NCBI RefSeq assembly: GCF_001548275.1
Contig: NZ_AP014945.1
Location: 600,001-632,000, forward strand
Direction of reading: 5' to 3'
DNA from: Caldimicrobium thiodismutans
GTDB lineage: Bacteria > Desulfobacterota > Thermodesulfobacteria > Thermodesulfobacteriales > Thermodesulfobacteriaceae
DNA length: 32,000 nucleotides
Part shown: positions 1-32,000 of the stretch, piece after piece
Numbering within the stretch: the stretch's first letter is position 1
Layout: every line of letters starts with the position of its first letter
Translations under genes and position numbers: made by a program
The notes under the pieces: generated by a model
What the model saw: the letters and a program-made list of their open reading frames with translations, nothing else
The model's database searches: none
Told to the model about the DNA's origin: nothing

Positions 1-1006
1 TTGGACTGATAGCTCCAATAAGTTCTGGAGTAAAAATTTGCCAAACCCTTTCCATAATTCCCAGACCAAGCTTAGAATTTCTATAGGTTTCCTCATCTCC
101 CTCATAGGGTATAATCAGATTGAAAAGGGGAACATTGAGTCTGGTCAAAACTGAAACCACCTCTTCAGGCTTTATCCCCACTTTCAAAGATAGCCCAAGA
201 AGTGCCCTAATTCTGAAAGGTCCCTTTAAAAAGACTCTCTCAAGAACCCTGGCATCAGGATATCCAAAGGCAGGAATAACCTCAATATCTTCCTCCCTAA
301 AAGCAGAAACAATCTTACAAATTACTTCGGTTTGAAAATTTAAAAGATTATTTCTATAAAAAGTAAGCCCGATTTTCGGCCTCTTTAACCTTTCTGGCTC
401 CCCTTCTAATTTAGCTAAAAATGCAGAAAATTCCTCTTCAGAATAAACCCTCTTTTCATCACAGTCATAAACCCCAAAAAGGGGCATCCTCTTTACAGGA
501 GAAGGATTGAGAGGGTATTGAAAATATTGACGAAGAAGATAGAGATAAAGATTATAAAGATTTTCAGGGCTACTCTCTCTATTGTAAGCTTCAATTGTTG
601 GATCAACCTCTATTCCGAGTTTTTTCATCTCCTCATCATAGGAACCTTCAGCATAAAGCCCAAAAATAAAGGCTTTCTTCTCTTTTAAAGAAGGAAGATA
701 CTCCTTTACCCTTTCATAAGCCCTTCTTCCCATAAGGTTTAGTAATAAAAGATCAGCCTCTTTAAGCTCCCTTTCAATCAAATCCTTTTTTTCCTCAAGA
801 CTCAAAATTCTTATTCTCGGTAAGGGAAGCCCCCTTTCTGAAAGGTCTCTAAGAAGCATCTCCCTTGCAGAACTAAAACTCTTTATCTGGGAGCTTGTTG
901 GTATCACTACTATATTAATGGATTTCTCTCCCTGGTCAGCAAAGAGAAAGGAAGAACAAAGAAAAAATAAAATTAGGCTCAAAAATAGACTATTCTTCAG
1001 GGACAT
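1..1006 (-). CDS. CobN/HmuS-like class I chelatase large subunit, N-terminal ~335 codons (gene continues beyond window start), with predicted Sec signal peptide
   Basis: Absent from the ORF track because it has no in-window stop. My reverse-strand translation from ATG 1006..1004 stays open to position 1: MSLKNSLFLSLILFFLCSSFLFADQGEKSINIVVIPTSS...ADLLLLNLMGRRAYE...RPKIGLTFYRNNLLNFQTEVICKIVSAFREEDIEVIPAFGYPD... It is collinear with the N-terminus of the CobN ORF at 15448 (SDLLLVYRS...APTIGILFSRHYWINDNLEVENLLISELEAKGFNVIPIFAY). It overlaps the upstream ORF's stop by 17 nt. The N-terminus is K-containing, then hydrophobic, then LFA/DQ. Confidence 0.75.
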   Translation of the reverse strand, partial: MSLKNSLFLSLILFFLCSSFLFADQGEKSINIVVIPTSSQIKSFSSAREMLLRDLSERGLPLPRIRILSLEEKKDLIERELKEADLLLLNLMGRRAYERVKEYLPSLKEKKAFIFGLYAEGSYDEEMKKLGIEVDPTIEAYNRESSPENLYNLYLYLLRQYFQYPLNPSPVKRMPLFGVYDCDEKRVYSEEEFSAFLAKLEGEPERLKRPKIGLTFYRNNLLNFQTEVICKIVSAFREEDIEVIPAFGYPDARVLERVFLKGPFRIRALLGLSLKVGIKPEEVVSVLTRLNVPLFNLIIPYEGDEETYRNSKLGLGIMERVWQIFTPELIGAISP

Positions 1007-1343
1007 AAACTATTCTTCCATCTTTTAATTGATAGGCAGTTCCAAGTTTTATGCCTTCCCCTTGAAGTTCTTTTTTAGTGACCTTTTTCACTTTTATTTC
1101 TTTACCTTTTTTTATTATAAACTCAAGTTCTCCATTTGGGGCTTTTTTTACCATAGTAAATTCACTTCTGGGATTTAATAAATCTATGAGGTGATAGACC
1201 ATAAAGAGACTTACAATAAGACTTACAATAAAAACCACACTCAAATCAAAGAGATTGGCAACCCCTGTGAGAGGGTCTTCAATAAGAGGTTCTTCCGTTT
1301 CAAGAAGGGATTTTTTTCTCCTTAAGAGTCTAAAATAACTCAT
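990..1343 (-). CDS. Small single-pass membrane protein with ExbD/TolR-like topology (DUF2149-like, family name recalled from memory)
   Basis: 117-aa ORF with a 4-nt overlap with the MotA-like gene. It has a charged N-terminus, then DPLTGVANLFDLSVVFIVSLIVSLFMVY with an Asp at the membrane entry, as in ExbD/TolR. The C-terminal domain is soluble and Lys/Glu-rich. Confidence 0.7.
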   Translation of the reverse strand: MSYFRLLRRKKSLLETEEPLIEDPLTGVANLFDLSVVFIVSLIVSLFMVYHLIDLLNPRSEFTMVKKAPNGELEFIIKKGKEIKVKKVTKKELQGEGIKLGTAYQLKDGRIVYVPEE

Positions 1344-1906
1344 CTTTCAACCTCGGAAGAGGAAATTTTTATTCTTTCCCTTTCAGCCAGGTAATAAATT
1401 TTACTTAAGGTTTCCTTATTCCAGCGTTCTTTGGTGATACTTAAGAGATAGGAGAGAGCTCCTATTGAGAGGCCAATGATTGCGGTGGTAAAGGCAGTAA
1501 CCATTCGTTCTGCCATAACTCCAAGGTTTCCCTTGGCAAGTTCTGAAAGGGCAACTCCCATGGGGATAAGAGTTCCAAGAAGGCCTAAAGCAGGCCCAAG
1601 CCTTACCATCACTCTTACCCTGTCAAGCCCTTTAAGAAGAGAAAGCTCAACCCTGTCAACAAGAAGAGAAACCTCAATCAAAAGGGCCTCTCCCTGAAAC
1701 TTCTCTTCCAACTTCTTTAGCTCTGCCTCAAAGAATTCCACATAAAAGTTTCTCCCCTCCCTTCTTTCAAAATATTCCCTTAAAATCTTTCCACTTTGAT
1801 ACACTAAATAAAAGATAAGAAAAGTGAGAGTAAGAAGCACTGGATAGAGAAGACTTTCTGCCAGAATAAAAAGAAAGCCCTCAAGAAGGTAAAAAGGATT
1901 GGTCAT
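1340..1906 (-). CDS. MotA/TolQ/ExbB proton-channel family protein
   Basis: 188 aa with an N-terminal TM segment, a cytoplasmic helical stretch and a C-terminal TM pair. It carries the family-typical GPALGLLGTLIPMGVAL...AFTTAIIGLSIGAL. There are 4-nt overlaps on both sides. Confidence 0.85.
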   Translation of the reverse strand: MTNPFYLLEGFLFILAESLLYPVLLTLTFLIFYLVYQSGKILREYFERREGRNFYVEFFEAELKKLEEKFQGEALLIEVSLLVDRVELSLLKGLDRVRVMVRLGPALGLLGTLIPMGVALSELAKGNLGVMAERMVTAFTTAIIGLSIGALSYLLSITKERWNKETLSKIYYLAERERIKISSSEVER

Positions 1907-2604
1907 AGCTTCCTCCTGATTTTGAATTGGAAAAACCCTGCTAAAAGGAAAATTAAAAAGAGAATAGAGAAAACTGCCAAAGTTTCCCCCTGATCTGGGA
2001 AAATCAAATTCGTGGAGTTGGCATTTTTTTGAAGGAAAAAAATCTCATTAAATCTCTGGGGAAAATAAAAACTTCCAAGTAGATACAGGGAAGAAAAAAG
2101 CATAACAAGGCCAAGCCATCTAAATCCCTCCTTTTCCCTGATCAGAAGCCCCTTAAAGGGGACCCTGAAAATTAAATAAAGGCTATAAGTAAGAACTAAA
2201 AAAGAAAGGGGAAGGATTAAGAAGGGAAGGGCATAAAATCTTTCAAACTTTTGAAAATATATTACTGAAAGGCTTATACTTAAGAGACACACAGGACAGG
2301 GCATAAGATAGAAGAGAAGGGCTCTGTGGGAGCAAGAGGGTCTAAAAAGAAGATAAGCCCCCCAAATGATTAAACCTAAGGCAGTAAAAAAATGAAGATA
2401 AACGCCCCTTTCAAGAAGGGGTAAAATAAGCCCTTCAAACCTGAGGGAAATTTCGTAGAAAAGATAAAAGAGAAGGGAATAAAGAATTATTATCAAAATA
2501 TGGGCCTTATAGCCCTTTAAAAGAGGCAAAACCAGGGCTACCTTTAAGGCAAAGACTCCCAAAGAAAAAAGAAGCCCTAAATAAGATAGAAGAAAATTAT
2601 CCAT
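1903..2604 (-). CDS. Polytopic membrane protein, predicted transporter (DUF2162-like, from memory) with CSH-x9-CPVC cluster
   Basis: 233 aa, almost entirely hydrophobic helices. It is the first gene of the minus-strand operon. C91/H93/C103/C106 (SCSHRALLFYLMPCPVCLL) are encoded at 2287..2334. Confidence 0.7.
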   Translation of the reverse strand: MDNFLLSYLGLLFSLGVFALKVALVLPLLKGYKAHILIIILYSLLFYLFYEISLRFEGLILPLLERGVYLHFFTALGLIIWGAYLLFRPSCSHRALLFYLMPCPVCLLSISLSVIYFQKFERFYALPFLILPLSFLVLTYSLYLIFRVPFKGLLIREKEGFRWLGLVMLFSSLYLLGSFYFPQRFNEIFFLQKNANSTNLIFPDQGETLAVFSILFLIFLLAGFFQFKIRRKL

Positions 2605-2611
2605 TTTGGCC

Positions 2612-2640
2612 TTGACAAGTTTTCATTTTTATGGTATAAA
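2612..2640 (+). promoter_or_regulatory. Sigma70-type promoter for the TBDT/cbiZ operon, overlapped by a dyad TGGTA-N8-TACCA (2632..2649)
   Basis: TTGACA (2612..2617), a 17-nt spacer, then TATAAA (2635..2640), about 88 nt upstream of ATG 2728. Confidence 0.5.
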
Positions 2641-2669
2641 TTTTTACCATCGTAATTTGGTTTACATAA

Positions 2670-2697
2670 ATTTTAACAGAGCCTTTTTTCTTGTCAA
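2670..2697 (-). promoter_or_regulatory. Candidate sigma70-type promoter for the minus-strand membrane/MotA/CobN-like operon
   Basis: On the minus strand: TTGACA (2697..2692), a 16-nt spacer, then TAAAAT (2675..2670). It faces the plus-strand promoter, so the predicted transcripts overlap by roughly 15-20 nt. Confidence 0.35.
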
Positions 2698-2727
2698 GGT
2701 TTATAGAAATTTTTAAGGAGGGAAGCT

Positions 2728-4715
2728 ATGAAAAAGAAGGAAATTTTAATGGGAGTTCTTTTTCTTAGTTTTTATGGAGGGAAATGTTATGGAGAGGAAA
2801 GTCAAGCAAGGGTTCTTCCCCAGATTGTGGTTACTGCAACAAAGATTGAGGAATCTCCTCTTGAGGTAAGTTCCTTTGTCAGGATAATCACGGAAGAGGA
2901 AATTAAAAAGAGCCCAGCCCAGAGCCTTGGAGATTTATTTCCTGAGCTCGGGCTTGGGCACACCCATAAGTATCCTGGAACCCTGACAGGCAGAATAAGT
3001 CTTCGGGGAATTACTTCGGATCTTTTTGATCCCTTAAAGGGTGGGGTTTTAATTCTCATTGATGGTCAGAGGGCTGGAACAGTAAATCTTGCCAAAATCC
3101 CCCTTGATAACATAGAAAGGATTGAGATTGTAAAAGGGCCTTTTTCAGCCCTTTATGGAACTCAGGCCATGGGAGGGGTAATAAATGTTATTACAAAAAG
3201 GGCTAAAAAAGAGGGCTTGGGCTTTAATATCTCTGCTGAGGCTGGCTCATGGAACTACTGGAAAGGGCTTTCGGAGCTTGAAATTAAAAAGACCTTTCCT
3301 GATTATGCAGTGGATTTTTATCTTCTTGGGGAAAGAGATTCAAGAGATGACTTTGATGCCAAAGGTTATGGAAGAATCAAAAACACCTCCTATGATGAGG
3401 GAGCCCTTGATGCCAAACTGGGACTCTCCTTTCTTAAAAATCACTATCTTTCCTTTGGAATTCAAAGTTTTCATGGTTGGGATATAGGAAGCCCTGGTGC
3501 AAGGTATAGCCCAAGCCTAAAGGATTATTCTGATAAAAAAAGGGATTCCTATAGCTTTCTTTATAAATTTAAGGAAATTGAACTAAGTTATGCCTACACC
3601 TTTGATCGCGATAGATGGCATTCTTTTTATGGAAGCAGTGAAAGCATTTCAACAAAGATTATGAAGGGAAAAGATCTAAATTGGAAGGTGCCTTTTAGTT
3701 TTGGTTCTCACAGATTTCTCCTTGGAGGAGAATACTATGAACTTGATGTGACTTCAAGGAGGAATGTGGGAGCCCCTTACTATCCCAATTCAGAATTTAA
3801 AAATTATGGAGGCTTTTTTCAGGCAAAACTCAATCTCTACAGGGAAAAACTTTTCTTAATTCCTGGAATAAGGTATGATTACTTTGAAACGGAAATACTT
3901 ACAACTCCCGGGATTAAAAACCTTAAGCCAAAGAAAGAGGACAAAGACCGCTTCACTGGAAAAATTGGCTTTCTCTATCGCTTAACCAATGAGTTAAGTC
4001 TTAAGGCTAATTTAGGGGAGGCCTATAGAACACCAACTGCAGATGAGTTAGCTGCAGATTATGTCTCTTCTTGGGGCACACGATATCTTGGAAACTCAAC
4101 TTTAAAGCCTGAAAAGGTTTACTCCTTTGATTTTGGATTAGATTATGGAGGAAAATTTGGCCTCTTAAGTTTTTCCTATTTTTATAATAAATATGATGAA
4201 AAATTTCTGGATATTATAATTCCCTAATCGGTGCTCAGACCTTTAAAAATATTGATGGGGCAACTATTCAGGGTCTTGAATTTTCCTATTCCAAAGAGTG
4301 GGTTGAGTTTATCCATCTTCCCATAAGTATAGAACCCTTTCTTCATTTTACCTATCATCTTCAATGTAGAGATGATGAAAGTAAGGCCTCCCTTCTTTAC
4401 ATACCAAAGGCTATAGCAAGCTTTGGGTTTAATTTGAGATATAGAGGCTTTAAGTTAAATCTTACGGGTATTTATAATGGTGATGAAAAGGTTCAGGACT
4501 GGGCTCCACCTTCTTATGGAAAAAAGATTATTGAAAAGAAGGATTTTACTATTTTTAACTTATACACTGGATATAGGTTTCAAAAATTTTCTTATATAAA
4601 GGAGGCAGAAGTTTATCTAAAGGTTGAAAACCTCTTTAATAGGGCCTATGAATATGTGAAATATTATCCTATGCCAGAGAGAACCTATTATTTGGGAGTG
4701 AGAGCAAAATTTTAA
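2728..4715 (+). pseudogene. TonB-dependent outer-membrane receptor interrupted by a 1-nt frameshift in an A5 run (4199..4203)
   Basis: ORF 2728..4227 has a signal peptide, TonB-box-like QIVVTATK and plug motif IEIVKGPFSALYGTQAMGGVINVITK. It stops just after FSYFYNKYDEK. The other frame continues without a stop from 4200 as KISGYYNSLIGAQTFKNIDGATIQGLEFSY... into track ORF 4434..4715, which ends YYLGVRAKF (typical terminal Phe). One extra A would restore a ~662-aa receptor. Confidence 0.8.
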
Positions 4716-4737
4716 GATTTTAGAGGATGAGGGAGGC

Positions 4738-5559
4738 ATGATGAAAAAAATCATTTTTGGGATTTTATTTCTTATTTTGACTTTGACTATGAAGAAGGGT
4801 TTTTCCACGGAAATTTCCTTACCAAAGGAATTAAAAGCCAGGGCTCAGATTATTAAATCCAAATATGATGATTTATGGGAAAAGACTCTTGTTATAACCT
4901 TTGATCATAAGAGAAAGGCCCTTTCAACCTTTGAATTCTTAAGAGAGGTTAGAGCGGTGATAAATCACTCAGCCCATCCTGAGATCTGGAAGAAAGTCTG
5001 CGAGGAGAGGAAAACTAAAAAATCCTTGGGTGGAAGGGTTTATCTTGAAAAGATTAGAGAAAAAATTGGAAAGGACTTCAATCTTTCAACTGAGGAGATT
5101 TTTATCTTAGGAACAGCAGCTGATATGGATAATTTAGCAGTGGTAACCAAAACCTGGGGTAGTTATGTAGTTACAGCTTTAGTTACAGCTGGAGCAAAGA
5201 CTAATGCTTTAAGAGCAGGGTTTGATGAGGGAAATTATACAGAGGAAGAGAAGCCTCAAGGCACAGTGAATATAATAATATTAACAAATAAGAAGCTAAG
5301 GGAGTCTGCCATGGCAAGAGCTATCATTACAGCCACAGAGGCAAAAACTGCTGCCTTTCAGGATTTAAAAGTTCCAAGCTCATATAATCCACAGGTTCAA
5401 GCTACAGGAACAGGCACAGATAATATCATTATAGTCTCAGGAGAGGAACCTCCAGAAATAACTTATACAGGAGGCCACAGCAAAATAGGAGAACTTATTG
5501 CAAAAGCCGTTTATCAAGCAGTAAAAGAGGCCCTAATTAAACAAAATCATTTTAAATAA
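4738..5559 (+). CDS. cbiZ: CbiZ-like adenosylcobinamide amidohydrolase family protein with N-terminal signal-peptide-like segment
   Basis: 273 aa with a GGGAGG RBS. Motifs recalled for the CbiZ family: LVTAGAKTNALRAG, GTVNIIILTN, AMARAIITATEAKTAAFQDL, ATGTGTDNIIIVS, YTGGHSKIGELIAKAVYQAV. The N-terminus is MMKKIIFGILFLILTLTMKKGFS. Confidence 0.7.
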   Translation: MMKKIIFGILFLILTLTMKKGFSTEISLPKELKARAQIIKSKYDDLWEKTLVITFDHKRKALSTFEFLREVRAVINHSAHPEIWKKVCEERKTKKSLGGRVYLEKIREKIGKDFNLSTEEIFILGTAADMDNLAVVTKTWGSYVVTALVTAGAKTNALRAGFDEGNYTEEEKPQGTVNIIILTNKKLRESAMARAIITATEAKTAAFQDLKVPSSYNPQVQATGTGTDNIIIVSGEEPPEITYTGGHSKIGELIAKAVYQAVKEALIKQNHFK

Positions 5560-5650
5560 AAGTTTTCATGCTTAACTTAAGCTCCCTCCTTCTTAATCAC
5601 CCCCTCTATTAGATTTTTTCCTATCCATGCTCTATCAAATTTCACCTATT

Positions 5651-5709
5651 CTTGTGAAAAAATTTTCAAATGCTACTAATTTTTAAATCGTAGCATAAAG
5701 TTTTATTAA
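5651..5709 (+). promoter_or_regulatory. Conserved 59-nt promoter/operator element, copy A (upstream of the TBDT remnant/CooC/ABC operon)
   Basis: 53/59 ungapped identities with 10292..10350 by manual alignment. It contains TTGTGA (5652..5657), a 17-nt spacer and ACTAAT (5675..5680). It also has dyad TGAAAA-NN-TTTTCA (5655..5668) and dyad GCTAC-N13-GTAGC (5672..5694). Confidence 0.55.
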
Positions 5710-5734
5710 GATTGGATACATAATAAGGGGGGGC

Positions 5735-6323
5735 ATGAGGAGATTTACTTATGTAGGGGCTGCGCTATGGGGATTTTTAGCAAGCATAACTCTGGTTAAA
5801 GGAGCCCTTTCAGAGGAAATTAAGGAAACAAAGGAACTTCCTGAGGTGGTTGTAAAAGGGGAGAAGCTTATTCTTCCTACTAAAGAGACTGGGGAGACGG
5901 TCTATACTGGTGTTGAGATTACCCGGGAGGGGATTGAACTTTCAGGAGAGCGAGGAAAAGGAAATGTTTGGGAGGCATTAAGTATCATTCCTGGGGTAAT
6001 TTTTGAGAGTGTTGATCCAGCCAATCTTTCCGCTGAGCAATCTAATGTAAGAATAAGAGGGGTCAGAGGATATCTCGGTGGTCTTACTGTGCAGGGAGTT
6101 CCCAATTATGGGGCAAATCCTATTGGGCCAAGGGCTTATCTATATGACCTTGAAAATTTTGAAAGTATCGCCCTTTATAAAGGAGCAGTTCCTGTTAATC
6201 TTGGGGCAGGAGTTGGAAACAGGGCAGGTCTTAATAAATGCCTTTGATGATAGTGTTGGGGAAACAAGTTATGGAGCTGGAGCTCCTTTTTCTGTAAAGG
6301 GGATTATAGAATTTAACTTTTAA
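5735..6323 (+). pseudogene. TonB-dependent receptor remnant: plug domain joined to the C-terminal beta-strand, barrel deleted, plus a frame change near 6230..6247
   Basis: ORF 5735..6247 (170 aa) has a signal peptide, ELPEVVVKGEK and plug-like VRIRGVRG...ESIALYKGAVPVNLGAG, then stops. The adjacent frame ends ...INAFDDSVGETSYGAGAPFSVKGIIEFNF, a typical TBDT C-terminus. Only ~590 nt are available before the next gene, against ~2000-2300 nt for an intact receptor. Confidence 0.7.
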
Positions 6324-6341
6324 ATAGGGAGGAGTTTTAAG

Positions 6342-7121
6342 GTGTCTAAAATACTTGTCTCAGGAAAAGGAGGAGTGGGAAAAAGTTTCTTTTGTGTAGC
6401 CCTTGCCAAAGCCTTTGAAAGAGAGAATTTCAAGGTGCTTCTTATTGATGCCGATGAGAGCAATCAAAGTCTTTACAGACTTCTTGGTTTTGAAGCGCCC
6501 GTTCTTTCTTATATGGATTATCTTGGAGGAAAGAAGGTCTTTAAAGAGAGACTTCGTAAGGCTTTTCAGAGTGGAACCAAAGAGCCTCAAATTGAGATTT
6601 CAAATGAAAATATTCAGGGGATTTCTGCCCTCCCTAAGGAGATTCTTTTACAGAGAGGAAATATCTTTTTGCTTTCTGTAGGGAAAATAAAAGAGCCTCT
6701 TGAGGGATGTGCCTGTCCTATGGGGGTTCTCGGAAGGGAACTTTTAGAGAGATTTAAACCTCTTCAAGGAGAAGTTGTTATAATTGATACTGAAGCTGGT
6801 CTTGAGCACTTTGGAAGAGGCCTTGAAAAAGGGGTTGATAAAATTATTGCCCTTTCAGAACCCTATCTTGATGCCCTTGAGGTAGCCCAAAAAATTTTAG
6901 AATTTGCCCAGAGTATGGGAAAGCCTGCCTATCTCATTCTAAACAAAGTTCCTGAAGAAATGAAAGAAAACCTCTCTTCTTTCCTTCTTGAATGGGGTCT
7001 TAATCCCCTTTTAATTTTGCCCTGGAAAAAGGAGATCTATCTAAACTCCCTTTATGGAAAAAGCTATGAAGAAGAAAGTATTCTTCTAAAATTACAAAAA
7101 ATTATTCCAGAAATTCTTTAG
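6342..7121 (+). CDS. CooC/MinD-type P-loop NTPase with CxC metal-binding motif (metallochaperone-like)
   Basis: GTG start with a GGGAGGAG RBS. It has the deviant Walker A SGKGGVGKS and IDADESNQ. EGCACPMG (CxC encoded at 6708..6716) resembles the CooC/AcsF nickel-insertion NTPase motif. 259 aa. Confidence 0.7.
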   Translation: MSKILVSGKGGVGKSFFCVALAKAFERENFKVLLIDADESNQSLYRLLGFEAPVLSYMDYLGGKKVFKERLRKAFQSGTKEPQIEISNENIQGISALPKEILLQRGNIFLLSVGKIKEPLEGCACPMGVLGRELLERFKPLQGEVVIIDTEAGLEHFGRGLEKGVDKIIALSEPYLDALEVAQKILEFAQSMGKPAYLILNKVPEEMKENLSSFLLEWGLNPLLILPWKKEIYLNSLYGKSYEEESILLKLQKIIPEIL

Positions 7122-7136
7122 ATTAGGGAGGAATCT

Positions 7137-8237
7137 ATGAGGATAAAAAGGGTTTTTATGGGAATGATGCTTTTTTTCTTTTTTTGGGTTTCTTTAGGTC
7201 TGGCAGAGGAATTTCAAATTATCAAGGATCAATTTGGTAGAGAGGTAAAAATTCCAAAGAAAATAGAAAGAGTTGTTGCTATTAATGGAGCCTTAAGGTA
7301 TGTGGTGTATTTACAGGCTATGGAGAAGGTAGTTGGAGTTGAGGCAGTTGAAAAGAGAGGCCTTATGAAGGGCCTTATAGCTTCAGGGAAACCATACTGG
7401 TCAGCCATAAAAGATAGAGTTAAGGATCTTCCTGAAATTGGAGAGGGAGGACCAGGGAAATATCCTGATGTAGAAAAGTTGTTGAAAGTAAAACCAGATT
7501 TAATCATTGCCCTTGAGCCCGATATGGCAGATTCCCTCATGAAGAATACCGGGATTCCCGTTGTGGTTATTAAACATGCTGGAACAAGTGGCTTTGATGT
7601 TGAAGAAAATAAGGAAACCTTTCTTTTTCTTGGAAGGCTTCTTGGAAAGAGTGAGAGAGCTAAAAGTTTATGTGCCCTTATAGATAGTTATCTTAGTGAC
7701 TTAAAAAAGAGAGGGGGAACTGAACAGAAATTTTCTGTTTATGTGGGAGCAATTTCAGCAAGGGGTCCACATGGAATCACAAGCACCCAAGCAAAGTATC
7801 CACCCTTTAGTTTTCTGGGAATTAAAACTCCTGTAGATACTCTAAAAGAAGAAGGGCATCTTTTCATTGATAAAGAGAGGCTTCTCCTTATGGATCCTGA
7901 TTATATCTTTATTGACACTGGAGGGCTTTCTATTGTTTCAGAGGACTACAAAAAAAATCCCTCTTTTTATGAGGCTTTAAAGGCCATAAAAAATAAAAAG
8001 GTTTATACCCTCTATCCCAGCAATTTTTATAGAACCAATGTGGAAGTAATTTTTGCCAATGCCTATTTTATTGGTAAGGTTCTCTTTCCTGAGAAATTTA
8101 AAGATATTGATCCTCATGTCAAGGCAAGAGAAATAATAAAAAATTTTGTGGGAAAGGATGTCTATGAAGAGCTTAAAAGAAACTATCCAGGCTTTAAACA
8201 GCTCAAATTTGAAGGAGGAAGCCTCATTTTTAACTGA
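7137..8237 (+). CDS. Periplasmic substrate-binding protein of an iron-complex/corrinoid-type (BtuF/FecB-like) ABC importer
   Basis: Signal peptide MRIKRVFMGMMLFFFFWVSLGLA. KIERVVAINGA...KVKPDLIIA is typical of class III binding proteins. It sits upstream of FecCD-type permease and ATPase genes. Confidence 0.8.
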   Translation: MRIKRVFMGMMLFFFFWVSLGLAEEFQIIKDQFGREVKIPKKIERVVAINGALRYVVYLQAMEKVVGVEAVEKRGLMKGLIASGKPYWSAIKDRVKDLPEIGEGGPGKYPDVEKLLKVKPDLIIALEPDMADSLMKNTGIPVVVIKHAGTSGFDVEENKETFLFLGRLLGKSERAKSLCALIDSYLSDLKKRGGTEQKFSVYVGAISARGPHGITSTQAKYPPFSFLGIKTPVDTLKEEGHLFIDKERLLLMDPDYIFIDTGGLSIVSEDYKKNPSFYEALKAIKNKKVYTLYPSNFYRTNVEVIFANAYFIGKVLFPEKFKDIDPHVKAREIIKNFVGKDVYEELKRNYPGFKQLKFEGGSLIFN

Positions 8238-9291
8238 GCCCACTCCTTTAAGCACTTTAAAAGAACTATATAAGAAAACTCTTTTTAAAAAAACCCTTTT
8301 TGGTATTTTCCTTCTCATTTTTCTTTTTTTAGCTGGATGTATCTCTTTATTAGTAGGAAGTGGAGTATTTAATCCCTTTACTCTTTTCTTTTCCCAGGGG
8401 GAGTATTCAGGCCTTATTTTTAAGTTAAGAATGGTAAGAATTGGTTCAGCCATAGTTGCCGGAGCAAGCCTTGGGCTAACAGGGGCAATTATGCAGACTG
8501 TTCTTCGCAATCCCTTAGCTTCACCTTTTACTCTTGGGATCTCCCACGGAGCAGCTTTTGGGGCCTCCTTTGCCATAATTGTCCTTGGAGCAGGAAAATT
8601 TCACGCCTCCATTACTGCAGGCCTCAGTATCTCCTCCTATTTCCTGGTAGTCCTTTTTGCCTTTCTTTTTGCCTTTCTTGGAACCCTCCTTATTCTTTTT
8701 CTCTCCTTTGTTAGGAATCTTAAACCTGAAGCCATTATTCTCTCTGGAGTTGCCTTAGGAAGCCTTTTTACCTCAGCAACCATGATACTTCAATACTTTG
8801 GTGAAGACTTTCAGGTTGCAGCAACTCTCTTCTGGACCTTTGGAGATCTTGGAAAAGCTGGCTTACAGGAGTTAAAAATTATGGGATTTTTCTTCTTAAT
8901 TCTCTTTCCCTTTTGCCTTTTTCTCAGTTGGAAATTGAATGCCCTTCTCTGGGGAGATGAGATAGCTCAAAGCTTAGGAATTGAAGTAAAAAAGTTGCGT
9001 TTAATCAGTCTTTTGATTTCTGCTTTTTTGGTTTCGGTATGCACATCCTTTCTCGGGATAATAGGCTTTATAGGATTAATTTCTCCTCATATAGTGAGAC
9101 TTCTTATTGGGAATGATCATCGCTTTCTCCTTCCTTATTCTGCCTTAACAGGAGCTCTACTTCTTACCCTTTCTGATCTCCTTTCTCGCATAATTCTCTC
9201 TCCCCATACACTTCCTGTTGGAGTCATTACCACCTTCCTTGGAGCACCTCTTTTCTTTATCCTTTTGATAAGAAAAAACCGGAGCTTTTGA
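8164..9291 (+). CDS. FecCD/BtuC-family ABC importer permease
   Basis: Motifs RNPLASPFTLGISHGAAFGA and PVGVITTFLGAPLFFILL, with about 9-10 TM segments. The start is uncertain. The track gives 8146; I prefer ATG 8164, preceded by GAAAGGA at good spacing. Either start overlaps the binding-protein gene by 74-92 nt. Confidence 0.85.
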   Translation: MKSLKETIQALNSSNLKEEASFLTEPTPLSTLKELYKKTLFKKTLFGIFLLIFLFLAGCISLLVGSGVFNPFTLFFSQGEYSGLIFKLRMVRIGSAIVAGASLGLTGAIMQTVLRNPLASPFTLGISHGAAFGASFAIIVLGAGKFHASITAGLSISSYFLVVLFAFLFAFLGTLLILFLSFVRNLKPEAIILSGVALGSLFTSATMILQYFGEDFQVAATLFWTFGDLGKAGLQELKIMGFFFLILFPFCLFLSWKLNALLWGDEIAQSLGIEVKKLRLISLLISAFLVSVCTSFLGIIGFIGLISPHIVRLLIGNDHRFLLPYSALTGALLLTLSDLLSRIILSPHTLPVGVITTFLGAPLFFILLIRKNRSF

Positions 9292-9295
9292 AGAA

Positions 9296-10051
9296 GTGAT
9301 AGAGGTTAAAAATTTAAGGGTTTTTTTGAAAAAAAGGGAGATTCTTAAGAATTTAAGTTGTTTCTTTCAGAATAACAGGCTCTATGCCCTTCTTGGACCA
9401 AATGGTGCAGGAAAAACTACTTTTTTAAAAACCCTTTGCGGAATTCAATCCTACAGAGAGGGCGAAATTCTAATTATGGGAAGGTCCCTGAAAACCCTTT
9501 CTTCCACAGAGCGAGCAAAAATTATGGCTTACCTTCCTCAAAGACTAAATCTACCTCCCAATTTCTCTGTGTTTGAATCAATTCTTCTTGGAAGGATACC
9601 CCACTTCTTCTTTGAACCCAAAGAGGAGGATTTAAATAAAGTTGAAGAAGTTATAGAGCTTTTAAACATTAATGATTTTGTAAAAAGAAGTGTTAGAGAA
9701 CTTAGCGGAGGAGAATTTCAAAAGGTCTTAATTGGAAGAGCCCTTGCCCAGGAACCCAAAATCCTCCTTCTTGACGAACCAGTAAATCATTTAGATCCAA
9801 AAAATCAAATAGAAATCATGGAACTATTACAAAAAATAATATCTATTAAAAATATACTTGTTATAATGGTGCTTCACGATCTCAATCTTGCTTTAAGATT
9901 TGCTGATAATTTTCTTTTCCTTAAAGATGGAAAACTCCTTTATGAAGGGGACAGTGAATCTATTGATGAAAACTTATTAAGGGAGACCTTTGAAATCTCG
10001 GGTATCTTTCTTCATATTGAAAATAGGAAATTCTTTCTTATAGCCCCTTAA
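9296..10051 (+). CDS. ABC importer ATPase (FecE/BtuD-like)
   Basis: Walker A GPNGAGKTT, signature LSGGEFQ, Walker B ILLLDEP and H-loop VLHD. GTG start, N-terminus MIEVKNLRV. Confidence 0.85.
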   Translation: MIEVKNLRVFLKKREILKNLSCFFQNNRLYALLGPNGAGKTTFLKTLCGIQSYREGEILIMGRSLKTLSSTERAKIMAYLPQRLNLPPNFSVFESILLGRIPHFFFEPKEEDLNKVEEVIELLNINDFVKRSVRELSGGEFQKVLIGRALAQEPKILLLDEPVNHLDPKNQIEIMELLQKIISIKNILVIMVLHDLNLALRFADNFLFLKDGKLLYEGDSESIDENLLRETFEISGIFLHIENRKFFLIAP

Positions 10052-10119
10052 GTATCCCCTCAAGGTTTCTCCTGAAATAAGGGGGCTTGAAGAGAAGAAA
10101 TGAGTTTATGTTTTTTACC

Positions 10120-10266
10120 ATGCCAGAGAGAAGTAAAGACTGGTTAAATCAAGCTTTAAAAGATTTGGAGCATGCTAAGCTCTCCTTAGAGCATAAAAAT
10201 TATGAATGGGCCTGTTTTGCATCCCATCAAGAAGTAATTGCAAAAGAAACCCTTTGGGTGATATAG
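10120..10266 (+). pseudogene. Truncated HEPN-domain (toxin-antitoxin type) gene remnant, 48 codons
   Basis: Below the ORF-track length cutoff. My translation: MPERSKDWLNQALKDLEHAKLSLEHKNYEWACFASHQEVIAKETLWVI*. It matches the N-terminal helices of HEPN proteins (..DWL.QA..DL..A...L....YEWACF...Q). The C-terminal Rx4-6H region is missing. An alternative ATG lies at 10108. Confidence 0.5.
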
Positions 10267-10291
10267 CCTTCTAAGTCTCCCCATTCTATTT

Positions 10292-10350
10292 CTTGTGAAA
10301 AAAATTTCAAATGCTATTCATTTTAAAATCGTAGCATTAATTTTTATTAA
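10292..10350 (+). promoter_or_regulatory. Conserved 59-nt promoter/operator element, copy B (upstream of the intact TBDT operon)
   Basis: 53/59 identical to 5651..5709. It has TTGTGA (10293..10298) and dyad TGAAA-N4-TTTCA (10296..10309), and ends 35 nt before ATG 10386. Confidence 0.55.
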
Positions 10351-10385
10351 TCTTCAAAAAATAATATCAAAGGTGGGAGGGGAGT

Positions 10386-12689
10386 ATGAAAAAGGGATAT
10401 CTTATAAGTTTTGCAGTTTTAGGATCAATAGCAAATTTGATAGTTGCAGGGCATGGATTTTCTGAGGAGGTTAAGAAAGAGGAAGTAAAGAAGGCTGAAG
10501 AACTGCCTGAGGTTGTGGTTACTGCAACAAGAACAGAAATCCCTGTTGAGGCCTCTCCTGCAAGTGTGAATGTAGTAACCAAGGAGAAAATAGAATTAAA
10601 AAAGCCAAAGACTATTGATGAGGCCTTAAATGATATTTCTGGGGTGATGATAAGGAGAGGAAAGGGTCTTATGGATACCTTAGCTTCCATTCAACTTAGA
10701 GGGTTTGGGGAACAAAAACGCTCTCTTATCTTGTTAGATGGGATCCCCTTAAATAATGCCTATACAGGAGGAGTTAAGTTAGGTGGTTTTTTCCCGGAGG
10801 ATTTAGAAAGGGTTGAGGTAGTAAAAGGGCCCTTTTCTTCTCTCTGGGGTGGCTATGCTATGGGAGGGGTTGTTAATTTTCTTACTAAAATGCCTGAAAA
10901 AAGAGAAATTACCATTAAAGCTGGATATGGCTCCTCCTTTGATAGAGGAGATGCTATGGATGATTTAAAAAGGGTATATGTAAGTTATGGAGATAAAATG
11001 GGAAAATTTAGCTTCTTTTTAAGTTATGGAAGGCATGATACCAACGGATATCCTACAGATTTTAATATTAGACCAGGGGGAGAATATAAAAGTATTGACC
11101 CGCCACCGAATTATCTTTCTGGATGGCGTATAACTCAAGATAGATATGGTAATCTTCAGTATTTAATTGGGGACAAAGGTGATAATAGATGGTGGGATGA
11201 TGGTATAACTATCAAGGCTCAATATGAGTTTGATAAAAATACAAGACTTAGGCTAACTTATCTTAGAAATCGCTATGAATATAATTATGATGAACCTCAT
11301 ACTTATTTAAGAGATGCTTCCGGAAATCTAGTTTTTAATGATGACACATGGAAATATACCACCATTGATAATAGAAAATTTAAGATGGTTTCTGAATATA
11401 CTTATCTTCCTGGCGCAGGTGGAAGGGTTCAGAACATCTGGGGTGCCCTTTTTGAAACAGAATTATTCAAAAAACTTAAAACCAAGTTAAATCTCTCTTA
11501 CACAACTGCTGAAAAGGATTGGTATGTATCTGTAGGAGGTGGCGCAAGGATTGAAGGGTGCCCTCCTGGAACTGCTCCTGAACAGTGTGGTTATGTCACT
11601 AATACTCCTCAAAAAGCCTTTCAGGGAGACCTTCAGTTTAGTGTGCCAATTTTTAATAATCAAATTCTTACCTTTGGTTCTGCTTATAGATGGGAGTATG
11701 CAGACACTAAAGAGAAATACTTAAAAAACTGGAAGGATGAAACCTCAACAGTAAAACTTAAGTATCAATCCAAAGGAAAAACAAGAACCTGGTCAGTTTT
11801 TGCTCAAGATGAAATTATGTTAACAGAAAAAATAACTGCCTATCTTGGGGTAAGATATGATAACTGGAAGACCTATGATGGTTATGTGAATCAAGTTGGA
11901 ACGCCAGGTTATCCCAAGGAGTATCCTTCAAACACTGAAGAGTCCTTCTCTCCAAAGGTTTCTCTTGTTTATAAGCCCTTTGAAGGAACCCTTTTAAGAG
12001 GGTCCATAGGAAAGGCCTTTAGACCTCCAACAGTTTATGAACTTTATAGAACCTGGACTACCTCAAGGGGTATCACCTATGCGGGAAATCCAAATCTTAA
12101 GCCTGAAACTACAACTTCCTATGAACTTGGAATAGAGCAAAAACTCTGGAAGGGTGCCAAATTAAGTTTTACCTATTTTTATAATGATATGGAAGACCTT
12201 ATTTACAGAAAAACAGTTAATGCAACTTATCAGGAATTAATCAATGTTGGGTCTGCAATGTCACAGGGATTTGAAGCAGGCCTTGAACAGAAATTTGATT
12301 TTGGATTAAGGCTCTTTGTCAATCTTACTTATACAGACTCAGAAATTAAAGAAAACAAAGTAAAACCTCAAACTGAAGGGAAAAGGCTTACTTATCTCCC
12401 CCTTTGGATGGGAAATATTGGTGCTGAGTTTAAAAGAGGTAAATGGTCTTTCTATGTAGTGGGAAGGTATAGAGATAAATGGTATATGGATGACGAAAAT
12501 AAAGACAAAAAATCAAGGGTTTATGGCTCTTATGATGAATACTTTGTAGTTGATGTAAGAGCAAGTTATCAGGTAAATAAATGGATAAATTTCTCTATTT
12601 CAGGAGATAATATTTTTGATAGAGATTATTATTATTACTACAAAGCACCAGGTGCATCATGGTTTGCAGAACTTACTTTAAAATTCTAA
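10386..12689 (+). CDS. TonB-dependent outer-membrane receptor (intact, 767 aa)
   Basis: Signal peptide, TonB-box-like ELPEVVVTATR and plug motif VEVVKGPFSSLWGGYAMGGVVNFLTK. Barrel motifs GNPNLKPETTTSYELG are present, and the C-terminus is WFAELTLKF. Confidence 0.92.
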   Translation: MKKGYLISFAVLGSIANLIVAGHGFSEEVKKEEVKKAEELPEVVVTATRTEIPVEASPASVNVVTKEKIELKKPKTIDEALNDISGVMIRRGKGLMDTLASIQLRGFGEQKRSLILLDGIPLNNAYTGGVKLGGFFPEDLERVEVVKGPFSSLWGGYAMGGVVNFLTKMPEKREITIKAGYGSSFDRGDAMDDLKRVYVSYGDKMGKFSFFLSYGRHDTNGYPTDFNIRPGGEYKSIDPPPNYLSGWRITQDRYGNLQYLIGDKGDNRWWDDGITIKAQYEFDKNTRLRLTYLRNRYEYNYDEPHTYLRDASGNLVFNDDTWKYTTIDNRKFKMVSEYTYLPGAGGRVQNIWGALFETELFKKLKTKLNLSYTTAEKDWYVSVGGGARIEGCPPGTAPEQCGYVTNTPQKAFQGDLQFSVPIFNNQILTFGSAYRWEYADTKEKYLKNWKDETSTVKLKYQSKGKTRTWSVFAQDEIMLTEKITAYLGVRYDNWKTYDGYVNQVGTPGYPKEYPSNTEESFSPKVSLVYKPFEGTLLRGSIGKAFRPPTVYELYRTWTTSRGITYAGNPNLKPETTTSYELGIEQKLWKGAKLSFTYFYNDMEDLIYRKTVNATYQELINVGSAMSQGFEAGLEQKFDFGLRLFVNLTYTDSEIKENKVKPQTEGKRLTYLPLWMGNIGAEFKRGKWSFYVVGRYRDKWYMDDENKDKKSRVYGSYDEYFVVDVRASYQVNKWINFSISGDNIFDRDYYYYYKAPGASWFAELTLKF

Positions 12690-13657
12690 TTTTAATTATA
12701 TTTATATTTTGCTTAACTGAAGAAGGTTTTGCTAAAACCTTAAGTGTTACTGATGTTCTTGGGAGGAAAGTAACTGTTAAAGTTCCTGTTAAAAGGGCAG
12801 TTATAGCTATAACTCCTGAGCTTATTCCAGCTCTTGATATTTGGGATCAGGTTGCAGGAGTTTCAGACTGGGCAGAAAAAAGTTGTAGTGTTTATCAGGC
12901 CTTTGTCTTTAGTGGTTTAAAGGTAAGAAAGCCAACTGTTGGAACAGGGTCAAATTTAAATATAGAGGCCATTTTGAAATTAAATCCTGATGTGGTTATT
13001 ACCTGGAGTTACAACACAAAGGTTATAGAGTTTCTTGAATCAAAAGGTGTAAAGGTTATAGCTATCTGGCCCGAAAGTATTGGCGAGCTTTATGAAGTTA
13101 TTAGACTTCATGGGAAGCTCTTTGGAAAGGAAAATCAGGCAGAAAGGGTAATAGCTGAAATGGAGAAAATGCTAAACTTTATAAGTGAAAGAGCTAAACA
13201 AATTCAGACTAATAAGAGAAAGAAAGTTCTCCATCTTGGAGGAAAGCCCACAACTGTTTCTGGGAGAATCGGGATTACCAATGATGTTATAAAACTAATT
13301 GGGGGGATAAATGTAGGAGCCGAAATTCCCTCCAGAAATGCAGATGTCTCAGTTGAGAGGATTATTAATTGGAACCCGGATATAATTTTTATTTGGGGGT
13401 CTGCTGGCTATGATGAAACTTGGATTTATAACAATTCTCAGTGGAAATTTATAAAGGCGGTAAGAGAAAGAAAGGTTTACAAGCTTCCTCATTGGTCAAC
13501 CTGGTCTCCAAGGCTTGCACCCATTGTTCTTTATATGGCAATAAAGACCTATCCTGAAGTTTTTGGTGATGTGAATTTTGAAAAAATGGTTGATGAATTC
13601 TACCAAAAGGTCTTTGGCCTTTCCTTTAAAGAGGTAAGAAAATATGAAAAGTTATAG
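12659..13657 (+). CDS. Periplasmic substrate-binding protein, BtuF/FecB-like
   Basis: Signal peptide (FKILILIIFIFCLTEEGFA). VKRAVIAITPELIPALDIWDQVAGVS and KLNPDVVITW are typical. It overlaps the receptor's 3' end by 31 nt. The start is not independently supported by a strong RBS. Confidence 0.8.
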   Translation: MVCRTYFKILILIIFIFCLTEEGFAKTLSVTDVLGRKVTVKVPVKRAVIAITPELIPALDIWDQVAGVSDWAEKSCSVYQAFVFSGLKVRKPTVGTGSNLNIEAILKLNPDVVITWSYNTKVIEFLESKGVKVIAIWPESIGELYEVIRLHGKLFGKENQAERVIAEMEKMLNFISERAKQIQTNKRKKVLHLGGKPTTVSGRIGITNDVIKLIGGINVGAEIPSRNADVSVERIINWNPDIIFIWGSAGYDETWIYNNSQWKFIKAVRERKVYKLPHWSTWSPRLAPIVLYMAIKTYPEVFGDVNFEKMVDEFYQKVFGLSFKEVRKYEKL

Positions 13658-14645
13658 AGGATTAGTGATTGCTATTTCTCCTATTTTAGTAGGGTGGGTG
13701 GCGTTATTTTTAGGAGCCTATCACATAAGTCCTTTTTTTGTTTTAAAAATTCTTGTCAATGAAATTTTACATATTTATAAAGTTGGAGATATTCCAGAAA
13801 AAACTATTGTCTGGGATATAAGACTTCCAAGGGTTATTATGGCCTTTTTTGTTGGGGCAAGTCTTTCTTCTGCAGGAGTAACCTTACAGGCTATTTTTAG
13901 AAATCCCCTTGTTGACCCCTTTATTCTTGGGATTTCAGCAGGAGCTGCCTTTGGATGTGCCATAACTATAGGTTTTTTAGAAATATTTCCTATTCAGTTT
14001 ATGGCTTTTGTCTTTGCTCTTTTAGCTGTTCTTCTTGCTTATTTTGTTGCAAGGACTCAGGGTGAGATAAGTAGACTTCCCCTTGTTCTTTCTGGAGTTA
14101 TAGTTTCAGCCTTTTTCCAAGCTCTTGTTTCAATTGTTAAATTTATTGTTGATCCTCATAGACTTCAAAGTATTGTTTACTGGCTTATGGGAAGTTTTAG
14201 CCTTTCAGACTGGCAAACTGTGAAATGGGTTCTCCCTGGAATTATTCTTGGAATCTTTCCCCTTTTACTTATGCGCTGGAGGTTAAATGTGCTAAGTATG
14301 GGAGAGGAAGAGGCTAAAATGCTCGGTATCAATGTAGCAAGAGAAAGAGCTCTCTTTATTGTTTTTTCAGCCTTAGCAGTTGCAATAGCCACATCTGCTT
14401 GCGGAATAATTGGCTGGGTTGGGCTTATGGTTCCCCATCTTATAAGAATGATAGTAGGGCCAGACCACAAAGTGCTTTTACCACTTAGTCTGTGTGGAGG
14501 AGGAGCCTTTATGATTGCTGCAGATACTCTCTCAAGAACTATTACAAATTTTGATATTCCTGTAGGAATTATTACGGCTTTAACGGGTGCTCCCTTTTTT
14601 ATCTATCTTATGAAAAGAGGTGGGAAAGAAGCTTGGGGAAAATAA
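13644..14645 (+). CDS. FecCD/BtuC-family ABC importer permease
   Basis: Motifs RNPLVDPFILGISAGAAFG and IPVGIITALTGAPFFIYLM. A GAGGTAAG RBS precedes it, and it overlaps the upstream gene by 14 nt. Confidence 0.88.
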   Translation: MKSYRGLVIAISPILVGWVALFLGAYHISPFFVLKILVNEILHIYKVGDIPEKTIVWDIRLPRVIMAFFVGASLSSAGVTLQAIFRNPLVDPFILGISAGAAFGCAITIGFLEIFPIQFMAFVFALLAVLLAYFVARTQGEISRLPLVLSGVIVSAFFQALVSIVKFIVDPHRLQSIVYWLMGSFSLSDWQTVKWVLPGIILGIFPLLLMRWRLNVLSMGEEEAKMLGINVARERALFIVFSALAVAIATSACGIIGWVGLMVPHLIRMIVGPDHKVLLPLSLCGGGAFMIAADTLSRTITNFDIPVGIITALTGAPFFIYLMKRGGKEAWGK

Positions 14646-14646
14646 A

Positions 14647-15423
14647 ATGCTTGAAGTAAAAAATTTAACCTTTAAACATAAGGGTGAAAATCGGGAAATC
14701 TTAAGGGAGATTATCTTTACTGCAAGCCCTAAGGAAATTATTACTATACTGGGACCTAATGGGGCTGGGAAATCAACCCTTTTTAAATGTATTTCTGGAA
14801 TATGGAATGATTATGAGGGAGAAATTAGATTTCAGGGAGAGAGAGTAGATAAGTTTTCCTTTGAGAGGAGAGCTAAATTTTTTGCCATAGTTCCTCAAGA
14901 GCATGAGCCACCTTTTTCCTATTCAGTATTAGATGTGGTTCTTACAGGAAGAGCAAGTTATATAGGACTTTTTTCAAGCCCAAAAAGGGAGGATTATGAA
15001 AAGGCAGAGGAGGCTTTAGAGCTTGTGGGAATTAAACATCTGAAAGATAAAGCTTATACTAAAATTAGCGGTGGAGAGAGACAGCTTACTCTCATTGCCA
15101 GAGCTCTTGTTCAAGAGGCACCCGTTCTTCTTCTGGATGAACCCACAAGTCACTTAGACTTTAGAAATCAAGTCATAGTTCTAAACACAGTAAAAAAACT
15201 CGCTAAAGAAAAGAATCTCACAGTTATAATGACCCTCCATGATCCCAATCTTGCAAGCCTTTTTTCTGATAAAATTGTAGTTTTAAAAAAAGGAAAAGTA
15301 TTTCACAATGGATGCCCTTCAGAAGTAATTAAAAAAGAAATACTTGAAAAAGTTTATGAAATACCAATAGAAACTTTAAATAATGAAAAATTAACTTTTG
15401 TATATCCAAATTTAGAAATATAA
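14647..15423 (+). CDS. ABC importer ATPase (FecE/BtuD-like)
   Basis: Walker A GPNGAGKST, signature ISGGERQ, Walker B LLLDEP and H-loop TLHD. I prefer ATG 14647 (MLEVKNLTF, with GGGGA upstream) to the track's 14620 start. Confidence 0.88.
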   Translation: MLEVKNLTFKHKGENREILREIIFTASPKEIITILGPNGAGKSTLFKCISGIWNDYEGEIRFQGERVDKFSFERRAKFFAIVPQEHEPPFSYSVLDVVLTGRASYIGLFSSPKREDYEKAEEALELVGIKHLKDKAYTKISGGERQLTLIARALVQEAPVLLLDEPTSHLDFRNQVIVLNTVKKLAKEKNLTVIMTLHDPNLASLFSDKIVVLKKGKVFHNGCPSEVIKKEILEKVYEIPIETLNNEKLTFVYPNLEI

Positions 15424-15447
15424 CATAAAAATGTGGGGGACTAAAAA

Positions 15448-17844
15448 ATGAAAATCATTGTTATTACTTGGCAATCTTATTATAACATGTTTTATAAGAT
15501 ATCTAAAAAAATTAAAGATTTGAATATAAAAGTTTACTCTGCACGAGTTCTTGAAAAAGAAGGTGAAAAATTAAAAGCAGTTTTAAATGAGATTAAGAGT
15601 AGTGATCTTTTATTAGTTTATAGATCTACTCAAGAAAGCTTTTGGGAAATCTTAGAAAAAGAAATAAGAGAGGGAAAAATAGGTAAAAAAATTGTCTATC
15701 TCTCAAGTGATCCTTCATTTTGGACCTATTCCACCGTAAATCCCGAAATATTGATTAAGGCTCAAGAGTATATTTTGAGAAATGGAGAGGAAAATATAGA
15801 AAACCTCTTTTACTTTCTTGCAAAGGAGGTGTTATGGCTTCCTGTAGAATATCGAGAACCTGAAGAAATACCCTGGGAAGGAATTTATCATCCTAAGGCA
15901 GAAAGAATTTTCAAAGACATAAAGGATTATTTTTCCTGGTATAAACCCAAAAAAGCTCCAACTATTGGAATTCTTTTTTCAAGACATTATTGGATAAACG
16001 ATAACTTAGAAGTAGAGAATTTACTTATTTCAGAACTTGAAGCCAAGGGTTTTAATGTAATTCCTATTTTTGCTTACTCTATTAAGGATAAATCTCTTGG
16101 AACAAGGGGAACAGGAGAGATTATTGAGGAATGGTTAATAGATGAAGAGGGAAATTCAAGAATTGATCTCCTCATAAAGCTTATTTTCTTTTTCATTCAG
16201 AGCAGTAGAGAGGTAGGTTTTGAAAAAAAGGAAGTGGCTGAGAGGGGGGTTGAGCTTTTAAAAAGACTTAATGTGCCTGTTTTAGCACCAGTTATTTCTT
16301 ATTATAAAACCATAGAAGAGTGGGAAAAAGAGGAGTTAAATCTTGATATAGGATGGGCAATAGCAATGCCTGAGTTTGAAGGGGTTATAGAGCCTATAAT
16401 TATTGCTGGTCAGGTTGAAGGAGAGGCAGATGAAAGAAGGCGCATGCCTATTCCAGAAAGAGTTAAAAAACTTGTAGAAAGAATTGAGAGATGGATTGAG
16501 TTAAAGAGGACCCCTCCCAAAGAGAGAAGGATAGCTTTTATTCTTCATAATAATCCCTGTGCTTCTGTTGAGGCAACAGTTGGTTCAGCAGCTCATCTTG
16601 ATAGCCTTGAGTCGGTAGTTCAAATTATGAAAAGGATGAAAGAAGTAGGTTACGAAGTTTACCCGCCTGAGAGCGGTAAAGCTCTTATTGAGGAAATTAT
16701 GAATAAAAAAGCCCTTTCTGAGTTTCGCTGGACAACTGTTGAAGAAATTGTTAGCAAAGGAGGAGCACTTGCTTTAGTTGAGGTAGAAGAGTATTTAGAA
16801 TGGTTTGAAGAGCTTCCAGAAAAAACAAGGGAAAGGATGATTTTAGCCTGGGGGAATCCTCCTGGGGAATACAAAAATGGAATACCACCTGCCATGGTTT
16901 ATGAAGGAAAAATTGTGATCACAGGGGTAAAATTCGGAAATGTGGTAGTTTGTGTTCAGCCAAAAAGGGGATGTGCAGGACCAAGATGTGATGGTCAGGT
17001 CTGTAAAATACTTCACGATCCAGATGTGCCTCCCCCTCATCAGTATATAGCAACCTATAAGTGGCTTTCAAGAAAATTTAAAGCCCATGCTATAGTCCAT
17101 GTGGGAACCCATGGGAATTTAGAATTTTTACCTGGAAAGGGAGTTGCTTTAAGTTCAGCCTGTTTTCCTGATATAGGAATAGACACAGTGCCTCACCTTT
17201 ATATTTATAATGCTGATAACCCTCCTGAAGGAACCATTGCTAAAAGAAGATCCTGTGCGGTGCTTGTAGATCACATGCAAACTGTTCTTACTGAATCAGG
17301 CCTTTATGAAGAACTTGAGGAACTTGATAGACTCCTTGGAGAATATGAAAGTGCAAAAAGAAAGGATCCTGCTTTAAAACACACTCTTGAACACCAGATT
17401 TTGGAGGCAGTTAAAAAAGCAAAATTGGATGTTTCTACAAAAGTGTTTTATAAAGGTAAGAAAAAAGCACTTTCTGAGCTTTCTCCTGAGGAAACCCATG
17501 AAATTTCTTTTGAAGAAATTGTATCTGCTTTGCATTCTCAGCTTTCTTTAATAAGGAATACTCAAATACAGGACGGTATGCATATTTTTGGAAAACTGCC
17601 AGAAGGGAAAAGAAGGGTTGAGTTTATCTATTCCATTTTAAGATACGATCCAGGAGAAGAAATAAGTTTAAGAAAGGAAATTGCTAAACTTTTAGGATAC
17701 GATTTAAAAGAACTTCTCTCTTATAAGGAAAAAGTTGATGAAAGGACAGGGAAAAGTTTTGGTGCTCTTTTAGAGGAAATAGATAGACTCGGGAAAGAGG
17801 TTGTAGCAGAGATTTTAAAGCAGGAGGGAATAGCCTATGAATAA
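15448..17844 (+). CDS. cobN: CobN/ChlH-type class I chelatase large subunit, N-terminal two-thirds (798 aa)
   Basis: CobN-family motifs IVHVGTHGNLEFLPGKGVALS, YIYNADNPPEGTIAKRR and IQDGMHIFG. No signal peptide. It ends at TAA 17842..17844, inside the next ORF's start region. Confidence 0.85.
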   Translation: MKIIVITWQSYYNMFYKISKKIKDLNIKVYSARVLEKEGEKLKAVLNEIKSSDLLLVYRSTQESFWEILEKEIREGKIGKKIVYLSSDPSFWTYSTVNPEILIKAQEYILRNGEENIENLFYFLAKEVLWLPVEYREPEEIPWEGIYHPKAERIFKDIKDYFSWYKPKKAPTIGILFSRHYWINDNLEVENLLISELEAKGFNVIPIFAYSIKDKSLGTRGTGEIIEEWLIDEEGNSRIDLLIKLIFFFIQSSREVGFEKKEVAERGVELLKRLNVPVLAPVISYYKTIEEWEKEELNLDIGWAIAMPEFEGVIEPIIIAGQVEGEADERRRMPIPERVKKLVERIERWIELKRTPPKERRIAFILHNNPCASVEATVGSAAHLDSLESVVQIMKRMKEVGYEVYPPESGKALIEEIMNKKALSEFRWTTVEEIVSKGGALALVEVEEYLEWFEELPEKTRERMILAWGNPPGEYKNGIPPAMVYEGKIVITGVKFGNVVVCVQPKRGCAGPRCDGQVCKILHDPDVPPPHQYIATYKWLSRKFKAHAIVHVGTHGNLEFLPGKGVALSSACFPDIGIDTVPHLYIYNADNPPEGTIAKRRSCAVLVDHMQTVLTESGLYEELEELDRLLGEYESAKRKDPALKHTLEHQILEAVKKAKLDVSTKVFYKGKKKALSELSPEETHEISFEEIVSALHSQLSLIRNTQIQDGMHIFGKLPEGKRRVEFIYSILRYDPGEEISLRKEIAKLLGYDLKELLSYKEKVDERTGKSFGALLEEIDRLGKEVVAEILKQEGIAYE

Positions 17845-19315
17845 AGAGGAAAAATTAAAAAGCATAAATTGGGAAGAGCCCCATTGGAGAGCTATAAGGG
17901 AAAAAGTTTTAGATTTAAATAAGAGAATTGAGGAATCAAGGGAGATTGAGGCCTTATTGAAAGGGTTTGATGGGGGTTATATTCCAGCAGGGCCTTCGGG
18001 ACTTATAACCAGAGGAAGGGATGATGTATTACCGACAGGTAGAAATTTTTATAGTCTTGATCCCCATAGAGTTCCAACTAAGTCAGCCTTTGAGGTTGGG
18101 AAAAGGCTTGCTGAAAAACTTATAGAAAAACATCTTCAAGAAGAAGGAAGGTATCCTGAAAATGTGGCTATTTTCTGGATGGCAAATGATATAATGTGGG
18201 CTGATGGTGAGGGAATGGGACAGATTCTTTGGCTTTTTGGAGTAAAACCAAAGTGGCTTTCAAACGGAAGGGTAAAGGGTTTTGAGATTATTTCTTTAGA
18301 CGAGCTTAAAAGACCAAGAATTGATGTAACCATAAGGGTTTCAGGAATAACAAGAGATAATTTCCCCATGTGTATAGAATTAATAGATGAAGCTCTACAA
18401 GCTGTAGCAAGTTTAGATGAACCTGAAGAGATGAATTTTGTTAAAAAACATGCGTTAGAAATTCTTAAAACTAATGGTGGAGATTTTAGGTCAGCAACTT
18501 TGAGGATTTTCTGTTCCATGCCAGGGGTCTATCAGGCTGGAACTCAGCTTGCAGTTTATGCCTCAGCCTGGAAGACAGAAAAGGACCTTGCAGAAGTTTT
18601 TCTTTATTGGAATGGCTATGCTTATGGAAAAGGTATCTGGGGTGAGGCAAAACACAAAGAGTTTGCCAATATTTTAAAAACCGTGGATATTACCTATAAC
18701 AAGGTGGTATCTGACGAATATGATCTTTTCGGATGCTGCTGCTATTTTGGGACCCATGGAGGAATGACCTCTGCCGCAAGATATCTATCTGGAAAAGAAG
18801 TAAAAACCTATTATGGAGATACAAGAGACCCTGATCATGTTGAGGTGAGAGATCTGGCAGAAGAATTAAGGAGAGTGGTGAGGACGAAACTTTTAAACCC
18901 TAAATGGATAGAAGGAATGAAAAGACATGGATATAAGGGAGCTGGAGACATTTCTAAAAGAGTGGGAAGGATTTATGGCTGGTCAGCAACAACCAAAGAG
19001 GTGGATTCCTGGATCTTTGATGATATTGCAAGAACCTTTCTTATGAATGAAGAAAATAGGAACTTTTTTAAGGAAAATAATCCCTGGGCTCTTGAAGAGA
19101 TAGCAAGAAGACTTCTTGAGGCTTGGGAAAGAGGACTTTGGGATCCCGCTGAAGAGGTAAAGGAACACTTAAAGAAACTTTATCTTGAAATAGAGGGTTG
19201 GCTTGAAGAGGGAATGGGGGATTTAAAAGGGAATTTTCAAGGAGGTAGCATAGATATTATTACGGCTGAGGAGGTAGAGACTTGGAAAGAGAAGATGAAA
19301 AACCTTTTAGGGTAA
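17837..19315 (+). CDS. cobN: CobN/ChlH-type class I chelatase large subunit, C-terminal third (492 aa)
   Basis: [31 protein letters not shown] and the following sequence match the C-terminal CobN region. It has its own AGGAGG RBS 9 nt upstream of ATG 17837. 798+492 aa equals a normal single-chain CobN length. Confidence 0.85.
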
Positions 19316-20319
19316 TCTATCCCTTTACAGCCATTGTGGATCAGGAAGAACTTAAACTCGCTCTTATTTTAAATGTGATTGATCCTCTAATTGGCGGAGT
19401 TCTCATTATGGGAGAAAAGGGAACCGGGAAAAGCACTGTAGTTAGGGCTCTGGCTGATCTTCTTCCACCCCTTGAGGTAATTAATTGCCCTTTTCGATGC
19501 TCTCCCCATGGTCCTTACTGTGATCTCTGCAAGGAGAAACTTGAAAGGGGAGAACCCCTGGAAAAAATCAAGGTAAAAATGGAAATGGTTGAACTTCCCT
19601 TGGGTATTACTGAAGATCGCCTTCTTGGAAGCATTGATCTTGAATATGCCCTTATCACTGGAAAGAAAAAGTTTGAACCCGGCCTTCTTGCCAGAGCAAA
19701 CCAGAATTTTCTATATATTGATGAAGTTAACCTTCTTGAGGATCATATTGTAGATCTTCTTCTTGATTCAGCTGCTATGGGGATAAACCGGGTGGAAAGA
19801 GAGGGAATTTCCTTTACCCATCCTGCCCGTTTTGTGCTTGTGGGAACCATGAATCCTGAAGAGGGCGAACTTAGACCTCAATTTCTTGATCGCTTTGGCC
19901 TCTGTGTGGAGGTGCATGCCATAAAAGATAAAGAGCTTCGTAAAGAGATTCTAAAAAGGCGTCTTTCCTTTGATACAGACCCAGAAAGTTTCATAAATCT
20001 CTGGAGAAAGGAGCAGGAAAACCTTGCAAAAAAAATTTATCTTGCCAAGGAAAATCTGTCAAAGGTTAAAGTTCCTGAAGAGATCTATGAAAAGGTAGTT
20101 GAAATAACAACAGAGTTAAAACTTGATGGCCACAGAGGGGATCTCACCTGGATTAAGGCAAGTAGAGCCCTTGCATCCCTTGAGGGAAAGGAAAAGATTA
20201 CCAAGGAAGAACTCAAAAGGACAGGACTTATGGTTTTAAGGCACCGACTTAAAAGACTTCCCTTTGAAGACATAGAAAGGGAAAAGGAGAGACTCTATGA
20301 ACTTTTGGAAAGACTTTGA
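19282..20319 (+). CDS. chlI: ChlI/BchI-type AAA+ chelatase motor subunit
   Basis: [16 protein letters not shown], Walker [10 protein letters not shown], Walker [16 protein letters not shown] and [24 protein letters not shown] start with a GAGGAGG RBS. It overlaps cobN-C by 34 nt. Confidence 0.88.
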
Positions 20320-22135
20320 AGAGACCTTTTTTCCAGAAATAAAGGGAAATCTGAGTGTAAAACTTGCCTTAGTGCTTAATCTCATTGATCCAAATTGTAG
20401 CGGAGCACTAATTCTTGGAGAGTCTGGCACAGGAAAATCAAAACTTCTTATAAACTTTTACAAAATGGCCAAGGCCTTAAGTTTACCCTGTGAATATCTT
20501 CCCCTGGGGGTGAGTGAAGAAAATCTTCTTGGAGGCCTTGATCTTGAAAGAACCTTAGAAAAAGGAGAAATTATCAACTTTGAAGGGATTTTATCTAAGG
20601 TTAAAGGGGGATATTTACTTGTAGATGACCTTTATCTTCTCTCTGAATCCCTTCTATCTATTATTTTTAGTAAGATCCATACTTTTACCCTTATTGCTAC
20701 CCATAATCCCCTTGAGGGTGAGATAAACCCCCATTACCTTGAAAAAATAGGACTTATTGCCTTTACTGAGGCCTTTGGAAATAGAGCGCTTCGCAAGGAT
20801 CTACTGAAAGAAAAATTTAATTTAAATGATGAGAAAGAGCCCTCTCAAAGGGCCCTAAGAAAAATAATTCTGGTAAGAAATCTTTTAAAAAGGGTAAAGA
20901 TCCCTGAGTCTATGTGGGAAAAGGCAGTAAATCTTGCCTTAAAAGAAGGGGCTCTATCCCACCGAAGTGAAATCATCCTTCTTCTCTCTGCAAGAGCCTT
21001 TACAGCTTTAAAAAATGAAGAGTCCATAAAAGAGGAGTATCTCTCCTTCCTAGCACCCTTAGTCTTCACCCATAGAAAAAAATTAAAAGAAGAAAAACCT
21101 GTAGAACCTAAACAAAGGGATATAGAGAGCAAAGGAGAAAAAAAAGAGGAGTCTCAAAGAAGAGAAATTAAGCCTGAAGAGAGCCCTAAGGATGAAAAAG
21201 TGGGAAATTTCAATTTTTCAATGGATACAAAAGGTAAGGTAAGTGAAGAAAAAGGAGAAGAAGAAAGGGAAAATCTTCAAAAGCCATCTTCTTCTAAGGA
21301 AGAAGTTTTCCCAATAATTATGCCTCAAGGGGTTTCTGAATTTCTTCTCAAGGGCAAAAAGGTGGGTTCCCATGGGAAAAGGCTTTTGGGAAAGAGCCAA
21401 TCATCATCCTTTCGCAAAATAGGAATAAAATTCCAGGGTGAAAGAAGGGAAATTGACCTTTACGAGACTCTCAAAGCAAGCCTTCCCTATCAAAAAGTCA
21501 GAGGCTTTAATGGAAAAATAATCATTAAGAAAGAGGATTTAAGATTTTCAAAAAGAGAGGGAAAGGGAAGGACTCTTCTTTTGCTTGTTGTAGATGGTTC
21601 TGGTTCTATGGGAGTTCATCAGCGAATGAAATATGTAAAGGGAGTTATTTTTCATTTTCTTAAGTCTTCTTACAGGAGGCGAGATAGAGTGGCTATCATA
21701 GTTTTTAGAAAATTTGGAGCCGAGCTTCTTGTTCCACCCAGTAATTCCCTTGAGTTTGCCTATAGAGTCCTTAAGGACCTTCCAGTAGGAGGAAATACTC
21801 CCCTTTCTGCAGGGCTTGAACTTGCAAAGAAAACGATAAAAATTTATAAGTCTTCCCATCCCCAAGATCATATCTTGCTTCTTCTTTTTACAGATGGCAA
21901 AGCCAATATCCCCATTAAGCCAAAGGGGGACCCCTGGAAAGAGATAAAAATTTTATCTGAAGAAATTGCAAAAATTAAGGGAATTACGGGTATTGTTATT
22001 GATACAGAAAAGGAAAGAGAGCTTATCCGTTTTGAACTTGCAAAAGACCTTGCTAAAATGCTAAGAGCTCACTACTTTAAGATGGAAAATTTAAGTGAAA
22101 CCACTTTAGTAAAAATTTTAAGAATTGCCAATTAA
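20297..22135 (+). CDS. chlD: ChlD/BchD-type chelatase subunit (AAA+-like N-domain, charged linker, C-terminal vWA domain)
   Basis: N-terminal GESGTGKS, a Lys/Glu-rich linker, and a vWA MIDAS motif [12 protein letters not shown]...[10 protein letters not shown]...[10 protein letters not shown]. It overlaps chlI by 23 nt. Confidence 0.85.
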
Positions 22136-22202
22136 AAGGAGATCAAAAGGCAAGGGCTTTTTGCCAAACCAACTCATTGGGAGTTAAGGGAGGAGAAAGG
22201 CT

Positions 22203-22631
22203 ATGGAGAGTTTGAAATATGTAATTGACTATGGAATTATTGGGGTTCTTCTTTTTATGAGTGTTATTTCCTTTGCCCTTTTTCTTGAAAGAAGAAGCAC
22301 CTTTAAAAAAATAAAACTTGAAAAATTTAGACATAAAAAAGAGCTTGAGATGGAACTTACCAAGGGACTTTATGTGATAGCAACCGTGGGATCAAATGCT
22401 CCTTATGTGGGGCTTCTTGGAACGGTGCTTGGAATTATGCTTACTTTTTATCAGATAGGAGAAACTGGTCTTGCCGATACTGCAAAGATTATGCAGGGCC
22501 TTGCTTTAGCCTTAAAGGCCACAGCCGTTGGCCTAATGGTTGCTATTCCAAATATTGTAATGTATAACTACCTTCTGCGAAAGGTAAAGGAAATCCTCTC
22601 CTCCTTTGAAATTAAGCAAGGTGAGGAATAA
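22203..22631 (+). CDS. exbB: ExbB/TolQ proton channel
   Basis: 142 aa with 3 TM segments and APYVGLLGTVLGIMLTF...ALALKATAVGLMVAIP. GGGAGGAG RBS. Confidence 0.88.
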   Translation: MESLKYVIDYGIIGVLLFMSVISFALFLERRSTFKKIKLEKFRHKKELEMELTKGLYVIATVGSNAPYVGLLGTVLGIMLTFYQIGETGLADTAKIMQGLALALKATAVGLMVAIPNIVMYNYLLRKVKEILSSFEIKQGEE

Positions 22632-22633
22632 AA

Positions 22634-23014
22634 ATGGAAGAAAAAGAATTTGATAACATTAATGTAATCCCCCTTGTGGATATTATGCTGGTTTTGTTAA
22701 CCATTGTGCTTGTTACCGCAACTTTTATCTCCATTAAAGCCCTACCTCTAAAACTTCCGGAAACAAAATATACCAAAGAGCTTCCCCAAAAAAGAGCTAT
22801 AGAATTAACAGCCACAAAGGATGGGAAAATAATCTATGAAGATAAAGAGATCACTTTAAAGGACCTTGAAATGCTTCTTAGCTCCCTATCAGAAGAAACT
22901 CCCATAGTGATAAATATTGATAGGGATTCTGCAGTTCAAAATCTTGTTAATCTTTTAGACTTGTTAAAAAAATACCACCTAAGTAGGATATCTATAAAAA
23001 CCATTCAAAAGTGA
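22634..23014 (+). CDS. exbD: ExbD/TolR
   Basis: INVIPLVDIMLVLLTIVLV with the conserved TM Asp, plus a periplasmic domain. It starts 2 nt after exbB. Confidence 0.88.
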   Translation: MEEKEFDNINVIPLVDIMLVLLTIVLVTATFISIKALPLKLPETKYTKELPQKRAIELTATKDGKIIYEDKEITLKDLEMLLSSLSEETPIVINIDRDSAVQNLVNLLDLLKKYHLSRISIKTIQK

Positions 23015-23015
23015 G

Positions 23016-23810
23016 ATGCTTTCTTTCAGAGCTTTAAGCCTATCTTCGCTTTTGCATTTTCTTTTCCTTTTGGGCTCTTATTTTCTTTTTTTGGGGCTCT
23101 ATCAAGCACCCTCAAAGGAGATTCTTGAGATCGATCTTTCTGAGATGCATTTTCAAGAAATAAAAGATGAGAATACTTCTTTTGAGTCTCAAGCAAAGCA
23201 CTCTACATTAAAGTCTATATCAAAGGCAACTCCAAAGAAGGAGGAAAAAACTGAAAAAATAGAGCAAACTCCCAAAGTTTTAGATCCAGATCAAGGGAAG
23301 GTGATTTTAAAAGAGGAGGTCAAGGAGAAGATTTCCCATGAAGACTCACCGGATCAGGTTAAAAATGTGGCTTTTCATGGTTCAGCTCTTTCACAGGTTT
23401 CAGCTCAGAGCTTTAAGGAGGTTTCTTCTGTTGAGAAAGGGGGAATAGGCCATGGCTCAAAAGATGGGGAAACCAGGGTTACAAAAATCTCCCATGGAGA
23501 GGAGGGGGGCTCTAAATATGACAGAGAAAAGCAATATCTTTCCCAGAAATTACATATTATTTCAGAGCTTCTCAGAAAGCATCTTGAGTATCCCTATCTT
23601 GCAAGGCGTATGGGCTGGCAGGGGGATCTGGTGTTAAGCTTTGTGCTCACTCCCTCTGGTGAGATTAAAGAGATTAAAATTCAGAAATCCACAGGATTTG
23701 ATGTGCTTGACAGAGCTGCCAAAGAAACCCTGCTTAAGGTCTCAAAATATTTCCCGAGACCAGAGGTTGAAGTAAGAATAAAAGTTCCTATAAGTTTTAA
23801 GTTAAATTGA
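23016..23810 (+). CDS. tonB: TonB-family energy transducer
   Basis: N-terminal TM anchor, a charged Lys/Glu linker and a C-terminal TonB domain YPYLARRMGWQGDLVLSFVLTPSGEIKEIKIQKSTGFDVLDRAAKETL...VPISFKL. Confidence 0.85.
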   Translation: MLSFRALSLSSLLHFLFLLGSYFLFLGLYQAPSKEILEIDLSEMHFQEIKDENTSFESQAKHSTLKSISKATPKKEEKTEKIEQTPKVLDPDQGKVILKEEVKEKISHEDSPDQVKNVAFHGSALSQVSAQSFKEVSSVEKGGIGHGSKDGETRVTKISHGEEGGSKYDREKQYLSQKLHIISELLRKHLEYPYLARRMGWQGDLVLSFVLTPSGEIKEIKIQKSTGFDVLDRAAKETLLKVSKYFPRPEVEVRIKVPISFKLN

Positions 23811-23821
23811 GTTTACAGATA

Positions 23822-23913
23822 CGGAGGGGGCGGGATTCGAACCCGCGGTACGAGGTTTTGCCCCGTACATGCGATTTCCAGTCGCACCCCTTCGTCCGCT
23901 CGGGCACCCCTCC
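23822..23913 (-). tRNA. tRNA-Ser (anticodon GGA), type II with long variable arm, CCA not encoded
   Basis: Reverse complement: GGAGGGG-TG-CCCGAGCGGACGAAGGGG-TGCGA-CTGGAAA-TCGCA-T-GTACGGGGCAAAACCTCGTAC-C-GCGGG-TTCGAAT-CCCGC-CCCCTCC-G. It has a 7-bp acceptor stem, a 5-bp anticodon stem, loop CU-GGA-AA, an 8-bp variable arm (one G-U pair), a T-loop TTCGAAT and discriminator G. Confidence 0.9.
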
Positions 23914-23926
23914 AGAATACTTGAAA

Positions 23927-26900
23927 CTACAATAATTTTAATCTCTCTTTAGAAAAAAGCAACCTTTCTATCTCTTCCTCAGGAAGGGGTTTACTGATAT
24001 AAAAACCCATAGCGTAATCACATCCCATAATATCAAGGGCCTGAAGCTGTTCTTTAGTTTCAACTCCTTCTGCACAGACCTTTATTCCAAAGGAATGGGC
24101 AAGATCAATAAGTCCCTTTACTAAAGACATCACTTTTTTATCAAACATCATATCTGAAATAAAGGAACGATCAATTTTTATAATATCAACAGGAAGTTCC
24201 TTTAGATGAATAAGAGAAGAATAACCTGTCCCAAAATCATCTAAAGCAATTTTTATAGAATTTTCTGTATCTTTAAGAATTGTTAATATTTCTTTAGCTT
24301 TATTTATATCTCTAATTACCGTTCTTTCTGTAATTTCAAGACACAAATAAGGATAATTATCTTTGGGTAATTTTTTTATGCGATAAATAAAGTTTTCTTC
24401 AAAAAAGGTTCTGGCAGAGATATTTATAGAAAAATTAAAATTCCATTTTTTAATTTGCTCAGAGGCTTTTTGAAGAACCCAATCTTCAAAGAGCCTTAAA
24501 TAAGGGGAATTTTCAAGGTAATCAATAAATTCTGATGGAGGATAAAGCTTTTCATCTTCTTTAATGCGCACTAAGGCCTCAACTCCAGCAATTTTATAGT
24601 TTGAAAGTTCTATATAGGGTTGATAGTAAAAAATAAAAAGATTCTTTTTAAATGCTTTTTGAATAATTTCTTCAGTCTTAATAAATTTTTCAAATTGTTT
24701 ACCAAGTTCAGAATTATAGAACTTAAAGGTTATATTTTCTTTTTTAGCTGTATTTAAAGTAAGGGTTGCCTTTTCATAAAGTTCTTCAAAAGATGAGCCA
24801 TCTCTTGGATAAAGAACAAGACCAAGATTATACTCAAGTTTTATAAAATTATTTTCAAAAATTATTGGTTTTTGAAAAGAAAATTTGATTTTTTCAACTA
24901 TTTTATTAATAATTTCTATTCTTGGAAGATCAAAAATCCATAGGGCAAATTCATCACCTCCTGCTCTTCCTATAATATCTTTTTCTGATAAGATACTTTT
25001 TAAACGCTTTGCAACTTCTTTTATAACCTCATCCCCTCCAGTAACTCCATAGGTATAATTGATCCAGGAGAGATTTTGTATATCTAATAAAAGAAGAGCA
25101 GATAGACGATTTTTATCCTCTGCTATTTTTTCATTTACTTTAAAGCTAAAGGTGGGAAAGTTATAAAGTCCTGTTAATGGGTCATAGAATTTGAAGTATT
25201 CAATTTCTTTGATAAGATATTCTTCCTTTGTTACATCTTTGCCTATGGCAATGAATCTGATTTCTCCATCCGGTAATTTAATGGGATGGATAGCCTCTTC
25301 AAGTTTGAAAAGGCTCCCATCTTTAGTTCGATTGATAATAACAGTTGAAAAGGTCTTACCAGAAAGAATAGTATCCCATAATTTTTTATAAAATTCCTGA
25401 CTGTGAAGTCCTGATTTAAAAATACGAGGATTTTTTCCGCGGATTTCATCGGGAGAATAGCCTGAAATTTCTGAAACAAAGGGGCTACCATATAAAATAG
25501 TTCCATTTTGGTCAGTTATAACAACCCATTCTTTACTTTGTTCAATTACATGAAAAAGAAGTTGATGTTCCTTTTGTAATTCAATCTTTTCGAGGGCAAA
25601 GGATATATCTTTTTGGATTTCCACTAAAATCTCTCTTATTTCTTCGGTAAAAAAATAAGGAACAGAAGAAATGAGGCTTAATACACCATAGGATTTTCCA
25701 TATTTGAAAAAGGGGATAGCTACACAAGAAAGAAAATTTCTTTTAAGCATTTCCTCTTTAAAATCTTCAGGAAATGGAAATTTAGGTGTATATTCATTAA
25801 TAGTTATTTCTCCTTTTTTTAAGGCAATAAGAGCTGGATGAGTTTCTTTTAAGTTTTGTAAGTAAGGAATACATAATTTTTTTGGAAAGTCTATTTCTTT
25901 ACCATAAGAGTAAATAAAAGTAATAATAGGGTCTTCCTTTTCTATTTTTCCAATCCAGGTAAGCTCAAGATGAAAGGTCTCAGTAAGGGTCTTACATAAA
26001 TTTTCAAAAATCTCTTTTTCCTGATTAGATTTTATAATAATTTCGTTAATTTTTTTGAGAATTTTATTAAAGGTCTCAAGCTGTTTCTCACGAGTAATAT
26101 CAATTCCGATGATAAGACCTGTGGGTTTATTGTTATAATGTATCGTTTGGGTATAACAAAAAAGGTGAATTATTTTCCCAGATTTGTGTTTTATTCTTAA
26201 ATCTGGATAGAAAAAAGGAAATTTTTGACCTTTAAGTCTTCTTTTGAGTATTTTTTCAGCTAAAGGCCTATCCTCTTCATAGACAAGATCAAGGGGGCTC
26301 ATGTTTAATATCTCTTCAAGGGTATAGCCAGTAACTTCAAGGCCACCCTTATTACTGAAGATGAATCGATCTTGATAGGCTGCTATTATAAGTCCAGGGT
26401 GATCTAAAAGATTTTCAAGTATAGATTTATTTCTGAAGAAAATGGATAAAAAAAGAATTTTTTTTAAGATCCTATTAAGTCTTTGAACTTCCTCTTTAGA
26501 GGCCTTTTCAAAATGGTCTATATTTTCAATTTTATCTATAAAATCTTTATATTTTTGATAGAAAGCCTTTTTAAACATAAGAAAATGGTAAAAGGGAACG
26601 GAGATTGTTTCCTCTATTTTAAGAAATTCTTTTTGATTCTGAGGAAGATCATTAAAAAAGCGCTCATACAAAAATAAAAAGTCAATCTCCTTATTATAGA
26701 GTTTTTCAAGTCCTTCCTTAAAACATTTGACAAAGACTATATCAATATTTTCAATGGGTAAAGAAGAAAGCAGAATTCCAAGATAAAAGAAATTAAGCTC
26801 AGGAAGACCAACTTTAAAGACTTTTTTACCTTTACGAAAATTTTTGAGGCATACAAGAATTAGCTTATCCTCTTCACCTGCCAACCGAAAAAGGGGGATG

Positions 26901-27115
26901 TAATCCTTTTCCATTAAAAGGATAGCTACATCTGGAGAGGCAAGATAAAGATCAGGCTCTTTTTCTTGCAAAAAAGTAAGCTCCTGTTCAAAGGATTTAA
27001 ATGTATAGGGCTTAAATTCTTTTTGAAAGAGATTCGTTAATATTTTTGTAAAATTTTGCCAGTACTCTGGATTTCTCTCCGTGTCACAAGGACAGATTCC
27101 AAATGTAAGAGACAT
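23927..27115 (-). CDS. Multidomain c-di-GMP signalling protein: PhnD-like substrate-binding domain, PAS, GAF, PAS, GGDEF, EAL
   Basis: 1062 aa. GGDEF motif RAGGDEFALW is encoded at 24947..24961, and EAL motif GVEALVRI at 24572..24580. DDFGTGYSSL and other EAL-domain motifs are present. The PAS-like segments include GKNPRIFKSG. No N-terminal TM or signal sequence. Confidence 0.88.
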   Translation of the reverse strand: MSLTFGICPCDTERNPEYWQNFTKILTNLFQKEFKPYTFKSFEQELTFLQEKEPDLYLASPDVAILLMEKDYIPLFRLAGEEDKLILVCLKNFRKGKKVFKVGLPELNFFYLGILLSSLPIENIDIVFVKCFKEGLEKLYNKEIDFLFLYERFFNDLPQNQKEFLKIEETISVPFYHFLMFKKAFYQKYKDFIDKIENIDHFEKASKEEVQRLNRILKKILFLSIFFRNKSILENLLDHPGLIIAAYQDRFIFSNKGGLEVTGYTLEEILNMSPLDLVYEEDRPLAEKILKRRLKGQKFPFFYPDLRIKHKSGKIIHLFCYTQTIHYNNKPTGLIIGIDITREKQLETFNKILKKINEIIIKSNQEKEIFENLCKTLTETFHLELTWIGKIEKEDPIITFIYSYGKEIDFPKKLCIPYLQNLKETHPALIALKKGEITINEYTPKFPFPEDFKEEMLKRNFLSCVAIPFFKYGKSYGVLSLISSVPYFFTEEIREILVEIQKDISFALEKIELQKEHQLLFHVIEQSKEWVVITDQNGTILYGSPFVSEISGYSPDEIRGKNPRIFKSGLHSQEFYKKLWDTILSGKTFSTVIINRTKDGSLFKLEEAIHPIKLPDGEIRFIAIGKDVTKEEYLIKEIEYFKFYDPLTGLYNFPTFSFKVNEKIAEDKNRLSALLLLDIQNLSWINYTYGVTGGDEVIKEVAKRLKSILSEKDIIGRAGGDEFALWIFDLPRIEIINKIVEKIKFSFQKPIIFENNFIKLEYNLGLVLYPRDGSSFEELYEKATLTLNTAKKENITFKFYNSELGKQFEKFIKTEEIIQKAFKKNLFIFYYQPYIELSNYKIAGVEALVRIKEDEKLYPPSEFIDYLENSPYLRLFEDWVLQKASEQIKKWNFNFSINISARTFFEENFIYRIKKLPKDNYPYLCLEITERTVIRDINKAKEILTILKDTENSIKIALDDFGTGYSSLIHLKELPVDIIKIDRSFISDMMFDKKVMSLVKGLIDLAHSFGIKVCAEGVETKEQLQALDIMGCDYAMGFYISKPLPEEEIERLLFSKERLKLL

Positions 27116-27122
27116 ATGTTAA

Positions 27123-27151
27123 AATATAATTAAGATTTTGAATTAAGTCAA
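27123..27151 (-). promoter_or_regulatory. Candidate promoter of the GGDEF/EAL gene, placed so the mRNA would be leaderless or nearly so
   Basis: On the minus strand: TTGACT (27151..27146), a 17-nt spacer, then TATATT (27128..27123), followed by only 7 nt (TTAACAT) before ATG 27115..27113. No Shine-Dalgarno sequence. Confidence 0.4.
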
Positions 27152-27403
27152 TGGTAAAAAATGCGTATTAGCTTATAAAATCTAAAAAACTATTAAAGAT
27201 CAAAACTTTATTGACATTATGTAGGCATCTTCCTCATCAAAATGCCAAATCACATTCATTTAATTATAATCAATGTAGGGAAAGCTTATACTGTATGCCC
27301 CAGTAATGCAATTTAAATTTGGAATTAGAGAAATCTAATTCAAAAAATGATTGAAGAAAAAATTCCTATTTAAATCCCAAAAGATATGGACTTATACAGG
27401 GGC

Positions 27404-27431
27404 TTGACAAATGAGATTTTGGGAGGATTAT
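27404..27431 (+). promoter_or_regulatory. Candidate promoter for the aminotransferase/selA operon
   Basis: TTGACA (27404..27409), a 16-nt spacer, then GATTAT (27426..27431), about 33 nt upstream of ATG 27464, with an AAGGAGGAAGG RBS in between. Confidence 0.35.
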
Positions 27432-27463
27432 TTAGGATTTAAAAAGGAGGAAGGAAAAAGGAA

Positions 27464-28675
27464 ATGGGGTTTACGGTTAAAATTAAGCCAGCCAATCGCA
27501 CCTGGGGCGTGGAATATGCCATACGGGATATTGTAGAGACCTCTAAGGAAGCCTTAAAAAAAGGAAAAGACCTTATTTATCTCAATATCGGAGATCCTGT
27601 AAAATACGGTTTTTCTACCCCTCGCAATCTAATTGAAGCCGCCTACAAAGCTATGCTAAAAAATCAGAATTCTTATTCAGATTCTGTTGGAATCCCCGAG
27701 GCCCTCTCTGCTATTGAGAAATATGCAGAAAAAAAGGGTATTAAACCTATTGATATCTTCATTACTCAGGGGGCAAGTGAGGCCATAGAATTTGCCATTG
27801 CCTCTTTAGTTGATCCCGGAGAAAATATTATACTTCCCTGTCCCTGTTATCCTTTGTATCAGGCTATTACATCAAAACTGGGTATTGAACCAAGATTCTA
27901 TTATCTTGACGAGGAAAACAATTGGGAACCAGATCTTAATTCCTTAGAAGACTCTATTGATGAAAAGACAAGAGCCATAGTTATTATAAATCCAAACAAT
28001 CCAACTGGCGCTATTTATTCTAAAAAGATACTCCTTGAGCTCCTGGAAATTGCCAGAAAGTATAACCTCATTATCCTCTCTGATGAGATTTACGATCAAT
28101 TTATCTTAGATGTAGGTGTTGAGCATATTTCCATTGCCTCTTTAGCTGAAGATGTCCCTGTGGTGACCTTTAATGGTCTTTCCAAGTGTTATTTTGCTCC
28201 GGGCTGGAGAGTTGGCTGGGGCATAGTATCTGGTCCAAAGGAAATTCTTGAAGATTACATTGAGGCTATTCACAAGCTTGCCAGATCAAGACTCTGTGCT
28301 CCTCATCCCTTACAGTATGCCATCCCTGAAGCATTAAATAATGAAAATGGTTATATAAAAAAAATACTTCCAGAACTCAAAAAAAGAAGAGATCTGATCG
28401 TTGATGGACTAAATAATTTATCTGGTATCCGATGTGTAAGACCTCAAGGAGCCTTTTACGCCTTTCCAAGGCTTGAATTACCAGAGATATCTGATCTTGA
28501 CTTTACAAAACAACTTATTATGGAAGAAGGTGTAGTGGTTGTCCATGGAAGTGGTTTTGGTCAAAAGCCTGGAACGAAACACTTTCGTATCATCTTTTTA
28601 CCTGAGGAAAAGGTTTTAAAAGAGGCCCTGGTTAGAATTGAACGCTTTATTAAAAGGATTTGTCCAGCAGGATGA
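27464..28675 (+). CDS. PLP-dependent class I/II aminotransferase (alanine/aspartate aminotransferase family)
   Basis: YSDSVGIPEA, INPNNPTGA, LSDEIYD, and NGLSKCYFAPGWRVGWG containing the PLP lysine. 403 aa. Confidence 0.88.
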   Translation: MGFTVKIKPANRTWGVEYAIRDIVETSKEALKKGKDLIYLNIGDPVKYGFSTPRNLIEAAYKAMLKNQNSYSDSVGIPEALSAIEKYAEKKGIKPIDIFITQGASEAIEFAIASLVDPGENIILPCPCYPLYQAITSKLGIEPRFYYLDEENNWEPDLNSLEDSIDEKTRAIVIINPNNPTGAIYSKKILLELLEIARKYNLIILSDEIYDQFILDVGVEHISIASLAEDVPVVTFNGLSKCYFAPGWRVGWGIVSGPKEILEDYIEAIHKLARSRLCAPHPLQYAIPEALNNENGYIKKILPELKKRRDLIVDGLNNLSGIRCVRPQGAFYAFPRLELPEISDLDFTKQLIMEEGVVVVHGSGFGQKPGTKHFRIIFLPEEKVLKEALVRIERFIKRICPAG

Positions 28676-30054
28676 GAATCCCTTCTGTTCATGAATTAAA
28701 GGAAAGGTTGGCTAAGTTACTTCCTGAGGTCCCCTTTTCTTTTTTTACCGAACCAGCAAGAATGGTTGCGCAGACCCTCAGAGAAAAAAAACTTAAAGAG
28801 GGGCTTAAAACTATATCTGATAAAGAGCTTGACCGCCTTCTTTTGAAGGCCTTTGAGGATTATCATAGGCCTCATCTTAGGCGAGTGATCAATGCTACAG
28901 GAATTATAATTCACACTAATCTTGGAAGAGCACCTCTCCCCTCAGCTGCTATTATTCATTTATTAGATATAGGACCTCATTATTCAAATTTAGAATATAA
29001 TCTTGAAGAGGGGAAAAGAGGGAGCCGTTACGAGCATGTGGAAGGTATCCTCAGAGAATTAACTAATGCAGAAGGGGCTTTGGTGGTAAACAATAATGCC
29101 AGTGCAGTGCTTATCTCTTTAAACACCTTAGCCCAGGGAAAAGAGGTCATTGTCTCCCGGGGTGAGCTTGTTGAAATTGGAGGTTCCTTTAGAATCCCTG
29201 AGGTTATGAGATGGGCTGGATGCATTTTGAAAGAGGTAGGAACCACTAACAAGACTCACCTGCACGATTATGAAAATGCTATCAATGAAAATACAGCCCT
29301 TCTTCTTAAAGTGCATAAAAGTAATTATGCTATAGTTGGTTTCACAAAAGAGGTAAGCACTGAAGAACTTGTTGCCCTGGGTAAGAAAAGAGGGCTACCT
29401 GTTATGGAGGACCTTGGAAGTGGATGCTTCATTGATTTTTCAAAATATGGTTTAAGCAAAGAGCCTACTGTGCAGGAAGTAGTAAAGGCTGGAGTTGATG
29501 TGGTGACCTTTTCAGGAGATAAACTTCTGGGTGGACCTCAAGCAGGTATTATCCTCGGAAAAAAGGAGTTTATCGAGAGGATCCGTAAAAACCCCTTAAA
29601 CAGGGCTATACGCATTGATAAGTTTACCTTAGCGATGCTTGAGTATATCCTTAAGTTATACAGGGATGAGGCCATAGCTATTAACAATATACCTGTTCTT
29701 GAGATGATATTTTCTAAGCCCGATGATATTAAAAAGAAGGCTCAAAGGCTTAAGCGAAATATTAATGCCCTTGGGCTTCCTTTGGAGGATTTGAAAATTG
29801 TTCAAACTACTGCTAAAACTGGCGGAGGGGCTTTACCTCTCCTTGATTTACCCTCCTATGGAGTTGCCTTAAAAATAAAAGACCTTTCTCCTCAAGGTCT
29901 TCACGAACGATTGCGAAAGGCAAATCCTCCGATTATTGCTATTGCAGAAGAGGATTATTTAGTTTTTGATGCAAGATGCCTTTTTGATCAGGATTTAAAT
30001 ATAATCCCAGAAATTTTAAAACAGATCTGCAATGAGCTTGGTTTCACCTCTTAA
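28672..30054 (+). CDS. selA: L-seryl-tRNA(Sec) selenium transferase
   Basis: MRIPSVHEL..., INATGIIIHTNLGRAPL, VVNNNASAVL, and TFSGDKLLGGPQAGIILGKK with the PLP lysine, then NPLNRAIRIDK. ATG 28672 forms an ATGA overlap with the aminotransferase stop. The track's TTG 28660 is an alternative start. Confidence 0.9.
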   Translation: MRIPSVHELKERLAKLLPEVPFSFFTEPARMVAQTLREKKLKEGLKTISDKELDRLLLKAFEDYHRPHLRRVINATGIIIHTNLGRAPLPSAAIIHLLDIGPHYSNLEYNLEEGKRGSRYEHVEGILRELTNAEGALVVNNNASAVLISLNTLAQGKEVIVSRGELVEIGGSFRIPEVMRWAGCILKEVGTTNKTHLHDYENAINENTALLLKVHKSNYAIVGFTKEVSTEELVALGKKRGLPVMEDLGSGCFIDFSKYGLSKEPTVQEVVKAGVDVVTFSGDKLLGGPQAGIILGKKEFIERIRKNPLNRAIRIDKFTLAMLEYILKLYRDEAIAINNIPVLEMIFSKPDDIKKKAQRLKRNINALGLPLEDLKIVQTTAKTGGGALPLLDLPSYGVALKIKDLSPQGLHERLRKANPPIIAIAEEDYLVFDARCLFDQDLNIIPEILKQICNELGFTS

Positions 30055-31534
30055 AGCTGAAAAGTTATCTCAGCTTTTATCCATTTATCTTTCCAAAAAA
30101 TACAATATTACTATTTCCGATAAAATTACACCCTTTGAGGAGACAACAGAAAGTCTTCTGGAAAAGGGGAATGAAGCCATTCCAACAATCTATATGGAGA
30201 GAATTATACTTGAAAACTATAAAGATAATTTTTATTCTGAAAGGCTACTTCAGATGCTACTTTCTGTTGAGCCCTTACCAGGGTATATTTTTCAATTCAA
30301 ATATGTCCCTCCCCAGAATTATCCCTTTTTCAAGATTTCCGAAAAACTTTACTTTTATCCCCTTTTTTTTGGAAATACAAAAGAGCTCTTTATTGAGCTC
30401 TGGAGAAAAAATAGAAGCTTTAAATCTTTTTTTATTGAGTTAGAGAAAAATTATTCTTTTTCTGGTCTTCTTTCTCAGTTAAAGCTTGTCACAGAACTCT
30501 CCTTTACAAGATTTAACCATAGGGCCAGAGAATCCTTACAGGAAATTCAGAAGATTTGGGATGAGGGAATGCTTCGGGGATGGATTTCAGCTTTTAAGAA
30601 GCCTTCTTCTCTATTGTTTGTTTGCAATAGAGCCCTTCCTGAGAATTTTAATGGGTTCTCTGGAAGAATTCATTCTAAAGAGGGCTCTTTGAATTACTAT
30701 ATTTTTGAAAAGGCTGATCTTGAGAAAATAAGATCTCAACTAAAGGGTTTTTCAGGCACGATTGGAATTGTAACCTTTGAAAAATGGAAAGAAGAACCTT
30801 TTAAGAGATTTAATCCTCTGCTTTTAGGTTTTGCAGTTTATGAACATGCCAGGAGGGCAGGTCTTAAATTTCATCTCTTAGATGGCTTTACCTTACATGT
30901 TCTTGCAGACCTTTATTATGAGTGGGAGGATTTAGGAAGAGCTCTTAATATTTATGAGCTTGCCAGAGCCTTTACCCTTCAGCCTATTGAACTTGCCCTT
31001 AGTGAGGCATCCATTTATTATGCCTTTTCAGAGCTTGAAAAGGCTGAAAAGACCCTTAGAGGAAAGCTCTGCGGTTGTGTTAAGGAAGACCCTCGGATCC
31101 ACTATAATCTGGGTATTATTTATAAAGAAAAAGGTGAAAAAGAAAAGGCCGAATATCATCTTTACAAGGCCTATCTTCTTGAGGAAGAAAATCCCCTTTT
31201 TAGAAAGGATTTACTTAAGTTTTTCTGGGATGAGGGTAGATGGGAAGAGATGGAGGCTATACTTACTAAGGTAAAAAACTTTACCAAAATAGATAAGATT
31301 TTCTTAGGAAAGCTCTCATTTTTGAAAAAGGATTATGCTAAGGCCCTCACCTACCTGAAGGAGATAATTGATTCTCCTGAGAGAGATGGAGAGTCTCTTT
31401 ATTTTCTGGCCTGGCTTTATTTATATTATAAGAGAGACCTTTCTGCAGCGGATTTATTTTTAAAAGAGGCCAAGCATCAGCTTTCCCGGGGGGCCTATGA
31501 AAAATTAGTTGAGGAATTTGGGCTACCCAGGTGA
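30032..31534 (+). CDS. Hypothetical protein with an uncharacterised ~300-aa N-terminal region and C-terminal TPR repeats
   Basis: 500-aa ORF overlapping the selA 3' end by 23 nt. TPR-like helices include LADLYYEWEDLGRALNIYELA, RIHYNLGIIYKEKGEKEKAEYHLYKAY and KKDYAKALTYLKEII. Confidence 0.7.
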   Translation: MSLVSPLKAEKLSQLLSIYLSKKYNITISDKITPFEETTESLLEKGNEAIPTIYMERIILENYKDNFYSERLLQMLLSVEPLPGYIFQFKYVPPQNYPFFKISEKLYFYPLFFGNTKELFIELWRKNRSFKSFFIELEKNYSFSGLLSQLKLVTELSFTRFNHRARESLQEIQKIWDEGMLRGWISAFKKPSSLLFVCNRALPENFNGFSGRIHSKEGSLNYYIFEKADLEKIRSQLKGFSGTIGIVTFEKWKEEPFKRFNPLLLGFAVYEHARRAGLKFHLLDGFTLHVLADLYYEWEDLGRALNIYELARAFTLQPIELALSEASIYYAFSELEKAEKTLRGKLCGCVKEDPRIHYNLGIIYKEKGEKEKAEYHLYKAYLLEEENPLFRKDLLKFFWDEGRWEEMEAILTKVKNFTKIDKIFLGKLSFLKKDYAKALTYLKEIIDSPERDGESLYFLAWLYLYYKRDLSAADLFLKEAKHQLSRGAYEKLVEEFGLPR

Positions 31535-32000
31535 GATTAACCGTCCTTGGTTCTGGCACAGGGTGGATAACACTAAAAAGATCATCCCCTGGATATCTTG
31601 TCTCTGCTGATAATTTTCATTTACTCCTTGATATTGGTCCTGGAACTCTCCGACAAATCTTAAAGACTGGCCTAAGGATAGATGAAATTTCAGCTCTCTT
31701 TATCACCCATTTTCACCCAGATCATGTGTCAGATCTTATCCCTTTTTTCTTTGCCACAAGATATAACCTTGGTTACACAAGAACTGAACCATTTACATTG
31801 TATGGACACCAAAGTTTTACCAATCTTTATGAGGGATTAAAACAGGCCTTTGGGCACTGGGTCTGCCCACCAGAAGGTCTTCTAAATTTATATTTAATTG
31901 AAAAGGAGAGTGTAACAGATTTTGAAATTGGCCCTTTCCAGGCAAGGTCTGTTGGGGTCAAGCATAATCCTGAGTCCTTAGCTATTAGACTTGAATTTTC
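31531..32000 (+). CDS. MBL-fold metallo-hydrolase (RNase Z/ElaC-like), N-terminal part, continues beyond window end
   Basis: Not in the track because it has no in-window stop. GTG 31531 forms a GTGA overlap with the upstream stop. Translation: VRLTVLGSGTGWITLKRSSPGYLVSADNFHLLLDIGPGTLRQ...ALFITHFHPDHVSDLIPFFF, containing the HxHxDH motif. It stays open to position 32000. Confidence 0.75.
   Translation, partial: MRLTVLGSGTGWITLKRSSPGYLVSADNFHLLLDIGPGTLRQILKTGLRIDEISALFITHFHPDHVSDLIPFFFATRYNLGYTRTEPFTLYGHQSFTNLYEGLKQAFGHWVCPPEGLLNLYLIEKESVTDFEIGPFQARSVGVKHNPESLAIRLEF

Follow-up and report, generated by a model that had tools for sequence, protein, structure and literature searches.

What could drive a class I chelatase homologue outside the cytoplasm? 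In textbooks these enzymes exemplify ATP-driven metal insertion, and ATP is unavailable to their exported relatives. The question is raised by one end of a 32,000-nt stretch of Caldimicrobium thiodismutans DNA (hereafter, the window), where a gene encoding a CobN-like protein is chained to genes encoding a proton-channel subunit and two further membrane proteins. An earlier reading of the sequence alone (the sequence-only reading) had presented this arrangement as new, which was an overstatement: the BtuS/HmuS gene set is already known, named and poorly understood, and the window contains its Caldimicrobium copy. In PMC6460266, the naming of the BtuS family is credited to Rodionov et al. (2003) and the exported topology of BtuS is predicted (2018); HmuS was shown in 2025, with a cryo-EM structure, to be a periplasmic heme dechelatase (PMC12583661). 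The link to the Bacteroidota hmuYRSTUV locus, made in that reading, is confirmed by the literature and by a Prevotella locus, HmuS being CobN-like, HmuU a member of the MotA/TolQ/ExbB family and HmuV a DUF2149 protein (PMC11681262, PMC10434189).

Gene content and organization

The module and its candidate promoter comprise the following features.

1..1006, minus strand: S, CobN-like protein of the BtuS/HmuS type; N-terminal 335 codons, the gene continuing past the window start
990..1343, minus strand: V, DUF2149 protein (Pfam DUF2149, E 3e-28)
1340..1906, minus strand: U, MotA/TolQ/ExbB-family proton-channel subunit, 188 aa (Pfam MotA_ExbB)
1903..2604, minus strand: T, DUF2162 polytopic membrane protein, 233 aa (Pfam DUF2162, E 6e-25)
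2670..2697, minus strand: candidate sigma-70-like promoter of the T-U-V-S operon, upstream of T (TTGACA-16 nt-TG-TAAAAT)

The ORF coordinates bear out the proposed chain of four minus-strand genes with overlaps of 4, 4 and 17 nt. In at least 29 related loci V and S overlap by 14 nt, compared to 17 nt in the window, and the start codon of S usually sits inside the final codons of V. The Pfam matches of T, U, V and the S fragment all exceed the curated cut-offs, so the family assignments checked here hold. The candidate promoter (read from 2697 to 2670) is a strong site, agreeing with the consensus at 11 of 12 positions. It is a consensus match only, and sites of this kind are as many in the region as chance predicts.

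U is a member of the family of ExbB-ExbD-TonB, TolQ-TolR-TolA and MotA-MotB channel subunits by its Pfam match (MotA_ExbB, E 5.6e-10, 39.5 bits with the cut-off at 22.9), and carries an LGLLGT-type motif, GPALGLLGTL, in its second transmembrane helix.

V has the layout of ExbD, TolR and MotB, that is, a short basic N-terminus and a single transmembrane helix with an essential-looking acidic residue, Asp33 (motif NLFD), which in the alignments is invariant or nearly so in bacteria and archaea and is replaced by Glu in Runella. Unlike in the known stators, the periplasmic part is small and all-beta (C-terminal end GTAYQLKDGRIVYVPEE), no homology of V to ExbD is detectable, and the module also occurs in archaea. 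There was no Pfam ExbD match, and the hhalign probability was 0.5%, with only the Asp-bearing helix aligned. The AlphaFold model of V comprises a helix (24-56) and six strands, and the Foldseek search of its periplasmic domain for an ExbD-like fold, based on this model of moderate confidence (pLDDT 69), yielded no match at E<0.5. Thus, of the earlier description of V as ExbD-like, the single helix with a conserved Asp stands, while membership in the ExbD/TolR family was rejected, the likeness being confined to a transmembrane helix with an acidic residue.

T does contain Cys and His residues, as had been noticed, but conservation is limited to those of the P-C-P-x-C motif (102-106) and to His71, and the SCSH motif is not kept; Lys21 and Gly82 are the other residues invariant in both bacteria and archaea. 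The suggestion that DUF2162 corresponds to HmuT had to be abandoned, since no homology between T and HmuT was detectable; HmuT belongs to no Pfam family.

The CobN-like protein

The ATG at 1006 is the first possible start codon of S, since a TAG closes the frame two codons before it, and the reading frame exits at the window start. The N-terminus, MSLKNSLFLSLILFFLCSSFLFA/DQ, is signal-like. A hydrophobic N-terminal segment is present in 100 of 120 S homologues, often with an AxA-type site, in agreement with the cleavable signal proposed earlier; the remaining homologues mostly resemble over-extended start calls, and every S inspected from the related loci carries such a segment. The full-length S orthologue (1317 aa, L002:7315-11268) ends in a transmembrane helix followed by a basic tail, and this C-terminal arrangement is kept in 115 of 120 homologues, the helix being conserved no better than the remaining protein (mean column identity 0.39 versus 0.55). 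Both topology segments were found in S of Methanoculleus, ANME-1, Prevotella, Runella and Trichlorobacter. As both are kept in homologues, the bulk of S is periplasmic; S is exported via the N-terminal segment and anchored on the cytoplasmic membrane by the C-terminal helix, with the basic tail in the cytoplasm. HmuS and BtuS are reported to be periplasmic and anchored in the inner membrane (PMC12094164, PMC13227078, PMC6460266). S also resembles TonB and TolA in having a single-helix tether, but its anchor is C-terminal.

By its sequence, S is assigned to the CobN/ChlH superfamily of class I chelatase large subunits: the fragment in the window matches Pfam CobN-Mg_chel (PF02514) with E 2.4e-24 (85.7 bits, cut-off 24.5). 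The best PDB matches of the full-length orthologue are HmuS (9d26, 5.5e-132), CobN (9uk9, 3.8e-129) and ChlH (4e-121), the lead of HmuS over CobN being trivial (445 versus 436 bits). HLGTHG, with the superfamily histidine (His-538 of HmuS, in the GTHG motif), is shared by the orthologue and 17 of 18 aligned S proteins, Methanoculleus having a gap at this position.

CobN-CobS-CobT and ChlH-ChlI-ChlD share with the module the homologous large subunit and the GTH histidine. These complexes, however, are cytoplasmic, are driven by AAA+ ATPases and insert metal, whereas S is extracytoplasmic and has a proton-channel family as its partner. We rejected S as a bona fide cobaltochelatase CobN of the CobNST type given its signal-like N-terminus, C-terminal anchor, the lack of ChlI/ChlD matches in all 80 loci surveyed and its score below the NCBIfam CobN equivalog cut-offs (907 versus 1619).

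Conservation of the module

We surveyed 80 related loci from many bacterial phyla, 35 of which had full flanks and were used for the flank counts. U and V are adjacent in all 74 evaluable loci and S adjoins them in 74 of 77, the three exceptions being truncated contigs. Hence the expected conservation of the gene neighbourhood is observed, and U-V-S is an invariant unit across these loci. The T-U-V-S order is identical in the archaea Methanoculleus and ANME-1; in Syntrophoarchaeum T-U-V is followed by an uncalled frame of 1286 codons, and in Archaeoglobales T-U-V runs to the contig end. Thus, U, V and S are co-inherited in both bacteria and archaea. Archaea have neither an outer membrane nor TonB-dependent receptors. 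Linkage of DUF2149 and TolQ genes has been described throughout methanogens (PMC9425974).

In 31 of the 35 full-flank loci the module has a TonB-dependent receptor next to it. Standard ExbBD is encoded in eight of these and TonB in seven, and both are also present in the window and in Trichlorobacter; TonB is absent from most loci surveyed. CbiZ adjoins S in 12 of 35 loci, in some cases as a fusion with a BtuF-like periplasmic binding domain. Outside the module, the window contains the following relevant features.

2728..4715, plus strand: divergent TonB-dependent receptor (Pfam Plug, TonB_dep_Rec_b-barrel), interrupted (ORFs 2728-4227 and 4434-4715)
4738..5559, plus strand: CbiZ-family amidohydrolase with a signal-like N-terminus (Pfam CbiZ, E 1e-53)
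15448..22135, plus strand: cytoplasmic class I chelatase set, CobN as two ORFs, then ChlI and ChlD (Pfam)
22203..23810, plus strand: standard ExbB-ExbD-TonB set (Pfam MotA_ExbB 6e-31, ExbD 3e-24, TonB_C 3e-19)

The receptor orthologue is intact (662 aa, L002:3605-5593). The CbiZ-family protein is likely a periplasmic companion of the module. The signal-less CobN with ChlI and ChlD, pointed out earlier, is real, but its CobN is split; the best PDB match of this CobN is ChlH, not HmuS, and its best NCBIfam model is not the one for S. Given the ExbB-ExbD-TonB set, U/V are not the sole stator of the locus. In total, the window holds three TonB-dependent receptors and two BtuF/C/D sets.

Metal context

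In 17 of 28 related bacterial loci a cobalamin riboswitch lies directly upstream of the operon, BtuFCD and cobalamin genes occur among the neighbours of the module in related loci, and CbiMNQO adjoins the archaeal modules. Together with CbiZ, these contexts favour a cobalt/corrinoid economy over heme iron and point to cobalt/corrinoids as the metal economy of the S clade. The BtuS family (B. fragilis BtuS1/BtuS2) shares with S the predicted export and membrane anchor, the relatives of S carrying cobalamin riboswitches; the clustering of BtuS with a receptor and corrinoid uptake genes is matched in the window by the divergent receptor, CbiZ and the BtuF/C/D sets. The window locus differs in that the receptor is divergent, the phylum is Thermodesulfobacteriota, and no cobalamin riboswitch was detected across 1-16000, even at E<=5. 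No enzyme is known to take cobalt out of a corrin.

The metal handled by the window module is uncertain, as other members are found in nickel, zinc and iron contexts. The Runella module lies in a hyp cluster (a nickel context), and its T-slot protein is NicO/DsbD_2-like. Compared by description, Methanothermobacter CobN1, induced under nickel limitation (PMC12350162), and P. aeruginosa PA1922-PA1925, a Zur-regulated set of a TonB-dependent receptor and CobN-like, ExbB/D-family and DUF2149 proteins (PMC4542158, PMC9431628), each involve a CobN-like protein and have nickel and zinc, respectively, as the regulatory metal, in contrast to the B12/cobalt context observed here.

Possible mechanism and alternatives

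The reading we prefer, with a probability of about 45%, is that T-U-V-S is the Caldimicrobium BtuS/HmuS-type module in which a proton-driven U/V stator acts on S in metal stripping within a cobalt/corrinoid economy. U and V would form a stator modelled on the 5:2 ExbBD, TolQR and MotAB complexes, with S itself as the output partner. The adjacent TonB-dependent receptor would hand S a metallated tetrapyrrole or chelate, from which S, by analogy with HmuS, may strip or exchange the metal. U/V might provide conformational work, or turnover and product release, as the AAA+ proteins ChlI/ChlD or CobS/CobT do for the cytoplasmic chelatases, and passage of the metal, or of reducing equivalents, over the membrane would fall to the P-C-P-x-C protein T or to whichever polytopic protein occupies its gene slot.

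As the module is also present in archaea, which lack an outer membrane, the channel is more likely to act for the enzyme than for transport at the outer membrane; the archaeal linkage of U-V-S, the lack of ChlI/ChlD and the separate ExbBD-TonB sets make replacement of the AAA+ motor by a proton channel more plausible, and U/V may be coupled to S by the proton motive force. Against this, purified HmuS, the sole exported relative studied in isolation, needs only NADH to free heme of its iron, ATP being dispensable (PMC12583661); the chemistry may thus proceed without a motor. In the same study it stalled after just 1-2 turnovers and may need additional factors.

S could, alternatively, be a plain HmuS orthologue, a periplasmic dechelatase freeing iron from receptor-imported heme as in Bacteroidota, which we regard as unlikely. 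The hmuYRSTUV systems of B. thetaiotaomicron and P. gingivalis share with the module an exported, membrane-tethered CobN-like protein, MotA/ExbB and DUF2149 partners, a small polytopic membrane protein, a neighbouring TonB-dependent receptor and the lack of AAA+ proteins; HmuS is the top PDB match of S, if by the small margin given above, and the GTH histidine is kept. Moreover, the best NCBIfam model of the adjacent receptors is the heme/hemoglobin subfamily, below its cut-off, and PMC6460266 reports that B. fragilis BtuS1 and BtuS2 contribute to heme-iron use. On the other hand, identity to Prevotella HmuS is just 27% and S forms a separate branch in a rough tree, the gene order is T-U-V-S rather than S-T-U-V, and the context is corrinoid, with cobalamin riboswitches in relatives and no HmuY, rather than heme. 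The S orthologue is about 150 aa shorter than HmuS and, judged from this length and the phmmer gap (HmuS about 695-896 unaligned), lacks the Met-rich insertion, which in Prevotella HmuS lies around 784 and has 14 Met in a run of 40 residues. HmuS His-1209 and Glu-1212 (LDHVYEF) are replaced by Asp and Gln (DNDDYFQY). In the N-terminal domains, which align poorly and are not aligned by phmmer, a Met-Gly (LMGRR) stands opposite HmuS Met-79, whereas the position of His-254 (His-Gly-Arg) reads LKV.

Still less probable is that U/V are an extra ExbB/ExbD-like energiser of the neighbouring receptor only, S being unassisted. A role in outer-membrane transport is possible for bacteria given the receptor adjoining most modules, HmuS is partly active by itself, and HmuU/HmuV are so assigned in PMC12583661 (Fig 1 legend), as PA1924 is by suggestion in PMC4542158. 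This would not explain the archaeal T-U-V-S, kept without an outer membrane or TonB-dependent receptors (PMC9425974). V has no ExbD-type periplasmic domain, and most loci encode no TonB. No AAA+ partner is encoded nearby and standard ExbB-ExbD(-TonB) sets are often found in the locus, which favours U/V serving S; both the tightest linkage and the translational coupling involve S, not the receptor.

It is similarly improbable that S is a periplasmic corrinoid binding or hand-off protein, or a forward chelatase, acting with CbiZ and BtuFCD in salvage or remodelling, with U/V driving release or transfer. The uptake genes and signal-bearing CbiZ of the window, the CbiZ-BtuF fusions and the riboswitches of relatives would fit, and a heme hand-off role was suggested for P. 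gingivalis (PMC13227078); however, S retains the catalytic-core histidine and body motifs, the T-slot proteins of the window and Runella resemble ion permeases, and the nickel and zinc contexts and archaeal metal-ion ECF transporters fit metal-ion handling better (PMC12350162, PMC4542158).

A broader version of the preferred reading is more tentative than the reading itself: in bacteria and archaea alike, every exported class I chelatase homologue might depend on the MotA/ExbB-DUF2149 pair as its proton-driven motor, which would replace the AAA+ proteins and form with S a generic extracytoplasmic extractor of metal from very tight chelates. Lineage would then determine the metal: Bacteroidota would take iron (from heme), the S clade cobalt (B12 riboswitches), Runella and the methanogens nickel, and Pseudomonas zinc or cobalt (Zur); the published cartoon with HmuU/V powering the outer-membrane receptor would be wrong.

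Significance

Should the missing partner prove to be the co-inherited proton channel, this would account for the removal of metal from tetrapyrroles by anaerobes outside the cytoplasm, and would provide a function for DUF2149, DUF2162, the Zur-regulated PA1922-25 operon and the methanogen 'CobN' genes, as well as a third kind of output for the ExbB/TolQ/MotA motor family. A role of the U/V partners does not appear to be addressed in the BtuS work (PMC6460266). The gain from the window alone is modest, in that it extends the known module to Thermodesulfobacteriota and brings the cytoplasmic and exported chelatase arrangements together in one corrinoid-uptake island.

Operon structure and its known relatives

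The four genes are chained on the minus strand, and each product matches the expected Pfam family above the curated cut-off:

1903-2604, minus strand: T, DUF2162
1340-1906, minus strand: U, MotA_ExbB
990-1343, minus strand: V, DUF2149
ATG at 1006, running off the window, minus strand: fragment of S, CobN-Mg_chel

The consecutive overlaps are 4, 4 and 17 nt. The observation made in the sequence-only reading, four chained minus-strand ORFs, is confirmed, and its interpretation is supported in part. The ATG of S is the earliest possible start, as a TAG lies two codons upstream, and a near-consensus promoter-like site, identified by consensus match only, is found upstream of T. NCBIfam has no model matching T, U or V, and for S the CobN and BchH models match below threshold only.

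In P. gingivalis and its relatives, the hmuYRSTUV locus encodes HmuY, a TonB-dependent receptor, the CobN-like HmuS, the hypothetical membrane protein HmuT, the MotA/TolQ/ExbB protein HmuU and the DUF2149 protein HmuV (PMC11681262, PMC10434189); a replicon of Prevotella nigrescens was found to carry this arrangement. The name BtuS was given to exported CobN-like proteins of B12-regulated receptor operons by Rodionov and colleagues in 2003, as cited in PMC6460266, and in 2025 HmuS of B. thetaiotaomicron was shown to be a heme dechelatase that is bound to the membrane and depends on NADH, its structure being solved by cryo-EM (PMC12583661). Hence the link to hmuYRSTUV drawn in the sequence-only reading was right, and T-U-V-S is not a new kind of system, belonging instead to the known BtuS/HmuS kind. 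What is new here is a module of this kind in a new phylum, within a corrinoid-linked branch.

Topology and placement of S

An exact-match look-up with V yielded two long contigs, L001 and L002, the latter with an intact S gene of 1317 aa. The nearest named protein to this S is 98% identical and annotated as belonging to Caldimicrobium thiodismutans (Thermodesulfobacteriota). The 335-aa window fragment of S alone gave no match in a PDB sequence search, so that the comparison required the full-length orthologue, which matched the solved HmuS, CobN and ChlH structures about equally, HmuS being marginally first. At its C-terminal end, the orthologue has a hydrophobic helix and, after it, RGYLRR. 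Among 120 S homologues (38-98% identity), the C-terminal helix with a basic tail is present in 115 and a hydrophobic N-terminal segment in 100, often followed by an AxA-type site; both elements are found in S of Methanoculleus, ANME-1, Prevotella (HmuS), Runella and Trichlorobacter. Most of S is predicted to be extracytoplasmic under the positive-inside rule, with the signal-like N-terminal segment being either cleaved or a second anchor. Published predictions and fractionation data for BtuS/HmuS agree with this topology (PMC6460266, PMC12094164, PMC13227078). We also considered the C-terminal helix as a specially conserved docking site, but its conservation is not unusual, the exceptions being a conserved Gly-aromatic-basic ending and a VxG[YF]xM motif ahead of the linker.

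In a neighbour-joining tree, every S protein groups apart from the cytoplasmic CobN of the window; HmuS and the archaeal S are early branches, and that of Caldimicrobium is placed with other bacterial S proteins, close to the Trichlorobacter group (the tree is rough, with one outgroup and no support values, and gives coarse placement only). Compared with HmuS, the Caldimicrobium S keeps the superfamily histidine (GTHG), carries Asp and Gln in place of His-1209 and Glu-1212, and apparently lacks the Met-rich insertion. In the N-terminal part, where the alignment is weak, a Met-Gly aligns with Met-79, and the His-Gly-Arg heme ligand is apparently missing.

U, V and the variable T slot

Pfam assigns U to the MotA/ExbB family, and the protein has the LGLLGT motif. 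In V, a basic N-terminus precedes a single helix whose Asp (NLFD) is nearly invariant; the C-terminal domain is short, and an all-beta fold is predicted for it. Homology of V to ExbD was dropped, as the profile-profile probability was 0.5%, with the helix alone aligned, Asp on Asp; a Foldseek search of the PDB with the AlphaFold model of V gave no match at E < 0.5. Thus, V appears to resemble the ExbD, TolR or MotB plug in layout while standing outside that family.

In T, a P-C-P-x-C motif within a helix, together with Lys21, His71 and Gly82, is invariant from archaea to bacteria, pointing to either a site for soft metals or a redox-active dithiol. Equating T with HmuT as homologues was rejected, since DUF2162 shows no similarity to Prevotella HmuT; none was detectable with several lineage-specific polytopic proteins in the same slot either, including that of Runella. 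The T slot is the variable part of the module, being filled in different lineages by unrelated polytopic membrane proteins (e.g., L006:8605-9231, L018:7695-8378, L066:7571-8311 and L005:8635-9333 among the related loci), at least two further families of which are without annotation. In Runella it holds a weakly NicO/DsbD_2-like protein within a hydrogenase-maturation (hyp) cluster, in Prevotella it holds HmuT, and in some betaproteobacterial loci it is seemingly absent. As U-V-S stay constant and the T slot varies, U-V-S would be the invariant engine, and the accessory membrane protein looks substrate-specific.

Conservation in bacteria and archaea

A DUF2149 alignment scan with one genome per species gave 80 loci, drawn from Thermodesulfobacteriota, Nitrospirota, Planctomycetota (anammox), Verrucomicrobiota, Acidobacteriota, Bacteroidota, several proteobacterial classes and others. 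When the ORFs of these loci were screened with the window's proteins, U adjoined V in all 74 evaluable loci and S adjoined V in 74 of 77, the other three being contigs that end too soon; the synteny of U-V-S is kept throughout the survey. No match to ChlI or ChlD was found in any of the 80 loci. In the 35 loci flanked by 8 kb or more on each side, U and S are always present (35/35), accompanied by a TonB-dependent receptor (31), DUF2162 (at least 17), CbiZ (12), a standard ExbB-ExbD pair (8), BtuFCD-type genes (8) and TonB (7). The DUF2162 count is a lower bound, as the phmmer screen undercounts T, and two seemingly T-less loci contain DUF2162 by Pfam.

The V-S overlap measures 17 nt in the window (990-1006), against 14 nt in at least 29 loci. 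It arises because the start codon of S sits in the invariant terminal Tyr-Val codons of V (TAT GTN), and this position accounts as well for the MCRNN/MFLNK-type N-termini that recur among S proteins. This conserved translational coupling is consistent with a physical partnership of V and S.

DUF2149 (COG4744/arCOG03208) is reported to be near-universal in one methanogen class and to be TolQ-linked (PMC9425974). We reached archaeal members by a representative search followed by contig look-up. In Methanoculleus and an ANME-1 archaeon, DUF2162, MotA_ExbB, DUF2149 and CobN-Mg_chel follow in an order identical to that in the window; in Syntrophoarchaeum, T-U-V precede an uncalled frame of 1286 codons, and in an Archaeoglobales contig, they precede the contig end. 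The ANME-1 and Syntrophoarchaeum modules are flanked by CbiM/N/Q/O metal transporters and cobalamin genes.

Possible role of the U-V pair

Archaea have neither an outer membrane nor TonB-dependent receptors; hence, energising such a receptor cannot be the sole role of U and V. The ordinary ExbB-ExbD-TonB sets present in the same loci (the window, Trichlorobacter) likewise speak against a receptor-only role. Such a role is nevertheless the one usually assigned: HmuU/V are drawn as energising the outer-membrane receptor (PMC12583661), and the same was suggested for PA1924 (PMC4542158).

What the data show is the topology of S, the family memberships, the linkage and the regulation in relatives; beyond that, the module could operate as follows. 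The substrate of S would be a metallated tetrapyrrole or chelate that has been brought to the periplasm, and S would remove or exchange its metal, by analogy with HmuS and heme. The proton-driven U/V stator would act on S, performing conformational work or product release, the job done in the cytoplasm by the AAA+ partners, and T or its substitutes might carry metal or reducing equivalents across the membrane. We know of no precedent for enzymatic removal of cobalt from a corrin, which counts against this scheme.

Purified HmuS manages no more than one or two turnovers and 'may need additional cofactors' (PMC12583661), and HmuT/U/V may, according to the P. gingivalis authors, affect activity; both leave room for U/V acting on S. 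Counting against such coupling, HmuS chemistry proceeds without a motor (PMC12583661), the S anchor is not specially conserved, and in bacteria a receptor is almost always adjacent. Proton energy coupling of S to U/V is a hypothesis, yet one that gains in plausibility from the conservation of the module in archaea; it runs counter to the function normally given to HmuU/V and is directly testable in Bacteroides.

Genomic surroundings and metal context

The remainder of the window forms an uptake island for corrinoids and metals. It has two BtuF/BtuC/BtuD-type sets, a standard ExbB-ExbD-TonB set and three TonB-dependent receptors, of which one is interrupted and another retains only the plug domain. 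The island includes:

2728-4715: interrupted TonB-dependent receptor, intact in L002 (662 aa)
4738-5559: CbiZ (adenosylcobinamide amidohydrolase family) with a signal-like N-terminus
5735-6247: receptor reduced to a 170-aa plug domain, a 751-aa gene in L001 and L002
15448-17844 and 17837-19315: cytoplasmic CobN as two ORFs (798 and 492 aa), with ChlI and ChlD next

At both receptor remnants the window differs from the two retrieved contigs, and the remnants may be pseudogenes or assembly errors. The cytoplasmic CobN ORFs join at ATGAATAA, and a GGAGGG Shine-Dalgarno sequence shortly precedes the junction; the gene looks naturally split rather than disrupted by a frameshift error. CbiZ lies next to S in 12 of the 35 full-flank loci, and in some relatives a periplasmic, BtuF-like binding domain is fused to it (e.g., L016:4723-6732), which suggests corrinoid trimming in the periplasm.

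Of 28 related bacterial loci, 17 have Rfam cobalamin riboswitches immediately ahead of the receptor/T-U-V-S operon, several having two in tandem. Window positions 1-16000 contain none at gathering or permissive thresholds, and none were found by Rfam in Runella or the two archaeal loci (Methanoculleus and ANME-1). The riboswitches, the CbiZ(-BtuF-like) neighbours, BtuFCD, the cobalamin genes and the archaeal CbiMNQO tie the clade to the cobalt/corrinoid economy; the metal in Caldimicrobium itself is uncertain. Other contexts are zinc, via Zur, for P. aeruginosa PA1922-25 (PMC4542158, PMC9431628), still without known function in 2025 (PMC13083405); nickel for the Runella module; and iron for that of Bacteroidota. 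Methanothermobacter 'CobN1' is made solely under nickel limitation (PMC12350162).

Just beyond the window, directly downstream of S on the same strand, L002 encodes a 501-aa protein without a Pfam family (L002:11318-12823), then a CTP_transf_like protein and a DUF3108 protein. With a receptor remnant on one side and a BtuF-like gene on the other, positions 6342-7121 of the window encode a 259-aa CbiA/ParA/MinD-type P-loop protein. On its right-hand side, the window contains tRNA-Ser(GGA) (23821-23914), a 1062-aa PAS-GAF-GGDEF-EAL protein (23927-27115) and SelA (28660-30054), apparently unrelated to T-U-V-S.

Follow-up and report, generated by a model that had tools for sequence, protein, structure and literature searches.

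An eleven-gene operon of Caldimicrobium thiodismutans with a TonB-dependent importer and a split, cysteine-rich CobN-type chelatase, possibly serving cobalt acquisition

The stretch of Caldimicrobium thiodismutans DNA that was analysed (32,000 nucleotides, hereafter the window) contains 11 ORFs identified by ORF calling between positions 10386 and 23810, all on the + strand. Their families were assigned with Pfam and NCBIfam profile models, and PDB matches were used to rank solved relatives. The features of the operon, in order, are as follows.

10292-10337, + strand: candidate promoter and repressor operator of the operon (sequence, duplicated dyad)
10386-12689, + strand: TonB-dependent receptor, TBDT (Pfam Plug and barrel domains)
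12659-13657, + strand: periplasmic class III binding protein, NiuB/CeuE type (PF01497, Peripla_BP_2)
13644-14645, + strand: ABC permease, FecCD type (PF01032)
14620-15423, + strand: ABC ATPase (PF00005)
15448-17844, + strand: CobN N-part, CobN-N, domains I-IV (PF02514 positions 2-656)
17837-19315, + strand: CobN C-part, CobN-C, domains V-VI (PF02514 positions 676-1089)
19282-20319, + strand: ChlI-type AAA+ motor subunit (Pfam Mg_chelatase and AAA_lid_2)
20297-22135, + strand: ChlD-type adaptor subunit (Pfam VWA_2 and AAA_lid_2)
22203-22631, + strand: ExbB, short (group 2) (PF01618; TIGR02805)
22634-23014, + strand: ExbD (PF02472, 86 bits)
23016-23810, + strand: TonB (PF03544; TIGR01352 above cut-off)

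Adjacent ORFs overlap by 8-34 nt or are separated by 1-2 nt, except for two gaps of 24 nt (ATPase/CobN-N) and 67 nt (ChlD/ExbB). The operon ends with the TonB ORF, and the next feature is a tRNA-Ser gene on the minus strand (23821-23914). The first-pass annotation had described eleven one-strand ORFs of these families, these junctions, and all envelope layers of an uptake route joined to a class I chelatase in one co-directional unit, and the ORF calls and the Pfam and NCBIfam assignments agree with it throughout. Internal promoters or terminators splitting the cluster, which it had held to speak against a single unit, gained no support, as promoter-like and terminator-like matches inside the operon are no commoner than in shuffled sequence.

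An eight-gene core, the first eight genes from the TBDT through the binding protein, permease, ATPase, CobN and ChlI to ChlD, was found in the same order in ~15 related loci of Thermodesulfobacteriota, Desulfobacterota and Nitrospirota, with flanks that are unrelated between loci and without cbi/cob neighbours, and the genes are still together in the rearranged loci L025, L027, L048 and L055. The recurrence of this order in several phyla, the kind of co-occurrence of chelatase and transporter genes that had been proposed as a check, argues that the association is not due to chance, and by comparison of these loci the core behaves as one functional module. It is therefore extremely improbable that an ordinary B12-pathway cobalt chelatase merely lies downstream of an unrelated iron-chelate importer: the transporter parts all belong to broad iron-complex families (FecCD/Peripla_BP_2/TBDT), as such adjacency would allow, but they are joined to CobN by overlapping or 1-24 nt junctions, and their order is kept between unrelated flanks.

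The ExbB-ExbD-TonB set, previously called dedicated, is present here, but across the loci it is an optional add-on: only L001, L017 and L081 have it behind ChlD, L027 and L048 have it at another place in the cluster, L055 retains no more than a partial ExbB-like match downstream, and most other loci lack it. The ExbB of the operon scores 154 bits against TIGR02805 (cut-off 135) and its ExbD 83.5 bits against TIGR02804, under the cut-off, while TonB has a membrane anchor at its N-terminus and a TonB_C domain at its C-terminus. Many relatives add an ABC-2 exporter (27 loci), a 'Gate' membrane protein or large surface proteins, none of which is accounted for by the metal-import model presented below.

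Ahead of the operon, a promoter-like TTGTGA (10294-10299) is followed by a perfect dyad, ATGCTA-N15-TAGCAT (10311-10337), which has 2 matches in the window against 0.08 expected. An almost identical copy of both elements (5653-5696) precedes a neighbouring importer cluster (5653-10051, + strand); the dyad recurs in L001 and, as degraded versions, in L081, L010 and L017. The single recognisable promoter reported earlier at the front was not flagged by a sigma-70 consensus scan; what stands of it is the TTGTGA/dyad element and its duplicate. The widely spaced half-sites presumably recall NikR sites. The other features of the neighbourhood are listed below.

1-2604, minus strand: signal-anchored HmuS-like CobN paralog, with MotA/ExbB and DUF2149 partners (HmuU/V-like)
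5735-6247, + strand: plug-only TBDT remnant (Pfam)
6342-7121, + strand: ParA/CbiA-like P-loop protein (Pfam)
7137-8237, + strand: TM0189-like binding protein (PDB 2ETV, 283 bits)
8146-9291, + strand: FecCD permease of the neighbouring cluster (Pfam)
9296-10051, + strand: ATPase of the neighbouring cluster (Pfam)

A CbiZ gene was also detected by Pfam 5 kb upstream of the operon. The operon, described before as self-contained, is thus one unit but not fully independent, since its candidate promoter/operator is common to the 5735-10051 cluster and the larger island also holds CbiZ and the HmuS-like CobN set. The same two-cluster order is found in Thermodesulfovibrio (L082), where a small CbiX gene adjoins the cluster.

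No riboswitch was detected in the window, either at the gathering threshold or at the E-value threshold, in agreement with the earlier statement that a cobalamin riboswitch is lacking, and none was found in seven orthologous loci. A cobalamin riboswitch is absent anywhere from the window and from 36 of the 39 related loci scanned; of the other three, L053 and L062 have it at the head of the CobN array, whereas in L041 the array precedes it. Cobalt uptake and B12 genes are usually under riboswitch control, and this scarcity was counted against a cobalt-import reading.

The receptor has a signal peptide, a TonB box (ELPEVVVTATR) and FRPP and NPNL boxes. Its best NCBIfam model is TonB-hemin (248 bits, under the 317 cut-off), and it reaches 158 bits against the B12 receptor model, whose cut-off is 600; its plug, like the segment from the FRAP-like to the NPNL box, contains no histidine. 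The best PDB match of the binding protein is 4INO/4INP, NiuB/CeuE of H. pylori (E 1e-44, 156 bits), aligned over residues 29-327, i.e. its full length, although among class III binding proteins ~30% identity does not by itself settle ligand specificity. Lower scores were obtained with MolA (85 bits), BtuF (45), ShuT (40) and IsdE (33), heme binders being its weakest matches in the PDB search (24-40 bits). The orthologous proteins of 26 loci reach 119-152 bits against NiuB, and this similarity is specific to binding proteins of this operon type. NiuB/CeuE is a Ni(II)-(His)2 binder and NiuBDE brings in Ni and Co (PMC5140060). The permease matches HI1471/MolB (217 bits), FhuB (190), HmuU (178) and BtuC (138). 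The ATPase is closest to the heme ABC ATPase model (224 bits, under the 261 cut-off). The receptor and the ATPase are thus nearest heme-uptake families by HMM, though under cut-offs, an observation that runs against a metal-import reading.

The first-pass view that this is not a standard BtuB/BtuFCD system holds, as BtuB and BtuF models score far under their cut-offs. Its view that a tetrapyrrole is imported is not supported by the binding protein, with 156 bits to NiuB/CeuE against 45 to BtuF and 24-40 to heme binders, or by the permease, with 217 bits to MolB/HI1471 against 138 to BtuC. These rankings also bear on corrinoid salvage, in which incomplete, metal-free or wrongly metallated corrinoids would be imported and supplied with cobalt by CobN-ChlID. 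Among solved relatives, binding protein and permease are the components least like BtuF and BtuC, and NiuB/CeuE reportedly does not bind B12 (work ascribed to Shaik et al. 2014). CbiZ and the second FecCD-type importer under the same promoter/operator in the window would suit such salvage, as would the riboswitch-led CobN arrays of L053 and L062, but CbiZ occurs near CobN in none of the 85 related loci, and neither the window nor the seven closest orthologous loci have a riboswitch. The idea was first voiced, as quoted in PMC8620254, for Chlorobaculum tepidum chelatase genes beside a TonB receptor, and it is in keeping with operon-2 of the corrinoid auxotroph Dehalobacter, which unites corrinoid transporters and two CbiZ with CobN and Mg-chelatase subunits, is riboswitch-controlled and is induced 346-fold on corrinoid starvation (PMC4285132). 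We consider corrinoid salvage possible, if on the whole unlikely. A link to B12 or cobalt in a wider sense is kept alive by the same L053/L062 arrays, which come from distant relatives with a CobN of this clade, Dehalobacter operon-2 and the CbiZ of the window.

In the large subunit of the chelatase, the start ATG of CobN-C overlaps the stop codon of CobN-N and a Shine-Dalgarno sequence, AGGAGGGA, lies 7 nt ahead. CobN-N and CobN-C score 1033 and 886 bits against NCBIfam NF004646 (cut-off 1468), and the PDB matches of CobN-N, which is predicted to be cytoplasmic and carries the superfamily motif HVGTHG at 551-556, are ChlH (249 bits), CobN (220) and HmuS (180). Two CobN chains occur in 26 loci and a single fused chain in 46; the split is predicted to put the two active-site halves on separate chains. 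In CobN-C, C300-C302 occupy the domain V metal-ligand positions of characterised relatives: in an alignment to 9UK9, 7C6O and ChlH, C301/C302 lie opposite CobN D1100/D1101, and C302 opposite a ChlH histidine that we take to be H1174. The Cys-Cys-Cys motif is kept in 68 of the 70 motif-bearing ORFs, and by this alignment the operon's CobN belongs to a clade with Cys-Cys-Cys at these positions. The clade-specific cysteines number nine, the domain V triad and six more, including C371, C502, C509, C514 and C519 of CobN-N, which suggests thiolate metal handling and/or an Fe-S cluster fitting anoxic, sulfidic habitats. A cysteine-rich cobalt site has a precedent in CobW, which takes up Co(II) via a CxCC motif (PMC7689651).

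ChlI has intact Walker A (GEKGTGKST) and Walker B (LYIDEV) motifs and a four-Cys insert; in ChlD, an AAA-like N-domain is joined through a charged linker to a vWA domain whose MIDAS motif (DGSGS) is intact. The intact Walker and MIDAS motifs speak for metal insertion driven by ATP, the mode of Mg and Co chelatases. Against TIGR02442, 'putative cobaltochelatase', whose cut-off is 779 bits, ChlI scores 473 and ChlD 359 bits, as compared with 435 for BchI (cut-off 467) and 292 for BchD; by profile score, the chelatase subunits therefore fit cobaltochelatase-named models (NF004646, TIGR02442) best.

HmuS, a homologue of CobN, has been proven to act as a heme de-chelatase, using NADH and working without ChlID (PMC12583661), and the first-pass annotation had considered anaerobic iron extraction from heme by a chelatase running in reverse. 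Import of heme or another metalloporphyrin followed by cytoplasmic de-chelation by CobN-ChlID would agree with the best models of receptor and ATPase, with the Hmu-like gene set of the same island and with the ABC-2 exporters of the 27 relatives, which could expel the emptied porphyrin. It appears very unlikely here, because both heme-model scores are under their cut-offs, the receptor histidines are missing, heme binders match the binding protein least, ChlI and ChlD are present, and the CobN sequence has neither membrane anchors nor the HmuS motif LSLDHxxEFMGG (His-1209), with CCC in its place. The riboswitch links of the relatives are to B12, not iron, and the island holds a better HmuS-like candidate: the L081 orthologue of the paralog at 1-2604 matches HmuS (351 bits) about as well as ChlH (353), while the split CobN reaches 364 bits with HmuS and 546 with ChlH.

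By general coordination chemistry, Ni or Zn would be well accommodated by Cys3 plus His, and the presumed NikR-like spacing of the operator half-sites points the same way; we know, however, of no Ni or Zn tetrapyrroles made by these bacteria. Import of Ni(II) or Zn(II) for a Ni/Zn chelatase, or ATP-driven stripping of metal from the imported chelate in place of loading a tetrapyrrole, is thus quite unlikely in our estimate, even if NiuB is mainly a nickel protein (PMC5140060) and the P. aeruginosa genes PA1922-1925 (TBDT, CobN-like, ExbD) are Zur-regulated and induced >100-fold by zinc starvation (PMC4542158). The Pseudomonas CobN-like protein and the other CobN of the window are both of the type associated with ExbD/MotA, not of the ChlID-associated one, and the relatives' riboswitches again point to B12.

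The explanation that we favour, tentatively and at somewhat less than an even chance, is that the operon serves acquisition of a metal, cobalt or possibly nickel as a small chelate, that feeds an ATP-driven cobalt-type class I chelatase. It is preferred on account of the NiuB-like binding protein, the MolB-like permease, the receptor without heme-receptor histidines, the CobN without HmuS hallmarks and the HmuS-like paralog elsewhere. The receptor, driven by the operon's own ExbB-ExbD-TonB, would bring a scarce divalent metal, most likely Co(II) and possibly Ni(II), through the outer membrane in the form of a small organic chelate, which the NiuB-like binding protein would pass to the MolB/NiuD-like permease and the ATPase for delivery to the cytoplasm. 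There, a soluble chelatase made of CobN-N, CobN-C, a hexameric ChlI motor and the ChlD adaptor would load the metal into a corrin or tetrapyrrole precursor that still lacks one and is either cell-made or salvaged. The N chain would contribute domain III, with His555 of HVGTHG, and the C chain domain V, with Cys300-302, to an active site lying between the two, so that the motor would work a 'pair of pliers' formed by a heterodimer. A repressor that recognises ATGCTA-N15-TAGCAT over the -10 region probably governs expression, with the adjacent importer cluster under the same site.

Strict anaerobes normally insert cobalt early, via CbiK/CbiX. This early insertion, the CbiX gene of L082 and the presence in Chlorobium of cbiK as well as a CobN-type cluster (PMC8620254) were counted against the favoured reading as regards the macrocycle for a CobN-type enzyme.

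Among known systems, the Helicobacter NiuBDE (CeuE/FecDE) importer with FrpB4/NikH and TonB resembles the operon in combining a TonB-powered receptor, a class III binding protein and a FecCD-type importer, NiuB being the closest solved homologue of the binding protein. Uptake of Ni and Co in H. mustelae, according to a title cited in PMC3856676, likewise relies on CeuE/FecDE and a dedicated TonB. The Helicobacter genes, however, are scattered, NikR-controlled and without an attached chelatase, and serve urease and hydrogenase. CobN-CobS-CobT and ChlH-ChlI-ChlD share with the operon a PF02514 large subunit with HxGTHG, an AAA+ motor and a vWA/MIDAS adaptor, whereas here the large subunit is divided into two polypeptides at the border of domains IV and V, has Cys-Cys-Cys in domain V where CobN has Asp-Asp and ChlH has His, carries nine clade cysteines in all, is partnered by ChlI/ChlD rather than CobS/CobT and belongs to a non-phototrophic strict anaerobe lineage, a hot-spring sulfate-reducer relative. 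The Bacteroidota Hmu system (HmuY-R-S-T-U-V) also couples a TonB-dependent receptor to a CobN-superfamily protein (PMC12583661, PMC12094164), but HmuS is membrane-anchored and NADH-dependent, with a Met-rich insert, and the MotA/ExbB-like and DUF2149 partners are found in the window beside the other CobN-like gene. P. aeruginosa PA1921-PA1925 (TBDT, CobN-like, ExbD, hypothetical) is a metal-starvation operon with its own energy transducers (PMC4542158); lacking an ABC importer and ChlI/ChlD and belonging to the Zur regulon, it resembles that second CobN set more than the operon studied here.

Further related systems are Dehalobacter restrictus operon-2 and the Chlorobium/Chlorobaculum CobN-BchI/D clusters, which combine CobN and Mg-chelatase-type subunits with FecCD-type transporters, the latter clusters lying beside TonB receptors and ABC importers, and for which a role in corrinoid or cobalt supply has been proposed (PMC4285132, PMC8620254). 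Unlike the operon, operon-2 is under cobalamin riboswitch control, and for these clusters an own ExbB-ExbD-TonB is not reported and a split CobN or Cys triad is not described. A TBDT, a cobalt transporter and a cobaltochelatase are also clustered in N. aromaticivorans (PMC7689651). Similar clusters in Chlorobium and Dehalobacter were thus noticed years ago; what is new here is the Cys-Cys-Cys CobN clade, its predicted two-chain active site and the neighbouring cluster with the same candidate promoter/operator.

The eleven co-directional ORFs occupy positions 10386 to 23810, and the families assigned to them by Pfam and NCBIfam are those listed in the first-pass annotation, whose account of the junctions was also accurate: neighbouring ORFs overlap or are separated by 1-2 nt, except that 24 nt precede CobN-N and 67 nt precede ExbB. 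At its 3' end the operon meets a convergent tRNA gene, which is followed by a GGDEF/EAL gene. By its protein matches the source belongs to Caldimicrobium/Thermodesulfobacteriaceae.

10386-23810, plus strand: operon encoding TonB-dependent receptor, binding protein, permease, ATPase, CobN-N, CobN-C, ChlI, ChlD, ExbB, ExbD and TonB
15448-17844, plus strand: CobN-N, N-terminal chain of the chelatase large subunit
17837-19315, plus strand: CobN-C, C-terminal chain of the same subunit
23821-23914, minus strand: tRNA-Ser(GGA), abutting the end of tonB
28660-30054, plus strand: selA (selenocysteine synthase), 5 kb downstream of tonB

Internal promoters or terminators would have split this cluster into separate units; the promoter-like and terminator-like matches found within the operon were at the chance level of shuffled sequence. 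The sigma-70 and terminator consensus scan is itself uninformative, as its counts equal the shuffled expectation and it missed the conserved TTGTGA promoter. The comparison of gene order proposed from the sequence was carried out by scanning one genome per species, which gave 433 loci that encode a relative; 80 were retained, and the window proteins were mapped onto them. The order receptor-binding protein-permease-ATPase-CobN-ChlI-ChlD was seen in about 15 loci, from Thermodesulfobacteriota, Desulfobacterota and Nitrospirota, including Thermodesulfovibrio (L082) and Thermodesulforhabdus (L085), and all eleven genes are present on a Caldimicrobium contig (L081). In four loci (L025, L027, L048 and L055) the order is broken, yet the genes remain together. 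The flanks of the related loci, scanned for cbi/cob genes, contained none and carried differing housekeeping genes instead, and the module thus travels as a block. That importer and chelatase are merely adjacent is extremely improbable.

The energy transducer is the variable part of the module. ExbB is of the short, group-2 type (TIGR02805, 154 bits against a cut-off of 135), ExbD (PF02472) and TonB (PF03544, the C-terminal domain) both score above their cut-offs, and the cognate receptor carries the TonB box ELPEVVVTATR, so that every component of an ExbB-ExbD-TonB system is at hand. The dedicated transducer described initially is therefore present in the window, but it is missing from most related loci: L001, L017 and L081 carry it 3' of ChlD, L027 and L048 at another place in the cluster, and all that L055 shows is a partial ExbB-like match downstream. 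Other genes are added in parts of the cluster family: an ABC-2 exporter pair, whose membrane subunit occurs in 27 loci; a membrane protein with a 'Gate' domain, in 7 loci; a BioC-like methyltransferase that follows ChlD in 5 loci of Thermodesulfovibrio; and large Cu_amine_oxidN1 surface proteins, in 8 loci of Firmicutes. Examples are found at L027:6548-8246, L055:8414-9990, L085:13905-14948, L082:17775-18524 and L084:15024-18882. The methyltransferase was considered as a BchM-like enzyme and rejected, since it is BioC-like and below cut-off, hence uninformative.

The ligand of the importer was approached through its binding protein, whose best solved homologue in a PDB search was, by a wide margin, H. 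pylori NiuB/CeuE (4INO/4INP; E 1e-44, 156 bits, residues 29-327), followed by two structural-genomics proteins of which the ligand is not known and by MolA (85 bits). BtuF reached 45 bits, and the heme binders ShuT, IsdE and HutB 40, 33 and 24 bits, respectively. The homology to the NiuBDE/CeuE-FecDE family covers the full length of the protein, which is closer to NiuB than to the other class III binders. Only binding proteins of this operon type show the likeness (119-152 bits in 26 loci); those beside CobN in Firmicutes score 40-63 bits to NiuB. The NiuB structure paper reportedly excluded B12, heme and enterobactin as ligands. NiuB itself is a Ni(II)-(His)2 binder, and its transporter NiuBDE takes up both nickel and cobalt (PMC5140060). 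The permease is nearest to HI1471/MolB (217 bits) and furthest from BtuC (138 bits) in the PDB comparison. As specificity is set mainly by the binding protein, we read the importer as a putative small metal-chelate system.

The profile models for corrinoid and heme uptake all fell short of their cut-offs. The receptor scored 158 and 114 bits with the BtuB models (cut-offs 600 and 836), the binding protein 59 bits with the BtuF model (234) and the permease 202 bits with that of BtuC (334); these low equivalog scores, together with a leader devoid of a riboswitch, set the importer apart from BtuB-BtuFCD corrinoid uptake. The best model of the receptor is the hemin-receptor subfamily TIGR01785 (248 bits, cut-off 317) and that of the ATPase is a heme ABC ATPase, also below cut-off; such heme-type best models speak for heme import followed by de-metallation. 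Heme receptors carry their ligand histidines at two places, the plug and the stretch from the FRAP to the NPNL box (PMC12094164). The receptor of the operon has three histidines in the whole protein, and neither its plug nor the stretch from FRPP(544) to NPNL(568) contains one; it thus lacks the diagnostic residues of HemR/ShuA/HmuR-type receptors. The FRAP/NPNL boxes were for this reason discarded as a heme signature, being generic.

The two CobN ORFs jointly span the whole CobN/Mg-chelatase domain (PF02514, model positions 2-656 and 676-1089), and the superfamily motif H(F/V)G(T/A)HG, as defined in PMC12583661, reads HVGTHG at residues 551-556 of the N-part, in domain III. The Walker motifs of ChlI (GEKGTGKST, LYIDEV) and the MIDAS of the ChlD vWA domain (DGSGS, 433-437) are intact. 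With a full PF02514 domain carrying the domain III motif, an AAA+ motor and a MIDAS adaptor, CobN-N, CobN-C, ChlI and ChlD are predicted to form a class I ATP-dependent chelatase complex. The chains fit the 'CobN' model NF004646 (1033 and 886 bits, cut-off 1468), their best large-subunit model and one separate from TIGR02257 (360 and 452 bits, cut-off 822), and ChlI and ChlD fit TIGR02442, 'putative cobaltochelatase' (473 and 359 bits, cut-off 779). The TIGR02257 score, and partners of the ChlI/ChlD type in place of CobS and CobT, set the enzyme apart from the bona fide aerobic CobNST. Among solved structures, ChlH and CobN are about equally near to the CobN pair and HmuS is clearly further. 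ChlI (gene 19282-20319) also has at residues 69-83 a four-cysteine insert resembling a small zinc-ribbon or metal site.

The division of CobN into two chains is genuine, the ATG of the C-chain overlapping the stop of the N-chain with a strong Shine-Dalgarno sequence upstream, and CobN is split in 26 loci and fused in 46. In Thermodesulfovibrio sp. TK110, a toxin-antitoxin pair, made up of a PIN toxin gene and an AF2212-like gene, and a small opposite-strand ORF lie between CobN-N and CobN-C (L082:12373-13444, also L083), and this insertion implies that the two halves are expressed independently in that organism. According to the domain scheme provided by the CobSTN structure, in which 'jaws' III and V form the active site (bioRxiv 10.64898/2026.07.21.739949), the break separates domain IV from domain V, which puts the two active-site jaws on separate chains. 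Where bona fide CobN has acidic ligands in domain V (the D1100 region, 'DSDD'), CobN-C has three consecutive cysteines, C300-C301-C302 (CCC): in the residue alignment Cys301 and Cys302 fall on CobN D1100 and D1101, and Cys302 on a ChlH histidine, which we take to be H1174. By motif register Cys302 also matches HmuS His-1209. The motif is kept in 68 of the 70 motif-bearing ORFs, three of them with CCS; CobN paralogues in the same loci read DSDD (L039, L053 and L054) or DCDD. Eight cysteines are clade-specific (N371, N502, N509, N514 and N519 of the N-part; C179, C301 and C302 of the C-part), and by these sequence features the split CobN belongs to a distinct cysteine-rich clade of class I large subunits. 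An Fe-S cluster has been reported for some BchH/CobN proteins, and by analogy one is plausible in the CCC-type CobN. Alternatively the cysteines may form a thiolate metal site, for which the CxCC Co(II) site of CobW is a precedent (PMC7689651).

The proven heme de-chelatase HmuS is anchored in the membrane and depends on NADH; it contains a Met-rich insert and the motif LSLDHxxEFMGG and does not need ChlID (PMC12583661). None of these hallmarks holds for the split CobN: the N-part begins MKIIVITWQSYYN with no hydrophobic segment, neither chain has a Met-rich stretch, and the equivalent of HmuS His-538 is present (H555) but in domain V, opposite it, CCC stands in place of LSLDHxxEFMGG with His-1209. 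A separate gene set at the edge of the window is a better candidate:

1-1006, minus strand: second CobN-like gene, running off the window edge, with a signal/anchor start and hydrophobic N-terminus MSLKNSLFLSLILFFLCSSFLFA
990-1343, minus strand: DUF2149 gene
1340-1906, minus strand: MotA/ExbB gene
1903-2604, minus strand: DUF2162 gene

The three genes preceding the second CobN are HmuV/HmuU-type partners, and the set at 1-2604 is, as judged from its sequence, HmuS/HmuU/HmuV-like. The 335-residue N-terminus of its CobN-like protein had no PDB sequence match; the longer L081 orthologue scored 351 bits to HmuS and 353 to ChlH. Both CobN systems are also paired in L081, L001 and Ammonifex (L084). 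With a HmuS-like set nearby and a chelatase lacking its hallmarks, heme de-metallation by the operon is highly unlikely, the heme-type best models of its receptor and ATPase notwithstanding. Between this set and the importer clusters lies a TonB-dependent receptor gene (2728-4715, plus strand) with a frameshift near 4215-4227; its first frame stops at 4227 and the C-terminal barrel, ending in YLGVRAKF, runs on in another frame to 4715. The gene has thus either decayed to a pseudogene or been misassembled.

Links to B12 were sought in the genes and leaders around the operon. As noted from the sequence, no cobalamin riboswitch is present: Rfam at gathering and permissive thresholds detected none, either in the window or in the seven orthologous loci nearest to it, and neither the window nor these loci have cob/cbi genes or a riboswitch heading the operon. 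Among 39 related loci no riboswitch fronts this operon type, and a cobalamin riboswitch occurs only in L041, downstream of the CobN array, and in L053 (652-851) and L062 (987-1181), where it heads long same-strand arrays of ChlI/ChlD, ABC-2 exporter, CCC-type CobN and ABC importer genes, accompanied in L053 by a DSDD-type CobN. CbiZ is encoded at 4738-5559, 5 kb upstream of the operon. Operon-2 of Dehalobacter restrictus combines Fep/Btu-like ABC transporters, two CbiZ, CobN and Mg-chelatase subunits and is induced 346-fold by corrinoid starvation under riboswitch control (PMC4285132); it resembles the present operon in its CobN, Mg-chelatase subunits and ABC transporters but differs in its riboswitch. 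Chlorobium has, besides cbiK, a CobN-BchI/D cluster beside transport genes, for which cobalt insertion into an imported corrinoid was suggested in C. tepidum (PMC8620254), and N. aromaticivorans has a known cluster of receptor, cobalt permease and cobaltochelatase (PMC7689651). Zhang 2009 contains nothing on such a cluster. In view of these examples the arrangement as such is not new; it is already known from other bacteria, with its function proposed only. Salvage of corrinoids with re-metallation, for which CbiZ and the C. tepidum proposal may be quoted and which the Btu model scores do not favour, is unlikely. The reading we favour, with confidence somewhat short of even, is that a small chelate of cobalt, or possibly nickel, would enter via the importer of the operon and deliver its metal to the ATP-driven, cysteine-rich, two-chain cobalt-type chelatase. 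This metal-import model accounts neither for the missing riboswitch nor for which macrocycle would be the substrate in an anaerobe, and it gives no place to the exporters of ABC-2 type, the 'Gate' membrane proteins and the large surface proteins of the relatives; that another metal or another role is involved is quite unlikely.

The front of the operon carries a promoter-like TTGTGA at 10294; downstream of it, and overlapping the likely -10, lies the perfect dyad ATGCTA-N15-TAGCAT (10311-10337). Two copies of this arrangement are present, each fronting a different importer cluster:

5653-5696: promoter/operator copy, near-identical to the second (TTCTTGTGAAAAAA..CAAATGCTA-N15-TAGCAT), in front of a neighbouring cluster of plug-only receptor remnant, ParA/CbiA-like protein, TM0189-like binding protein, permease and ATPase
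10292-10337: promoter/operator copy in front of the operon

The single front promoter proposed earlier was missed by the consensus scan, but it gains weight from its nearly base-for-base duplication and from the recurrence of TTGTGA and dyad in L001; the dyad occurs twice in the window against 0.08 expected. Because they share this promoter/operator, the two importer clusters probably form one regulon. The widely spaced half-sites recall NikR operators, which is a lead only. The same two clusters adjoin in Thermodesulfovibrio, each preceded by the same leader with an intrinsic terminator, and many relatives have such a promoter-proximal leader directly 5' of the first importer or CobN unit gene (L002:1834-1905, L003:833-904 and 4589-4660, L012:4788, L015:1169, L016:247, L019:171, L022:8109, L025:1949, L037:478 and 6211, L041:8651, L078:1544, L082:4871, L085:4806). 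Its 5' arm conserves CA(U/A/G)GAAGGC(C/U), and in Thermodesulfovibrio there are, in addition, small hairpins with A(U/C)GAA loops. This leader element matches no Rfam family, and the window lacks it. It may be considered an attenuator or a riboswitch; as the CA(U/A/G)GAAGGCC consensus largely coincides with the terminator A-tract and 5' arm, part of the conservation being mere terminator architecture, the riboswitch assignment was dropped and the leader is treated only as a possible attenuator.

Several features of the neighbouring cluster were recorded. The ORF at 5735-6247 (plus strand) encodes a receptor reduced to signal peptide, TonB box and plug, with no barrel, the next gene starting at 6342; its L082 equivalent is a full 744-residue receptor. 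The gene at 6342-7121 (plus strand) encodes a MinD/ParA/CbiA-family P-loop protein, also found in L082, L011, L013, L018 and L066, with weak matches to Mrp/ApbC-type carriers; a metal-handling NTPase is one possibility. Of a HEPN-domain gene between the two importer clusters, 48 codons are left (10120-10266, plus strand), which match Pfam positions 2-33 of 117 and probably stem from a toxin-antitoxin insertion that has decayed.

Strict anaerobes with CobN/ChlI/ChlD homologues already have CbiK/CbiX-type chelatases, and the role of the former in these organisms is a question dating from the first comparative B12 studies. Most such sequences are still unannotatable according to a 2025 survey of the superfamily (PMC12583661). 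The locus offers a compact, conserved and testable unit, with a small Co/Ni chelate rather than a tetrapyrrole as candidate ligand class, a CCC active-site signature, a natural split of the two jaws and a candidate operator, and it turns an old question into a compact set of experiments. It is a tentative and rather doubtful proposal that the Cys-triad two-chain CobN with ChlI/ChlD would represent a third functional class I clade, an oxygen-sensitive thiolate and/or Fe-S cobalt (or nickel) chelatase of strict anaerobes acting outside classical early insertion (in late insertion or repair of metal-free corrinoids), fed with Co/Ni chelate through a dedicated import line across the envelope and regulated together with a second importer via one operator. 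Should the importer carry corrinoids or heme instead, the operon would represent a new salvage or de-metallation route. If the metal-import model is true, it would be a route by which anaerobes of sulfidic settings secure cobalt for a corrinoid-hungry Wood-Ljungdahl lifestyle, and would widen the chemistry of ATP-driven chelatases.
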